Source: Terriglobia bacterium | Lineage (GTDB): Bacteria; Acidobacteriota; Terriglobia; 20CM-2-55-15 | Direction: 5' to 3' | Assembly (NCBI GenBank): GCA_965198225.1 | Contig: CBDAOY010000008.1 | Span: 1,234,070 to 1,298,069, forward strand | Length of the DNA stretch: 64,000 nt | In this document: positions 1 through 64,000 of the stretch, piece by piece | How positions within the stretch are numbered: position 1 is the first letter of the stretch | How the letters are laid out: each line of letters starts with the position of its first letter | Made by a program: the position numbers and the translations under genes | Notes under the pieces: generated by a model | Told to the model about the DNA's origin: nothing | Seen by the model: only the letters and a program-made list of their open reading frames with translations | Database searches by the model: none

Positions 1-2
1 CG

Positions 3-407
3 GGCATCAATTCCGGTTTCATGGTTCCGCAGTACACGGCCGCGGCACTCGTGTCGGAAAACAAGATCCTCTGCCATCCGGCAAGCGTCGATTCAATTCC
101 GACGAGCCTCGGCCAGGAGGACCACGTCAGCATGGGGAGCATCAGCGCCGTCAAACTTCTGGATGTCTACCACAATGTCGAAACGGTCCTGAGCATCGAA
201 CTCTTCACCGCCGCCCAGGCGCTGGAATACCGGAAGCCGCTCCGACCCGGGAAAGGGGTGGAACTCGCGCATGACTTCGTTCGCTCTGTGGTGCCGCACA
301 CCGAAGTGGATCGCCGATTCGGCGACGACCTCGCACAGTGTCGGAAGCTCCTGGCAGAAACATCCCTCCTCGACGCCGTTGGCCGAGAGTTCGGAAGCCT
401 CCACTGA
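3..407 (+). CDS. hutH: Histidine ammonia-lyase, C-terminal part (runs in from window start)
   Basis: GINSGFM..QYTAAALVSENK..HPASVDSIPTS..QEDHVSMG motifs; stop overlaps hutI start (TGATG). Confidence 0.93.
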   Translation, partial: GINSGFMVPQYTAAALVSENKILCHPASVDSIPTSLGQEDHVSMGSISAVKLLDVYHNVETVLSIELFTAAQALEYRKPLRPGKGVELAHDFVRSVVPHTEVDRRFGDDLAQCRKLLAETSLLDAVGREFGSLH

Positions 408-1657
408 TGCCGGTCATCCGGAACGTCGGCGTTCTCGCCACCTGCCGTCGGGATGGCCCTCAGGACGAGCTTCACTCGATCCGGGACGCGGCAATGGCCT
501 GGACCGACGACAGTATCCAGTGGGTTGGCGGCGATAGAGACCTTCCTACCCGTTTCGTCGATTGGAAAACGTGGCGCCTGCCTGCAAGCCTCGTCATCCC
601 GGGCCTGGTCGACTGTCACACACATCTGGCTTTCGGAGGCTCGAGAGCCGACGAATTCGAAGCGCGCTCGCGCGGAACCAGCTACCTCGACATCGCTCGC
701 GCCGGTGGTGGCATTCGTCGAACGGTCGGACAGACGTGTGACAGCAGTTCCGAGGAGCTTTTCGATCGCTGCCTGAGGTTCCTGTCGGAGATGGGATCGC
801 TCGGGGTAACGACGGTGGAATGCAAGAGCGGGTACGGGCTGAGCTGCGAAGACGAACTCAAACTGCTGGAGGTCTACCGCAGACTCGACGAGAGGCAACC
901 ACTCCGAGTGATCTCTACGTTCCTCGGCGCCCACACCCTACCTCTCGAGTACGAACAAGACCGAGTCGCTTACGTGGATCTCGTGCGGGAACAAATGATT
1001 CCGACGGTCGCCCAAGGCAACCTGGCTCGATTCTGCGATGTCTTCGTCGAAGACTCCGCCTTCACGGTCGCAGAAGCGCGGGCAATCTTCCAGACAGCGG
1101 CTGAACATGGCCTCCGCCCGCGGCTTCACGCCGACCAATTGAGTGATGGTGGCGGGGCCGCCCTGGCTGCCGAGGTCGGTGCGGCTTCGGCGGATCACCT
1201 CGAGCACGCGTCCGACGCGGGAGTCGCTGCACTCTCGCGGGCCGGCGTGGTCGCCGTCAGCCTGCCTCTCGCCTCGCTCTACCTGCGGCAGCCTCCCCTC
1301 GAAGCGCGACGGCTGATCGATGCCGGAGTAGCGGTCGCTGTTGCGACGGATTTCAACCCTGGATCCGCGCCGAGCTTCCACCTCCCCCTTGCGATGACGC
1401 TGGCCTGCACGACACAGGGAATGACGCCGGGCGAAGCGCTCAAAGGAGCGACGCTGATCGCGGCCCGCTCCCTGGACCTCGAGGAAAAGGTGGGATCGCT
1501 CGAGGTAGGCAAAGCTGCCGATTTCGCCGTGATCGATGCGCCGGACGTCAATCACTGGCTGTGCCATTTCAGGGCGAATGCCTGCGAGGCGACCTTTGCC
1601 GGCGGCCGTCTGATTCACGGAAGCGAGAACATGGACGAGGGAATCGCCGACGGCTGA
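407..1657 (+). CDS. hutI: Imidazolonepropionase
   Basis: PGLVDCHTHL, GGGI, ECKSGYGL, HADQL, SADHLE, ATDFNPGS motifs; start set at ATG 407, coupled to hutH stop. Confidence 0.95.
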   Translation: MPVIRNVGVLATCRRDGPQDELHSIRDAAMAWTDDSIQWVGGDRDLPTRFVDWKTWRLPASLVIPGLVDCHTHLAFGGSRADEFEARSRGTSYLDIARAGGGIRRTVGQTCDSSSEELFDRCLRFLSEMGSLGVTTVECKSGYGLSCEDELKLLEVYRRLDERQPLRVISTFLGAHTLPLEYEQDRVAYVDLVREQMIPTVAQGNLARFCDVFVEDSAFTVAEARAIFQTAAEHGLRPRLHADQLSDGGGAALAAEVGAASADHLEHASDAGVAALSRAGVVAVSLPLASLYLRQPPLEARRLIDAGVAVAVATDFNPGSAPSFHLPLAMTLACTTQGMTPGEALKGATLIAARSLDLEEKVGSLEVGKAADFAVIDAPDVNHWLCHFRANACEATFAGGRLIHGSENMDEGIADG

Positions 1658-2763
1658 ACCCGGCGCAACCAGAGGTTGAAGATCTCGCCGGCCTCCGGCT
1701 CGATCACCCTCAGGAGCGCAGATCCGGATTCCATGAAATCCACAACCATGAATCCGGTATGCAGGTGAGCAAACAGCGTGTCCTCCCCATGGCTGACCGG
1801 ACTGGTCTTCGCCGCGGAGCCGCTGATCAGCACATAGTCGACGAGTTCCCCCTCCAGCACCTGCAGGCTGTGTTCATGCCCCGCCGCGAAAAGCAGGAGC
1901 CCTTCACCCACCGGGCGTCGAGAGAAAGCGCTATTGATGTCATCGACCATGCGGCGGTAGGCCGAGGCGTTGAAGTCCTGATCACGCAGCGGCAACTTTC
2001 GGGAGAGGGCGATCACGGTGCCGATGATGGGTGGGAGCAGATGATCCTTCCAGTCGGAAAAACCGGAATGCCGGCCGTACCCGCCCAGTGGATGGTGGGC
2101 GGCAACGACAACGTCGAGGTCGGTGTCGAGCAGTTCGACGAGACGGTCGACGACGGCCTCGCGGTTCGGTTGCGGGCATTCGCTGGTCGGCTTCTCGCCT
2201 TTCTGGAGCCACCACTGGGTGTCGAGTGCGATGATCCGCACACCCTGGAGGAGGTCGAGTAAGGCGGGTCCCGGACAACCGTTTTTCGGGAGGAAGTTGT
2301 CCATCCCCGGCATGTGCTGGTTGACGTACCGCGCCTGGGCGACGACGGCGTCGTAGCCCTCGTCTTCGTCACCACTGGCCCAGTCATGGTTTCCAGGAAG
2401 AAACACTCCACGAGCGCCGCTTTCGGTGACCGCTTCGATCTGGGGCAGCAGGCGGGCGTCGGCCTCCCCTCGACGCCGCTCGGTCATCCCTTCCGGATAC
2501 ATGTTGTCGCCCAGGTAGAGAACGATCGTTTTCTCCGGCGTGCGGGATGCCCACTCCGACACTTCGTCGAGGACGGGAGTGTCCGTTTCGCCCGCGTCCC
2601 CAACGAGTAGAATTCGATTTCGGATCGAATCCGTCGGGGAAGCCGGTCGAGTCTCAGCGGGAGACAGTGCGCCCGGGCGGAAGTACGGGTTCGTGTGGCT
2701 GCAGGCGGCCCCCGGGATGAAGCACGCCAGGACAATTACACGAAGACGCGTGCGTTTACCCAT
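1615..2763 (-). CDS. Exported (probable lipoprotein) calcineurin-like metallophosphoesterase
   Basis: GDAG, LGDNMYP, PGNHDW, AHHP, GHEHSLQ motifs; signal peptide ending GAAC. Confidence 0.85.
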   Translation of the reverse strand: MGKRTRLRVIVLACFIPGAACSHTNPYFRPGALSPAETRPASPTDSIRNRILLVGDAGETDTPVLDEVSEWASRTPEKTIVLYLGDNMYPEGMTERRRGEADARLLPQIEAVTESGARGVFLPGNHDWASGDEDEGYDAVVAQARYVNQHMPGMDNFLPKNGCPGPALLDLLQGVRIIALDTQWWLQKGEKPTSECPQPNREAVVDRLVELLDTDLDVVVAAHHPLGGYGRHSGFSDWKDHLLPPIIGTVIALSRKLPLRDQDFNASAYRRMVDDINSAFSRRPVGEGLLLFAAGHEHSLQVLEGELVDYVLISGSAAKTSPVSHGEDTLFAHLHTGFMVVDFMESGSALLRVIEPEAGEIFNLWLRRVQPSAIPSSMFSLP

Positions 2764-2985
2764 ACCTGGAGTGTAGTGATAAGATCGGCGCGCGGTCAAA
2801 CGCCCAACTTTACAGTCCGGGGGCAGGTTGGGTATTCTCGGACGCGGAGAGGCATCGGGATGACACAGATCCTCTACTGTCCTGTCGCAGGCTTTCGTTG
2901 ACGGGTATTTCTTGGGTTTTCCGGACTATCGTTCACACTCTTAGTTCAGATACGGGTTAGGGCCAGAGATCCGCATAATCTCATC

Positions 2986-4312
2986 ATGAATCTCGGAACG
3001 CAGGATTGGCACGCCAGGGACGGAGGAGCGATCCAGCAGGGGCAGACCACGCAGGCACAACTCAGGCGACGGTTGGTCGGGTCCGGCAGGCTCAGAGTGT
3101 TCGTTTTGTCGGTGCTACTGATTCTCCTGGGGATTCCCGCGATGCCTCCCCTGTATGCCCAGTCAACCCGCGCGGAAAAGATTCAGGCCGAACGCCGGGA
3201 CAAGGCAGCCACATCCCAACCAGAGCGCGTTTCGAAAACCGAAGGTCGCCTGAACGCGATCAAAGACAAGAAGCTGTTGGAACGTCTCGCTTTCGGATAC
3301 CACGGGCTGACCGTGGTGCTTGGCGGCCTGGGGACCGGACAGGGCTTCGCGTTGGGACCACAGTACCTCCGATCGGATCTGGGAGACGGCAGTCCTGATC
3401 CGGAGTTCAGCCCGCTATGCCTTCGCAGAGGCGTATCTCGCGGATGCGGTGCTGTCGATGCCACACCTGGCTAACGACAGGCTGTTTCTGGACTTCGCCG
3501 GTCAGCACCGGAACTACCCGCGCATCGACTACTACGGTCCGGGTATGGATTCGAAAGAGTCTGATCGGACACACTTCCGTCTCGAAGACACGGCGCTCGA
3601 CGCAACGGTCGGCGTACGGCCCGTCGGGCCGCTGAGTCTGGGCGCGACGGTTGGCGCCCTGTTCGTCAACACCGGTCCCGGGAACCTCGGCTCGTCCAGG
3701 CCGCGCACCGAGGACGTCTTCTCTCCCGCAGCAATCCCGGGACTCGCCGATCAGACCAACTTTCTGAGAGGGGCCGCCTTCATCCAGTTGGACTACCGGG
3801 ATAATCCGGGAGGCCCCCGAACGGGCGGTAATTACGTGGCCCGGTACACCTACTTCGATGATCGCGAACTCGAGCGTCACGATTTTCGGCGCCTGGACGT
3901 CGAGCTACAACAGTACGTTCCCTTCTTCAACGGGCGACGGGTGATTGCCCTCCGTGCCCGTACGATCCTCACGTATCCGAACGGCGATGCCAGCGTGCCA
4001 TTCTACATGCAGACGGTGCTCGGAGGCTCGGACGACCTGAGAGGCTTCCGTCCATATCGTTTCTACGGCGATCATCAGATCCTTTTGAACGCCGAATACC
4101 GCTGGGAGTCGTTTACAGGTCTTGAGATGGCGGCTTTTTTTGATGCCGGGAAGGTCGTTCCAGAGCGTTCCGACATCAACTTCCGGGATCTTGAAACTTC
4201 GGCGGGCTTCGGCTTTCGTTTCAACGTGCGTAACAACACGTTCATACGCATCGACACCGGATTCAGCCGGGAGGGCTTCTTAGTATGGTTCAAGTTCGCG
4301 AATCCTTTTTGA
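2986..4312 (+). CDS. BamA/TamA (Omp85) family outer-membrane beta-barrel protein, frameshifted near 3391
   Basis: ORF 2986..3474 (signal peptide, N-terminus) continues in ORF 3320..4312 with LGGSDDLRGF..RF, NAEYRW, FFDAGKV, GFGFRF and terminal Phe; true start may lie downstream of 2986. Confidence 0.8.
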
Positions 4313-4325
4313 GAGGAATCATCGG

Positions 4326-5927
4326 ATGACAGGAATCCTGATAGCGCTCCTGGTGGGAGGCGGGTTGCTAACACAGAAGTTCTATCCGGACGATCCCCTG
4401 ACGAGGGAGCCGGAGCCGATGCGGGTCGACGACGCTGCGTTCCGCAAGCTCAACGACCAGTACGACCTCTTCATGCACACGCTCGGCAGTCCCGGAGAGC
4501 AACAACCGGAGAACGTGGAACCGATTCGTGCGTTGTCCATCAACACGCTGGACGAGGTTCCGGACAACCCGTGGTTCACGAACCGCATCGGATCACGAGA
4601 CATGTCGATCGAGGAGGTTCGGCGGGGCCCCGGCAGCGACCAACCTCCTGATACCACGGGGCCCTGGAAGATCGTCGCGGGCAAGACCGAAGGTGTCACC
4701 CCGGGGTTCCGAATCGAGGACGTCCGTGGGGAGCAGTATCTGTTGAAGTTCGATCCCGAGACCAACCCTGAAATGGCTACGGGAGCGGATGTAATCGGAT
4801 CGGTGCTGTTTCACGCGCTCGGTTACAACGTCCCCGAGAATTACCTGGTGACCTTCGATCGGGACCAACTCGTCATCGGCGAGGATGCGACGATACCCGT
4901 TCGGCTGGGGCAGGCACGGCCGATCTCGAGCATGGACGTCAACACCGCCCTCGCACGGGTGCCGCGTAGCGAAGACGGCGGGATTCGGGCCATTGCCAGC
5001 CGACTGCTGCCGGGAAAGATCCTCGGCGAGTTTCGTTATCACGCCACACGAGCAGATGATCCCAATGACGTCGTCGCCCACGAGCATCGGCGGGAACTCC
5101 GAGGTCTCTTCGTTTTCTGCGCCTGGCTGAACCACAACGATTCCCGTTCGATCAACACGCTCGACTCACTCGTGGATGAAGGCGATCTGAAGTACGTGCG
5201 GCACTATCTGATCGATTTCGGAGCGACCCTGGGCAGCGCCAGCGTGGTCTCGAACACGGCACGAGACGGGAACGCATATTTCTTCGAGTTCGGACAGGCC
5301 CTGGCCCAACTCATCAGTCTGGGAGCCTATGTCCCGGCATGGGCGAGGGCGAAGTATCTCAAGTCGGACGCGATCGGCATGATCAACCACGAGGACTTCG
5401 ACCCGGAAAAGTGGAAGCCGAATTACTGGAACCCGGCTTTTTCCAACCGACTTCCAGACGACACTTTCTGGGCCGCCAGGAAGGTCATGGCGTTCAGCGA
5501 CGAACATATCCGGGCCGCCGTTGAGCAAGCCCGTTATTCCGACCCGGAGGACACGGCCGCTCTGACCGAGTACTTGATCGCGCGGAGGGACAAGATCGGG
5601 CAGGTCTATTTTGCTCGGGTGCTTCCCCTCGACGAGTTTCGTCTCTCGGATGGGCAACTGGAGTTCGAAGACCTGGCCGTTAAACACGGATTCGTCCCAA
5701 ACCGCGCCTACACGGTCGAATGGTTCCGGTTCAGCAATGAAACAGACACCCTCGAACGAATTGATGACGGAACCAGCTTTTCCATCCCGGATGAAGCGCG
5801 AGCCGCCTCACCGGGCTCGTATTTTGCTGCGACGATCCGCGGCGAATCCGGGGAGCAGAGTGTGGTTATCTACATGCGCACGGAAGGCGAGGGACATCGA
5901 ATAGTCGGCATCGAACGCACTTGGTAG
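4326..5927 (+). CDS. Exported hypothetical protein with atypical (HipA/PI3K-like) kinase motifs
   Basis: Signal peptide; GKTEGVTPG, YLLKFD..E, WLNHNDSRSIN, YLIDFG. Confidence 0.65.
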   Translation: MTGILIALLVGGGLLTQKFYPDDPLTREPEPMRVDDAAFRKLNDQYDLFMHTLGSPGEQQPENVEPIRALSINTLDEVPDNPWFTNRIGSRDMSIEEVRRGPGSDQPPDTTGPWKIVAGKTEGVTPGFRIEDVRGEQYLLKFDPETNPEMATGADVIGSVLFHALGYNVPENYLVTFDRDQLVIGEDATIPVRLGQARPISSMDVNTALARVPRSEDGGIRAIASRLLPGKILGEFRYHATRADDPNDVVAHEHRRELRGLFVFCAWLNHNDSRSINTLDSLVDEGDLKYVRHYLIDFGATLGSASVVSNTARDGNAYFFEFGQALAQLISLGAYVPAWARAKYLKSDAIGMINHEDFDPEKWKPNYWNPAFSNRLPDDTFWAARKVMAFSDEHIRAAVEQARYSDPEDTAALTEYLIARRDKIGQVYFARVLPLDEFRLSDGQLEFEDLAVKHGFVPNRAYTVEWFRFSNETDTLERIDDGTSFSIPDEARAASPGSYFAATIRGESGEQSVVIYMRTEGEGHRIVGIERTW

Positions 5928-5968
5928 GCGCATCTCGGGATTGAGAGGGAGAAACGTTAGGATCGGGG

Positions 5969-6149
5969 GTAGGTGCGCTCTATGGGCGGAACCATCTATT
6001 AGCGTCGGGCCCACCGTCCCCCTCCCGACGAAAGACTGAGCGTTCGCGGTCCGAATTGCGGTGGGTAGGTTCACGGAGAAAGACAGTTGGTCCGGTCCCC
6101 CCACGCCATCCTTGCCCAGAACAGTGTGCGGTCATAGACGCACCTAAAC
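5969..6149. repeat. Degenerate REP pair (REPIN-like), GTAG family
   Basis: GTAGGTGCGCTCTATGGGCG at 5969 and inverted TGTGCGGTCATAGACGCACCTAAAC at 6125, between convergent genes. Confidence 0.6.
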
Positions 6150-6166
6150 CGCCCATCGTCGAGCGC

Positions 6167-7378
6167 CTAGCGCAGATTGAAGTTCACTTCGATATTCAAA
6201 GCGACGTCGACCGGGACGCCATTCCGCATTCCAGGTCTGAACTTCCACTCCTTCAGCGCCTTCATGGCGTTCTCGTCGAGGCCGAAGCCGAGGCTCCGGA
6301 CGACCCGAAGGATCTCCACACTGCCATCCTTGCGCACAATCGCTTCGAGGACGACGGTGCCCTGATACTGCGCTTTGCGGGCCTCCTCGGCGTAGATCGG
6401 ATCACGCTTGAACAGAATCGTCGGCGGAGTGATTCCCCCGCCAACACGGAAGACGCCACCACCGAAGCCTCCACCTTGTCCCTGGCCCAGGCCCGGTCCG
6501 CTGCCCATACCGACACCTCTGCCCTGGCCGGTTCCGATCCCGGCACCGGTGCCGGGACCCGAGGACGGTGGCGCGGGAATGCCTTCGGGATCGCCCAGGT
6601 TGAACAGGTCCACTGAGGGGAGCATGCTCGCCAGTTGCGGGGCCACGATGGTGGGCTCGGCCACGAGGAGCGGGTTGGAATTCGGGGGCGGTTCGGGCGT
6701 CGGGGGCACCAGTTGCCGGTCCGAGGCTCGGGGCGGTTGCCCGAGAGAGGGCGCGGTCAGCGTTTCTCGCCCCCCACCGCCGCCGCCGCCGGAAGTGTCA
6801 TCTTCCTCGGGCAGCAGGAGCAGGTCGGGTGGCAGGTAGAGGGGAATGAATGTCTCGGTCACCTGCACTGGGAATTCGGAGGAAGGGCTCCAGAATCCCG
6901 TAAAGACGAGCATGATCATGAAGGCGTGCGCGCCCCCGGACACGGCGACACGCTTCTTGACCTTCCACTCGGACCAGATCGGTTCGACCTCGACGGGCTC
7001 GGCGGTCGTTACAGCCGGTTGCGGATTCCTGATGTCGTCGAAGATCGCCCGGGTCTGGCGGTAGATCGAGAGAAACGGCAACTGGGTTTCGATCAAACCT
7101 TCCAGGGCTCGAGGATCCGCGTGTGCCGTGATCTTCGCTCGGGGAGTCGGATTGGCGGCCTCGGCGCGAAACTCCTGGATCTGTCTCCGCAAAGAGGCGA
7201 AAGACGTCGGACCCTCGACCAACTTGTCCAGGGCCTGCGGGTCCGGCTCGGCCGTGATCTTGGCCGGTGGTGGAGGATTCCTCCGTTCGTCCTCGAGCTC
7301 CCGGAGCTGCCGGACCAAGGAGAAGATCCATTTTTCATTAGCGACTTCTCTGTAGCTAAAGGGCTTCTGGTTGCGCAT
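6167..7378 (-). CDS. tonB: Energy transducer TonB with repeated N-terminal extension
   Basis: TM helix, Pro/Gly-rich linker, C-terminal PIYAEEARKAQYQGTVVLEAIV..GLDENA..WKFRPG..VNFNL. Confidence 0.85.
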   Translation of the reverse strand: MRNQKPFSYREVANEKWIFSLVRQLRELEDERRNPPPPAKITAEPDPQALDKLVEGPTSFASLRRQIQEFRAEAANPTPRAKITAHADPRALEGLIETQLPFLSIYRQTRAIFDDIRNPQPAVTTAEPVEVEPIWSEWKVKKRVAVSGGAHAFMIMLVFTGFWSPSSEFPVQVTETFIPLYLPPDLLLLPEEDDTSGGGGGGGRETLTAPSLGQPPRASDRQLVPPTPEPPPNSNPLLVAEPTIVAPQLASMLPSVDLFNLGDPEGIPAPPSSGPGTGAGIGTGQGRGVGMGSGPGLGQGQGGGFGGGVFRVGGGITPPTILFKRDPIYAEEARKAQYQGTVVLEAIVRKDGSVEILRVVRSLGFGLDENAMKALKEWKFRPGMRNGVPVDVALNIEVNFNLR

Positions 7379-7553
7379 GAGGTCCCTGTCTCCCGATTCG
7401 AATCCACGCCCGTAAGTAGGCGTTAAGTGTATAGACGGACGGGAGTTGGATACGTTTAGTGGAAAATTGATTCGTGAAAATGGACAAGTGAGGAGTGAAG
7501 AGTCGGAGGGAGGTGCCCGTCGGTTGATGCTGCGGTTTGACGAGCAGTCGAAG

Positions 7554-8888
7554 TCACGCAAGAATCCGCATGGATACCCGGCCGAACAGCGCATTCGATT
7601 GGTTCAAACCGGAAACGGCCCGTTTCACCACTTCTTCAGACCGGCCGAGCTGCTGCTGATTCTGCCTCATTTTCGAAAAAGCGGCGCGAAGCCCTTCGCG
7701 TGCCGGCACGACGAAGCCGGCGGCACCGCCACTCCGACCCAGACGGTCTCGCAACTCTGAAAAGATACCGTCTTTGCCATCGCGGCCACGGAGCAGCCCT
7801 TGCACATCTCGAAGGGAGGTCGCTAACGCCTTGTCCAGCTTCGACTTGTCCAAGGTCAACCGACCGGAGGCCGAACTGGAAATGCCGATGTCGGAGAGTT
7901 TCTTGTAGGTCCCGGTCGTGGTCGCTGAAACAGACCGTCGCACCTCGCGAATGGTGTTCCGGAGTTCGGAGCTGGCGGCGATGCGATCTCTGGAATCGCG
8001 CTTTGTCGAGTCTGACGAAAGTCGGGCGTAGTCCTGCTCCAGGGCGTTGAATTCATCGACGAAACGACCGACGGAACGGCCCGTCGAGCCCGCGTCGGAA
8101 GCCACGCTGATCGTCGCCGTGCCCTTGCCGACCAACGTCATCGATGTACCGGAGACGGCGTCGAGCACGGTGTTCGAAGTGCTGTTGAGCTGCTTGCCGT
8201 CCACCTTGATCTGGGCGTTCTGAGCGTTCTGGGTATTCCCGGAGACCGAACTCTGCCCGGTCGCGAATGCCAGCGCGGGCCCCCCGGAATTTGTCAGAGA
8301 GTTGTTGATCGTAAAGCCTTGGCCCTGTCCGGTCTCCCGGCTGGATATGACCAGCTTGTTGGAAACGGCATCGTTCGTGATCGAGGCCACGACCCCGGAG
8401 TTCTGGTTGTTGATCTGATCCTTGAGACTGGAAAGCGATGTTGCCGACCCCACGTTGATCGTTGTGGTCGTCCCACCGTTCACGGTGAACGAGATCGATC
8501 CGCCATCGGCCACGGTGTCGGTCGTGTTGGTGTAGCCTGTCGTAGACGTCGTGATCTGGCGTTTGGCCAGTTGGGTTACTTCCAGCGAAAACTCGCCCAG
8601 CGATGCCCCGGGCGAGGCCGAGACAGTCGCGACAGTGGTTGCGGACGAGGAGGCCTTGGCGCCTGCAAAGCTTGCCTTGCCGCTGAGCTCCCGCACGGGG
8701 CCGTGGAAGTTCTGGAGTCGATCGGAGACGGAGGAAAGCGCGGAGCTCTTTCCGAAGCGGGCCTGGAGATCGGCGGAGCTCTTTCCGAAGCGGGCCTGGA
8801 GATCCGGTTTGGATCCGGCCGTCCGGTCGAAATCGACAAACTTCACCGCGTCGAAGACGCTGTTGCCTGTGAAACTGATCGAAGCCAT
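7554..8888 (-). CDS. fliD: Flagellar filament cap (HAP2) FliD-like protein
   Basis: MASISFTG start, LEVTQLAK, LKDQIN, LVISSRETG, AQNAQIKVDG..STSNTV, FVDEFNAL, LSDIGI..G.LTLDKSKL. Confidence 0.75.
   Translation of the reverse strand: MASISFTGNSVFDAVKFVDFDRTAGSKPDLQARFGKSSADLQARFGKSSALSSVSDRLQNFHGPVRELSGKASFAGAKASSSATTVATVSASPGASLGEFSLEVTQLAKRQITTSTTGYTNTTDTVADGGSISFTVNGGTTTTINVGSATSLSSLKDQINNQNSGVVASITNDAVSNKLVISSRETGQGQGFTINNSLTNSGGPALAFATGQSSVSGNTQNAQNAQIKVDGKQLNSTSNTVLDAVSGTSMTLVGKGTATISVASDAGSTGRSVGRFVDEFNALEQDYARLSSDSTKRDSRDRIAASSELRNTIREVRRSVSATTTGTYKKLSDIGISSSASGRLTLDKSKLDKALATSLRDVQGLLRGRDGKDGIFSELRDRLGRSGGAAGFVVPAREGLRAAFSKMRQNQQQLGRSEEVVKRAVSGLNQSNALFGRVSMRILA
8740..8804. repeat. 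33-bp in-frame tandem duplication inside the fliD-like gene
   Basis: GCGGAGCTCTTTCCGAAGCGGGCCTGGAGATC twice (DLQARFGKSSA x2). Confidence 0.9.
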
Positions 8889-9033
8889 CCGTCGTGCCTC
8901 TTTTTTTGAGAACGGCCTTCTGAGCTAATCACCAGACGCGCTTCTGTCGCAGGCGCTTTCCGGTGCCAGGGACGGTAGATTTTCGCTCTCAGCCACCGCT
9001 CTTCAATTAGTCAAAATCCGGCTGATGTCCTCT

Positions 9034-9060
9034 TTATCGTCAAAACTGAAGAGCCCATTA
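9034..9060 (-). promoter_or_regulatory. Candidate sigma28 (FliA) promoter for the fliD-like gene
   Basis: Minus strand TAAT-N15-GACGATAA versus consensus TAAA-N15-GCCGATAA. Confidence 0.5.
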
Positions 9061-9209
9061 GGGAAAACTCGAAGGCGCGGGCAAAAACTAGCAAGGTGAC
9101 GAGCTCCTCTGGTCCAGAGGGAGGCTGCCACACACTGTGCTTGACTGCGCGACTCCCGTTTCCGTAAGCTCGCTCCGTGGTTTCGGTAGTGAGCGCCGTC
9201 GGAGGACAC

Positions 9210-9722
9210 ATGAAGCGAGCTTTCGGTCTGCTTGTTGCGACACTCTTGTCTCTTCCAGCGGCGGCCCAGGACGATCTGGCGTCGCTGCGCAATTTTCTCT
9301 GGGTGGAATCCGATTTCTGTACCGGCGCCCAGCCGTCGTTGGAACATCTGACCCGGCTCAAGGAAGAGGGCGTTCGAGGCATCCTCAACCTCCGGCGACC
9401 CCGCGAGCACGACTGGGCTTCAGAACAGGAGAAGGCCCAGGAACTCGGCTTAAAGTACTTCAACATCCCTGTCGCATCGAGGGATCCCAAGGATGTGCAG
9501 GTCACCCAGTTCCTGCGGCTAACGGACGATCCCGACCTCCGACCTCTCTTCATCCACTGCGCCGGGGCGGTACGGGTCGGCGCCTTCTGGATGATCCGCC
9601 GGGTGCTCCGAGAAGGATGGTCGATCGAACGGGCGGAGGAAGAGGCGGCTCGTATCGGGCTGCGACCCGGCTCCCGACTGAATGGTTTTGCCCGCGACTA
9701 CATCGCGCGGCACCAGGACTAG
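9210..9722 (+). CDS. Exported protein-tyrosine-phosphatase-like / DUF442-like protein
   Basis: Signal peptide; GAQP, ILNLRR, YFNIPV, FIHCAGAVR (CX5R). Confidence 0.75.
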   Translation: MKRAFGLLVATLLSLPAAAQDDLASLRNFLWVESDFCTGAQPSLEHLTRLKEEGVRGILNLRRPREHDWASEQEKAQELGLKYFNIPVASRDPKDVQVTQFLRLTDDPDLRPLFIHCAGAVRVGAFWMIRRVLREGWSIERAEEEAARIGLRPGSRLNGFARDYIARHQD

Positions 9723-9989
9723 TGACCTGTAACAGTGCTATCGGTACCAGCGTTCGGCGGAACGGCGTCGGATTCTAGGAGTGACGCCCGAGCCAATGCT
9801 GTTTCATTGCGAGGGCGTTACGACACCGAAGACGGCGCCGTTCCGCCGAACCCTTCGGGCCGATGGGGGTTGCGGGCGATCTCTTTGTCGGAAGCCGTCA
9901 CCGATGAAAGAGCATCGCTTTCCGTCTCCCTCCTCGACCTCGCCCGCAAGACCCATCGGCGATGGTACCGATAGCATTGTTACAGGCCA
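9723..9989. mobile_element. MITE (267 bp) with 27-bp terminal inverted repeats, flanked by CTAG
   Basis: TGACCTGTAACAGTGCTATCGGTACCA (9723-9749) / TGGTACCGATAGCATTGTTACAGGCCA (9963-9989), 2 mismatches; CTAG at 9719-9722 and 9990-9993. Confidence 0.85.
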
Positions 9990-10057
9990 CTAGACGCCCG
10001 AGGGCTGAAAGCTGAGGGCTGAGCGCTTACCCCAAAATTGCAAATTCTTGCGTAGCT

Positions 10058-11122
10058 TCAGCTCGAACTGGGCGCGGGCACACCCTCACGCGACTTGTCG
10101 AGCAGGACGGCGATCCAGCGCCAGTCCGGGCTGTTCTGGAGGAGAATCTTGACCACCATGGTCAGCGGAACCGACAGCAGCATCCCGACGCCCCCCCACA
10201 CCCATCCCCAGAAGACAAGCGAGACGAACACCACCAGCGTCGACAGGCCCAACCTCTGACCCATCAGGCGCGGCTCCATCACGTTCCCCATCGCCAGGTT
10301 GACGGTGATGTATCCGAGCGCGACGCCCAGTGCCACCCCAACCCCTCCGCCCGGTTGAATCAGCGCCAGCAGGACGGGCGGAACGGCCGCCATTATGGAG
10401 CCGATGTTCGGGATATAGTTGAGCAGGAACGCAAGCAGGCCCCAGAGAAACGGGAAGTCGACACCGAGAAACCACACCCAGGAGCCCAACAAGACTCCAG
10501 TCGTCAAGCTGATCGCGGTCTTGATGATCAGGTATCGATGCACCTGCGTCATTACCTTCGACACCTGCAGCACGCCCGACCCGGCGTCGCCGAACGCCGC
10601 CCGCACTTTGTTGGGAAAGCCCGCCGCCTCGGTCAGGATGAACACGGTCGTCAGAACGACGAGAAAGAAATTCGAGACGATTCCGGCCAGCCGCGACAAC
10701 AGTCCGCCTGCGAGTTGGAAGATCTGACCCGGATTCACGATCTCCAGAACGGCCGAGATCGAAACTTCCAATCCCCACGACTCCAGCCGACGTTCGGCCA
10801 AATCCATCAACTCTGTGATGCGGGCCTGATACTGAGGCAGAGCTTGGGTGAAGGAGTTGACCGAGCCCCCGACGACGACCCCGATTCCGACCAGGACGAC
10901 GATCAGGCCGAGCATCACGAACAGAATCGCCAGCCACTGCGGCCAGCGATGTCCTGTCAGCCAGTTGATGAGTGGTATCCCCAGCATCGACAGGAACACG
11001 GACAGGAGGAACGGAACGACAACCGTCTCGGCCGCCCGAAGACCCGCAACCAGGATAATCAGGCACGCCAGGGTCAGCAGCACCCGGGAACCAACCTTGG
11101 GATGTTCCAGTTCCCTCATCAC
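10058..11122 (-). CDS. AI-2E family transporter
   Basis: Polytopic; FLLNYIPNIGS, GNVMEPRLMG..LGLS, WG..GMLLSVPLT. Confidence 0.92.
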   Translation of the reverse strand: MMRELEHPKVGSRVLLTLACLIILVAGLRAAETVVVPFLLSVFLSMLGIPLINWLTGHRWPQWLAILFVMLGLIVVLVGIGVVVGGSVNSFTQALPQYQARITELMDLAERRLESWGLEVSISAVLEIVNPGQIFQLAGGLLSRLAGIVSNFFLVVLTTVFILTEAAGFPNKVRAAFGDAGSGVLQVSKVMTQVHRYLIIKTAISLTTGVLLGSWVWFLGVDFPFLWGLLAFLLNYIPNIGSIMAAVPPVLLALIQPGGGVGVALGVALGYITVNLAMGNVMEPRLMGQRLGLSTLVVFVSLVFWGWVWGGVGMLLSVPLTMVVKILLQNSPDWRWIAVLLDKSREGVPAPSSS

Positions 11123-11220
11123 AACCGATTTGATTCTAACACCCGGGAATGGAAGCGTGTGTAGCCAGTCGGCTGCGGCCAGTGGTCAGTAGATCACTGA
11201 GCGAGAGGTCGGCGAGAGAA

Positions 11221-11280
11221 CCAATGTGAGGGGGACAGGGACCTGGTCCTGTCCCCGGGTGTTCGCTGAGCAGAAAAGCG
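11221..11280. repeat. Copy of GGGGACAGG..CCTGTCCCC hairpin repeat family
   Basis: Matches 37048-37110 and 41810-41870. Confidence 0.7.
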
Positions 11281-11316
11281 GGTGTTTGATAAGCAGAAAA
11301 GTCGGTGAACGATGGA

Positions 11317-12768
11317 TCATTTCCGCCAGAACGCCGGCGTCATGATCACGATCACCGTGTAGAACTCGAGTCGGCCTGCGATCATGTCCCCGGCCAGGAC
11401 CCACTTGGCGAGCATCGGCAGGTGGGCGTAATTTTCCGTCGGACCGACCGAACCCAGGGCCGGACCGATGTTGAACATCGACGCGGCGACGGCGGCGATC
11501 GCGGTGAGCACGTCCACTCCCATGGCCGCCAGCATCAGGCACGACGCAAAGTTGACCACGAAAGCCAGGTAGACCAGGTTGAGGAGGCTCTGGATCGTCG
11601 ACTCGGAAATCACCTTCCCTCCCAGGCGAACCGCAAAGACGCCGCGGCGTTCGACCATCCTTTTGAATTCGCGATCGACGACCTTGGCCAGCAAGAGAAC
11701 CCTGGCAGTCTTCATGCCGCCCGCAGTCGATCCCGTGCATCCTCCCACGAACATCAATGTCAGCAGGATCAACTGTGGCAACGGATGCCACACCTCGAAA
11801 TTATCCGTTACGAAACCGGTCCCCGTGAGGATGGCGCCGACCTGGAACAAGGCACTGCGAACCGCCTCGAGCAGGCCATACCCGTCGTTCCAGACGAGAA
11901 TCCCCCCGATCAGGGTCGTCGTCGTCGCCGTGATCAACAGGTAATACCGCAACTCGACATCCTCAAAGAACCGGCGGGGGTTGCGCTCGACCCAGAGCCG
12001 ATAGTGTTGGACGAAGCTAATTCCGGCGAGGAGCATGAACACGATGATGATGAGCTCGATGAGCGGGCTGTTGAAGCCGGCGATGCTGTCGGTCCTTGTC
12101 GAGAAGCCACCGGTTCCGAGCGTCGAGAACGTGTGGCACAGGGCTTCAAACCCGGTCATCCCCGCCAGCCTCAGCGCGAAGAACTCCGCAACCGTCAACG
12201 ACGCGTAGATCTTCCACAACGAGAGGGCGGTCTCCGTGATTCGAGGCTTCAACCGCTCGGACTTGGCACCCGAGAACTCGGCGCGGTATAGCTGCATGCC
12301 GCCGTGTCCGACCAGGGGCAGGATCGCAATACCGAGAAGGACAATGCCCATTCCGCCCAGCCAGTGGGAAAAGCATCGCCAGAACTGCAATGCGTCTGGA
12401 AGCACCTCGACTTCGGGAAGGACCGTGGCACCAGTCGTCGAGAACCCGGACACCGCCTCGAAGAACGCGTCGGTGAATGTCGTGAAGTACGGCGACAGGT
12501 AGAACGGAAGGCTGCCGAACAGGCCGACGCTGACCCAGATTGAAACAACGAGCAGGAGGCCTTCCCGCTGGCTAAGCTCCCGACTCGGTCTCCGGAACAG
12601 GAACAGGGACAGGCTGCCGACCCCCAGCGTGATTACCGCGGAGTATGCCAGCGGTTCCAGGCCCCCGCTACCGACCGCCCACCCGTAAGCGAACGGGATG
12701 AGCATCGTGCCGCCAAGGGCCAGGAGGAACTGGCCTAGGACGTAGCCGATCAGCTGAAACTGGATCAA
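11317..12768 (-). CDS. trkH: Trk potassium uptake membrane protein
   Basis: FEAVSGFSTTGAT, WLGGMG, GTGGFS, GGCTGSTAGGMK, NIGP, GRLEF. Confidence 0.96.
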   Translation of the reverse strand: MIQFQLIGYVLGQFLLALGGTMLIPFAYGWAVGSGGLEPLAYSAVITLGVGSLSLFLFRRPSRELSQREGLLLVVSIWVSVGLFGSLPFYLSPYFTTFTDAFFEAVSGFSTTGATVLPEVEVLPDALQFWRCFSHWLGGMGIVLLGIAILPLVGHGGMQLYRAEFSGAKSERLKPRITETALSLWKIYASLTVAEFFALRLAGMTGFEALCHTFSTLGTGGFSTRTDSIAGFNSPLIELIIIVFMLLAGISFVQHYRLWVERNPRRFFEDVELRYYLLITATTTTLIGGILVWNDGYGLLEAVRSALFQVGAILTGTGFVTDNFEVWHPLPQLILLTLMFVGGCTGSTAGGMKTARVLLLAKVVDREFKRMVERRGVFAVRLGGKVISESTIQSLLNLVYLAFVVNFASCLMLAAMGVDVLTAIAAVAASMFNIGPALGSVGPTENYAHLPMLAKWVLAGDMIAGRLEFYTVIVIMTPAFWRK

Positions 12769-12779
12769 GGAGGATTCTC

Positions 12780-14135
12780 CTAAGCCAGAAAAACAGACTC
12801 CAGGTCTCGGACGGTACTCTCGAGCGCGAAGAAGATGACGCGATCGCCGGCTTCGATTATCGCGTTTCCCCGGGGTATGAGTACCTGCCCGTCGGGCCTG
12901 GCAATCGCCCCAACGATGGCGCCGCGCGGGAACCGCAGCTCGTTCAGCGGCCGCCCCACATACCTGGAACCCTTCGAGGCGAGCAGCTCGATCGCTTCAG
13001 CCTCTTCTTCGCCGAACGTGGTGACCGACAGGACGCGACCTTTCCGAACGAACTGTAGAATTCGGTCGACTGCTTCCAGACGGGGACTGACGGTCGTGTT
13101 GATCCCCAGGCGCTGGACCATCGGCAGATAACTCATCCGATTGATCAGAGCCACGACCTTCTTGACCCCAAGCCGACGCGCCAGCAGCGAGGCGATGATG
13201 TTGTCCTCGTCGTGATTCGTCAGGGCCAGAAACGCATCGACTCCCTCGACGTTCTCCTCCAGCAAGGTCGCCTGATCGGTGCCGTCGCCGTGGATGACGA
13301 TCGCCTTGTCCAGAATCGTCGATATCTTCTTGCAACGATCATGGTCGTTTTCGAACAGCTTCACCTGAACCCCGTGATCCTCGAGTATCTGGGCGACCTG
13401 GATGCCGATCTGTTTTCCTCCGACGACAAAAACACGCTCCAGCTCGTTGTGGGTCTCGATCCCCATGAACTCGAGCACCTCTTCCAGGTTGTCGCGCGTC
13501 GCCATCCCGTAGATATGGTCGCCCGGCTGCAAGGTCTCTGCTCCGTGGGGGATGATTACCTGCTGCCCCCTGAAGATCATCGCGATCAAAGAATTCCGCG
13601 GTGGACCGGCTTTCTCGAGCTCCCCCAGGGTCTTGCCGGCCAGCCAGCTGTCGAGCTCGACATTCATCCCGAAGAGTCGGGCCTCACCCCTCGCGAACTC
13701 CAGGATGTCGGAAACCCCCGGGTAGTTGACGACGCGCATGATCCGGTCGGAGACGTCGCTTTCCGGGTGGATGATCAAATCAATCTCCAAACCCGCCCGC
13801 TTCGTCAACCGTCGCCAGTGCTCCACCTCGTGGGTGCGCATCCTGGCAACCTTGATACTGGCCTTGGATTCGACCTGCGCGATGAGGCAGGCCAGAATAT
13901 TGACCCCGTCGGAGTCCGTCGCCGCAATGAGCATCTCGGTTTCGGCGAGGCCGGCACGACGAAGGGTCAGGACACTGGCAGCATTGCCCTGAATGATCTT
14001 CGCGTCCAGGGTGTCCTCGAGATGCTCGCACCGGGAGATGTCTTGCTCTACAAGGACGACTTCGTTGCCTTCTCGGATGAGGCGGCTCGCGATGAGGGCA
14101 GCGACGTCTCCGCCTCCGGCAATCAGAATTCGCAT
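12780..14135 (-). CDS. trkA: Trk potassium uptake NAD-binding protein
   Basis: Two RCK N/C repeats (MRILIAGGG, VVGGKQIG, IHGDGTD); directly upstream of trkH. Confidence 0.95.
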   Translation of the reverse strand: MRILIAGGGDVAALIASRLIREGNEVVLVEQDISRCEHLEDTLDAKIIQGNAASVLTLRRAGLAETEMLIAATDSDGVNILACLIAQVESKASIKVARMRTHEVEHWRRLTKRAGLEIDLIIHPESDVSDRIMRVVNYPGVSDILEFARGEARLFGMNVELDSWLAGKTLGELEKAGPPRNSLIAMIFRGQQVIIPHGAETLQPGDHIYGMATRDNLEEVLEFMGIETHNELERVFVVGGKQIGIQVAQILEDHGVQVKLFENDHDRCKKISTILDKAIVIHGDGTDQATLLEENVEGVDAFLALTNHDEDNIIASLLARRLGVKKVVALINRMSYLPMVQRLGINTTVSPRLEAVDRILQFVRKGRVLSVTTFGEEEAEAIELLASKGSRYVGRPLNELRFPRGAIVGAIARPDGQVLIPRGNAIIEAGDRVIFFALESTVRDLESVFLA

Positions 14136-14374
14136 CGTTATCGGTTACTCACGTCGCTGGACGGACGAGCAGGCCGCATCATACTGCGTTCGTTCCGAGT
14201 CTGTACACGCCAATCCTCGTCGTATTTCGGTTCGAGCCTGGGTGATCCGGACTGTTCCGCCCTTTCGTTTCAAGTATCTCACGCCCGCGACGAATCGTCA
14301 GACAGGACTCGCCCTGCGAGGACCCGACGGTGCTTGGCGCCACCGCAGCTCCAACCCGAAGATCGTCTTTGAGT

Positions 14375-14397
14375 TGGTACAGTGGTACACTGGTACA
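14375..14397 (+). promoter_or_regulatory. Three TGGTACA direct repeats (period 8), candidate operator
   Basis: TGGTACAgTGGTACAcTGGTACA directly before the GGAGG RBS of the 14412 gene. Confidence 0.55.
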
Positions 14398-14411
14398 AAG
14401 GAGGTGCGCCA

Positions 14412-14696
14412 ATGCCCAAGAAAGCCGGCAAGAAGCCCGGAGAACAAAGCTACAGGGTTATCCGCGTCCAGACGGGCGTCCGCATGGAAAAACGCCTGGT
14501 GAAGGTTCTCAAGGGTCTCGCCGAATACCTGGACATGACCATGGGGGACCTGCTGGAGGGCATCGTGCTTCATGCGTTTGATGGAAAACAACCCTTCAAG
14601 AAAGAAACCCTCGAGAAGGTCGCCGACCTGAAGCGGATCTACGGATTGGACCTGGACTCCAGTGCGAGTCACCGTATGAAGGAGGCCGAGCGATGA
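14412..14696 (+). CDS. Small ribbon-helix-helix-like protein
   Basis: RVQTGVRMEKRLVKVLKGLAEYLDMTMGDLLEGIV fits a beta-alpha-alpha pattern; good RBS. Confidence 0.6.
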   Translation: MPKKAGKKPGEQSYRVIRVQTGVRMEKRLVKVLKGLAEYLDMTMGDLLEGIVLHAFDGKQPFKKETLEKVADLKRIYGLDLDSSASHRMKEAER

Positions 14697-15118
14697 ATGC
14701 CCTCGCCGCCTACGAGCCGACCGCGGAAGAAGCGACTTTTGTCGGTCGTTTCGAGGATTGCTCCCTGCCCAACGCGGTTTTTCGTCACGTCGATCACGTG
14801 AGACTGACCTGGTTGTACCTGCGGATGTATCCGATCCTGGAAGCGCTGGACCGCGTCGTCGTCGGCCTGAAGCAATTCGCGACTTCCACTGGTCACTCCA
14901 ACCTCTACCACGAGACGATCACGTGGGCGTTCGTCATCATCGTCAACGAGCGCATCGAACGGTTTGGGAGGGATCACACGTGGCTGGAGTTCGAGGAACG
15001 CAACGCCGACTTGATCCGGGACGGCCGAGCGGTGCTTGGTGGGTTTTACTCTGCTGAAGTGATCGGGTCCGACCTTGCAAGACGCGTGTTCCTCATGCCC
15101 GATCACGCGTCCAATTGA
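14693..15118 (+). CDS. Conserved hypothetical protein
   Basis: ATGA overlap with upstream gene; FxHxDH, YHETIT, YS..PD motifs. Confidence 0.65.
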   Translation: MNALAAYEPTAEEATFVGRFEDCSLPNAVFRHVDHVRLTWLYLRMYPILEALDRVVVGLKQFATSTGHSNLYHETITWAFVIIVNERIERFGRDHTWLEFEERNADLIRDGRAVLGGFYSAEVIGSDLARRVFLMPDHASN

Positions 15119-15202
15119 TCAATCTCGCGACGGGTCGTCCGGATCGTGAACTCTGGGCGAAAAGTTGACTTTCTGGATCACCTGCGCCCTTATACTGCCC
15201 GC

Positions 15203-15985
15203 ATGAGACTTCAAGGAAAGGTCGCGCTTATTACGGGAGCCTCCCGCGGAATCGGACGGGCCACCGCTACTCTCTTCGGGCGGGAGGGTGCTTCCGTCAT
15301 CGTCAACTATGCCACCCGGGCAGACGCCGCGGAGGAGGTCGTCCAGACGATTCAGGACGGCGGTGCCGAGGCCGTCGCCGTCAAGGCCGATGTGTCGGAT
15401 CGGACCGATGTCGAGACCATGGTCGGCGAATCGATCGACCGGTTCGGCAGCATCGACATCCTCGTCAACAACGCGGGCATCCTGCTGCACGGCAATGTGA
15501 TGACGATGAACGAAGAAGAACTCGACCGCATGATCGCCGTAAACGTCAAAGGCATCGTCAACTGTGTCCAGGTCGTCGCGCCGAAGATGGCGGATCAAGG
15601 TCACGGAAAGATCGTCAACATCAGTTCCCTGGCGGCTCTCGGTACGGCCGTCGGTGGGACTACTCCCTACGCGCTGACGAAAGCGGCAGTGATATCTCTG
15701 ACGAAGCGAATGGCCTTCGAGCTGGGGCCGAAGGGCATCAATGTCAACGCGATCTGTCCGGGCTTCATCCAGACCGACATGCTGGCTTCGATCAGCGGCT
15801 CGGCTGAAGGCCTCGCCGACGCGCTGGCGAAACCCGCCGCCAAGGCCGCACTGGGCCGTGTGGGGCAACCGGAAGACATCGCCGGCAGCGCGCTGTTTCT
15901 CTCCAGCGAAGAATCCAGCTTTATCACCGGGCAGGTCCTGACCGTCGACGGCGGACGCATGGATTTCCTGACGCATTCGGCGTGA
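15203..15985 (+). CDS. SDR family oxidoreductase
   Basis: TGASRGIG, NNAG, YALTK, PGFIQT, VDGG. Confidence 0.93.
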   Translation: MRLQGKVALITGASRGIGRATATLFGREGASVIVNYATRADAAEEVVQTIQDGGAEAVAVKADVSDRTDVETMVGESIDRFGSIDILVNNAGILLHGNVMTMNEEELDRMIAVNVKGIVNCVQVVAPKMADQGHGKIVNISSLAALGTAVGGTTPYALTKAAVISLTKRMAFELGPKGINVNAICPGFIQTDMLASISGSAEGLADALAKPAAKAALGRVGQPEDIAGSALFLSSEESSFITGQVLTVDGGRMDFLTHSA

Positions 15986-15991
15986 GGGCAA

Positions 15992-16020
15992 GTGTAGGTG
16001 CGGTCTATGACCGCACATTC
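15992..16020. repeat. REP element (GTAG family)
   Basis: GTGTAGGTGCGGTCTATGACCGCACATTC; reverse complement at 48997-49025. Confidence 0.8.
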
Positions 16021-16792
16021 GCATCCTGATGTCGGAGAGACACGATGTAGCTGTCGTCGCTCGGATCGTAGATGACAGCATTGGCGTGAGCCCAGTTTCG
16101 CGTTCCGTTGTCTGCCTCCGGGTATGCGAAATTCCAACCCTCATCTAACGATCCGTATCCAAGACGGTATGGGTTGAGAATATCGATCAGCGAGTACCTC
16201 CTCGCTTCAGTCCCGTCCCTCGTGAACTCTAAAACGACATCTCCGATAACGTTAGCCGTTTCCCTTTCAGCTTGGGGATCAGTCTCGCTGGTCGGGTAGT
16301 TCTCGAGACGTCTCAATTCAGTACCCAGAGTGACGAAATTACCTGAAGGCATCTGAGAGAGTTCGTGATGAGGGTTCTCGATGTCTAGAGCCACACTCCC
16401 GGGCGCAGCATCACTTCTGTTCTTCGAATGCCACCTACGAACAACATTTCCGAGAAATTAGTTCTGAAGGCCAAGGGCTCCGACCAGGCGGCACGGTTTC
16501 CGTTACCGTCGACGACGCTCACTTCGACTGTGTAGTCCGCTCCCGGCGCCAGGCCAAGCAGGGAAAGCGAGTGGTTGCTGTCCATCTCGGCGAACTCGAC
16601 GACCCGTTCCGCGCCGCCGGTCCGGATGTCAAGGATGATGGTGGACGGTTCGTCGGTAACAACTTCGACCAGGGCAGCCAGAGGTGTGGTCAGGTTGGGG
16701 TTCAGGCTGACGGTGGGAGAATCCACGAATTGAGGAGGCGAGGAATCCAGAACGCCGCAGCCCGCCGTTCCAGCAGGCATCAGGTTCCCCAT
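16020..16792 (-). pseudogene. Arylsulfate sulfotransferase (ASST)-like remnant
   Basis: N-terminal Ig-like part (NPNLTTPLAALV..H.L.LLGL.PG..Y.V) and propeller fragment (PHHEL, GDVVLEF, WAHANAV..SLRHQD) in two frames, with an internal deletion and 3' truncation. Confidence 0.7.
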
Positions 16793-16987
16793 GGCGGTTG
16801 GTAAAATGTGTCATGGCACATATCACCGGTGAAGACCGTTCCCAGCTTCTGCTTCTGCCCGATACTGTGGACGACTATGCCAGAAGAACGGCGATCACGA
16901 AATAGTGGACGTGGTGATTCACGTGCCTCCGGAGGCCGTACACGGACGCTTGGGTCACGCGATCGCCGGCGGACCAGCAGCCCGTGA

Positions 16988-18437
16988 CTAAGCCTCTTTC
17001 ACCTCGGCGATCAGCTTGTTGAGCGACGCCTTCGCGTCGCCGAAGAGCATGGCGGTCCTGGGATGGTAGAACAGCTCGTTGTCGATGCCGGCGAAGCCGG
17101 GATTCATGCTCCGCTTCATCACGATGACCTGCTGGGCGTTGTCCACGTCCAGAATCGGCATGCCGTAGATCGGGCTCGCCGGGTTGCTGCGCGCTGCAGG
17201 ATTGACCACGTCGTTAGCGCCGATCACCACCGCGACGTCTGTTCGGTCGAACTCGGGATTGATCCGCTCCATTTCCCAGAGCTGATCGTAGGACACGTCC
17301 GCCTCTGCCAGGAGGACGTTCATGTGTCCCGGCATTCGGCCCGCCACGGGGTGGATCGCGTACTTGACGACGACATCACGCGCAACAATCCGCCTCGCGG
17401 TCCAGCAGCGAGGCCAACTCGCGGACCGCGTGCTGCGCCTGCGATACCGCCAGACCGTAGCCCGGCACGACGACAACCTGCTTCGCGTAGGCGAGCATCA
17501 CGGCTGCGTCTTCGGCCGACACCTGACGCACGGTCCCGCCCGTCGCGACCGCGGCCGCGCCGGGCGCTTCGGGCGCACCGGCACCGAACGCACCAAACAA
17601 CACGTTGGCGAGCGACCGGTTCATTCCCTTACACATGATCATCGTCAAGATGATTCCCGATGCCCCGACCAGGGCTCCGCTGATGATCAACCCGTTGTTG
17701 TCGATCACAAAACCCGTCGATGCCGCCGCGATCCCGGAATAGGAGTTGAGCAGCGAAATCACAACGGGCATGTCGGCTCCGCCGATGGGGATGACGGTCA
17801 ACACGCCGAGCACGAGCGACAAACCGACCAGTATCAACATGGGCCGTGCGACCGAATCGCCGAAGACACCGGCAAACTGTGCCGCGATGTCGCTTCCGGG
17901 CTGCGCGACGACCAAGTAGGTGGCGACCGCCAGGATCGCGAGCGCGAGAAGCGCGTTCAAAGGCTTCTGCAGGGGGTAGGTCACCGCCTGCCCCGTCACG
18001 AGTTCCTGTAGCTTGCCGAAAGCAATCAGACTGCCTGAAAACGTCACGGCCCCCACCAGGACGCTGAACTGAACGCTGACCGCCACGTCGACCTCGGCTC
18101 CTCCTTGCGCACTCAAACGGAGGTATTCGGCGCTGGCGACGAGGACCGAAGCCCCACCCCCGAACCCGTTGAGCAGGGCGACCATCTGCGGCATCGCCGT
18201 CATCTGGATGGTGCGGGCGAGGATCGCCCCGGCGGATCCGCCGATGATGATGCCGATCAGGATGCCGGAGAACCCGACGATCCGCTGCTCGAGCAGGGTC
18301 ACCAGGATCGCGATGAGCATCCCGAACGATGCGAGAGCGTTTCCCTTTCGGGCGGTCGCCGGCGATGACAACCACTTCAAGCCGAAGATGAAGAAAACAG
18401 CCGCCAGCAGGTAGGCAAGTTCCGACAACGCGTTCAT
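16988..18437 (-). CDS. pntB: NAD(P) transhydrogenase beta subunit, frameshifted near 17385
   Basis: [34 protein letters not shown]; then [31 protein letters not shown] in a second frame. Confidence 0.93.
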
Positions 18438-18730
18438 TTACGGTCCCTGCCCTTGTCCTTCTTGAACATCTGCAGCATGCGGTCGGTCACCATGAAGCCC
18501 CCGACGATGTTCGTCGTCGCGAACGCGACAGCAACGATGCCCAGTATGGCTCCGGCCTGGCTGTAGCCTTCTCCGGCGACGATCATCGCGCCGATGACCG
18601 TGATTCCGGAGATGGCGTTGGACCCGGACATCAGCGGCGTATGCAGCGTGGGAGGCACTTTCGTGATGACCTCGAAACCCACGAACATCGCGAGCACAAG
18701 AATGACGATCTCTCCGATCAAGCTTTCCAT
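18434..18730 (-). CDS. pntAB: NAD(P) transhydrogenase alpha subunit part 2
   Basis: VPPTLHTPLMSGSNAISG, NIVGGFMVTDRML. Confidence 0.95.
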   Translation of the reverse strand: MESLIGEIVILVLAMFVGFEVITKVPPTLHTPLMSGSNAISGITVIGAMIVAGEGYSQAGAILGIVAVAFATTNIVGGFMVTDRMLQMFKKDKGRDRK

Positions 18731-19836
18731 CAGATCCTCAGCTCCCCCTCATGCGTGATTGTGCTCGGACCGACCACATCGTTTTCCAGATCGACCTTCA
18801 ACTGACCCTCATGGATCATCTCTTCCAGCAGCGTGACCACGTTTCTGGAGTACATCTGGCTCGCGTTCACTGCGACGGTCGCCGGAAGGTTCAATTCGCC
18901 GATGATCGTCACCCCGTGTTTCACGACTTCCCGTCCCGGTTCTGTCAGTTCGCAGTTCCCCCCGGTTTCGGCTGCGAGATCCACGATCACCGATCCGGGT
19001 CTCATGTCGCGAACCATTTCCTCGGTGATCAAGCGAGGTGCCGGTTTGTCCGGAATCAGCGCGGTCGTAATGACGATGTCGACACTCTGCAGGGTCTTGT
19101 GCAGCAACTCCTGCTCCCGCCGGTGCGATTCTTCCGACAACTCCTTCGCGTATCCGCCGGCGGTCTCTGTCTCCTCCTCGACGAGTTCGACTTCGAGGAA
19201 CTTGGCCCCGAGACTTTCAACCTGTTCTTTGACTACCGGACGGACATCGAAAGCGGTCACGACAGCGCCAAGACGCCGGGCGGTCGCGATGGCCTGCAAG
19301 CCGGCCACACCGGCGCCCAGCACGAAAACGCTCGAAGGTCGAATCGTGCCCGCCGCCGTCACCAGCATGGGGAGGATCTTTCCGAGAGCCGTCGCGCCAA
19401 CCAGCACCGCCTTGTAGCCCGCGATGTTCGATTGAGAGGAAAGAGCATCCATCGTCTGGGCACGTGAAATCCGCGGGACGCGGTTCATGCTCACCGCGGT
19501 AACTCCTCGCGCGGCCAGCGCGTCGAGGATCGCACGGTCACGAACGGGCTGCAGGAAGCTCACCACGACGGCCCCTTCCTTCAGCAGCCCGACATCGGCC
19601 AACCGGGGAGGCTGAACGCTCAACACGACGTCGGTTGCGCCCAGAACTTCACCCGCGCTCCCCAAGACGGCCGCGCCGGCATCCCTGTAAAAGTCGTCTG
19701 TAAAGGAGGCACCCTCTCCCGCACCGGCCTCGACAACGACTTCGACGCCCCGATCGACCAGTTTCCTGACCACGTCGGGCACCAGAGCCACACGGAACTC
19801 GTGCTCAAGGGTCTCTTTCGGGACGCCTACCTTCAT
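18730..19836 (-). CDS. pntAA: NAD(P) transhydrogenase alpha subunit part 1
   Basis: GVPKE, PRISRAQTMDALSSQ, GAGVAGLQA, DLAAETGGNC. Confidence 0.96.
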   Translation of the reverse strand: MKVGVPKETLEHEFRVALVPDVVRKLVDRGVEVVVEAGAGEGASFTDDFYRDAGAAVLGSAGEVLGATDVVLSVQPPRLADVGLLKEGAVVVSFLQPVRDRAILDALAARGVTAVSMNRVPRISRAQTMDALSSQSNIAGYKAVLVGATALGKILPMLVTAAGTIRPSSVFVLGAGVAGLQAIATARRLGAVVTAFDVRPVVKEQVESLGAKFLEVELVEEETETAGGYAKELSEESHRREQELLHKTLQSVDIVITTALIPDKPAPRLITEEMVRDMRPGSVIVDLAAETGGNCELTEPGREVVKHGVTIIGELNLPATVAVNASQMYSRNVVTLLEEMIHEGQLKVDLENDVVGPSTITHEGELRI

Positions 19837-20055
19837 TCAGTTTCCTCCGGGAGTTCCCTGACGTGACACCAGCCACCGAACACCGACAGTCGGCGCGCGG
19901 TCCGATGGCAAAACAGACGATTTTAAACGGTAGTGGGTGAGGCGCGCAAGGACCCCCGCCATTGGAGATTTCTTCATTCGAGTTTGGGAATTGGAGATTG
20001 CGGAATCACATCCCCAATCCTAAGTTTCCAATCTGCAATCTCGAATTTCCAATAG

Positions 20056-20964
20056 CTAGGGGCCCGGCCGATTGACATAGGTCCCGTAACGTGTCGCCCG
20101 GCCGATGCGATTGAAGTAGTCGTAGGCGATGCGGGAGATCTCCGCCATCAGTTCGGACGCTTCGTTGCCCAGACCAAAATTCTCCATCACGACCACGATG
20201 TAGGGGCGTTCCGGCAGTTCTACGATCGCCCACTCCGTTGAAACCCCGGCGATTCCGCCCGGCTTGAACGCGACAGGAACAGTCGCGGGAAGAACCGCAT
20301 TGATCCCTCCACGCTTGCGCTTGCGAAGAATCGAGAGGATGTCGTCGGAGGGTTCCCGGCCGAGAAACTCTCCCTGGTATAGCATCTCCATGATCCTTGC
20401 GGCTTCGGCGGGGGTGGACGTGTTCTCATCCCCTCGCGCCGACGCAGTCTGGTTGATCATCCGTCGACGCAGACGCGTGCGTTCAAACCCGAGCGACTGC
20501 AATGTCCGGTTGACGTTTTCCATCCCGACCAGATCGACCAGGATGTTCGTCGCGGTGTTGTCGCTGACGAGCACCATCAGAACGCAGAGGTCGCGGATCG
20601 ACAGCTCGGACGTGCCGTCGCCGAGCTCTTTCAGGACACCGCTTCCCCCCACTTGCTGTGCCCGGCCGACTTCGAGCTTGTCTGTGAGTTCGAATCGACC
20701 TTCGCCGGCCTGCTTGTAAACCTCCATCAGGATCGGGATCTTGATCGCGCTGCCCTGCGGAAAGACAAAATCGTCGCGGAAACCGAATCGCTCTCCGCTG
20801 GTCAAATCGAACACGACGACGCCTCCGACTCCCCGAGTGCTGTCGGCAACCTCGACGATCCGATCACGCGTCTTCCGGCTGATGACTTCCCAGTTCTCTT
20901 CTTGAGCCCATAGCGACGGCACTGTGAGCGTTACAAGGACAAACAGCAAGCCTGTCTCTCTCAT
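20056..20964 (-). CDS. Exported class A beta-lactamase-related serine hydrolase
   Basis: Signal peptide; SAIK, SDN, KPG motifs. Confidence 0.85.
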   Translation of the reverse strand: MRETGLLFVLVTLTVPSLWAQEENWEVISRKTRDRIVEVADSTRGVGGVVVFDLTSGERFGFRDDFVFPQGSAIKIPILMEVYKQAGEGRFELTDKLEVGRAQQVGGSGVLKELGDGTSELSIRDLCVLMVLVSDNTATNILVDLVGMENVNRTLQSLGFERTRLRRRMINQTASARGDENTSTPAEAARIMEMLYQGEFLGREPSDDILSILRKRKRGGINAVLPATVPVAFKPGGIAGVSTEWAIVELPERPYIVVVMENFGLGNEASELMAEISRIAYDYFNRIGRATRYGTYVNRPGP

Positions 20965-21274
20965 TGTTTCCTCCGACTCTCCGGGTTGCGCCCATTCCAA
21001 GCCAGCCGAGCCCACAAGTCAATCGCTTTCGTCCTGCACGAGTAACCCCCTCTGGAACAGCGTCTTGACTCTGCAGGTTGTTTCGACGCGGAGCCCCGCG
21101 GATTTTACGGAGTCAGGCCGTCCACCCCCGTTTCGCGCATTCTTCAACTGACTACTGACAACCGACAACTGACTACTTCCCCTTTACATCATTAACAATC
21201 ATTTATAACCACCTTAACAACGGCTAGGAGTCTGCGCGGCAGAAGGACCGGAATTGGGCGGATAAAGATCGAAG

Positions 21275-22579
21275 CACTAGTGTCCGGAACACGGTGCAAC
21301 AGCCGCCGGCAACTTATAGATGGACAGTGAGTTGAAGGGCATTCTACGATTTTTCGATTTGAACCTGCCGATCACACTTTTAGCAATATTACGGTAGCGG
21401 TGAGAGGGGTGATACCAATGGCGCATGAACTCAGGCCAAACCGTCTTCTCACAAGTCATGGATTACGCGCCCCGATACGAGTTTCAGAAGTGTGTCGCCC
21501 GCTATCGGGGCGATTACCAGCAGAAAGGGTTTTCCTGCTGGGATCAGTTCCTGGCGATGGCATTCGCCCAATTGACCTATCGTGAAAGCCTCCGCGACAT
21601 CGAAGCCTGCTTACGCGCCCTCGGCAGAAAGCGTTACCACATGGGATTCCGAAGCAAGGTGGCGCGGACGACACTGGCCGACGCCAACGAGCGGCGCGAC
21701 TGGCGGATCTATGCGGATTTCGCACAGGTCCTGATCGGCATGGCGCGGCCGTTATATGCCGAAGACCCCATCGGCGTCGAGTTGGATCAAGGTCTGTATG
21801 CCCTGGACTCGACCACCATTGACCTGTGTCTTTCACTATTCCCATGGGCCCGGTTTCGCCGGCACAAAGCCGCGGTCAAGATGCATACACTGCTGGATCT
21901 TCACGGCAACATTCCCGCGTTTATCCACGTCACAGACGGGAAAGTCCATGACGTCAACGTTCTCGATGAGATCGCACCCGAAGCGGGTGCCTTCTACGTC
22001 ATGGACCGCGCCTATATCGATTTTGAACGGCTCTTTCTCTTCTCCCTCTGTTCCGCTTTCTTTGTGGTGCGTGCTAAGAAGAACGTCGTCCTGCGGCGGC
22101 GGTACTCCCGTCGGGTGGACACGACCACGGGATTGCGATCCGACCAGACGGTCATCCTCACAACGAACAAATCCGCCAAAACCTCCCGATCCGTTGCGGC
22201 GTATGCTACTTCGATGCCGGGACGAACAAGCGGTTGAAGTTCCTGACCAACAACTTCGCGTTGCCTGCACTCACCATCACTCAGATCTACAAGTCGCGAT
22301 GGCAGGTGGAACTTTTCTTTAAATGGATCAAACAACACCTTCGAATCAAGTCCTTCTACGGCACCAGCGAGAATGCGGTGAAGACCCAGATCTGGATCGC
22401 CATTTCGGTTTATGTTCTCGTCGCCATCATCCGGAAGCGCCTCGGCATCGATAGGAGACAGATTCTCAGCATTGCGATTCTTGAGAAACAGCCCAAGGCC
22501 TTTCACGCGCCTGATTCCCAATTCAATGAATCTCCAAGATCCTAACCAGCTAGGATTCGACGGCTAACCGGACATAGTG
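21275..22579 (+). mobile_element. IS4-family element
   Basis: TIRs CACTAGTGTCCGG / CCGGACATAGTG; 9-bp TSD AGATCGAAG at 21266-21274 and 22580-22588. Confidence 0.9.
21425..22545 (+). pseudogene. IS4-family transposase (DUF4372 + DDE), frameshifted with small deletions
   Basis: FAQLTYRESLRDIE, LDSTTI, VMDRAY; YKSRWQVELFFKWIKQ in a second frame. Confidence 0.88.
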
Positions 22580-22595
22580 AGATCGAAGATATGTC

Positions 22596-23921
22596 ATGGC
22601 ACGAACCTATCGGACTTATAGCCCAGAACAAACACTGCTGATGCCACCGTCGTTGAGAGATTGGTTGGCCGAAGATCACCTGTCGTACTTCATATCGGAC
22701 GCGGTGGACGCGATGGATTTGAGCGCGTTCGAACAGCGGTATGGAACCGAGGGTCCGGGCAATCAGGCGTTTGATCCGCGGATGATGGTGAAGGTGCTGA
22801 TTTATGGGTACGCGACCGGAGTGTTCTCGTCCAGGAAGATCGCGGCGAAGTTGACCGACGACGTAGCGTTCCGGATGTTGGGAGCGGAGAACTTTCCGGC
22901 GCACCGAACGATCTCGGATTTTCGCAAACTGCATCTTGAGGAGTTCGGAAACCTGTTTGTGCAAGTGGTGATGATGGCGCGGGAAGCGGGACTGGTGAAG
23001 ATGGGAACCGTGGCGGTGGACGGGACCAAGATGCGGGCGAATGCAAGCAAACGCAAAGCGATGAGCTACGAACGCATGAAAAAGCAGGAGACCGAATTGG
23101 GTGAACAGATTCGGGATCTGTTGAACCGGGCCGAGGCGACCGATGAGGACGAAGACGAGCGATACGGCAAGGACCGGCGCGGAGACGAACTGCCCGACGG
23201 GTTGGCCACGCGCAAGAAGCGCCTGGCCACGATACAGGCGGCCATGAAGCGGCTCGAAGAACGTCAGATGGCCGCGGACAAGGAAGCGGGACGGAACACC
23301 AAAGATCACAAACCCGGATGCGGAAAGAAGCCATTCAAACGTCCCATGGGGGAACCTAAACCCACGGCCCAGGACAACTTCACCGACCCGGAAAGCCGGA
23401 TGATGAAGACCTCCACCGAAGGGTTCCAGCAATGCTACAACGCGCAAGCGGTGGTGGATTCCCAGGCCCGGATCATCGTGGCAACAACGGTGACTGACAA
23501 TGCATCGGATGTGGGGCAGTTGGAACCCACGCTGGATGCGTTGAGCGACAATCTGGGGGAGCGTCCCGACCGCGTGCTGGCCGATGCGGGATATCGATCC
23601 GAGTCAAATCTGGGGATGTTGGAACAACGTCAGATTGACGGGTATGTTGCGATGGGTCGCGAGAAGGATCTCGCCCGTGCCCCACTCCCACCCAAAGACA
23701 CCGCTGTTGGTCGGATGATGAGAAAGATGAAAACCAAGCGTGGGCGTGACCGCTACCGGGCCCGAAAGCACATTGGTGAGCCGCCCTTCGGGTGGATCAA
23801 GTCGGTGCTCGGATTCCGACAGTTCAGTCTACGCGGTTTGGACAAAGTGACCGGGGAGTGGAATCTGGTCACTCTGGCGGTGAACTTACGACGGATGAAC
23901 GGGAAGATCGAATGGGCATAA
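22596..23921 (+). CDS. IS1182-family transposase
   Basis: GVFSSRKIA, HRTISDFR, AVDGTKMRANAS, NFTDPESR, YNAQ, ADAGY, EPPFGWIK..GFRQF. Confidence 0.93.
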   Translation: MARTYRTYSPEQTLLMPPSLRDWLAEDHLSYFISDAVDAMDLSAFEQRYGTEGPGNQAFDPRMMVKVLIYGYATGVFSSRKIAAKLTDDVAFRMLGAENFPAHRTISDFRKLHLEEFGNLFVQVVMMAREAGLVKMGTVAVDGTKMRANASKRKAMSYERMKKQETELGEQIRDLLNRAEATDEDEDERYGKDRRGDELPDGLATRKKRLATIQAAMKRLEERQMAADKEAGRNTKDHKPGCGKKPFKRPMGEPKPTAQDNFTDPESRMMKTSTEGFQQCYNAQAVVDSQARIIVATTVTDNASDVGQLEPTLDALSDNLGERPDRVLADAGYRSESNLGMLEQRQIDGYVAMGREKDLARAPLPPKDTAVGRMMRKMKTKRGRDRYRARKHIGEPPFGWIKSVLGFRQFSLRGLDKVTGEWNLVTLAVNLRRMNGKIEWA

Positions 23922-24174
23922 TCCGGAAAACCGCAACCCGGCAGACCCGATACACGGCCAATTACGGGTGTCCGTACAACTCTGAACTCGTCGTATCGGA
24001 AGAATCGGTCGATTCTCCTCCGAAGACCCTCTCAAATCCCAATCAGTCCGAGTTCTTTGCGCTCTGCCGCGCAGACTCCTAGGCGATTGATTCGTCTATG
24101 CTTTACGATGTGTGGGACATTTCGCCACACACGGCACGGCATCGCCTGTCGGCGCAACCCAACCGAGGTGAGTA

Positions 24175-26982
24175 GTGATGGAAACACTGTGGCAAGATTT
24201 TCAATACGGCGTCCGAATGCTGGTCAAGAAGCCAGCCTTCACTGTGGTCGCCGTACTCACTCTGGCCCTGGGGATCGGGGCCAACTCCGCGATATTCAGC
24301 GTCGTCAACTCGGTCCTGCTCCGGCCGCTTCCCTATAAGGATCCGGATCAGCTGGTCCGGTTCGTCATGGACCGGCCGCCGATCGCGGGTGAGGGCGGCC
24401 CCCGCCGGATACCCTCCATCACGACCGACGACTTTCAGGAGTACCGTCTGCAGTCGGAAACACTCGAGCAGATCGGCATCTACTCGAGCCATTCGGCGAC
24501 AATGACGAGCCTGGAGGAACCGGTGCGCCTCAGCGGAGGCCGCGTGTCTCCCGCGATGTTCGAGCTCCTGGGCGCCTCGCCGCTCATGGGCCGCGTTTTC
24601 GAGCAGCAGGAGGAGAGTCCGGGCAACGATCGTGTCGTCATTTTAGGCGAGATGGCCTGGGAGCGGTACTTCGGACGAGATCCCGACATCCTGAACCGGA
24701 CCCTGATCCTCGACGACAATACGTATCCGGTGGTCGGGATCATGCCCGCTGATTTCGAGTTTCCCAATCCGGAAACGGAGTACTGGATTCCGGCGTCGGT
24801 TCGACCGGCCGTCCAACGCCAGGTCGGCCGAATCGAAATCTCGGGCTCAACGCTGGCCCGACTGAAACAAGGTGTATCCCTGGAGACCGCGGTGGCCGAG
24901 GCCAACACGATCTTCGCCCGCCTCCATCCCGCCGGTTCGAGCTTCGACGGCACCGATTTCACACGGGCCCCAGAAGGCGGATCCGGAGAGCAGACATCGG
25001 GCCAGGAGCGACGTGGAATGAGGATCGGCCGACCGAGTGAACAGGCCGGCGGCGGGGAACCTGTCCCCGAAGGCCAGGTGCAGCGCCGCGTCGTTCGGGG
25101 CGGCCCTGCAGGTGAACCGGGTGCGGGCGGGAACCGACAAGTCGTCCGCCGCGGCCCCGGTCCCGGCGGTGACGCGGGGGGTGGCCAGCGGGGCGTTCGG
25201 GGTGGCCCGGCCCCCGGCGGTGACGCGGCCGGCGAGCGACAAGTCGTCCGTGGTGGCCCGGGCCGCGGTGCTCCGGGCGGCAGCCCCCTCGCGGGTCAGG
25301 ATCCTCTGGCGAATTCCACGATCGATCTCATTCCGCTCCAGGAAGAGCTGGTCGCACCGGTCCGGCCGGCTCTGATGGTGCTGCTGGTGGCCGTCGGGTT
25401 CGTGCTCCTCATCGCCTGCGCCAACGTCGCGAACCTGCTGCTGACAAGGGCGAGCGGACGAGGGCTCGAAATCGCAATTCGAGCCGCCATGGGGGCGGGT
25501 CGCGTAAGGCTGGTGCGCCAGGTGTTGACCGAAAGCATCACCCTCGCCGTTCTCGGTGGGGGACTCGGATGCCTGCTGGCCTACTGGGGTGTGGGCGCGC
25601 TTAAGGCCCTGGAGCCGGGCACGATTCCCCGCATCGACGAAATCGGTATCGATCCGACCGTGCTGGCGTTCACCCTGTGCGTCTCCGTGTTGACCGGCCT
25701 CCTCTTCGGACTGGCACCTGCATTCCGAATGAGCAACAGCGAGCGGATGGAGAGCCTGAAGGAAGGGGGCACGTATGCGTCATCCGGTTTCGACCTGTTC
25801 CGACGTAACAAGACCCGCAGCCTGCTCGCGATGGCGGAAGTCGCCCTGGCCGTCGTCCTGTTGGTCGGCGGGGGCTTGCTGATAAACAGCTTCACGAACC
25901 TGACCGGTGTCGATCCGGGCTACGACCCGAAAAACGTCCTGACCTTCCAGGTCAACCTGCCGAGGGCGCGCTACGCAGACGTCCCACAACGGCGGACCTT
26001 CTACGATCGGCTCCTCGGAAGCACCGACATGATGAACGGCGTCGTTTCTGCCGGCGCGGTCAACATCCTGCCTCTGACCCAGAACAACATACGTATGGCT
26101 TTCATGCTCCCGGGAGAAGGCGACTACCAGCAGCGCGCCGCGGCGGACGTACGGATCATCAGCCCCGGCTACTTCGACGCGATGGGGATTCCGATCGTCG
26201 AAGGGCGCGGCTTCACAGACCAGGATCGCGATGGGCAGCAGGGAGTGCTCCTGGTCAACCAGACTTTTGCGCGACGCTATTTCCCGGATGAATCCCCTGT
26301 GAACCGCGAGTTTCAACCCGGCCCGACAGGCTCGCAACGGATCGTCGGCATCGTCGGGGACGTCCGCCACCAGGGCCTCGATCGAGACGTCGAGCCGGAA
26401 GTGTATTTCACCTACCAGCAAGCCGCCCAAACTTTCGGAAACCTGCCGATGACGTTCGCGATCCAGACTGCGGGCGACCCGATGGCGCTGGTGCCCGAAA
26501 TACGCCGCAGCGTCCTGGATCTGGACTCCTCGCTGACCGTCGACAACATCCGGACGATGGAGGACCGCCTCTACTCATCGATCGCAGGTCCCCGGTTCTA
26601 CGCGGTCCTACTGGGTGTATTCGCCGCGATCGCGCTGGTCCTGGCGTCGGTGGGCATCTACGGTGTGCTGGCCTATTCGGTGAGCCAGCGCACTCGGGAG
26701 ATCGGAATCCGCATGGCCCTCGGTGCGGAAAAACAGAACGTCCTGAGATTGATTCTCAGCCAGGGCATGGTCTTAACCGCAATCGGCATCGTTGCCGGAC
26801 TCGCCGGGGCGTTTGCCGTCACACGGTACCTGGAGAGCATGCTGTTCGGGCTGACAGCCCTGGATCCGACGACGTTCGTCGGAGTAACGGCACTCCTGAT
26901 AGTGACGGCGGCGACCGCCTGTTACGTGCCGGCCCGTCGCGCCACCAAAGTCGACCCGATTGTGGCTTTACGCTACGAATAA
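24175..26982 (+). CDS. ADOP-family duplicated ABC permease with Gly/Arg-rich insertion
   Basis: [58 protein letters not shown]. Confidence 0.92.
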
Positions 26983-26991
26983 ACTAAAAAG

Positions 26992-27070
26992 GGGGGCAGA
27001 GCCCCCATTTCCCTAATTCGTTGTCACGTTATTTCAGTCTTGAAATGAGGGAAATGGGGGCTCTGCCCCC
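26992..27070. repeat. 23-bp perfect inverted repeat between convergent genes (REP-like or bidirectional terminator)
   Basis: GGGGGCAGAGCCCCCATTTCCCT ... AGGGAAATGGGGGCTCTGCCCCC. Confidence 0.75.
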
Positions 27071-27814
27071 TTATTTCTTCCACTTCTGCGGACGTGGCGG
27101 CAGTAATTCCCGCGGCACGTTCGTCTGGGCACGCGGCTCACCGCGGTGACAGGTCCAGCAGGTCAGTACTTCCCTGCCGTCGAAGAAATCGTCCTGAAGG
27201 CCCGCACGAATCTCGATCATCCTCCGGGCCATCAGCTTCTGGATCTGGTCGTCGCTGGACCAATCCCCCGGAGTATGGCAGTGCGTGCAGCAGACACCGA
27301 GTGAAGCGACGAACGTGTACATCACTTCGCGAAGCTCGTTGGCCGGGATGTCCCCGAGCTGGTGGAGGTTCTCGTAGACCTCGCCGGCCGGGCGTGTCTC
27401 ATCCGAGAACGCTGTTGCCGGCATCGCCCGAACCATCGCCATCATCTCGGGGTCGACCTCGGTCTCCGGCTTCGTCGAACCGCGGTGGCAGGTCCAGCAA
27501 CTCGCGGCCTCGAAACCCTGGAAGTACTCCTCGCCCGCGACCGCAACCATGCGCATCATGTCCCGGGCCGTATGCTTCTCGGGCTTGTCGTCCAAATGCC
27601 AACCCGCCCGGTCGTGGCAGTGTTCGCAACGCACCCCCAGCGTCCGGCTCGTGACCTGCATGATGTAGCGGAGTTCGTCCCCGGGTATGTCGGTGAGGAT
27701 CTGGACGTTCTGAAACGGCTCGGACTGCTCCTGTTGAGCCCTTGCGTGGGGCGCGGCCGGGACGATCGCCAGAATACCGGCAACCAGGATAATAAAGGTG
27801 GTGATGCGAAACAT
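27071..27814 (-). CDS. Exported tetraheme c-type cytochrome (PufC / reaction-centre cytochrome c-like family)
   Basis: Signal peptide; CEHCH, CWTCH, CTHCH, CWTCH in two M..LGV.CxxCH..AR.M..CWTCHRG modules. Confidence 0.85.
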   Translation of the reverse strand: MFRITTFIILVAGILAIVPAAPHARAQQEQSEPFQNVQILTDIPGDELRYIMQVTSRTLGVRCEHCHDRAGWHLDDKPEKHTARDMMRMVAVAGEEYFQGFEAASCWTCHRGSTKPETEVDPEMMAMVRAMPATAFSDETRPAGEVYENLHQLGDIPANELREVMYTFVASLGVCCTHCHTPGDWSSDDQIQKLMARRMIEIRAGLQDDFFDGREVLTCWTCHRGEPRAQTNVPRELLPPRPQKWKK

Positions 27815-27865
27815 CCTGCCTATGTATCACCGGACAGGACTGATTTCAACGACAGGCGCGGATCT

Positions 27866-29425
27866 TTACGAACTGTCTCTCAGCTTGAAACGTTGAATCT
27901 TCCCTGCGGCAGTCTTCGGGAGGTCGTCGACGAATTCGATCCGGCGAGGATACTTGTAGGGTGTCAGCCGCATCTTGACGAGGTCCTGTAGTTCACGGAC
28001 GAGCGGCCCGTCGCCCTCGACGTCGGCCTTGAGCACGACATAGGCCTGCGGCTTGAGGAGCTTGTTGTCGTCCAGCCAGGGAACGACAGCCGACTCTAAA
28101 ACCGTCTCGTGTTCCACCAGACAGTTTTCGATCTCGATCGGCGACACCCACTGGCCCGAAACTTTGAACATGTCGTCCGAACGGCCTGCGTAGAAAAGAA
28201 AGCCGTCCGGATCCCTGTAGTACTTGTCGCCGCTGAAAAACCAGCCATCCTTCCACTTCTCCCTGTTCAACTCTTCCCTGTTCCAGTACGAAGGCGCGGT
28301 GCTGGGTCCCAGCACCCATAGATCCCCGACGGCACCGGCCTCCACCTCGTTACCGGATTCGTCGGAGATACGCACGTCATATCCGGCTATCGGCTGGCCC
28401 GTACTGCCCGGTTTGACGTTGCCCGGTCGCGACGAAGCATACATGTGCAGAACCTCGGTCGACCCGATGGCGTCGAGGATCTCCAGCCCGAACCGTTCCT
28501 TCCAGCGGTTGAAGATGGCCGGCGGCAGCGGTTCCGCCGCCGAGACGCAATGGCGGACACTGGACAGGTCGTAGGGGTTCTGTGCGTCAGTGGAGGCCAG
28601 CATCGCGGCATAGAGCGTCGGAACGGAATAGAAAAGGGTAGGCCGCCGGTCGTGCGCCGTCTTCAGGATGACGTCGGGCGCCGGCCGCCCCGGGTAGAGG
28701 AGCGTGGTCGCTCCGACATGGAGTGGGAACATCAACGCGTTGCCCAGTCCGTAGGCGTGAAAGAGCTTGGATGAGGAAAAGGTGATGTCGCCGGGTCCGA
28801 TGTCGAGGATCCCCCGCGCGAAACACTCCGCACAGTAGTTCCAGTCCCGATGACGATGCAGGGCCCCTTTCGGGAGTCCCGTACTGCCGGATGTCCACAG
28901 CCAGAAGGCGATGTCGTCCCTCGCGGTGTCGGCGGGGGTCAGTTCGGTGGACTGTTCGCCGATCCATTGTCCCCAGTTCAGATGCCCGCCTTCGATGTCG
29001 CCCCGGACGATGACATGTTCCAGGCTTTTGCGTTCGCCCAGCACCGGCTGGACCTCGGTCCAGAGAGCGGCATCGACGATCAGGGCTCGGGCCTCGCTCT
29101 CGTCGAGGAAATAAGCGTAGTCCGGCCCCCTCAACGCCGTGTTGGTGAGAACCGCAACCGCCCCACTCTTGACTGTTCCCAGGTATGCCGCGCCGAACTC
29201 CGCACAGTCGGGCAGAAGGATCAAGACCCGATCGCCCGATAGGATCCCCAGTTGACCGAGACCGTTGCCGACGCGGTTGACCATCTCGTGGAACTGGAGG
29301 TACGTGATCTTCCGGCCCTCGGAAACGATCGCAACCTTGTCGCGGCGGCCCTCCGCGATGTGGCGGTCGACAAAATGGGTCGCCATGTTGTAGCGGTCCG
29401 GGATCTCGATGGCTGGCGTACTCAT
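27866..29425 (-). CDS. Benzoate-CoA ligase family protein
   Basis: TSGSTGLPKG, KLFHAYGLGN, SAAEPLP, IGSTE, GRSDDMFKVSGQWVSP, PKTAAGKIQR. Confidence 0.88.
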   Translation of the reverse strand: MSTPAIEIPDRYNMATHFVDRHIAEGRRDKVAIVSEGRKITYLQFHEMVNRVGNGLGQLGILSGDRVLILLPDCAEFGAAYLGTVKSGAVAVLTNTALRGPDYAYFLDESEARALIVDAALWTEVQPVLGERKSLEHVIVRGDIEGGHLNWGQWIGEQSTELTPADTARDDIAFWLWTSGSTGLPKGALHRHRDWNYCAECFARGILDIGPGDITFSSSKLFHAYGLGNALMFPLHVGATTLLYPGRPAPDVILKTAHDRRPTLFYSVPTLYAAMLASTDAQNPYDLSSVRHCVSAAEPLPPAIFNRWKERFGLEILDAIGSTEVLHMYASSRPGNVKPGSTGQPIAGYDVRISDESGNEVEAGAVGDLWVLGPSTAPSYWNREELNREKWKDGWFFSGDKYYRDPDGFLFYAGRSDDMFKVSGQWVSPIEIENCLVEHETVLESAVVPWLDDNKLLKPQAYVVLKADVEGDGPLVRELQDLVKMRLTPYKYPRRIEFVDDLPKTAAGKIQRFKLRDSS

Positions 29426-29533
29426 GGTCGAAAGATGCGGGCTCGAGGGGACAGTCTAGTCGAACGTCGCAACAGGGTCCAGGGCGGCGCAGAGGCATCG
29501 CTGTGTGGTTCAATACATGCTACCGGAGACGAC

Positions 29534-30112
29534 ATGTCGGACAGACCATGGATTAGAGTCATCGATGAAGACTCGCCCGAGCTGACGCCCAAGCTGCGGG
29601 AGATGTACAACGAAATGGCGGACCCGCGCGGGCCGGTCGACAATATCCTCAAGATCCACAGTCTCCACCCGGAGTCCCTCCGGATCCACTGGTGCTTCTA
29701 CCGCATGGTCATGTACGGCCCGTCAAAGCTTTCGCGCGTGCGGCGGGAGATGCTCGCCGTGGCGATCTCGGCGGCCAACGATTGCCACTACTGAATTCTC
29801 CATCACGCAGCGGGACTGCGTCGGCTGACCAAGGATGCCCCCTGGGTGGATGAGTTGGTGGAGGACTACCGGAAGGTTGACCTGGAGCCATCGGACCGCG
29901 CCATGCTCGATTACGCGATCAAACTGACGCTGGAACCGGCTAGGATGGTCGAGCAAGACGTCACCCGCCTGCGGGAGGCCGGCTTCGAAGACCGGACCAT
30001 CCTCGACATCAACCTGATCACCGGGTACTACGCCTTCGTCAACCGCCTCGCCGACGGCCTGGGCGTCGGGTTGGAAGACTTCTGGCTGGCACAGGAGCCC
30101 CGCAGAGAGTAG
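29534..30112 (+). CDS. AhpD/CMD-like peroxidase-related protein with in-frame TGA (probable selenocysteine, CHYU)
   Basis: ..SAANDCHY-TGA(29792-29794)-ILHHAAGLRRL.. reads in frame into ORF 29846..30112 (YAIKLT, FVNRLADGLG). Confidence 0.85.
29805..29821 (+). promoter_or_regulatory. Candidate bacterial SECIS hairpin
   Basis: ACGCAG-CGGGA-CTGCGT stem-loop after a 10-nt spacer downstream of the TGA. Confidence 0.65.
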
Positions 30113-30213
30113 GAATAGACGCCTCAGCAGCTACTTTATCAACAACATTTTAAACCACTTAAAATGGGGGACACGGGAGTCTGTCCCCTATTTCAGGAGT
30201 GACGCTTATTGGG

Positions 30214-30276
30214 TGCTAAAAAAATAGCATTTTTTGTTTGACCGGTCGCCAAGAGTGATGCTAGTTTTTTAGCATC
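30214..30276 (+). promoter_or_regulatory. Two TGCTA-N6-TAGCA palindromic operators around a sigma70-like promoter
   Basis: 30214-30229 and 30259-30274; TTGACC at 30238 and TG-c-TAGTTT extended -10. Confidence 0.7.
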
Positions 30277-30299
30277 GCTTCAGGAAGGAGCTTTAATCG

Positions 30300-30689
30300 A
30301 TGGTGAAATCCGTTCATTCCAACCTGAGCCGGCGCGAACGTCAGATTATGGATGTTCTGTTCAAAAGGGGACAGGCGACCGCGGCGGACATCATGGAAAA
30401 CATCCCGGAGCCGCCTAGCTATTCGGCCGTGCGCGCGATGCTGCGTGTCCTGGAAGACAAGGGTCACGTCCGCCACGAGCAGGATGGCCCCCGCTACGTA
30501 TTCATCCCGACCGTCACGCGGGACAAGGCGAAACGGTCGGCGATGCAACACATGCTGGACACGTTTTTCGAAGGCTCGACAGCACAGGCTGTCGCAACGC
30601 TGTTGGACGAATCCGGCTCCAAGCTGTCCGACGACGAACTGGAACGGCTGTCCGGTCTCATCGACAAGGCCCGGAAGGAGGGCGCATGA
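30300..30689 (+). CDS. BlaI/MecI/CopY family transcriptional regulator
   Basis: LSRRERQIMDVL, SYSAVRAMLRVLEDKG, TFFEGS. Confidence 0.93.
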   Translation: MVKSVHSNLSRRERQIMDVLFKRGQATAADIMENIPEPPSYSAVRAMLRVLEDKGHVRHEQDGPRYVFIPTVTRDKAKRSAMQHMLDTFFEGSTAQAVATLLDESGSKLSDDELERLSGLIDKARKEGA

Positions 30690-33151
30690 GAGCCCTGGCA
30701 CTGGCCCTACAGCCGGCACTGATCGGCATCCTGGTCAAGGGGACCCTGGTCCTTCTTGTGGCCGCAGCCGCCAGTCTCCTGCTTCGGCGAGGGTCCGCCG
30801 CCGGTCGCTATTTGATCTGGAGTTCCGCTCTCGTTGTCCTGATCGCTCTCCCGATTCTGCTGGTTGCGTTACCTTCATGGAATCTACCTTTTGATACAAG
30901 TCTCTTAAACCTCGACTTAACAGCACCCGAACCGGTCTCTCAGCCGGTCGTGGGACAGGAGTCCCCAGTCGCGGAAACGGAGGCCGTTGACAGGTTCGAC
31001 GCCCAAAGGCCGGGCTCGCTGGAGGCAGCCGGGACAATGCCTGAGGCAGGCCCGCCTGACACGAGCAGGGACGATGTTGCCGCCCCGCCGCGTCTCTCGC
31101 CCGCCATGTCGAGGATCAGCCGGGCGAACACGGCGGCCTTTGTCATCTGGATCGTCGGAAGCTTCTGCGTCCTGGGCCGCTTGTTGTTCGGGTTTGTGGG
31201 AATCTGGTGGCTCGCGCGCCACGCCCGACCGGTCATGGATCGCGAGCTCCTCGACCTTGCCCGCAAGCTGTCGGACGACATCGGTCTCAAGACCCCCGTC
31301 CGTCTGCTCCAAAGCGATCGGTCGATCACGCCGATGACCTGGGGCATCACATGGCCCGCGATCCTCTTGCCGAAAGACGCCACCGAATGGTCCGATGAAC
31401 GCCGGCGGATGATCCTGCTTCACGAGCTGGCACACGTGAAGCGCCGCGACTGCCTCGTTCAGTTCGTCGTCTGGCTGGCCTGCAGCCTCTACTGGATGAA
31501 TCCTTTGGTCTGGATCGCGGTCCGGAAGATGCACATCGAACGGGAGCGAGCCTGTGACGACCTGGTCCTCGATTCCGGATTCCAGGGAAGCGATTACGCC
31601 GAGCATCTGCTCGAAATCGCCAAGTCCCTGCGGACGGCGCCGCTATCGGCGCTCACGACTGTGGCCATGGCCCACCGCTCACACTTCGAGACCCGACTCC
31701 TGGCGATACTGGATCCCCGCCTGCGCCGCCGCGAATGGAGCCGAGTCGCCTCGATCGCCTTCGTCATGGTCGCAGTCCTTGGTGCGACCGCTCTCGCAAC
31801 GGTGCAGACGAGCAGTTCTGAAACGGCGGAACCCGCCCCGGAGGAACGACTCGTCGCTGGAGTCGACCCGTCCCCGGCACCTGGCCCCGAGCCTATGCCG
31901 AGCCCCGGACCTGCGCTCGAGCCGGGACCGATGCCGAATCCAGTTCCTCCCCAGTTGACCCAGGCCCTGGAGAACGCGAGAACACAGCTCCTCCCAAGGC
32001 TCGAGTTATCCGTGCGCCCCCTGCTCGAGCAGACCCTCCCGGATGTGGAGGACATGGTCCGTTCGGCCGAGTTCAGGTTCCGTCAATCCCAAGCCGCGTC
32101 CCAACTCACGGAAGAGGAGCGGGAAAGCCTTCGCGCATCGCTGGCCGTCACGCTGCAGGACGAAGATCCGGGCGTCCGGCAGGCCGCCGCGCTGGCTTTG
32201 GCCCAACTCGGGGACGAACGAGCGACCGACGCTCTGATTGGCGCATTGTCGGATGAGGATCCAGACGTCCGGCGCGACGCAGCTTATGCTCTGGGCGAAA
32301 TCGAGGACTTGCGAGCGCTCCAGCCGATCCTGGCGCTGCTATCGGACTCCGCATCGGACGTCCGGCGAGCCGCCGCCTGGGTACTTGGCGAACTGGACGA
32401 CCCGCAGGCGGTAGAGCCGCTGATCACCTCGCTCAGAGACGACAATTCCGAAGTTCGGCGCGCCGCTGTCTTGGCGCTGGCCGAGATCGAGGACGCCCGG
32501 GCGCTGGACTCTTTGATCGATGCCATGAGCGACCCGACCGCCGAAGTGCGACGACACGCCGCGTGGGCGCTGGGCGAATTCGATGACCCGCGTGCGTTCG
32601 ACCCATTGATCGAGGCGCTCGACGATACCAATGCAGAGGTCCGGAGATTCGCCGCGGCCGCACTGGGCGAAATCGACGACCCGCGGGCCGTCGAACCACT
32701 AATCGCCGCGCTCGGTGACGAATACCCTGAAGTTCGAAGATCCGCCGCCATGGCGCTCGGTGAACTGGATGAGCCCCGCGCCGTTGAACCACTGATCGCG
32801 GCGCTGAACGACACCTACTCGGAAGTGCGAAGGTTCGCTGCGGCCGCGCTCGGCGAACTGGATGATCCTCGTGCTCTGGATGCTTTGATCGTCGCTCTCG
32901 AAGACGAGAACGCCGACGTCCGAAGATTCGCCGCCGGGGCCCTTGGCGAGCTCAGCGACGAGCGGTCGGTCGATGCGTTGATGTCGATCCTCGACGACGA
33001 AAACGCCGAGGTACGCCGTTTCGCGTTGTACGCTCTGGCGGAGATCGGCGATCTCCGCGCCCTGGGCCCCATCCGCGCAGCTCTTACAGATGCGAATGCC
33101 GAGGTACGCCGGGCCGCGGCGCACGCAATCCAGGAGATCCTCGACAACTAA
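30686..33151 (+). CDS. M56 (BlaR1-like) metallopeptidase fused to a HEAT-like repeat array
   Basis: LHELAHVKRRD, WMNPLVW, ERERACDD; Pro-rich linker; 11 HEAT_PBS-type repeats. Confidence 0.9.
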   Translation: MRALALALQPALIGILVKGTLVLLVAAAASLLLRRGSAAGRYLIWSSALVVLIALPILLVALPSWNLPFDTSLLNLDLTAPEPVSQPVVGQESPVAETEAVDRFDAQRPGSLEAAGTMPEAGPPDTSRDDVAAPPRLSPAMSRISRANTAAFVIWIVGSFCVLGRLLFGFVGIWWLARHARPVMDRELLDLARKLSDDIGLKTPVRLLQSDRSITPMTWGITWPAILLPKDATEWSDERRRMILLHELAHVKRRDCLVQFVVWLACSLYWMNPLVWIAVRKMHIERERACDDLVLDSGFQGSDYAEHLLEIAKSLRTAPLSALTTVAMAHRSHFETRLLAILDPRLRRREWSRVASIAFVMVAVLGATALATVQTSSSETAEPAPEERLVAGVDPSPAPGPEPMPSPGPALEPGPMPNPVPPQLTQALENARTQLLPRLELSVRPLLEQTLPDVEDMVRSAEFRFRQSQAASQLTEEERESLRASLAVTLQDEDPGVRQAAALALAQLGDERATDALIGALSDEDPDVRRDAAYALGEIEDLRALQPILALLSDSASDVRRAAAWVLGELDDPQAVEPLITSLRDDNSEVRRAAVLALAEIEDARALDSLIDAMSDPTAEVRRHAAWALGEFDDPRAFDPLIEALDDTNAEVRRFAAAALGEIDDPRAVEPLIAALGDEYPEVRRSAAMALGELDEPRAVEPLIAALNDTYSEVRRFAAAALGELDDPRALDALIVALEDENADVRRFAAGALGELSDERSVDALMSILDDENAEVRRFALYALAEIGDLRALGPIRAALTDANAEVRRAAAHAIQEILDN
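32159..33148 (+). repeat. 11 x 93-bp (31-aa) HEAT-like coding repeats
   Basis: D..xEVRRxAAxALGExxD.RA..PLI.AL periodicity. Confidence 0.9.
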
Positions 33152-33192
33152 GCGCAGCCGGTCGAGAGCGCAAACAGGTGGAGTGTGTCCGA

Positions 33193-35619
33193 ATGGAAAA
33201 CATTCTGAAGAACCTCCGATATGCAATGCGTCTGATGGCAAGGGAACCTTTGTTTACCGCGGGCGTCGTCATCACACTGGCGCTCGGGATCGGCGCGAAC
33301 ACGGCCGTGTTCACCGTGGTCAACTCCATCCTGTTGCGCCCGCTTCCGTACGACGAGCCCGAACGGCTGGTCCGGGTCTGGGAAAACGATCGCATCCGGG
33401 GAACCACGCGGGAATGGGCATCTATCCCGGATTACTTCGATTTCAAGGAACGGAGCCGCTCGTTCGAGGACATGGGAGGCTACACCGCCGCCGGTATCAC
33501 CTTCACCGGTCCCGAAGACCTGCCCGAGAGGATCGTCAGCTATTCCGTCACGCACAACCTGTTCCCTCTCCTCGGGGTCGCACCGATCGCAGGTCGAGTG
33601 TTCCTGGAAGAAGAAGATGTGCCGAGCGGTCCCCGGGTCGTGATCCTGAGCGAGCACGTCTGGAACCGACGATTCGGGGGCGACATGAACCTGATCGGAA
33701 ACACCGTGGAAATCGACGGGGCCCAATCCACCGTCGTCGGTGTCATGCCCGAAGACTTCGACTTCCCGTTGCCCACGGTCGACGCCTGGATTCCAGTTCA
33801 GACGAGTCCCACGACGTCGATCCGAGGGCAACACGGCTTCCGGATCTACGGCCGCCTCCGGCCGGGCGTCTCACTCGAGGCGGCACAGGCGGAAATGACG
33901 GCAATCGCGGGGCAACTCGAGGAAGAGTACCCGAACGACAACCTCGGCCGCGGCGTCGACGTCGTGTCGATGCAGGAAGACATCACGGGCAACGTCCGCC
34001 CGGCCTTGCTGCTCTTCCTCGCCGCAGTCGGATTTGTGTTGCTGATCGCCACCGCCAACGTGGCCAACCTGCTGCTGGCACGTTCAGCAGGCCGGACGAG
34101 AGAGGTGGCGATTCGAAGGGCGCTCGGCGCGCGTGCCTCGCAGCTCGTGACGCAGTTGTTGACCGAGAGCGTGATCCTCTCGCTCATCGGCGCGCTCGTG
34201 GGCACCGCGTTCGCCTACGCGGCGCTGCGCCTGCTTGTCACCTTCGATGTCGGTAACCTTCCTCGGCTGCAGGAGCTGGCGCTGGACGGGCGCATCCTGA
34301 TTTTCACGCTGCTCGTGTCGCTGGCGACTGGCCTCCTGTTCGGGCTCGCACCGGCCCTGAACGCGGCTCGGGGCCGGACCAGCGAGGCGCTCAAAGAACG
34401 CGGCCGGGGCTCGGACGGCGCCGGGCCCGGACGCGGGCGGATACGCCACCTCCTCGTCGTCGGTGAGATCGCTCTGGCGGTGCTCCTCGTCATCGGGGCG
34501 GGACTGCTCATCCGGAGTTTTTGGAGTCTTCTGGAAGTGGATCCCGGCTTCAACCCGGACAGACTCGTCAAGTTTCAGTTTCAACTGCCCGCCAACCGGT
34601 ACCCCCAGGACTTTGGAAACTTCCCAAACTGGGAAACCATCATCGCATTCCAAAACGAGTTGACCGATCGCGTCCGGCCGCTGCCAGGCGTCGACTCCAT
34701 GGCGCAGGGCTACAGCCATCCTCTGGATTCGGGTTTCACGACCCGGTTCTCAGTGGAAGGGCAGCCGCCGGTCCCACCCGGTGAGCAGGAAGAGGTCCGC
34801 GTTCGGGCCGTCAGCGCCGACTACCTCCGAACCGTGGGAATACCGTTGATCCGGGGCAGGCAGTTCGACGGACGGGATCATCCCGACGCCGTTCGCGTGG
34901 CGATGATCAACGATGCATTCCGCCGACGCTACATCCCCGACGAAGACCCAATCGGCAAGAACATCCAGATATTCGGCCGCCCCTACCAGCTCGTCGGGAT
35001 CGTGGGCGACGTCAAATTCCTAGGACTCGGTAACGCGGTTGCTCCCGCGCTCTACCCTCACATCGACCAGTTCCCTTTCGGTTTCTCCAGCCTCCTGATT
35101 CGAACGGGGATGGAACCGGCGCAACTGATTCCTTCCGTGCAGGCCCAGGTTCGGGAAATAGACCCACAGTTGGCCGTCTACCAGATCCAGACGATGGACG
35201 AACTCCTGTCCGGCTCCATCGCCCGGCCGCGGTTCAACATGTGGCTGCTTGCAACCTTTGCCGCCGTCACCCTGGCCCTGGCTGGCGTGGGCGTCTACGG
35301 GGTTATGGCGTATTCAGTCGCCCGGCGGACTCATGAGATCGGAGTTCGGATGGCGCTCGGAGCGGCTCGGCGGGACGTCGTCGGAATGGTGCTGAAACAG
35401 GGGTTGGGTCTGACGGCTGTAGGAACGGCACTGGGATTGGCCGGTGCTTACGGCCTGACCCGGCTGATGTCGAGCCTGCTCTTCGGCGTCGAAGCAACCG
35501 ATCCCCGAACGTTCATGGCGGTGGCTCTCGTCCTGGCACTGGTTGCGCTCATCGCCAGCTACGTTCCGGCACACCGCGCGATGCGGGTCGATCCCATGGT
35601 CGCGCTGCGATACGAATAG
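33193..35619 (+). CDS. ADOP-family duplicated ABC permease
   Basis: [48 protein letters not shown]. Confidence 0.93.
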   Translation: MENILKNLRYAMRLMAREPLFTAGVVITLALGIGANTAVFTVVNSILLRPLPYDEPERLVRVWENDRIRGTTREWASIPDYFDFKERSRSFEDMGGYTAAGITFTGPEDLPERIVSYSVTHNLFPLLGVAPIAGRVFLEEEDVPSGPRVVILSEHVWNRRFGGDMNLIGNTVEIDGAQSTVVGVMPEDFDFPLPTVDAWIPVQTSPTTSIRGQHGFRIYGRLRPGVSLEAAQAEMTAIAGQLEEEYPNDNLGRGVDVVSMQEDITGNVRPALLLFLAAVGFVLLIATANVANLLLARSAGRTREVAIRRALGARASQLVTQLLTESVILSLIGALVGTAFAYAALRLLVTFDVGNLPRLQELALDGRILIFTLLVSLATGLLFGLAPALNAARGRTSEALKERGRGSDGAGPGRGRIRHLLVVGEIALAVLLVIGAGLLIRSFWSLLEVDPGFNPDRLVKFQFQLPANRYPQDFGNFPNWETIIAFQNELTDRVRPLPGVDSMAQGYSHPLDSGFTTRFSVEGQPPVPPGEQEEVRVRAVSADYLRTVGIPLIRGRQFDGRDHPDAVRVAMINDAFRRRYIPDEDPIGKNIQIFGRPYQLVGIVGDVKFLGLGNAVAPALYPHIDQFPFGFSSLLIRTGMEPAQLIPSVQAQVREIDPQLAVYQIQTMDELLSGSIARPRFNMWLLATFAAVTLALAGVGVYGVMAYSVARRTHEIGVRMALGAARRDVVGMVLKQGLGLTAVGTALGLAGAYGLTRLMSSLLFGVEATDPRTFMAVALVLALVALIASYVPAHRAMRVDPMVALRYE

Positions 35620-35628
35620 GAGGTTCCG

Positions 35629-35822
35629 TTGAACGGTCTTCTGCAGGACATTCGATACGGCGCTAAGAATCCGGGCTTCGCGGCGGTCGCACTGCTGGCT
35701 CTCGCCCTGGGCATCGGCGCCAACACTGCGATCTTCACACTCGTCCACGCTGTTCTCAGGGGCTGCTGCTCGCCGTGGCAGGCGTGGGAGTTGGTCTGGT
35801 CGCCGCCTTCTTGTTAATGAGA
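35629..35822 (+). pseudogene. Collapsed ADOP permease remnant
   Basis: [25 protein letters not shown] joined to a C-terminal-type [19 protein letters not shown] segment in another frame. Confidence 0.7.
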
Positions 35823-36983
35823 ACACCGAAAATCATTGCCGGAATGTTCCTGGTGGCCACTCTGACGGTGACTGCCTGTTCACCCGACAACAGGGTGGCC
35901 TCCCTTCCAGGGCCGGACGAGAGACTTCAGGGGGTTGACCGAGCGGTATCAGCCTATATGGCCGAGCAGCAGGTGCCCGGCTTATCCCTGGCGATTGTCG
36001 ACAACAACGAAATCATCTTCAATTCCGGATTCGGAAAGGCAGATCTGGAAAGCGGTTCCAACGTCGATACCGCTACGGTTTTCCGAGTCGCTTCCCTTAC
36101 GAAGGCGATGACGGCAACGGCAATACTGCTGCTATCAAATGACGGCGAGCTCGATCTCGACGCCCCCGTCCAGGAGTATTGCGCGACCTTCGGTCAAAAG
36201 CGCTGGCCCGTGACGGCCCGACTGCTCCTCTCCCACCTCGGCGGCGTCCGCCACTACGCGGACGGCTCCAATGAGTTCCGCAACACCACTCACTTCACCA
36301 GCGTCGGAGAAGCGCTCGACGTGTTCAAGGATGATCCCCTTCTGCACGAACCCGGCACGGCTTTCGAATACTCCAGCTTCGGTTACGACCTCCTCGGATG
36401 CGCCATCGAAGGCGCTTCGGGGCTTAGCTTTTCCGAGTATCTGGACGAGCACGTCTTCAGCCCGGCCGGAATGACCCGCACGATGCCCGACAACATCTAC
36501 CAGGTGATACCCAACCGGACGCGAGGCTACATGTCGATGAGCGATGCCTCGGCCCAGTTCTGGCCGGATCGCTACAAGGAATTCATGACCCCAGGCGAGA
36601 TACATCACGCCGACCTCTACGACGCCAGCATCAACTACGCCGGCGGTGGCCTGCTGTCGACCTCTGGTGACCTGGCCCGGTTCGTCCTAGCCTATCAGTC
36701 CGGCCGACTCGTCAGCGATGAAACGCGGCATGAAATGTGGACCGTTCAGGAAACGACGGCGGGCGAAGCAACCACCTGGGGTCTTGGTTGGATCATCGCG
36801 GACATGAACGGCGAGGAACAGATACCGAGACTGTCGGGCAGCAACTCGGGCGTCTCCTCCGGAATGGTCCTGCTTCCGGAGCAGGACTTTGCCGTGGTCG
36901 TTCTGACCAACCTGGAATTCATCGACACCTACCCGCTGATCGTCACCATCGGACGCCTCTTCGGACATTTTCCTGAAGAATAA
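35817..36983 (+). CDS. Beta-lactamase family (class C-like) serine hydrolase, probable lipoprotein
   Basis: Lipobox VTAC; ASLTK, LLSHLGG, YSSFGY, GGGL.ST..DLARF. Confidence 0.88.
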   Translation: MRTPKIIAGMFLVATLTVTACSPDNRVASLPGPDERLQGVDRAVSAYMAEQQVPGLSLAIVDNNEIIFNSGFGKADLESGSNVDTATVFRVASLTKAMTATAILLLSNDGELDLDAPVQEYCATFGQKRWPVTARLLLSHLGGVRHYADGSNEFRNTTHFTSVGEALDVFKDDPLLHEPGTAFEYSSFGYDLLGCAIEGASGLSFSEYLDEHVFSPAGMTRTMPDNIYQVIPNRTRGYMSMSDASAQFWPDRYKEFMTPGEIHHADLYDASINYAGGGLLSTSGDLARFVLAYQSGRLVSDETRHEMWTVQETTAGEATTWGLGWIIADMNGEEQIPRLSGSNSGVSSGMVLLPEQDFAVVVLTNLEFIDTYPLIVTIGRLFGHFPEE

Positions 36984-37025
36984 GAAGATTACCCGCGGAG
37001 GCACACCACGGAGAACAAGTCGCTA

Positions 37026-37184
37026 AGCGGAATGGTCCGTCAGAGAGCCACTGTGGGGGAGACAGGGGCCTGGCCCTGGCCCCGGGCGTTCGCTTAAGCG
37101 GAAAAATCGACGGGCGCCGCCACATTTTCGTCCCCACTCTCATTCTCGCAGGACATTCCGGTGGATCTTGCCGCTGACTGTCTT
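37026..37184. repeat. Direct repeat, left copy (includes degenerate 3' end of the acyl-CoA synthetase gene)
   Basis: Aligns with 41788-41953; minus strand reads KTVSGKIHRNVLRE*EWG. Confidence 0.85.
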
Positions 37185-37304
37185 TAGACTAACCGGAGAT
37201 TCGACTCTTATAGGATAATCCAGCTACCCTCACGCAGCACTTTTGACCCCATGATGCGAAAAGACGGTGGCTGTTTTTCTGACTTCAATCTGAATGCGGG
37301 AGTG

Positions 37305-37440
37305 GGCCTGCGCAAGCTGAAACGCAACGGGGGCCGCGTTCTGGCGCAGGACGAAGCCAGCAGCGTCGTATTCGGCTTCCTGGCGAGACGGTGGCGCAGC
37401 GCCTGGCCGACCAGATGATACCCCTGACAAGATACCGCAG
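37305..37440 (+). pseudogene. cheB: CheB methylesterase C-terminal remnant
   Basis: GLRKLKRNGGRVLAQDEASSVVFG then frameshifted GETVAQRLADQMIPL. Confidence 0.7.
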
Positions 37441-37609
37441 ACCCTGACAGCCCCGGTAAACGACTCGTCCCGGCCGGTGGGGTGGAAGGTAGGGCTGAAT
37501 GCGGAACTGCTTCCGGTGGGCTCCATTGGCCGGTGACAACCAACGGTGACGGGCTGAACCCCGGATCTGCAAACATATGCACGTGACGCCGTAAAAGGGA
37601 GTCGATGAG

Positions 37610-38908
37610 ATGCCGAAGATAACGCGTCCGAAAGAGGCCCCGAAAGCGGCGGTAGTCCGCAACCTCGAGCGGGAAATGATTGAGGTGCAAGGCACCGGTA
37701 CCTTTGAGGAGGCGCTGCACCTCCTTGCCCTCCAAGCCAGGCTGATCGTTGGCGCACACCAGTCCGCTCTGAGTTATATCCCCGATGGAAACTTCAAAGC
37801 CGCCACGCATACGCACTCTTTTTCCGATAAATACAGAAAATACGACACCTATGACGTGATGCCGACGGGCGGAGGGATCTGGGGGCTGATTGTAGAAAAT
37901 CGCATCCCTGTGAGAATGACCCAAGAGGAACTCATTTCTCATCCAAGTTGGAAGGAGTTCAGCGGCCTGAAGGACGAACGAGGTCTGGAACATCCTGCAA
38001 TGCGCGGGTGGCTGGCAGTGCCCATCCTTCGGCAAGATGGAGGTTTTATCGGAGTTCTCCAGTTAAGCGATAAGCTTGAAGGAGATTTTACTGAAGATGA
38101 CCAGGAGGAACTGCGCCGTCTCGGGGACCTGGTCAGACCGACGTTTGAACTCCGGTATCTGAATGAGGAGCTCCAGAAGCATGCAGCCGAACTGGAGTTT
38201 AGCAACAAAGAACTGGAAGCTTTCACTTATTCCGTATCTCACGACCTGCGAGCCCCCCTCCGGCACATTCACGGATATACCAAGATCCTCGTAGACGAAT
38301 ATGGCGCGAACCTCCCGGATGAAGGATTACAGTTTCTCGAGCAAATCCGAAACAGCGCGTTACGGATGGACGGGCTCATAGGGGATCTGCTCGACCTGTC
38401 CCGCATCGGAAGGGAGAAGCCGAGCCTCCAAGCAACTGGATTGAATACACTGGTAGAGGAAGCTTTGTCCGAGCTGAGGGACGCAACCGAAGGGCGACGG
38501 ATCGAATGGAAGGTTGCTAGCTTGCCGTTTCTGGTATGTGATCCCGGCTTGATGCGACAGGTTTTTCGGAACCTGTTGTCGAACGCCGTTAAGTTCACGC
38601 GCCCACATGAGACGGCAACGATTCAAGTTGGGATGGAAATCCTGAACGAGGAGCAAGTCTTCTTCGTACGTGACGACGGCGTGGGATTCGACATGAGGTT
38701 CGCCGACAAGCTGTTCGGGGTTTTCCAACGGCTTCACCGTCAGGAAGATTTTGAAGGGACGGGAATCGGACTGGCCATCGTCGGGCGTATCATCCACAAC
38801 CACGGTGGCCGAGTGTGGGCTGAGGCTGAGCTGAACCGAGGGGCCACTGTTTACTTTACATGCGGACCACCAGGGAACCAGCAGACATCGCGGGGAGAGG
38901 GCTTATGA
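37610..38908 (+). CDS. GAF-domain sensor histidine kinase
   Basis: WLAVPI GAF strand; YSVSHDLRAPLR, NLLSNAVKF, DDGVGF, GTGIGL. Confidence 0.9.
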   Translation: MPKITRPKEAPKAAVVRNLEREMIEVQGTGTFEEALHLLALQARLIVGAHQSALSYIPDGNFKAATHTHSFSDKYRKYDTYDVMPTGGGIWGLIVENRIPVRMTQEELISHPSWKEFSGLKDERGLEHPAMRGWLAVPILRQDGGFIGVLQLSDKLEGDFTEDDQEELRRLGDLVRPTFELRYLNEELQKHAAELEFSNKELEAFTYSVSHDLRAPLRHIHGYTKILVDEYGANLPDEGLQFLEQIRNSALRMDGLIGDLLDLSRIGREKPSLQATGLNTLVEEALSELRDATEGRRIEWKVASLPFLVCDPGLMRQVFRNLLSNAVKFTRPHETATIQVGMEILNEEQVFFVRDDGVGFDMRFADKLFGVFQRLHRQEDFEGTGIGLAIVGRIIHNHGGRVWAEAELNRGATVYFTCGPPGNQQTSRGEGL

Positions 38909-39348
38909 GAGAAGAAGGCAGGGTTGTTTTAGTCGAGGACAATCCCAACGACATCGAGTTGACCTTACGAAGCTGGAGTCGGCACCCGCGGACGTATCCT
39001 GTGCATGTCTTGAGAGACGGCCAGGAAGCCCTCGATTTTCTGTTCCGCGAAGGGCAGCACGAAGGGCGGGCCGCTGGGGAGCCTCCCAAACTGATCCTGC
39101 TGGACCTGAAACTCCCGAAGGTGGATGGTCTGGAAGTGCTTCGTCGGATCAAGGAAGATCCCCGGACTCGGATGATTCCCGTGGTGGTTTTCTCATCGTC
39201 GAACCAAGAAGCCGACCTACTCGAGAGCTACAAGCTCGGAGTCAATAGTTTTGTTCAAAAGCCGATCGATTTTACGGCCTTTCAGGCAGTCGTGAAACAG
39301 TTGCAACCTTACTGGATGGAAACAAACCAGGTTGCCTCGAACCACTGA
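38905..39348 (+). CDS. Single-domain response regulator (Rcp1-like)
   Basis: LVEDNPND, LLDLKLPKVDG, NSFVQKP. Confidence 0.92.
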   Translation: MREEGRVVLVEDNPNDIELTLRSWSRHPRTYPVHVLRDGQEALDFLFREGQHEGRAAGEPPKLILLDLKLPKVDGLEVLRRIKEDPRTRMIPVVVFSSSNQEADLLESYKLGVNSFVQKPIDFTAFQAVVKQLQPYWMETNQVASNH

Positions 39349-39366
39349 GTGTTTGACTCAGGTGCC

Positions 39367-41683
39367 ATGACGGAACAAATCCCTGGATCACCCTTGGAAG
39401 GGTCCGAACCTCAAGCGGTCCCCATCCGTATCCTCTGGGTGGAGGACTCCCCAACCGACATCGATCTGGGGGAGCGGGAATTGAAGAAAGCGGGCATCGA
39501 GGTGGAGAGCGAGGTCGTCGAAACGCTGGACGATCTTGTGGCACACCTCGAGGCAGCAACCTACGATGTCATCTTGTCGGACCACGGGCTCCCCGGATGG
39601 ACGGGGATGGAGGCTCTCGAGCAGGTCCGACAGGCCGGCAAGGACATCCCCTTCATTGTGGTGACGGGGGCCCTAGGCGATGAGGCGGCGGTGGACTACA
39701 TCAGGAAAGGGGCCTCGAACTATGTTCTCAAAAAGAATCTACAGCGTCTGCCCCTGGCCGTTCGCCAGACCTTGATCGAGCAATCCCTGCGCCGGGCCCG
39801 GGCCCGTGCACAGGAGGCGCTGCGGATCAGTGAGGAGCGTTTCCGCCTGCTGGCCGAAAACGCACGCGACACCATTTACCGCTACCGGATCAAGCCGAAC
39901 CCCGGGCTGGACTACGTCACTCGGTAGTGATGCTGACGGGCTACACTCGGAGGAATACTATGCGAACCCCGGGCTGGCGTACAGGCTGGTGCATCCAGAC
40001 GATCGAGGGCTGCTTGAACAGGCCCCGGAAGAATCGGCGGGGAAATCCGTCACTCTGAGATGGCGCCGGAAAGACGGACGATTTATCTGGGCCGAGCAAC
40101 GAAACGGGGCGGTCTATGACAAGTCCGGAACTCTTGTGGCGATCGAGGGCATCATCCGGGACACCACCGAACGCAAGGGACTGCTGGACAAAGCGCATCG
40201 ACTGGCTGCCATTGTCGAAGCATCCGAGGACGCCATCATTGGTCTGGCGCGAGATGGCACGATCACCACGTGGAATCCAGGCGCCGAGAAAATGTTTGGC
40301 TATAAGGCCGCGGAACTGGAAAGACGCTCTATCGCGTTGTTGGCGCCATCGGACCTGAAACAGGAACGATTCCGGCTGGCCCGAAAGATGATCGGGGGTG
40401 AACAAGTCGTCCAACATGAAATGAGAGGGACCCGAAAAGACGGCGAAGAAGTCTGGCTGTCGTTAAGCGCCTCACCTATCCGGGGGGAAGACGGCAGGAT
40501 TGAGAGCTTTTCGGTAACGGCCCGCGACATTACCGCACACAGACTGGTGGAGCAGCAGCTTCGACAGGCTCAAAAGATGGAGGCGGTGGGACGACTCGTC
40601 GGCGGAGTCGCCCACGATTTCAACAATCGACTGACTGTGATAATCGGCGTTCTTCAGATGCTCGAACGGACCGATGAAGAAGGTGCGCAGTGGGTTCGAA
40701 CTGCTGCGCGGGCGGCGGCGGGCGGCGCGGAACTCATCAGTAGGCTCCTCGCCTTCTCAAGGCAGCAGGTGTTGGAACCCAAGGTGATTGTTTTCGAAGA
40801 GGCCTTGGAGGAGATTTGCGAGCTCCTTCGAAGAACCATCGGGGAAAACGTCGAGCTGAAAACCGCGTGGAGCGATGAGGCATGGAAAATCCGCGTGGAT
40901 GGTGCTCAGTTTGAAGCCGCTATACTCAACCTGGCCCTCAATGCCAAGGATGCCATGCCAAAAGGCGGCCGATTGACGATTGAAACGGCCGAGGTCCACC
41001 TGAATGAGGACTACGCGCGGGCAAATGCGGAAATGGCACCCGGTTCCTACGTGATCGTGGCGGTCCGTGATACTGGAAAAGGCATTGCCCCCGAGCATCT
41101 GGGCCAAGTCTTCGAGCCGTTTTTTACGACCAAGGAAACCGGCGAAGGAACCGGCCTGGGGCTCAGCATGGTCCATGGCTTCATCAAACAATCTCGCGGC
41201 CATGTCGAGATTTGCAGCGAGCCGGGAGAGGGTACGGAAGTTAAGCTCTATTTTCCCAGATCTAGGGAGCCTGTCGATCCGAAGGAGAAAGCAACTGGCT
41301 CGACCATGCCTCGTGGCGAAGAAACCATCCTGGTAGTGGAGGACGACTCTGACGTACGCGAAACCGTCGTCAAGTCTCTGAAAGATCTCGGTTATGCGGT
41401 TCTGGAAGCCAATGATGGGGAATCGGCGATCGAAATCGTCAACGGCGATCGCCAGATAGATTTGCTCTTCACCGACGTCGTCCTGTCAGGACAGATGGAC
41501 GGGTTCACGCTGGCGCGAGAGGCGCAGGAAGTGAGATCGGGGCTCAAGGTTTTGTACACATCAGGATATGTAAGGAGTGACTTTTTCGAAGAAATAGAAT
41601 CTGAAGGACGGTCCGCCCTGCTCGTCAAGCCATATCGGGAGGAGGCTCTGGCAGCTAGGGTCCGTGAAGCTCTCGACGTCTGA
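39367..41683 (+). CDS. Hybrid kinase REC-PAS-PAS-HisKA-HATPase-REC, frameshifted near 39922-39950
   Basis: REC in 39349..39927; PAS, QAQKMEAVGRL..AHDFNN, FTTK..GTGLGL and C-terminal REC in 39806..41683. Confidence 0.85.
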
Positions 41684-41747
41684 CCGCGGCACGGAGATAC
41701 ACAGCCCGGTGAAGGCCAGTCAGTGCTAATCAGATTCAGGACCTCGT

Positions 41748-41767
41748 CTAGTGGCCTCTAACAGTGC
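41748..41767. mobile_element. Solo end of the 9723-9989 MITE family
   Basis: CTAGTGGCCTCTAACAGTGC resembles CTAGTG(A/G)CCTGTAACA(G/A)TGC. Confidence 0.55.
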
Positions 41768-41787
41768 CTGTCCCTATTTTTTTCACG

Positions 41788-41953
41788 AGCGGAATGGCCC
41801 GTAAGAGAGCCACTGTGAGGGGGACAGGGCCTGGCCCTGTCCCCGGGTGTTGACTAAGCAGAAAGGTCGACGATCGCAGACCGCGCTACATTCTCACTTC
41901 CCCCACTCTCTCTGCCGCAGGACATTCCGGCGGATCTTGCCGCTGACGGTCTT
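41788..41953. repeat. Direct repeat, right copy
   Basis: Aligns with 37026-37184; includes the intact 3' end of the acyl-CoA synthetase gene. Confidence 0.85.
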
Positions 41954-43516
41954 GGGCAGTGTGTCGACGAATTCGATCTTTCTGGGGTACTTGTAGGGCG
42001 CGGTGTGTTCCTTCACGAATTCCTGCAGTTGGGCCGCCAGCGCCTCGCCGGGTTCCCACCCGGCGGTAAGGACGACGAATGCTTTGACGACTTCGCCACG
42101 AACTTCGTCCGGGCTGGATACGACGGCCGACTCGGCCACGGCGTCGTGTTCGAGCAGCGCGCTCTCGACTTCGAACGGACCGATCCGGTAACCGGCCGAC
42201 AGGATCACGTCGTCCGCCCGCCCGACAAACCACAGGTAGCCTTCACGGTCGCGGCAGGCTCGATCGCCGGTGACGTACCAGTCGCCTCGGTAGACTGCCG
42301 CTGTTCGTTCCGGGGCTTTCCAGTATTCCTTGAAGAGACCAGCCGGCCGATCCGGCTTCACCCGGACGGCGATGTCGCCTTCCTGGTCGTCGGGGACGAT
42401 TTCACCCTGGTCATCGATGACCTGGACGTCGAAACCAGGTACGGGCTTCCCCATCGAGCCTGGGCGCATCTCCATGCATTTGTAGTTTCCGACGAGGATG
42501 ACCGTTTCGGTCTGGCCGTACCCGTCACAGATCCCGATACCCGTCGCCCGGCGCCACTCATCGATGACCTCGGGGTTCAGAGGTTCCCCGGCAGCGACGC
42601 AGTGTCTGAGGGAGGGAAACCGCAACCGGGAAAGATCTTCCTGGACGAACAGCCGGTAGTGCGTGGGTGCGGCGCAGAAGGTCGTTATCGGATACCGACT
42701 GAGCACTTCGAGAGTCCTTTGGGGTTCGAACCGTGCTGTGTGGTGGACGAAGATCGCCGCGCCCGTCACCCAGGGGCCAAACAGGGAACTGTAGGCCGCC
42801 TTCGCCCAGCCCGTGTCGCTCAGATTCCAGTGCAGGTCGTCTTCCGTGAGGTCGAGCCAAAACTGCCCCGTAATGCGGTGTGCGAGTGGATAGGATGTAT
42901 GCGTATGCACGGTCATCTTGGGAGGGCCGGTCGTTCCCGAGGTGAAGTAGAGGATCGCAACCTCGCCAGCCTCTGTGTCTGCAGCCGGATACTCATCGGA
43001 AGCCCCGGCAACAGCATCATCGAAGCTCAACCACCCGTCTCGCCGGTCACCGACTATGATTCGTCGCACCGAAGGCGGTTCGATCCCCGACGCGTCGGTC
43101 TTGACCGCCCCCTCAACATCCGTGATGACGGCTTTCGCCTCGGCCGTCTCGACTCGGTATCGGATGTCCTTGCCCGTCAGTTGCGTCGTCCCCGGGCTGA
43201 TGACCGCTCCCATCCGAAGACAAGCGATGTTGATCAGCCACCATTCGATCAGGCGGGGGAGCATGACGATGACGACGTCCCCGCGACCGATGCCGGCGTC
43301 GGCAAGGGCGCTGGCCACCTTCTGAGACTCCAGGCTGAGCTCGCGGTATGTCCTCCGGACCTCGCGGCTCGAGTCGTCGTCGACCCAGAGCATCGCCAGC
43401 TTGTTCTCGTCCTCGGCCCATCGATCCAGGACGTCCCGCACGAAGTTGAACCTCTCTGGAACCTCCAGTCGGAAAGATTGGTACGCGTCCTCGTAGTCGG
43501 TCATGTTGGAAGACAT
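41894..43516 (-). CDS. Acyl-CoA synthetase (medium-chain ACSM-like)
   Basis: YFTSGTTGPPK, SDTGWAKAA, DGYGQTET, GRADDVI..GYRIGPFEVES, PKTVSGK. Confidence 0.92.
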   Translation of the reverse strand: MSSNMTDYEDAYQSFRLEVPERFNFVRDVLDRWAEDENKLAMLWVDDDSSREVRRTYRELSLESQKVASALADAGIGRGDVVIVMLPRLIEWWLINIACLRMGAVISPGTTQLTGKDIRYRVETAEAKAVITDVEGAVKTDASGIEPPSVRRIIVGDRRDGWLSFDDAVAGASDEYPAADTEAGEVAILYFTSGTTGPPKMTVHTHTSYPLAHRITGQFWLDLTEDDLHWNLSDTGWAKAAYSSLFGPWVTGAAIFVHHTARFEPQRTLEVLSRYPITTFCAAPTHYRLFVQEDLSRLRFPSLRHCVAAGEPLNPEVIDEWRRATGIGICDGYGQTETVILVGNYKCMEMRPGSMGKPVPGFDVQVIDDQGEIVPDDQEGDIAVRVKPDRPAGLFKEYWKAPERTAAVYRGDWYVTGDRACRDREGYLWFVGRADDVILSAGYRIGPFEVESALLEHDAVAESAVVSSPDEVRGEVVKAFVVLTAGWEPGEALAAQLQEFVKEHTAPYKYPRKIEFVDTLPKTVSGKIRRNVLRQREWGK

Positions 43517-43806
43517 ACGTTCTCCTCGAAGGCACGGCGGCGGTTCAGAGGACTTATGCCACGGGGAAGGCATCAGCGCAACTCCGGCGGCGGGTTTTTG
43601 CGGCAGAAGTGACCGGCATCGGAACAAGCGTTCCCGATTCTTCGCGCTTAACATTCGGAAATTTCTGTCGCCTCGCGCTATTGACGAGAGTCGCTGATTT
43701 TTCGAACGCTCTTGGAGAAAACGGATAAATCGTAGAAAATATAACGACTTCGATCAAGGCTGGCTTCGCCAGAACCTGCAAAAGAGGGGAGACAAAGAAG
43801 AAAACG

Positions 43807-45672
43807 ATGAGTTCGATAGCGCGCGGAAACGGAAACTCGAATTCGCAGCATCAAGACGTCCATACTATCCGACGTTCTTCAGAGGCGGGAGGCAATGGTT
43901 CGGGTCGGGTCCCTGCAGGGGGAAAGTTGATCGTCATCACGGCCCCCCTGACCGAGTCCATCGACCATGCCGGCTATTTCATACAGATGGCAATGGCGTC
44001 GCTTCCGATCTGGCTGGAATGGATTCTGGACAAGAAGTATCCCACGTGGCGCGACGTCGAGTATCACGACGACGGGAGCGCGAAGTACATGCCGGCCGGC
44101 GTGGGTGTTCTCGAAAAGTCGCTCCTACGTGACTTTCCTAGAGAGGACGTGGTTGCATGCTATCCGGACACCCTGGAACAGTTCATCGGACCCCGCACCC
44201 GGGTTGTCGCCGTGTCGACCCACAACCCGCTGGGCGTAACGTTTGCCGCGGGAGTCTACACGTCCATCTTCGGATCGTCGAAGATGCCGATCAACTCCCA
44301 CTACGCGCGGCAGATGTTCGCCAACATCAAGTCCAGCCTATACCGCGACAGCTTCCAGGTGATCGTCGGAGGATCCGGCGGCTGGCAGATCACACAGACC
44401 GATACGTTCGAAGAGCTCGGCGTGGACTGCGTGGTCGACGGCCGGAGCGAATCCCTCGACACGATGGAGTTGTTCCATCGTGCAGTACGTGCTGAAACGC
44501 TCGAGCGCGAAGTCTCCGTCAACCACCCGCGTGATCGAGCCGCGATCCTGTTTCCGGACCGACGGACCAGCTTCGGCGTTGTCGAGATGACGACCGGCTG
44601 CGGACGCCGGTGTAATTTCTGTGTCCCGGATCTGAACCCGCAAATCGATCTCCCGAAAGACAAGATCATGAGTGCGGTCCGCGCCAACGTCGAAAACGGA
44701 AACAAGCAGATCTCACTGGCGACGGAAGACATGTTCATCTGGGGTCAGGTGAAGACCGACATTCCGTTCTTCTTCCCCAACCGCGAGGCGCTCGTCGATC
44801 TCTACAAAGAAACGTCTGAAGTCCCCGGCGTCGAACAGGTCGGGCTGTCGCACTCGACGATGGCGCCGGCGGTGGTCGACCCGATCCTGATCAAACAGCT
44901 TTCGGATGTCATGCTGGATAAGAGCCCGATCCACTTGCCGTCCGTCAGCCAGCATCCCAGGAAGAAGGTGCTGACGCCCCTGATCGGCTTGGAAACAGGA
45001 TCGGTTCGGCTTGCCAAGAAGATCATGCCGAGCAAGGGTGTTCCGTTCTCGATCGACGACTGGCCGAGCGTGTTTCTCGAAGGCCTGCGGATCATGAACG
45101 AGAACTGCTGGTACCCGATGCTGACGCTGATGATAGGCAACCCCGGCGAAACCGACGAGGACGTGAAGGCCACGCTGGACCTGGTCTACGAGATGGAACG
45201 GCGGAAGCTGTTCGGCTTTCTCGTGCCGTCGGTCTTTACGCCCCTGCACGACACGCGGATGCAGGATGAACGGGGCGTGACCGAAACCAAGAAGCTCACG
45301 CCTCTGCAGTGGCAGCTCATCATGAAGTGCTGGAAGAACAACCTTCGGCCCGGCCAGTACAGCTGGTGGGGACCCTCGGCCTGGCGGATCGGCTCCCTCG
45401 TAATGTGGTTGACGAAGCTGCGCCGCACGAACGGGCGGAACTTCACCTGGCCGCTCTTCATGTTCGCAAGCCTGATGCCCGAGCAATGGATGAATCGGAT
45501 GGGCAAAATCTACGTCGGCAAACCGATGAAGACCAAGACGCGGAAGGAACTGCTGGAATCGATTCGGCCTGGCTACTGGAAGTACCTGCGCGAAGACTGC
45601 GGCGACCTCCCTGAAGGCTGGCCCGGCCCGGAATCGAAGTCTCGGGACCTCAAGGTCCTGGCGACGAAATAG
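43807..45672 (+). CDS. Radical SAM protein with N-terminal B12-binding-like domain
   Basis: CGRRCNFC motif; IVGGSGGWQ; IGLETGS; start codon uncertain. Confidence 0.82.
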   Translation: MSSIARGNGNSNSQHQDVHTIRRSSEAGGNGSGRVPAGGKLIVITAPLTESIDHAGYFIQMAMASLPIWLEWILDKKYPTWRDVEYHDDGSAKYMPAGVGVLEKSLLRDFPREDVVACYPDTLEQFIGPRTRVVAVSTHNPLGVTFAAGVYTSIFGSSKMPINSHYARQMFANIKSSLYRDSFQVIVGGSGGWQITQTDTFEELGVDCVVDGRSESLDTMELFHRAVRAETLEREVSVNHPRDRAAILFPDRRTSFGVVEMTTGCGRRCNFCVPDLNPQIDLPKDKIMSAVRANVENGNKQISLATEDMFIWGQVKTDIPFFFPNREALVDLYKETSEVPGVEQVGLSHSTMAPAVVDPILIKQLSDVMLDKSPIHLPSVSQHPRKKVLTPLIGLETGSVRLAKKIMPSKGVPFSIDDWPSVFLEGLRIMNENCWYPMLTLMIGNPGETDEDVKATLDLVYEMERRKLFGFLVPSVFTPLHDTRMQDERGVTETKKLTPLQWQLIMKCWKNNLRPGQYSWWGPSAWRIGSLVMWLTKLRRTNGRNFTWPLFMFASLMPEQWMNRMGKIYVGKPMKTKTRKELLESIRPGYWKYLREDCGDLPEGWPGPESKSRDLKVLATK

Positions 45673-45769
45673 CTGAAAGTCACCGGGAGGATTCCTCATC
45701 CTCTCGAGCCAAGTCGAGTTTCTTCCGACCGGCTGCTTCCTGCCCCGGCCGGGAGTCCTGGAGGATCCA

Positions 45770-48421
45770 ATGTCATCTCTGCTGCTCATGATGGCGTTCC
45801 TGCTGGCACCCCAGCTGAGCGACCGGCCCTTCTATCCCGGCGGTACCTACAACCCGGACATCCCCTCTCCGGAGGAGGAACTCGGTTACGGTATCGGGGA
45901 GCGTTTCACGCTCTACTCCAACCTCGAGAACTACTACGAGACTCTCGCCGAGACCTCGGATCGGATGCAGATGATTCCCTATGGGGAGACCTACGAAGGG
46001 CGGACACTCTACACGCTGATCTTTTCGACTCCCGAGAACCTCCGAAGGCTGGACGAGATCCGCGCGGCCATCGCGCGCTTGCGCGACCCGAGGACGACAA
46101 CCGAAGCCGAGGCCGCCGAGATCGCCGCGACGACGCCGGCCATCGCGTGGCTGGCCTACAACGTTCACGGCAACGAAGCCGCAAGTTCGGAAGCTGCTAT
46201 GCGGGTGGCGTACCAGCTGACAGCCGGCACGGACACCCAAACGCTGGACTTGCTGAACAACCTGATCGTCATTCTCGATCCGCTCATCAATCCGGACGGG
46301 CGCGAGCGCTATACCTCTCACGTCAACCGGTTTGTCGTCGCCGATGCCAATTCCGACCCGAACGCCATCGAACGCAGCGAACCGTGGCCCGGCGGGCGCA
46401 CCAACCACTATCTCTTCGACCTGAACCGTGACTGGGCATGGCAGACACAGATCGAAAGCCAGGGGCGGATCAAGAGCTACCTGCAGTGGAACCCCCAGGT
46501 GCTGGTCGATTACCACGAGATGGGAAGCGGCAGCACCTATTTCTTCCCGCCACCCTACGCCCCGATCAACAAGAACTTTCCCGATGTCCTCGTCAAGTGG
46601 TTCGAGGTCTATGGTGACGGCAATGCGCAGGCGATGGACCGCATCGGCAGCCGCTATTTCACGACAGAGGGCTACGACCTGTTCTATCCGTCCTACGGCG
46701 ACTCCTGGCCCTCGTTCCAAGGCGCCATCGGGATGACATACGAACAGGGCGGCGGCGGCTTCGGGGCCCTGGCAATCGAGCGCGCCGACGGGACCACGTT
46801 GACGCTGCGCGACCGCGCGCTCAATCACTTCACGACCTCGATCGCGACGCTGAAGACGACGGCCGACAACCGCCGCGACAAGTTGATGGACTTCTATCGC
46901 TTTTTCCAGGAAGCCATCGACCGGGGGGAGAACGGCGAGATCAAGCAGTATTACCTCGTCCCGGGAACCGACGTCGCTCGAGCCCGCGAACTGGCTGAAC
47001 TGCTCGCAAGCCAGGGCATCGAGGTCAGCGTTGCCCGGTCGGAGTTCGGCGGTTCCGGCCTCAATGAATTGTCCGGTCGATCCGTCGAGGAAACGACTCT
47101 GCCCGCCGGGACGTACGTCATCGACCTGGCGCAGCCTTCCGGAATACTCGCGCACGGACTGCTGGAACCCGATCCGGAGATCAACGATTTCTTCTTCTAC
47201 GACATCACATCCTGGTCGCTGCCGCTGGCGTACGGTGTCGAAGCATACGCGGCCACCCAACGGGCCGACGTTTCGGCCGTCCCGCTTGCCGACGCTCCCG
47301 CCTTGACGCTCGGAGGCGCGCCGGATCGTCGCGCACGCGCCGCGTACGCGTTCACGATGGAAACAAACTCGTCGGCCCGGCTTCTGAATGCCATACTCAG
47401 GGAAGACATCCGGACGACGGTGATCCTGAAAGACTTCAGGATGAACGACACTCCGTTTCCACGCGGCACGATCATCATCCCCGTAGAAGGAAACAGCTCC
47501 GACCTGCATGAAAGCGTCTCGGCGCTGGCGGACGAGCACGGTGTTCAGGTGCACGCGTTCCAGTCCTACATGACCCAGGACGGCATCGACCTCGGTTCGG
47601 GCAGGGTCCGGACCCTCCAGAAGCCCCGGATCGCGATCGTCGCCGACAGGCCGACCAGCGGGTACGGCTTCGGAACCCTGTGGCACGTGTTCGAACAGGA
47701 AAACGATGTCGATTTCACTGCGATCCGAACCTCTCAGTTGGGGGAGGTCGACCTAGCCGACTACAACGTCTTGATCTTTCCGGACGGTGGCAATTACATG
47801 GGAGCCGTCGGTGAGAGCACCCGCGAGCGGATTCGTTCGTGGATCCAGAGCGGCGGGACATTCATCGGAATCAAGTCCGGCGCGCGTTTTGCCACAAAGA
47901 ATCAGGCGGGGTTTGCTTCCATCGGTTACCACTTCGTTTCCAACGCCGCAGAAGAGAGTCGTGCGGAGCGGGAAGACGAGGAAGAACCCGAAGAGCTTTC
48001 CGAGGAAGATCGCCTGAAGAAACTCCTGACGCCATACGAGGAGCGTGAGGACCTTCGTCGCACTGATTCCATCCCCGGCGCCACAATGAAGCTCCGCGTG
48101 GACGTGTCGCATCCGCTGGCAATCGGCTACGGCAACGACGTCACGCTGCTCAACCAGAACAGCATCATCCTCGACCTGTCCGAGGAGGGCGACAACGTCG
48201 TCTACTATCCGGAGAGCGATTTCCGCCTCGGCGGCTATATGCGCGATGACAAGGAAGACAAGCTGAAACACACGGCCTACCTGGTGCGGGAACGGCTGGG
48301 CCAGGGCAGTGTCGTGCTCTACGCGGACATGCCGGCGTTCCGGTCGTTCTGGGAAGGCGGAACACGGCTGCTGCTCAACGGTATTTTCTTCGGGGTCGTT
48401 CGGGACCCGAACATCGAGTAA
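45770..48421 (+). CDS. Exported M14 zinc carboxypeptidase family protein
   Basis: VHGNE, NPDGR, FDLNRD, VDYHEM, TYEQ. Confidence 0.9.
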   Translation: MSSLLLMMAFLLAPQLSDRPFYPGGTYNPDIPSPEEELGYGIGERFTLYSNLENYYETLAETSDRMQMIPYGETYEGRTLYTLIFSTPENLRRLDEIRAAIARLRDPRTTTEAEAAEIAATTPAIAWLAYNVHGNEAASSEAAMRVAYQLTAGTDTQTLDLLNNLIVILDPLINPDGRERYTSHVNRFVVADANSDPNAIERSEPWPGGRTNHYLFDLNRDWAWQTQIESQGRIKSYLQWNPQVLVDYHEMGSGSTYFFPPPYAPINKNFPDVLVKWFEVYGDGNAQAMDRIGSRYFTTEGYDLFYPSYGDSWPSFQGAIGMTYEQGGGGFGALAIERADGTTLTLRDRALNHFTTSIATLKTTADNRRDKLMDFYRFFQEAIDRGENGEIKQYYLVPGTDVARARELAELLASQGIEVSVARSEFGGSGLNELSGRSVEETTLPAGTYVIDLAQPSGILAHGLLEPDPEINDFFFYDITSWSLPLAYGVEAYAATQRADVSAVPLADAPALTLGGAPDRRARAAYAFTMETNSSARLLNAILREDIRTTVILKDFRMNDTPFPRGTIIIPVEGNSSDLHESVSALADEHGVQVHAFQSYMTQDGIDLGSGRVRTLQKPRIAIVADRPTSGYGFGTLWHVFEQENDVDFTAIRTSQLGEVDLADYNVLIFPDGGNYMGAVGESTRERIRSWIQSGGTFIGIKSGARFATKNQAGFASIGYHFVSNAAEESRAEREDEEEPEELSEEDRLKKLLTPYEEREDLRRTDSIPGATMKLRVDVSHPLAIGYGNDVTLLNQNSIILDLSEEGDNVVYYPESDFRLGGYMRDDKEDKLKHTAYLVRERLGQGSVVLYADMPAFRSFWEGGTRLLLNGIFFGVVRDPNIE

Positions 48422-48526
48422 GAGGAAAGGAATGCTTCACCACGGAGGCACAGAGGCACGGGGGTAAACGAAAGGATCTTCTTCTTTGTGCCTCTGCCGT
48501 CGCGGTGGATCTTCTAGCTGCCGACC

Positions 48527-48880
48527 TTACTGGATTTCCTCGAGGCTCTTCAGGTGGATCGCCTGGACGCCGTTTCGATCGACCAGCGTGCCGGTCAACC
48601 GAGCCGGTTTCCCTGCCCATCCCGCCACCTGCTCGTTAACCGACACCATACGTTCGCTGAGCAGGATGTAGAACTCTCCATCCTTCGCCAGGAACCCGGC
48701 CGGCACATTGCGGCTCAGACACGCGTTCGAGCAGCCGGCGTGGTCGGGTCCCGTACCGTGCGCGACCAGGTAACAGTGCTGATCGATGACTTCTCCGTCA
48801 AGAGTGACTTCCCTACCCTGAGCCAATACAACGGAAGCCAAGGCCACAACGACGAACAACCACATTGAAAATCTTCTCAT
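48527..48880 (-). CDS. Small exported protein with Cys/His motif
   Basis: Signal peptide; GEVIDQHCY..H..CSNAC..G; OB-like beta strands. Confidence 0.65.
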   Translation of the reverse strand: MRRFSMWLFVVVALASVVLAQGREVTLDGEVIDQHCYLVAHGTGPDHAGCSNACLSRNVPAGFLAKDGEFYILLSERMVSVNEQVAGWAGKPARLTGTLVDRNGVQAIHLKSLEEIQ

Positions 48881-48954
48881 CAGATACTTCTCCTCTCCAT
48901 TACGGTCGCGCCCGACGTCAAATCGGTCCGACTCGTAACTTGTCACTGACCGCT

Positions 48955-49026
48955 GGTGTAGGGGCGCTCTATGAGCGCACATCGTGTCGGCTCGAGGAAT
49001 GTGCGGTCATAGACCGCACCTACACC
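48955..49026. repeat. REPIN (two inverted GTAG-family REPs)
   Basis: GGTGTAGGGGCGCTCTATGAGCGCACAT ... ATGTGCGGTCATAGACCGCACCTACACC. Confidence 0.8.
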
Positions 49027-49035
49027 TTGATCTCC

Positions 49036-51132
49036 TCACTCGTGATGCAGGGTCTGGATCGGGTCGACCCGCATCGCGCGGTACGCCGGCACGAGGCTGG
49101 CGCCGAGCGCCGACAGAGCCAGAACCATCGGAACGATCAGGAAGGTCAACCCGTCTGTGGCGCTGACCTCGTACAGCAGCGACGACATTATCCGGCCGAG
49201 TACCACAGCCAGGCTCACCCCGATCCCGACACCCAGCGCGGTCAACCGCCCGCCCTGCGCGACGACCATACGCAGGATGGCCCCACGCCTGGCCCCAAGG
49301 GCCATACGAACTCCGATTTCGTGACTCCTCTGGCTGACGCTGTAGGCCATCAAGCTGTAGATGCCGGACGCCGCCAGTATCAGCGCGAGAAAGGACAGAA
49401 CACCCAACAGAAATGTCGAAAAGCGGTCGCCGGCCACCGAAGACGCAACGAGGGCATCCATCGTCGTCACGCTATGGACGGGCTGTGTCGGGTCCATCTC
49501 CAGTATCACTTCCCTCACCGCGGGTATGAGCGGCGCCGTGTCGGTGGACGTCCGCAACACCACGTTCATCGTCACGTACGGCACCTGGGCGTGCGGCATG
49601 AAGATCTCCGGACGCGGGTCGATCTTCATACCGGCGCTGCGCATGTCTCCCGCCACACCCACGATTTCGTACGGGTAGGTCCCGCGCCGGCTGTAGTCGA
49701 TCATCAGGTAGTTCCCGACCGCATCCTCACGAGGCCACAGTGAGCGGGCCAACGCGCGGTTCACGATGACGACGGGTGTAGCGTCGATCGAGTCCCGCCC
49801 GTCGAAATGCCGACCCGAAATGAGGTCGACCCCCATCGTGCGGAAGAAGCCTTCGGTCACCATCGTGATGTCGGCTTCGGCCGCATTCTCGGCGAGTGTC
49901 GGTGTGCCTTCGCGCCAGTACGGACGGGTTGGTGTGTTGTTGAAGGCGTTGAGCGGCAGACCCGTGGCCGCCCCGACCGAGGTTACACCCGGCAGTGCGG
50001 CCAATCTCTCCCGCAGTGCGTCGAAGTAGCCCAATCGCGCTTCCGGACTCCCATACTTGTCAGGATCCGGAAAGGTTCGCATCACGAGGACGTTTCCCGG
50101 GTCATAGCCGGGATCGATCTCCAGTATTTGGATGAGACTCTGCATCAGGAGCCCGGCGCCAACCAGAAGAACCAGGGCCGCAGAGATCTCGGCAACGACC
50201 AGGGCGTCGCGGAATCGCCGGCGGGCACCACCCTCGCCCGAGCCTCCGGCTCCTCCCTTCAGGACCCTGCTCAGGTCGACTCGAATCGAATGCATCGCGG
50301 GCAGCGAGCCGAAGATGATCCCGCTCACTGCGGTCAACACCGCCGCGAACAGCAACACTCTGCCGTCGAGGACGATTTCATCGAAGCGTGGAAGTCCGGC
50401 CGGGGCGAGACCGATCAACAGTCGAAGGCCCAGAAACGCCGCACCTACCTCGACGATTCCACCGAAGCCGGACAAGAGGACGCTCTCGGTCAGTAGCTGG
50501 CGTAGTAGCCGGACCCGGGAGGCGCCAATCGCGGAACGCAATGCCATCTCCCGCCCTCGATCGGAGGTCCGAGCCATCAACAGGTTTGCGATGTTGGTGC
50601 AGGCAATCATCAGGACAAACCCGACCGCACCAAACAACAGGATCAGTGCGGGTCGGATGTCACCCACCATCTCCTCCTGGAACGGCACGATCCGCTGTCG
50701 CCATCCCGCGTTGAACGTCGGGTGGGCGTCGTCGAGGGACTGCGCCACGCGATCCATGTCCTCCTGTGCCTGCTCGAGGGCGACTCCGGGCTTGAGACGC
50801 CCGACGACTCGTAGGAATCGATAGTCCCTGGGCACCTCGGGCAGATGTGCGTAGCTGACCCGGAGACCCCATGGTAGCCACAGGCCGACTTCGCGATCCG
50901 GGATCGCGAAGTCTTCCGGCATCACTCCGAGGATCTCGTGGGGAACCTCGTCGATCAGGATCTTCGATCCAACGACCTCCGCGCTCCCGCCGAAGCGGCT
51001 CAGCCAGTAGCCATAGCCCAGAACGACGACGGGAGCCTCACGCGCCACTTCGTCGGCGGCGAAGGTTCGACCAATCAGAGGATCGCCCGCAAACACCGAG
51101 AAAAAGTCGGTTGTCACCTGGGTAGCGGACAC
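49036..51132 (-). pseudogene. ADOP-family permease, 5'-truncated
   Basis: Begins mid-domain (VTTDFFSV); lacks the N-terminal TM and IGANTAIF motif; rest is intact. Confidence 0.85.
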
Positions 51133-51134
51133 TT

Positions 51135-51225
51135 TCTCCGATATATGTTATTGTTAACTTATTGATTATAAACATAATAATCACATATTAAATGGATTTG
51201 ATCCCCCGAATAGTCCCCCACAATG
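51135..51225. mobile_element. att-like end of an integrative element (IHF site and arm-type repeats)
   Basis: Abrupt AT-rich stretch; minus-strand AATCAATAAGTTA matches WATCAANNNNTTR; TCCCCC-GAATAG-TCCCCCA repeats. Confidence 0.6.
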
Positions 51226-51269
51226 TTTGGTCGACCAAACCCTCAAAGACCCGGTGACGACTCATCTTT

Positions 51270-51757
51270 GAGTTATTGTCAAAAGTGGTGTTTTGCCGAT
51301 TGACTCAAACGGCGGCCTGATCGACGTGGGTCACTTCGATTCCATCGTTGAATTTCACTCCAGTAATCACCTTGGGCAGATCATCGAATCCTCGTAATCG
51401 TCGCCAGTTCTTCTGAGCGCACTGTCCCAGTTTGAACATCATGTGCAGCATGCCAACCCGCGTCAGGCAACCCCTGGATCGCTTGGTTCGGTGGCGAATG
51501 GTAACAAAGGTCGACTCAATGGGATGGGTCGTTGGGATGCTCTGCCAGTGCTTGGCCGGGCAGTCGAAGAAGGCCAGCAGTTCTTCTTTGTCTTTCTGGA
51601 GGCAGCGAGTGGCTTTCGGATACTTCGGCTCATAGGTTTCAATGAACCGATCGAATGCCTTCTCGGCGTCTGCCTGTGTCTTAGCCCGCCAGATCGCGTG
51701 CAAAGCCTGTTTCGCCTTCGCCTGGACCGACTTCGGGAGCCCGTTCAGTACGTTCAT
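51270..51757 (-). pseudogene. IS256-family transposase C-terminal fragment with right end
   Basis: YPKA..CL.KD.EELLAFF..P..HW..TT.PIES; terminal ..TTTGACAATAACTC. Confidence 0.85.
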
Positions 51758-51792
51758 GGTCTGCAGAGTAGGGCGCTGGCGCGGTTAACGAA

Positions 51793-52070
51793 GTGGTGTC
51801 CCAGGTAGTGGTGTATGAAGAGGCGCCGGGGAGGAGTGTGAGGGCGTAGCCCGAACGATCCTCCCCGGCGCGGCCGCCGAAATCAGGTGGCCACTGTGGT
51901 TCTCGGTTAAGGTTGTGGTGACGAAACCAATGACCTAAAACCAAGGAGAATCACAGTGACCAAATCCAGCATCTCACTAACCGAACTCGCAGAAAAGGGC
52001 TCTGACGTCGATGTCTTGAGTCAGATGATCCAGTACGTGGCCCAGCGACTGATGGACCTCGATGTGGAGG
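51793..52070 (+). pseudogene. Second IS256-family element: left end and N-terminal fragment, cut by IS21
   Basis: GTGTCCC..GTGGTGTA end; LAEKGSDVDVL..MIQYVAQRLMDLDVE. Confidence 0.7.
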
Positions 52071-52700
52071 TGTTAGCGGCAACTGTAAATTTCCCATTTA
52101 TGGCAATCGAAAACTGCACACTTTCCGGATTTTTGGAAAGCGTGAGCGAGGCTCCAATCTGTGAGGGAGACCGACAGATAAGGAGTGAGTGCCGATGCAC
52201 GAATGGGGGACGAGGATGTTGCTGAAGGAGTGTCTGGAGCGAGGGGTGTCGAAGACGGAGTCGTCACGGCGGTTCGGGGTGAGTCGGCGGACGATGCACG
52301 AGTGGATCGAGACGGGTCAGTTGGACCGGGATCTATCGGCTGGGGAGACGCGGTATTCTCCGCGGGCGGCGGTGAGGCACAAGCTGGATCCGTATACGGG
52401 GATCATCCGGGAGCGGTTGGAGGAGTTTCCACGATTGTCGGCGCAACGGCTGTTGGAGGAGGTACAGGCGGCGGGTTACGGGGGAGGCTACAGCCGGGTG
52501 CGGGACTACGTGCGCGCGGTGCGGCCGCGGGAGCCGGGGGAGGCGGTGGTGCGGTTCGAGACGCCGCCGGGGCGACAGGGGCAGGTGGACTTCGGGACGT
52601 TTCGGCTGCCCTGGGGCCGTCGTCATGCGTTGTTGGTGGTTCTGAGCTACTCGCGGCTGCTGTGGCTGCGGTTCTTTCCTCGACAGACGATGGCGGTGTT
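52071..52700 (+). pseudogene. istA: IS21-family left end and truncated istA
   Basis: TGTTAGCGGCAACTG end; HTH, KLDPY, GYGGGYS.V, RFETPPG.QGQVDFG, LSYSR. Confidence 0.85.
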
Positions 52701-52789
52701 CCATCACCGCTCCGATTGCTACCGGCTGGAGCGACAGTTGCCGGGTGGGTTTCGCACCCACTGGAAATCGGCGCCTTTTCACGGCGCAC
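52700..52789 (-). mobile_element. Group II intron 5' end (domain I fragment)
   Basis: Minus strand GTGCGCCGTGAAAAGGCG..CCAGTGGGTGCGAAACCCACCCGGCAACTGTCGCTCCAGCCGGTAGCAATCGGAGC. Confidence 0.65.
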
Positions 52790-52805
52790 TGAAACATGCG
52801 GGCTG

Positions 52806-53345
52806 CTAAGGCACATCCGGTCTGGGGTCGCCAATGAAGGCGTCCCGATTCGGCATCGTGACTTCCGGCAAGGTTGTCCGGTCCATCACTGCGTCAGCGG
52901 GAATGATGTTGTTCTTCCAAAGGAGCCAGGCTGAAACGGCATAGACGTCTTCGTTACTCAAAGATCCGGGCGCATCGAATGGCATCGTTCTCCGCACGTA
53001 GTCGAACACTGTCGTCGCATACGGCCAATAGCTCCCGATAGTCTTTGTGGGCTTTTGCCCTCCAACCAGTCGGTCATATGGGCCCTCAACACCTTCGGCG
53101 CCGTGACAGTCCCCACATTGCTCGCCGTACACCCTGGCCCCGTCGTCGACCGTACCGCTGCCGGGTGGAAGTCCCTCCCCGTCGGGAGCGACAGAGATGT
53201 CGATTGCGGCGATTTCGGCATCCGTCGGTCGACTTCCAATCCCGAGCGGCCCCTGCGGTGCCGCAGGATAAGCCAAACCCACCGCAGTGACGAGGCATAG
53301 ACCGACACCGCCCATGAGACGAACTCCGCGCGCGCGTTTAGGCAT
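52806..53345 (-). CDS. soxD: Monoheme cytochrome c, SoxD-like
   Basis: PDGEGLPPGSG, CGDCH, TIGSYWPYATT.FDY..R.MP, MPNR. Confidence 0.85.
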   Translation of the reverse strand: MPKRARGVRLMGGVGLCLVTAVGLAYPAAPQGPLGIGSRPTDAEIAAIDISVAPDGEGLPPGSGTVDDGARVYGEQCGDCHGAEGVEGPYDRLVGGQKPTKTIGSYWPYATTVFDYVRRTMPFDAPGSLSNEDVYAVSAWLLWKNNIIPADAVMDRTTLPEVTMPNRDAFIGDPRPDVP

Positions 53346-54678
53346 GAACGTTGTGGATACTCCCATCGGCCCCAACTCTCCAGCTTTGTATGGCGTTGTA
53401 GTGATAGAAGGAGCCGAACGTGCCGTTCAGGCCGCGAACGTCGACCAGGGCTGCCCGCGTCGGCTGGACGTAGCCGGTTTCGTCGGTGCATCGGCTCTGG
53501 AGAACAGCCTCGCGACCGTCCCATGCCCACGGAAAACGAAAGATCGTCAACGACTTCGACATCACCGGCTCCTGGAGCCTGGCCTCCTGCCAGGTTGCGC
53601 CGGCATCCGTGCTCACCTCCACCCGTGTGACCTTTCCGCGGCCGCTCCAGGCCAATCCGCGGATTTCGACGAAACCGGCTCCCTGCACCGGGAATTGAGC
53701 GGACGGGTAGTTGATCACGGACTTCGCTTCCATCACGAACGTGAACTGGCGCGCCACGCCGTCAGCCATCAGGTCCGTGTACTTGGCGGTCTCCTCGCGG
53801 GTTTGGTACGGCTGGTCGGTGACCTTGAGGACGCGCAACCACTTTACGTTGGAACTGCCCTCCCAGCCGGGCAGTACTAACCGCATGGGGTAGCCTTGGG
53901 CCGGTCGCACTGCTTCGCCATTCTGGCCATAGGCAATCATCGCGTCATCGTTCGCCTTGTCCAGGGTGATGCTCCGATTCATTCGGGCGCCGTCAGCCCC
54001 TTCCGCGACAATCCATCTTGCTTCGCTTCGGACTCCCGCTTCGCGCAACAGGGTCGACAGCAGCACCCCTGTCCATTCCGTCCCGCTGATCAGCCCGTGG
54101 GTTTGCTGGACATCGGCCAGTGTCGGCTCCACCCATTCGGTCAGGGTGTTTCCCGAGCACTCCGTGAAGCAGATGCGCGAAACTGCCGGTAAACGCATCA
54201 GGTCCCGCACCGACAGTTTGAGGGGACGCTCGACCATGCCAAAGAGGAACAGCTCATGATTGGCAGGATCGATATCGGGAACGCCTGCATGGTGCCGTTC
54301 GAAGTGCAACGAGGATGGGGTGATGATGCCGCGCTGGTCATGCAAAGGAGACATGGTCCATGAGGATTCGTCGGTGGGGGTCTGGTATTGCCAGCGCTGG
54401 ATTCCAGCTTCGTAGCGGGATCGTTCACCATAACCCGATACGGGGCGACCCAATTGCTTGGTGGGGTCGGGTTGGCCTCCCTGCTGGGGAAGCGCTTCCG
54501 ACAGGGAAGGCTCGGGCCTCAAACCGTTCACTGCCAACCCACCCACTAGGCCTGCCACCCCCTTGAGGGCGCCCCGACGTGTCATCCCCGGCGTTGAGGT
54601 TTCATCCCCGAAGACGCGTGTCGTCCCCTTCGGGCTTCTCACGATTTCACGCTCATTCTCTTTCAAATTCATATCCAT
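53338..54678 (-). CDS. soxC: Sulfite dehydrogenase molybdopterin subunit, SoxC-like (Tat-exported)
   Basis: TRRGALKG; LHFERHHAG, ECSGN, WTGV, QGYPMRL..PGWEG..NVKWL, GLAWSG; start may be 54585. Confidence 0.9.
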   Translation of the reverse strand: MDMNLKENEREIVRSPKGTTRVFGDETSTPGMTRRGALKGVAGLVGGLAVNGLRPEPSLSEALPQQGGQPDPTKQLGRPVSGYGERSRYEAGIQRWQYQTPTDESSWTMSPLHDQRGIITPSSLHFERHHAGVPDIDPANHELFLFGMVERPLKLSVRDLMRLPAVSRICFTECSGNTLTEWVEPTLADVQQTHGLISGTEWTGVLLSTLLREAGVRSEARWIVAEGADGARMNRSITLDKANDDAMIAYGQNGEAVRPAQGYPMRLVLPGWEGSSNVKWLRVLKVTDQPYQTREETAKYTDLMADGVARQFTFVMEAKSVINYPSAQFPVQGAGFVEIRGLAWSGRGKVTRVEVSTDAGATWQEARLQEPVMSKSLTIFRFPWAWDGREAVLQSRCTDETGYVQPTRAALVDVRGLNGTFGSFYHYNAIQSWRVGADGSIHNVHA

Positions 54679-54778
54679 AGGTTTGAGGATCGGGCTAAGC
54701 CGTCGTCCATGGATCCCGGGCGGAGGACACCGTAACGGCGCACCTGCGCCCGGGGACTCTACGGATTTCAGGCGTGAG

Positions 54779-56200
54779 TCACCGCTGCTCAATGGAGCTT
54801 GGTTTCTTCCAAACCCCCACATTCTGCTCCATGCTGATTTCGGTCCCAAATGGTGCGGAAAGTTGGGCGAGGCGATCGATGATTCTCTTTGCAGTCACTT
54901 CATCGGCCATTCGCGGCGTGCCCCGGCGGGAACGCCCCATTTTTTGTCCGAGGTCGATCGGGTAGAAGCGTATCTCTTCTAACTGATCCTCCCTGTAGCG
55001 GGCCACGGGAATGACACTTTCCCACTGAGCGGGGTCGACGGGGGAGCCGACGGTATCATTCTCATACCAGGCGGTGTAAAGATCGGCAGTCGTCGCCCCC
55101 GGGCCTAAACCATGCGCTTCGTACATATCCTGGGGCCTGGGTTCGATGGTGCCATCACCGTGGAATATGAAGTTTCCGAGGCCGTAATAAATCACCTTGC
55201 CTTTGTAAACCTCCACGCCACGCAGATAGTGGGGTCCATGCCCGATGAAAACATCGGCTCCAGCGTCAATGGCCGCATGTGCAAAGACCGGCAGAAAATC
55301 AGGAGGCTCTTCGCGGGTTCCGCCCCTCTGGCTCGCGTGAATATTCACCACGACATAATCAGCCTGTCGCTTCGCGCTTCGCACCCATCTGAGGATGTGT
55401 TCCAGGTCCAGCTTGTTCATCTCGTATGTGGGTGTGCCTGGGTTTGGTCCAACCTTGAACAGAGCGCCGAAGAAATCCAGAATCTCGCCGGACCTGTCCG
55501 GCGTCGGCATCTGGAACGGGTCGGTCGAAAGCTGCAGCTGCCTGTGCATTTCTGAGAGCTGGCGGAAGGTGGCCTCGCTTACCTGTATCGCCGTGGTCGT
55601 CCTGAGCGCCGACAAGCCAGGACGCCCCCGAATTTCCCGTCGCGCATTGGACGCCCGCGCACTCGGAATAAACGATGATGCGCAGCCGATCAGCGCGAAA
55701 CGTCCCCGCGGCGTATCAAAATAGGCCGGTGCCCGGGCTTCCTCCAGGGTCATGCCCGAGCCGGCATGCACCAAACCGTCGCGGTTCAACAACCGGTTCG
55801 TTTCAACCATGCCCTGGATCCCATAGTCGATGGTGTGATTGTTGGCCCGGTTAAAGAGATCAATCCCGATATCGCGCAAGTCTTCGATTACAAAAGGGGG
55901 GCCCACTAGATTCGCGCCATGCTCCCGGGGGAACCCGCTAAATTCCCTCAGATCGAAAACGGACATCTCCAGGTTCGTAAAAGCGGCGTCGGCCTTTTTC
56001 AGGACTTCGACTACCTCGTCAAACGATGGATCGCCCGGGAGGTTGACGCGCCTGGCGACGATCGCATCACCGCTGGCTGCCAATGTCCATTCATTCGCTG
56101 TTTCTGCGGAGGCAGGCGTCTGGGTCATCCCTGGCGCGGCCCCCATTCCAAGCACAGCAACAGAGAGCAAAATCAAAAACAGGGTTGATTTAGCGTTCAT
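54779..56200 (-). CDS. Exported CapA/PGA_cap family metallophosphatase-fold protein
   Basis: GD, NLE, ANNH..DYG, VNIH, IDAGAD..IGHGPH, YGLGNF. Confidence 0.88.
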   Translation of the reverse strand: MNAKSTLFLILLSVAVLGMGAAPGMTQTPASAETANEWTLAASGDAIVARRVNLPGDPSFDEVVEVLKKADAAFTNLEMSVFDLREFSGFPREHGANLVGPPFVIEDLRDIGIDLFNRANNHTIDYGIQGMVETNRLLNRDGLVHAGSGMTLEEARAPAYFDTPRGRFALIGCASSFIPSARASNARREIRGRPGLSALRTTTAIQVSEATFRQLSEMHRQLQLSTDPFQMPTPDRSGEILDFFGALFKVGPNPGTPTYEMNKLDLEHILRWVRSAKRQADYVVVNIHASQRGGTREEPPDFLPVFAHAAIDAGADVFIGHGPHYLRGVEVYKGKVIYYGLGNFIFHGDGTIEPRPQDMYEAHGLGPGATTADLYTAWYENDTVGSPVDPAQWESVIPVARYREDQLEEIRFYPIDLGQKMGRSRRGTPRMADEVTAKRIIDRLAQLSAPFGTEISMEQNVGVWKKPSSIEQR

Positions 56201-57132
56201 GGCATTGGCTCCTTTTTCGACGCGGCGGCGAGCACTCTCTTGATTGCCTCGACGGTTTTGTCCGCGCGGAAATCTGCGATCTTCTTACCGAACTCGATCG
56301 TCTTCTCCTTCGGCACCAAGCTCACGCCGTTGATCGTTGCTCGTCCTGCCTTGACGCGTGCGTCAAAGTTCACCAGCTTCGGATCATAGGCCATCAACAG
56401 CGCGGTGGCGCTGTACTCGTCGTGGATGCCGTCGGAGCGCAACTTTTCGGGAATCCCGCTGTCGGTGATGAACTTCCGAACCGAGTCCCAGTCGTAATAC
56501 TCTCGAATGTGGTAGACGCCAGGGTTACCCTTCCACTTCTCGGCCAGCTCCCGGGAGACTGCAGCCAGACCGGCAGTGTTGCTGCCGCTGTCACCCATCA
56601 TGAAGATGTTCTCGAATCCCTGGCTCTTCAGGCTTCTCGCCATGTCCCGCAGAATCGAGCGGAACGTTTCTTCAGTGATGTAGGTGCTTCCCCACGACAG
56701 GAACTTGTCGTCCGGATTGCCGGACTCCAGAGTGATGATCGGCGCAATCAGCGCGTTACCGAGTTTTCTGGCGATGACTTCACCCGTCATGCGGACCTGA
56801 TACTGGTGCTTGCCGAGAGCAAGATACGGACCGTTCTCTTCCATACCGGCGGCGAAGATCAAAGCAACGGTCTTTCCGGCCTTCATCCCGTCACGAACTC
56901 CCAGATAGGTCAATTCCTCCATCCAGACAGTGTCCCGGACGGGAATCGGGTTCGGCGTCGCGAGGTCTTCCTCGTAACGTTGTCTGGCCTGAGCTTCGCG
57001 TTGTTCAGTCAGGCCGGTCTGAGCGCCGCCAGCCTGTCCACCATTTGCCTGCAGTGCGGCCTGCCCGGCCACGATCAGTGCCGTCGCCAAGGCCAATGTT
57101 ACAGACAAGGCTATAAACCGACTGATCGTCAT
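56197..57132 (-). CDS. Exported creatininase-family protein with divergent active site
   Basis: MEELT, EENGPYLALG, SLKSQGF..I..GDSGSN, GIHD; signal peptide. Confidence 0.78.
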   Translation of the reverse strand: MTISRFIALSVTLALATALIVAGQAALQANGGQAGGAQTGLTEQREAQARQRYEEDLATPNPIPVRDTVWMEELTYLGVRDGMKAGKTVALIFAAGMEENGPYLALGKHQYQVRMTGEVIARKLGNALIAPIITLESGNPDDKFLSWGSTYITEETFRSILRDMARSLKSQGFENIFMMGDSGSNTAGLAAVSRELAEKWKGNPGVYHIREYYDWDSVRKFITDSGIPEKLRSDGIHDEYSATALLMAYDPKLVNFDARVKAGRATINGVSLVPKEKTIEFGKKIADFRADKTVEAIKRVLAAASKKEPMP

Positions 57133-57185
57133 ACTCTCTCCTGACTCCTTAGTGTGTATGGATAGGAACTCGGCGATGGATCCTA

Positions 57186-57225
57186 GACTGAAAGACCATC
57201 GCCTAAAGGCGATGGTCTTTCAGTC
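57186..57225. repeat. 19-bp perfect hairpin
   Basis: GACTGAAAGACCATCGCCT-AA-AGGCGATGGTCTTTCAGTC. Confidence 0.8.
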
Positions 57226-57321
57226 AGATGTCTGTAGGTCAGCCCGGAGGCGGTGCTCTCTCGTTTCTTGAGCACCGCCCCCGAGATATCTAGTCGATCT
57301 GGTTCGTGACGTGAAGCATCG

Positions 57322-60300
57322 TTAGAAATTGATCCTCAGCGAAACCTGGATCTGCCGGCTGGCCCGTGCGGTAGATATGGTTCCGAAATTGCTGGAATTG
57401 GCAAACCGATTGGGCAAGAAGAACTGAGGGTGATTCGCGATGTTGAATATCTCGGTCCGAAACTCTACGAAATTGGGGATATCCCCAAGCGGAAAACTTT
57501 TGGCCATGGCGAAATCGAGGTTGTTGACGCCCGGCCCCCGCAAGATATTCCTGCCGGCATTTCCAAATGTGCCCCGCGGCGGGACTTGGAAGGCCGCTTC
57601 ATTGACCCACCGGTTCGGATCGGGATTATCGAGCTTCCATTCTCCGATCAGGTGAGGCCGGTCGGCACGGTTTCCGGTCAAACTGTTGTCCCCCAGCAGC
57701 TCGGGTGTATACGGCTGCCCGTTGGAGTACGCGAAAATCCCGTTGACCTGCCACCCCGTGATCAGCGCCCGAGGAATCCCGGTCAGGTTCCGGCCACCAG
57801 GGATCTCCCACAAGAATGCGGCGGTTAGAACCTGCGTGCGATCGAACACGGATGGCCCACGTTGGTCCTTCAAGTTGTAATTGTTCTGCGGTCGCCCGGC
57901 GCCAGAAACGCGACTCTGAGCGGAGTCGTCGTCGATCGATTTCGAATACGTGTAGGCGCCAAGGACCGAGAATCCACGGGACAACCGCCGATCGAAACGA
58001 AGTTGCATGGAATGGTAGGTGGAGCTCGCGCTGTCCTCGAGTATTCCGATGGCCGAAAAGTTCGGATAGGGACGCCTGCTTTTAATGGAGCCCGGCCCCA
58101 GGACCGCCGCGTTGATGTCTCGGTTCGACCGCTGCAGCTTGTTGCCCTTGGTGCCCGCGTATGTCAGTTCGACCACGGTGGTGTCGTCCAACTGGCGCGA
58201 TACGCTCAGGTTCTGCTGGGTCATGTAGCCGGTACGCATGTTCAAATGAGCGCTGTCGGTAGAAATGCCCAACCTGAACAATTCCTCCGGGAAAGGATTG
58301 TCCAGGGTGAGGTTGGGATTGTCCGGATCCGCATTTATGGTGTTGTTGCGTATGAACGGAAACGCCCGGTACGCGTTGCGCCAGGACGAGCCTCCATAGA
58401 GAGTCATGTAGAAGACCCCGCCTCCGCCGCGAATCACAGTTCTTCCATCCCCCGCAACGTCGTAGGCAAAGCCAAACCGGGGACCGAAATTGTTCTTGTC
58501 ATCATGCCAGCCGGCGCGCGGAATGTTTCCGGGTTTGATCGCGATTCCGGGGTACTGCTCGAGGACGGGAACGACGGAGGGATCAATCGGGCCCTCGCCC
58601 ACCAGGTTGACCAGGCCGGTGCTCTCGTCAAAGTACACCTTCCGATCACGTTGATGGTACATGGGGGTCTGGTATTCGTAGCGTACGCCAAGATTCAACG
58701 TCAGCCTGTCGCTCACTCTAAAGTCGTCCTGAAAATACCCACTGAAGTGCCACGACCTTGCATACCCATTGGTCCATCCGGAACTCGTGAGAGTCTGGCT
58801 GGGAAAACCCAGCAGCAAGTCCGCAACGGAGTTGCCCGTGTAACGATTGTCAAATGTGTAGCTGCCATTCGCCGTTGAAGGACTGTGAAAGTGGTTATGG
58901 GCCCTGCGCGCCTCAAACCCCATCTTCAACTGGTGCGCGCCTTTGGTCCAGGAGAGGTTATCGAGATAGTCGTAATGGTTATCGTAGCGGAGCTGGGTGC
59001 CGCCACGTGGGATCCCAGTGAACCCGGACACACGGACGACGGGAAACTGGAGCCATTCCTTCTTCAGGTCCGGGTCATCAAACACGCGGGTGCCGGGCAG
59101 CGCCAGCGCCTGGATTGCGGGGTGGTCCTGTGCCTGGAATTCCTGTTTGTAGTGGAGGCGCGCGAACCCGACGCGTAATTCATTGACCACGTTCGGAGTA
59201 AAAATGTGCGTCTGACTGATGACCACACTCTGGGACAGGGTCAGCGCATCGACGCCATATCCGGCGATCGAATTCCCATTACGCGTATAGGGCTCTAACT
59301 TCGGCCGGTTCGAGAGGGAGTAGCGCACCATAATCGAGTCATTCTCGTTAAACGTATGGTCGAAGCGCGTGGCGATGTTGTCCTGATCCTGCGTGAAAGT
59401 GGACAGTGAGATCAGGTTGTTGGTTTGCCCGGGTGCGTTCGGCTGCGGATACAGATCCAACATGCCTTTGCCGATCGGATGGATCCGATCCTGCGGGATG
59501 ATGTTGCCGGGAAACGGTTCTCCGGTCAGGGGATCGATGATCGGCGTCCCCAGGGACGAAAAGTCGCCGTTGCGCAAGGCCGTGGGAGGCACTCGGGCTC
59601 TCTTGAAGTCAGGCCTGCGGACGATGGTCCCTTCGTAGGACACAAAGAAGAACGTTTTGTTCCTGGCGATCGGTCCACCCAAAGTGGCCCCGAATTGATT
59701 CCTCTTGAAGGACGGTTTGTCCCGATCGGCAGGGTCGAAGAAGTTCCTGGCGTCCATGGCGGAGTTCCGCAAATACTCATAAACCGTCCCGTGGAAGGCA
59801 TTGGAACCCGACTTGGTCGAGACGTTGACAAGTCCGCCGACCGCTCGTCCGTACTCGGCGCTGGTAGTGCTCGTCTGGACTTTGAATTCTTGAATCGAGT
59901 CGGGGCTGGGCGAGATGATGATCGAAGCGGGACCGGCATCGTTATTGTCGATTCCGTCGAGCATGAAGTTGTTGACCTGTTCCCGTGCTCCGTTGACGTT
60001 GATTGTACCGCCTCGGGTTGCGAAATTACTGCCTTCCGAGTGCGGCACGACTCCGGGGGTGAGCGAAGCCAGATCCAGGAAATTTCGCCCGTTGAGCGGA
60101 AGCTGGGCCACCCTCTGCGAGTCGATCACCTGACCCAGCGCGGCGTTGTCGGATTGAACCAGCGGCGCGTCCGCGGTGACCTCAACCGTTTCGGTGACCA
60201 CGCCGACCTCAAGTTGTATTTCCACTCGTGCGGTGCGATCCACTTCCACCCGGACTCCACGGCGGAGTTCGGTCCGGAAGCCCGGCAACAACGCCTGCAC

Positions 60301-60534
60301 CGAATAGGTCCCTGGTTGCAGCTGGAGAACATTGTACCGACCGATTTCGTTGGTAATGATGGTTCGCGTCAGTCCGGTCGCGTCGTTGGTGACGGTCACC
60401 TCCACGCCAGGCAACACGGCTCCTGTAGTGTCGGTGACGCTGCCATCGATCGACCCCGTAACTCGCTGCCCAAAAGCCGCGGAAGACAGCATAAAGGTTG
60501 CCAATACGATAAAGATGGTTGTTCGAGATCTCAC
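57322..60534 (-). CDS. TonB-dependent receptor (Oar-like, carboxypeptidase regulatory N-domain)
   Basis: G.VTD.TGAVLPG, LPLNGRNF, TKSGSN..HG, YFQDDFRV..LTLNLGVRYE, FG..GRN, C-terminal LRINF. Confidence 0.93.
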   Translation of the reverse strand: MRSRTTIFIVLATFMLSSAAFGQRVTGSIDGSVTDTTGAVLPGVEVTVTNDATGLTRTIITNEIGRYNVLQLQPGTYSVQALLPGFRTELRRGVRVEVDRTARVEIQLEVGVVTETVEVTADAPLVQSDNAALGQVIDSQRVAQLPLNGRNFLDLASLTPGVVPHSEGSNFATRGGTINVNGAREQVNNFMLDGIDNNDAGPASIIISPSPDSIQEFKVQTSTTSAEYGRAVGGLVNVSTKSGSNAFHGTVYEYLRNSAMDARNFFDPADRDKPSFKRNQFGATLGGPIARNKTFFFVSYEGTIVRRPDFKRARVPPTALRNGDFSSLGTPIIDPLTGEPFPGNIIPQDRIHPIGKGMLDLYPQPNAPGQTNNLISLSTFTQDQDNIATRFDHTFNENDSIMVRYSLSNRPKLEPYTRNGNSIAGYGVDALTLSQSVVISQTHIFTPNVVNELRVGFARLHYKQEFQAQDHPAIQALALPGTRVFDDPDLKKEWLQFPVVRVSGFTGIPRGGTQLRYDNHYDYLDNLSWTKGAHQLKMGFEARRAHNHFHSPSTANGSYTFDNRYTGNSVADLLLGFPSQTLTSSGWTNGYARSWHFSGYFQDDFRVSDRLTLNLGVRYEYQTPMYHQRDRKVYFDESTGLVNLVGEGPIDPSVVPVLEQYPGIAIKPGNIPRAGWHDDKNNFGPRFGFAYDVAGDGRTVIRGGGGVFYMTLYGGSSWRNAYRAFPFIRNNTINADPDNPNLTLDNPFPEELFRLGISTDSAHLNMRTGYMTQQNLSVSRQLDDTTVVELTYAGTKGNKLQRSNRDINAAVLGPGSIKSRRPYPNFSAIGILEDSASSTYHSMQLRFDRRLSRGFSVLGAYTYSKSIDDDSAQSRVSGAGRPQNNYNLKDQRGPSVFDRTQVLTAAFLWEIPGGRNLTGIPRALITGWQVNGIFAYSNGQPYTPELLGDNSLTGNRADRPHLIGEWKLDNPDPNRWVNEAAFQVPPRGTFGNAGRNILRGPGVNNLDFAMAKSFPLGDIPNFVEFRTEIFNIANHPQFFLPNRFANSSNFGTISTARASRQIQVSLRINF

Positions 60535-60833
60535 TCCTCCTCCTTAAAACCTGCGTTCCCGTCCCCGGAAACGCGATTGTGCAATCGTTTCATTCGACCG
60601 AGCCGATTGCATTGATCCTCATTTCAATCAAATCGCCGCCGCTCCATAGGCACTGCCTATCGATTCTCGAGGTGTTGACAGGAACTCATTCACGCTGAGA
60701 TCCAATCTTCAACCTTTGGTGGTCAATGGTGACTCCGGAAAGGGTCTCCTCCACCTCTGGCGATTTTCTTACTCTTCTGTAATATTAGTCGCCATACTTA
60801 GTTGGTAGCCTCGGGGTGTCAAGTTAATTTGCG

Positions 60834-60869
60834 TATAGAAAACTGCATAGAAAATTGTATAGAAAACTG
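60834..60869. repeat. 3 x 12-bp tandem repeat in a divergent promoter region
   Basis: TATAGAAAACTG CATAGAAAATTG TATAGAAAACTG. Confidence 0.8.
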
Positions 60870-60978
60870 CCTGTCGATTAACGGCCATTTACATAGTGCG
60901 AACTGCAATGTCTGTGAGTAACGAGCAGGTGTTGACCCTGATTCCGGATTGAACTGAAAGACAACAAGGGGAAGAAAT

Positions 60979-61941
60979 ATGAAGGCAATTCGTGTTGAGG
61001 AATTCGGGAGTCCTTCTGTCATGCGAGTCGAAGAACTGCCCGGTCCACGGCCTGGCCCGATGCAGGTCGTAGTGGATGTGAAAGCTGCCGGTGTCAATCC
61101 GGTGGATACGTATATCCGTGCCGGAACTTATGCCAGGAAACCCGAATTGCCTTACACCCCGGGTACGGACGCCGCGGGCGTGATCGAATCGGTTGGCGAA
61201 GGTGTGACGCGTTTTGCAGTTGGAGATAGAGTTTATACGGCTGGGACGCTGAGTGGATCTTATGCCGAGCGGTGCCTGTGCTCGGACCAGCAGCTATACC
61301 CGCTGCCACAACGAGTCAGTTTTGAGCAGGGCGCCGGAGTTTCATTGCCTTATGTGACCGCATACCGCGCTCTCTTTGATATTGCTCACGCGAAGCCTGC
61401 AGAGACAGTTCTGGTTCATGGTGCAAGTGGTGGGGTCGGTATTGCCGCATTGCAATTGGCCTGCTCGGCCGGAATGAGAGTTATTGGAACGGCAGGATCC
61501 GATCGGGGACGGTCGCTAATAACCGAGAACGGCGCTCACTCTGCCCTGGACCACGGGAGTCCGGGCCATATGGATGAGGTGATGACGTTGACGGACGGTC
61601 ACGGCGTCGACGTTCTCATCGAGATGCTGGCGAACGTAAATCTCGGCAAAGATCTCAAGGTTTTGGCAAGGAGAGGTCGCGTCGTTGTCATTGGTAATCG
61701 GGGTACTGCTGAAATCGACGCTCGAGACCTGATGATTCGCGACGCAGCGGTCTTCGGAATGCTTGTTTTCAACACACCAGAATCGCAGTTGGCCGCAATC
61801 CATTCCGCGCTCTTCGCTGGATTAGACAACGGAAGTCTTCAGCCGGCCGTCGGCCAGGTACTCCCCCTTTCTGACGCTCCGCACGCGCATGAGGCTGTAA
61901 TGGAAAAAGGGGCATACGGTAAGGTTGTGTTGGTTCCCTAG
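60979..61941 (+). CDS. NADPH:quinone reductase (zeta-crystallin family)
   Basis: GVNPVDTYIRAG, PYTPG.DAAG, VHGASGGVG, GKVVL. Confidence 0.92.
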   Translation: MKAIRVEEFGSPSVMRVEELPGPRPGPMQVVVDVKAAGVNPVDTYIRAGTYARKPELPYTPGTDAAGVIESVGEGVTRFAVGDRVYTAGTLSGSYAERCLCSDQQLYPLPQRVSFEQGAGVSLPYVTAYRALFDIAHAKPAETVLVHGASGGVGIAALQLACSAGMRVIGTAGSDRGRSLITENGAHSALDHGSPGHMDEVMTLTDGHGVDVLIEMLANVNLGKDLKVLARRGRVVVIGNRGTAEIDARDLMIRDAAVFGMLVFNTPESQLAAIHSALFAGLDNGSLQPAVGQVLPLSDAPHAHEAVMEKGAYGKVVLVP

Positions 61942-62726
61942 CGCTCGCAGGTCGAGGCAACGGTCTCCAGCGAGGTCAGGTTAATACGGTCGCCCTCCGG
62001 CCGGGGGATAAAGACGCCTGTGGCCTTCACCTTGTGTCCTTTGTAGGGAGCGGGGTCGAAATCGAAACGGATATTCCTGAAGCTCGGCAATCCGAATATC
62101 TGAGTTCCCAGAGGCCTGGCGTCGAGTACTCTCAATTCCTCTGCGGACGTCTCCTCCACTCTTCTTATCCGGGTCGGCTTGCTGGCCTTAGTCAACATCC
62201 AGTTGCCGCCTGAACCCTCGGTGAGGCAGCCGATCAACTGGACCAGCGTATTGCGCGGCAGCGGCCTTGGCCCGTCGCTTCCCACCAGCCGGATGTTCCC
62301 GAGTTTGTCCGGGGTCAGGTCGTCGGGCCCCTCGGGAAAGGCGTTCGCGGCCAGTATGTAGGCCAGGACCTGCAGAAACGTCTCGTCGCTCAATCGGACA
62401 TCGCTGCCGGCCGGCATGTTGGTCGTCATATAACCAAACAGAACATCCAGATTCTCTTCTCGCCAGCGATCGATGAAACCGCGGCCCATGAGTGGGGGCC
62501 CCTGGGGGTCGTCGTCGACGACCTCGTGGCACCGAATGCAATTCGTCTCGTATTGGGTTCTGCCTTTCGCGGCCTGGGCAGCCGTGTATACACCATCCAG
62601 GACCGTCTTGCCGATGTCGCCTGTCGGTATTGTCGTGGTCTGCGCCGTCTGCATGACGGAACCGACACCAGCCAGAACGAGAAGCATGATCCCGGTAATG
62701 AAGGACATCGCGAATCTTCGGGGCAT
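61938..62726 (-). CDS. Exported monoheme cytochrome c with C-terminal OB-like domain
   Basis: DGVYT..QA.KG..Y..NCIRCH, MP, LAYIL..N.FP.G; C-terminal GCL..GHKV..TG. Confidence 0.8.
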   Translation of the reverse strand: MPRRFAMSFITGIMLLVLAGVGSVMQTAQTTTIPTGDIGKTVLDGVYTAAQAAKGRTQYETNCIRCHEVVDDDPQGPPLMGRGFIDRWREENLDVLFGYMTTNMPAGSDVRLSDETFLQVLAYILAANAFPEGPDDLTPDKLGNIRLVGSDGPRPLPRNTLVQLIGCLTEGSGGNWMLTKASKPTRIRRVEETSAEELRVLDARPLGTQIFGLPSFRNIRFDFDPAPYKGHKVKATGVFIPRPEGDRINLTSLETVASTCER

Positions 62727-62856
62727 GTCACCCCATGCGTGCGATTGTGTTCGAACGATCTTCACGAATGCACTGGTCCAGGACTGCCGTTGAGGGCCGG
62801 CCTGTCGGGCGAGAACCGGCGCGTGCAGCGCGCCGCGCCTCGCAAACCAAAGAAAA

Positions 62857-62881
62857 AGGAGCCCGCCTGACGGGCTCCTTT
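62857..62881. terminator. Intrinsic terminator-like hairpin (T-tract on minus strand)
   Basis: AAGGAGCCCG-CCTGA-CGGGCTCCTT flanked by A/T runs, just after the ankyrin gene stop. Confidence 0.65.
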
Positions 62882-62897
62882 ACGGCATGGGTCGACT

Positions 62898-64000
62898 CTA
62901 CTTCTGGTTCTTGTTTGGCTCTTTATCGGGCCGGGTCGGGTTCACGCACACGGACGCCCAGCAAGTATTCGAGAATTCCGAACCCAGCTCTACCAGGAGA
63001 TCGACCGTCTCGTTAAACTGGAGAGTTTTTTCTGTCCAGCCATTCGCCATGTCCGCGACCGTATCACCTTGATCGGGTTCCGCAGACTGCTTGGAAGAAC
63101 CGTTGCTGATCTGATGCGCCCTGGCTCCGACGTCTGCGCCCTTTTCCACCAGATAGAGAATGACATCGTTGCGGCCAATGAATGCCGCCCCGTGCAATGC
63201 CGAATAACCTCTGTCGTCTCTTGAATTGACATCGGCGCCGACCTCTTCCACCAGGAACCTGGCTGTGTCCATTCGGGCGCCCGGTACGACGTTCGTGCCC
63301 TGGAAGTCGTTTTCCAAGCCCACGGCCACTTGCAGCGGCGAACATCCGTGCGTCGTCGCAATGTCAGGGTCGGCGCCCGCGGCCAGCAGGAGTTTCATCG
63401 CGGTCACGTCATTCGCCTGGGCGGCCCGCCAGAACGCAGTTGATCCCGCCGGATCCGGCCCGTTACTGTTTCCAAAGGTCCTGAACCATGGTTTGGCCCC
63501 TAGTGTTGCGTTGGGATTCGCCCCGACAGCCAGGAGTTCCTTGATCAGATCCAGATAGTCGGTCTTCTCTTGTTCAACACTGGGTGCCGGATACCACTCG
63601 CGATGCGCATATCGGGCATCGATGGTGACCCACAGCGGAAACAGTCCGTCCTTGGCACTGGCAATATCCGGATCGGCGCCATGATCGAGCAGGAATTTCG
63701 CGATATCGAAATGGCCGTTGATAATGGCCTGCGTGAGGGGAGTCATATTGTCCGATAGACTGACCTGATTGACATCGGCTCCCGCCTCAATCAACTCACG
63801 TACCGCATCCATGTGGCCTTCCCGAGTCGCGAAGTGCAGCGGAGTATTTCCACCCATCTCCGTAGTCTTCTTGCTGTCCTCTTCCTCGCCCGGAACACCA
63901 AACCGTCCGAACGGCCTGACGGCGGATACTCTCGAGGTCGCCCTGAGATCCGCACCATACGTGGCAAGAAGCTGGATCGCCGCGCCACGATTTCGGGCGG
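62898..64000 (-). CDS. Ankyrin repeat protein (partial, runs off window end)
   Basis: G.TPLHFA..GH, TPL..A..NGH, G.SALHGAA..G; frame stays open to the window edge. Confidence 0.9.
   Translation of the reverse strand, partial: ARNRGAAIQLLATYGADLRATSRVSAVRPFGRFGVPGEEEDSKKTTEMGGNTPLHFATREGHMDAVRELIEAGADVNQVSLSDNMTPLTQAIINGHFDIAKFLLDHGADPDIASAKDGLFPLWVTIDARYAHREWYPAPSVEQEKTDYLDLIKELLAVGANPNATLGAKPWFRTFGNSNGPDPAGSTAFWRAAQANDVTAMKLLLAAGADPDIATTHGCSPLQVAVGLENDFQGTNVVPGARMDTARFLVEEVGADVNSRDDRGYSALHGAAFIGRNDVILYLVEKGADVGARAHQISNGSSKQSAEPDQGDTVADMANGWTEKTLQFNETVDLLVELGSEFSNTCWASVCVNPTRPDKEPNKNQK

Follow-up and report, generated by a model that had tools for sequence, protein, structure and literature searches.

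We describe a conserved two-gene unit in which a gene for an Omp85-family outer-membrane barrel lacking recognizable POTRA domains is followed by one for an exported protein with an atypical kinase-like fold. A functional link between the two, proposed in an initial annotation of the DNA, is real: it is borne out by a gene-neighbourhood survey and by a predicted complex. A phosphoesterase is an optional accessory, and nucleotide transporter genes are a commoner one. Everything said here of what the module does is inferred computationally.

Organization of the locus

The window is the whole 64,000-nucleotide stretch of DNA that was analysed. The features considered are as follows (aa, amino acids; PE, phosphoesterase).

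1615..2799, minus strand: metallophosphoesterase (PE) gene; exported calcineurin-like protein, 394 aa; PF00149 (Metallophos) 24.2 bits against a cut-off of 21.5
2770..2838, unstranded: divergent intergenic region; one promoter-like site per strand
2986..3390, plus strand: Omp85 barrel gene, 5' part, frame 1; signal peptide, conserved N-terminal arm (TRAEKIQAERRDKAATSQP) and first strands
3391..3391, plus strand: barrel-gene frameshift site; one base at the position of a codon in homologues
3392..4312, plus strand: Omp85 barrel gene, 3' part, frame 2; lid-lock motifs LRGF (loop 6) and FFDAG (strand 13)
4326..5927, plus strand: exported atypical kinase-fold protein, 533 aa; no Pfam match; AF2 pLDDT 95.5
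4680..4748, plus strand: Gly-rich loop (residues 119-127) and strand-3 Lys141; conservation over 71 sequences
5049..5069, plus strand: R-x-D-D-P-N-D loop (residues 242-248); near-invariant; predicted docking site for the barrel arm
5130..5222, plus strand: catalytic-loop-like NHNDSRSIN (residues 269-277) and DFG (297-299); conservation over 71 sequences

The open reading frames, strands, gene order and 13-bp gap of the initial annotation were all found as given, the barrel stop codon ending at 4312 and the kinase-like ATG lying at 4326. The start of the PE gene is probably the ATG at 2763; the N-terminus of the protein resembles a signal or lipoprotein peptide (MGKRTRLRVIVLACFIPGAAC) and this, with the PF00149 match, agrees with its description as an exported calcineurin-like enzyme encoded divergently from the barrel. 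The two promoter-like sites in the divergent region compare with a shuffle mean of 1.4, a number not above chance, and only their position is suggestive.

The barrel gene is split over two frames (2986-3390 and 3392-4312), a frameshift that the initial annotation overlooked; open reading frame 3320-4312 on the plus strand is part of the barrel, and the signal peptide and arm lie in 2986-3390. The letters at the site read 'GGC A GTC', with a single base where intact homologues carry one full codon. Contigs assembled from public runs of three studies carry identical letters, and no indel occurs at the site in four public runs; X1 and X2 span the entire stretch and X4 spans 3362-3502, all with 0 differences from the window. 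The window's own assembly may derive from X1 or X2. Because of the frameshift, the window copy of the barrel may be disabled. An intact paralogous barrel/kinase-like pair is present on another contig of the same genome, and the 3' part of the window barrel is 33% identical to its 453-aa barrel (E 8e-49).

The barrel and its link to the kinase-like gene

Assignment of the barrel to the Omp85 family stands, with open reading frame 3320-4312 matching PF01103 at E 7.2e-12 (45.9 bits, cut-off 24); the match to NF047779 (Omp85_fam) has an E of 6.3e-27, yet reaches only 95 bits against a cut-off of 200. The remark that POTRA domains are not obvious also holds, as Pfam scans of the two barrel pieces (E<=0.1) and of the intact paralogue (E<=0.01) gave no POTRA match. 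Only a helical arm of some 45 residues stands ahead of the barrel, which is therefore placed, there being no POTRA, in the 'noNterm' class of Omp85 proteins. No DUF5982-type match was reported in Pfam scans of the window barrel and its paralogue, the presence of a DUF5982 model in the library being unconfirmed. The lid-lock motifs, defined in PMC11358297 as (L/M)RG(W/Y) for loop 6 and FxDxG for strand 13, occur in the 3320-4312 translation as DDLRGFRPY, in which F replaces W/Y, and AAFFDAGKV. Among 26 barrels, R320, F352, D354 and G356 are invariant or almost so, and the N-terminal arm carries the motif TRAExIExxRxxKAAxLxP, with R30 in 25, R38 in 21, K41 (as K or R) in all 26 and P47 in 24.

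The barrel gene lies directly upstream of the kinase-like gene at 55 of 60 genome loci, and directly downstream at two more; the upstream arrangement recurs at 65 of 66 metagenome loci and at 16 of 16 further loci that were picked by hand. Close members of the barrel subfamily number exactly two in the window's genome, each adjoining one of the two kinase-like genes found there.

A complex was predicted for the orthologous pair from locus L034, whose kinase-like protein is 46% identical to that of the window. The three ipSAE values were 0.79, 0.78 and 0.81, against 0.00 for the best of three controls. Of 80 solved complexes, 58 attain this mark, as do 2 of 110 mismatched pairs; these counts hold only roughly here because the complex was modelled from our own alignments. 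The runs share at least 95% of their contacts, and partner pLDDT is at least 87. The predicted interface joins the barrel arm (residues 27-72) and segments 282-286 and 341-351, which the order of strands suggests are periplasmic turns, to residues 20-50, 240-247 and 309-341 of the kinase-like protein. Docking is predicted to occur mainly at the arm, and the contacts of lowest error are between DDPND-loop positions and barrel residues 37-42.

The kinase-like protein

The 533-aa protein consists of a signal peptide (1-17), an N-terminal wrap (18-110), a kinase-like core (approximately 100-435) and an Ig-like β-sandwich (430-533). The ordered kinase motifs recognized in the initial annotation are present in the 4326-5927 translation, namely GKTEGVTPG (119-127), YLLKF (138-142), DSRSIN (272-277) and DFG (297-299), and the HipA/PI3K-like fold proposed from them is confirmed by structure prediction and fold searching: the AF2 model (pLDDT 95.5), Foldseek and VIA-align all indicate a bilobal kinase fold of the HipA/PI3K/Fam20 group. 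The secreted kinase CtkA is the top structural match. It should be noted that the likeness of fold rests on 9-15% sequence identity, and that a fold shared at this level does not show function. Kinase-fold proteins may catalyse other reactions, or none. By sequence, no Pfam family was matched at E<=0.1, hence no HipA, Fam20C, CotH or PI3/4-kinase profile, and no PDB chain fell under E 0.44. In the protein atlas only unnamed clusters lie at 0.98; clusters that bear Fam20C or HipA come at 0.80-0.81.

Residues of catalytic type are conserved among 71 sequences. In the Gly-rich loop, K120 is found in 60 sequences and G123 and G127 in 61 each; the strand-3 lysine, K141, is found in 63, D272 in 59 (with E in five and N in four), N277 in 68, D297 in 69 and G299 in 54. 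The Gly-rich loop, K141, N277 and D297 are retained in a 12-sequence lipoprotein clade too. The DDPND loop is more conserved than the putative catalytic Asp (59/71) and Lys (63/71): D245 and D248 are present in all 71 sequences and R242 and N247 in 70, an invariance explained by the predicted interface falling there. The proposed export is likewise supported, since N-termini across the 71 sequences are of Sec type or carry a lipobox; many members are predicted lipoproteins. The family is very large, with more than 7622 matching proteins and, counted at 50% identity, 3424 matching clusters; in a sample of 401 genomes of the phylum, 80 contain it.

Accessory genes

The PE subfamily of the window adjoins the pair at seven of 139 loci (five without near-duplicates), and the enzyme is best regarded as an optional accessory. 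It recurs in two positions. In the window, L098 and L099/L100 it is transcribed divergently, immediately upstream of the barrel, and in L105/L107 it comes directly after the kinase-like gene; L040 is a further locus where it adjoins a pair. A second Metallophos subfamily occupies the same two positions at nine loci. PE subfamily and kinase-like gene occur together in 4 of 14 PE-bearing genomes, against a background of 80 in 401, and at seven of eight PE loci from other genomes there is no barrel or kinase-like gene within approximately 7 kb. The PE has no paralogue in the window's genome, and no sequence relative in the PDB at E<=1.

TLC/NTT transporter genes, which the initial annotation overlooked, are a commoner third partner, found at 52 of 139 loci. 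A transporter gene comes immediately after the kinase-like gene in 25 of the 65 metagenome cases that could be assessed and in 6 of 59 genome cases, and all 16 transporter open reading frames examined pass the PF03219 cut-off; no NTT gene is adjacent at 50 of 59 genome loci, nor in this window. Characterized NTTs import nucleotides, according to the available text of Major, Embley & Williams (2017; PMC5381601). The NTT-HEAT(-cNBD) architectures of that study adjoin the pair at related loci: L040 has NTT-HEAT with a cNBD gene after it, L071 has an NTT-HEAT-cNBD fusion and L060 has NTT-HEAT; the text available gives them no function and draws no link to Omp85 or kinase-like genes. Phosphatase-type genes of three kinds (two metallophosphoesterase subfamilies and PAP2) are found at 27 of 139 loci.

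Relationship to known systems

The closest precedent is the 'Metallo' Omp85 subfamily of Heinz & Lithgow (2014; PMC4104836), consisting of PF00149-Omp85 fusions, to which the initial annotation had pointed. The best long relatives of the window PE are such fusions, of approximately 1210 aa (E 6.6e-49), and PF01103 is present in 96 of the 120 relatives listed; over 327 aa the window PE is 35% identical to the homologous N-terminal domain of fusion P0271. The middle domain of the 'Metallo' fusions has the same atypical kinase sub-fold, and all three parts therefore occur in one polypeptide, whereas in the window they are three separate genes, with PE and barrel divergently transcribed. The initial proposal that the locus is a split three-part version stands in so far as the fusions hold all three parts; it is qualified in that the PE is optional (7/139) and no significant sequence homology joins the kinase-like domains. 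Comparison of the 533-aa family with the fusion middle domain gave E 0.0086 and 0.018 with a probability below 5% (hhalign), and best E values of 0.014 and 0.081, not significant (hmmsearch). The 'Metallo' barrels resemble noNterm barrels according to the available text of PMC4104836, and matched weakly in our analysis (E 2.8e-7). PF00149 is labelled a metalloprotease in that study, and 'kinase' does not appear in its main text.

The noNterm Omp85 proteins of Leptospira and Cytophagales (PMC11358297) are likewise POTRA-less barrels of the 16-strand type with lid-lock motifs and, like the module barrels, have conserved neighbouring genes for exported proteins or lipoproteins. Those neighbours encode DUF1566 or Big/integrin lipoproteins and no kinase-fold protein, and 'kinase' is not found in the text available. 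From CtkA, HipA/HipT, CotH, Fam20C, PI4KIIα, actin-fragmin kinase and MavQ, to which Pfam and PDB searches gave no sequence match, the 533-aa protein differs in its 90-residue N-terminal wrap, DDPND loop, C-terminal β-sandwich and Omp85 partner. TpsB/TpsA and the type Vd protein PlpD also couple or fuse an Omp85-family barrel to an enzyme; in contrast to these, the module has no POTRA and no TPS domain, and its folded partner is predicted at the periplasmic face. Membership of the two-partner secretion family is not supported, as PF03865 (ShlB/FhaC) reached only E 0.036 and 14 bits against 22.7, and the partner has no Pfam family. Each part has a known fold; no description of their combination was found in full-text literature searching.

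Possible functions of the module

We propose that the kinase-like protein would remain in the periplasm, docked on its own barrel from the periplasmic side, with its acidic DDPND loop and N-terminal segment binding the barrel's basic N-terminal arm and two turns read as periplasmic. The docked protein may correspond to the enzymatic periplasmic module that Bacteroidota fuse into the metallophosphoesterase/kinase-like/Omp85 protein of approximately 1210 aa. It would act as a nucleotide-dependent phosphotransferase on a protein, lipid or glycan that is exported or belongs to the envelope. In many lineages the adjacent TLC/NTT-type inner-membrane transporters would supply the nucleotide, and adjacent phosphatases (two metallophosphoesterase subfamilies and PAP2) would reverse the reaction or tidy up after it; the window PE sits at one of the two stereotyped accessory positions. 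Taken as a whole, we consider this proposal somewhat better than evenly probable. A bolder form, which we offer tentatively and think is probably not correct in full, is an extracytoplasmic phosphorylation system of diderms in which an NTT-type carrier exports ATP, the kinase docked at the barrel mouth marks a lipid, glycan or protein during its insertion into or passage through the outer membrane, and metallophosphoesterases or PAP2 erase the mark, the Bacteroidota version being one polypeptide.

CtkA of H. pylori is a secreted kinase and PlpD has an Omp85-fused passenger, and by analogy the barrel could be a dedicated translocator, as in two-partner secretion, with the kinase-like protein, or its lipoprotein forms, a passenger acting at the surface or in the medium. 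An Omp85 gene beside its cargo recalls TpsB/TpsA operons, the top structural match is the secreted CtkA, many family members are lipoproteins, and the strong predicted contact could also be recognition ahead of translocation; the Leptospira noNterm paper floats the same idea for neighbouring lipoproteins in its available text (PMC11358297). We nevertheless think it unlikely. The barrel lacks POTRA, the domain with which TpsB and PlpD bind cargo; PF03865 (ShlB/FhaC) matches only at E 0.036; the partner has neither a TPS domain nor any Pfam family, and in the model it is docked, as a fully folded protein of 500 aa, on turns read as periplasmic; and linked inner-membrane nucleotide transporters fit a periplasmic enzyme better. 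Distinctly improbable, in our judgement, is a non-catalytic scaffold, in which a kinase-fold pseudoenzyme would replace POTRA in a specialized Omp85 insertase or translocase, with nucleotide as a regulator or not used. The invariant residues do lie at the predicted interface and not in the active site, the Lys or Asp is missing in 8-12 of 71 members, and noNterm barrels may still serve membrane-protein biogenesis, as Heinz & Lithgow suggest (PMC4104836, available text). However, N277 (68/71), D297 (69/71), the Gly-rich loop (60-61/71) and Lys141 (63/71) are conserved far above the expectation for a dead site, the lipoprotein clade included, and the repeated occurrence of nucleotide transporter genes and of three phosphatase types beside the pair points to phosphate chemistry.

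The role of the PE is a separate matter. Metallophos enzymes include periplasmic 5'-nucleotidases, and the PE might, instead of erasing a mark as the initial annotation proposed, scavenge nucleotides or phosphoesters in the periplasm (clearing ADP/AMP, harvesting phosphate), or be a mere neighbour in the window. Its adjacency at just seven of 139 loci, the PE loci of other genomes that mostly stand apart from the pair, and the lack of a PDB relative that might suggest a substrate are all consistent with this; its fusion to a kinase-fold domain and barrel in Bacteroidota, its recurrence in two stereotyped positions, and the second Metallophos subfamily in those positions at nine loci argue against it. 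We give this reading a minority chance, though an appreciable one.

Implications

In standard teaching the periplasm lacks ATP, and we know of no Omp85 barrel that works with a kinase. The unnamed and very large family described here combines a kinase fold, retained catalytic-type residues and export signals with an almost constant partner, a private POTRA-less barrel to which it is predicted to bind, and with frequent links to transporters and phosphatases. If the suggested chemistry is correct, it would provide the first functional context for NTT-HEAT transporters and for the 'Metallo' and 'noNterm' Omp85 subfamilies, and ATP-dependent reactions outside the bacterial cytoplasm would become directly testable. 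Were phosphorylation by exported ATP also to hold, the module would stand as the equivalent, in bacteria, of the Golgi Fam20 system, and the view of a periplasm without ATP-driven enzymology would be overturned.

The barrel and kinase-like gene pair

The genes considered here are as follows.

1615-2799 (-), phosphoesterase of 394 amino acids (PF00149 Metallophos, 24.2 bits against a cut-off of 21.5)
Ending at 4312 (+), Omp85-type barrel gene (PF01103, E 7.2e-12; NF047779, E 6.3e-27), in two parts:
2986-3390 (+), 5' part: signal peptide, N-terminal arm and first strands
3392-4312 (+), 3' part: remainder of the barrel
4326-5927 (+), kinase-like ORF of 533 amino acids, starting 13 bases past the barrel end

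The initial annotation had described these ORFs, a POTRA-less Omp85 barrel, the 13-bp gap and kinase-type motifs, and all are present: a profile scan of the window barrel finds no POTRA family at E≤0.1, and the motifs of the kinase-like protein are GKTEGVTPG (residues 119-127), YLLKF (138-142), DSRSIN (272-277) and DFG (297-299). The phosphoesterase, described as exported, calcineurin-like and divergent, likewise has a PF00149 match above the cut-off and an N-terminus resembling a signal or lipoprotein peptide. The division of the barrel gene between two frames was overlooked.

The window genome contains a second kinase-like copy (43% identity) on another contig, preceded by an intact 453-residue barrel that is 33% identical to the window barrel (E 8e-49); a search of the genome with this 453-residue protein returned only these two close members and one weak match (E 1.9e-4). 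Other loci were surveyed using our own HMMs for the barrel, the kinase-like protein, the transporter described below and the phosphoesterase. The genome set comprises 59 loci with 62 kinase-like genes, of which 60 have enough upstream sequence; 55 of these are immediately preceded by a barrel and two more immediately followed by one, the exceptions being L008, L072 (second copy) and L077. In the metagenome set, retrieved by means of an alignment of lipoprotein-type members (80 loci, 83 kinase-like genes), a barrel is directly upstream in 65 of 66 cases. A further 16 loci, hand-picked and therefore biased, all have an upstream barrel, each an intact ORF of 411-504 residues. The 145 kinase-like genes form 139 clusters at 90% identity, so there is little redundancy, and stop and start codons frequently adjoin or overlap. 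The conserved unit is thus the barrel plus the kinase-like gene. Open frames of approximately 1000 residues had suggested a single fused ORF; the two genes, however, are in different frames in 15 of 16 loci, the open frame in the sixteenth (L034), where the frame is shared, is only 523 residues, and the barrel is a separate intact ORF in all 16. At L074, L077 and L155 the kinase-like gene comes first, reversing the usual order, or two pairs adjoin; L164 and L121 have tandem pairs.

Several neighbouring features may be recorded. An amidohydrolase gene at 338-1657 (+) (PF01979, 1.5e-22; PF07969, 4.7e-20) overlaps the 3' end of the phosphoesterase gene by 43 bp at its own 3' end. Convergent with the kinase-like gene is 6167-7594 (-); its 475-residue product, with a TonB domain at the C-terminus (PF03544, E 2.6e-19) and an extended linker rich in Gly and Pro, is not conserved in related loci. 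The region 7554-8888 (-) is a Ser/Thr/Gly-rich ORF of 444 residues with an exact tandem repeat, DLQARFGKSSA, close to its N-terminus. A promoter and terminator scan gave a count not above chance. Of the words sampled from 2900-4400, a fraction of 0.13-0.17 occurs in four metatranscriptome runs (X12, X14-X16). Beside the paralogous pair of the same genome (L003, contig 6) are STAND NTPase genes at 12008-17399 of that locus, one of which is joined to a kinase domain of Hanks type (PF20702 with PF00069).

Fold, family and export of the kinase-like protein

The kinase-like protein matches no Pfam or NCBIfam family and has no sequence relative in the PDB (best E 0.44); PDB sequence searches with it and with the phosphoesterase gave nothing usable. 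The kinase fold, for which the initial annotation had proposed a structural check, is nevertheless borne out by the matches listed below.

Structural matches of the kinase-like protein (match score)
CtkA, 13.2 (rmsd 4.1, 231 residues aligned)
Fam20C, 13.1 and 12.3
PI4KII-alpha, 12.3
Actin-fragmin kinase, 11.7
CotH, 11.7
HipT, 10.9; HipA, 10.7
MavQ, 10.0

The family is large, with more than 7622 proteins at E≤1e-3 and 3424 matching cluster representatives at 50% identity; among the matches listed, 120 of 120 are without Pfam domains, and they are 'hypothetical' wherever named. Record names and atlas taxa place members in Acidobacteriota, Marinimicrobia and Myxococcota, and 80 of the 401 sampled genomes of the window's phylum carry the gene (a tally that includes the unpublished genome G049), or 68 of 371 of high quality. 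One protein, P0212, used alone as a query, found no relative in metagenomes. Throughout the family the N-terminus is either a lipobox or a Sec signal peptide that stops just short of a conserved K/R-F-Y-P-D-D-P, and the family is therefore exported. The strictly invariant residues, D245, D248, H252, R256 and R259, lie outside the catalytic-type motifs, in the block R-x-D-D-P-N-D-x3-H-E-x-R-R-E-L-R. Long members (685-1158 residues), considered as possible barrel fusions, have neither Pfam domains nor barrel similarity; three of them (P0130, P0143 and P0175, 969-1158 residues) carry an additional C-terminal region of 420-630 residues that is similar among the three.

The frameshift in the window barrel

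At the division between the two parts of the barrel gene the window reads GGC A GTC, with one base where intact homologues (...LADG-x-V/F-A/V-LRTSA...) hold a codon. The letters are identical, with no differences, in contigs of public sequencing runs from three studies; those from X1 and X2, either of which may have given rise to the assembly, span the whole 1.5 kb, and that from X4 spans 3362-3502. Since runs from three studies carry the same letters and no indel occurs at the site in the four runs compared, the frameshift is probably real in the DNA. One contig from X6 stops at 3391 and is uninformative. That both halves retain all the motifs of the family suggests a recent event, which may have disabled the window barrel. 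Programmed frameshifting at 3391 was considered, and no slippery run is seen there. The closest orthologous pair among genome contigs (L004, kinase-like gene 66% identical) also has a frameshifted barrel, at a different site (approximately 6990-7030) within a GGGG run; this looks like a long-read assembly error.

A predicted complex

Because the window barrel is broken, the complex was modelled on an orthologous pair with both genes intact, that of L034 in a genome of the window's class, where the kinase-like protein is 46% identical to that of the window and the barrel 52% identical to the window 3' part. Signal peptides were removed and each chain was given its own alignment. The ipSAE values were 0.79, 0.78 and 0.81, against 0.00 for the best of three controls; the runs share at least 95% of contacts, with partner pLDDT of at least 87. 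In calibration, scores this high were seen for 58 of 80 solved complexes and for 2 of 110 mismatched pairs, counts that are only rough because self-made alignments were used. No similar complex could have been memorised from sequence, given that the family has no PDB relative. The prediction supports, although it does not prove, binding of the kinase-like protein by the barrel.

On the barrel side the predicted interface comprises the N-terminal arm (27-72) and residues 282-286 and 341-351, which by their position flanking loop 6 are read as periplasmic turns T5 and T6; on the other side it comprises residues 20-50, 189-205, 240-247 and 309-341. The lowest-error pairs join barrel residues 38 and 41 to residues 244-247 of the L034 kinase-like protein, equivalent to P246-V249 in the window, within the invariant DDPND loop. 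The arm has the motif T-R-A-E-x-I-E-x-x-R-x-x-K-A-A-x-L-x-P; among 26 barrels R30 is conserved in 25, R38 in 21, K or R at position 41 in 26, and P47 in 24, and the window barrel retains the motif as TRAEKIQAERRDKAATSQP. The model gives a simple reason why the most conserved residues of the kinase-like protein are not catalytic ones: they would form the docking site.

The phosphoesterase and the Metallo fusions

The initial annotation had proposed that the phosphoesterase, barrel and kinase-like protein are a split three-part module, with Bacteroidetes fusions of phosphoesterase and Omp85 as the precedent. A tblastn search with the window phosphoesterase found it at none of 33 loci, and a first verdict that it is unlinked was revised after a search of long proteins, an operon in genome G010 and the HMM survey. 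The best relatives of the phosphoesterase are proteins of approximately 1210 residues (E values as low as 6.6e-49, with 30-36% identity across 75-95% of the query), mostly with Bacteroidota names and, among the matches listed, with a precomputed PF01103 in 96 of 120; fusions of this kind do exist. They correspond to the 'Metallo' Omp85 subfamily of Heinz & Lithgow (PMC4104836); in passages of that paper, PF00149 is termed a metalloprotease, noNterm barrels are said to resemble Metallo barrels, and the word 'kinase' is not used. The phosphoesterase occupies approximately residues 1-380 and the barrel 960-1215, and the unannotated region between, with a predicted kinase fold, has the motifs GGGxQT, DWDRHxDQW and PRDRDQAF. 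Homology of this middle domain to the 533-residue family is not significant by hhalign (E 0.0086 and 0.018; probability 4.7% and 2.6%), where only the Gly-loop/strand-3 region and a C-terminal xTDxxI...RRDxI helix align consistently, or by hmmsearch (best E 0.081 and 0.014). The two are therefore tied by architecture and fold, not by proven homology.

The subfamily of the window phosphoesterase (more than 300 bits to its own HMM) adjoins the pair in 7 of 139 loci: the window, L040, L098, and the near-duplicates L099/L100 and L105/L107. Those of L098 and L099/L100, 45% identical to the window protein, share its placement shortly before the barrel gene and its divergent orientation; at L105/L107 the gene begins 34 nt past the kinase-like gene. 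At L040 a tightly packed string on one strand contains barrel, kinase-like gene, NTT-HEAT, cNMP-binding gene, PAS histidine kinase, response regulator and phosphoesterase. A second Metallophos subfamily takes the same two positions in nine loci and PAP2 phosphatases occur in 11 of the 139, a phosphatase-type neighbour being present in 27. At the genome level the link is weak: 14 of 401 genomes have the subfamily, only four of them with the kinase-like gene, and of eight phosphoesterase loci taken from other genomes, seven lack a pair in the vicinity. We therefore class the phosphoesterase as an optional accessory and not as part of the core.

Nucleotide-transporter homologues and other neighbours

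A commoner third partner is a nucleotide-transporter homologue, matched in 52 of 139 loci. In 25 of 65 assessable metagenome cases, often with two copies in tandem, and in 6 of 59 genome cases, it immediately follows the kinase-like gene and shares its strand; anywhere in the locus, the figures are 41 of 65 and 9 of 59. All 16 transporter ORFs checked pass the curated cut-off for PF03219 (TLC ATP/ADP transporter), with 24-87 bits against 21. Passages of Major et al. (PMC5381601) describe the NTT-HEAT family as widespread in free-living bacteria and uncharacterized, and characterized NTTs as importers. The window itself contains no transporter homologue. Its genome has six PF03219 matches at four or five places on contigs 5, 7 and 8 (L088-L093), all distant from both pairs; none of 14 control genomes has any. 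That genome, at 6.4 Mb, is of free-living size, and two of the matches are in open frames of 925-1037 residues, the size of NTT-HEAT proteins. Raw counts of other neighbours in the 139 loci are 19 Hanks-type kinases, 16 response regulators, 14 histidine kinases, 12 instances of a protein of approximately 200 residues and 11 cNMP-binding proteins.

Possible functions

Full-text searches of the literature turned up no paper that connects Omp85 barrels to kinase-fold proteins or to NTTs; supplementary tables, such as those to PMC4104836 and PMC11358297, lay outside these searches and could list relevant neighbours or domains. The tight pairing and predicted docking would also suit a secretion system in which the kinase-like protein is the passenger, which we consider unlikely: the barrel lacks the POTRA domains of such systems, and the recurrent transporters make better sense for a periplasmic enzyme. 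The invariance of non-catalytic residues could indicate that the kinase-like protein is a non-catalytic substitute for POTRA; given the retained kinase-type motifs and the recurrent transporter and phosphatase genes, this appears improbable. For the phosphoesterase alone, a role as nucleotide scavenger, or as mere neighbour, is a doubtful but not negligible alternative, in keeping with its solitary loci and less so with the Metallo fusions.

We lean, with some reserve, towards the kinase-like protein being a periplasmic, barrel-docked, nucleotide-dependent transferase with optional partners for ATP supply and phosphatase activity. Docked on the barrel in the periplasm, it would carry out nucleotide-dependent transfer; phosphatases would be optional partners, and adjacent NTT-type carriers, where present, would supply ATP. 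The transporter linkage bears directly on the identity of the phosphoryl donor, a question raised by the initial annotation, and the simplest reading is that the transporters would deliver nucleotide to the periplasm, although characterized NTTs import. As to the acceptor, structural neighbours include both protein kinases (CtkA, HipA, CotH, Fam20C) and lipid kinases (PI4KII-alpha, MavQ), and the Fam20 family includes a glycan kinase; the PAP2 neighbours are a hint that lipid phosphates may be involved.
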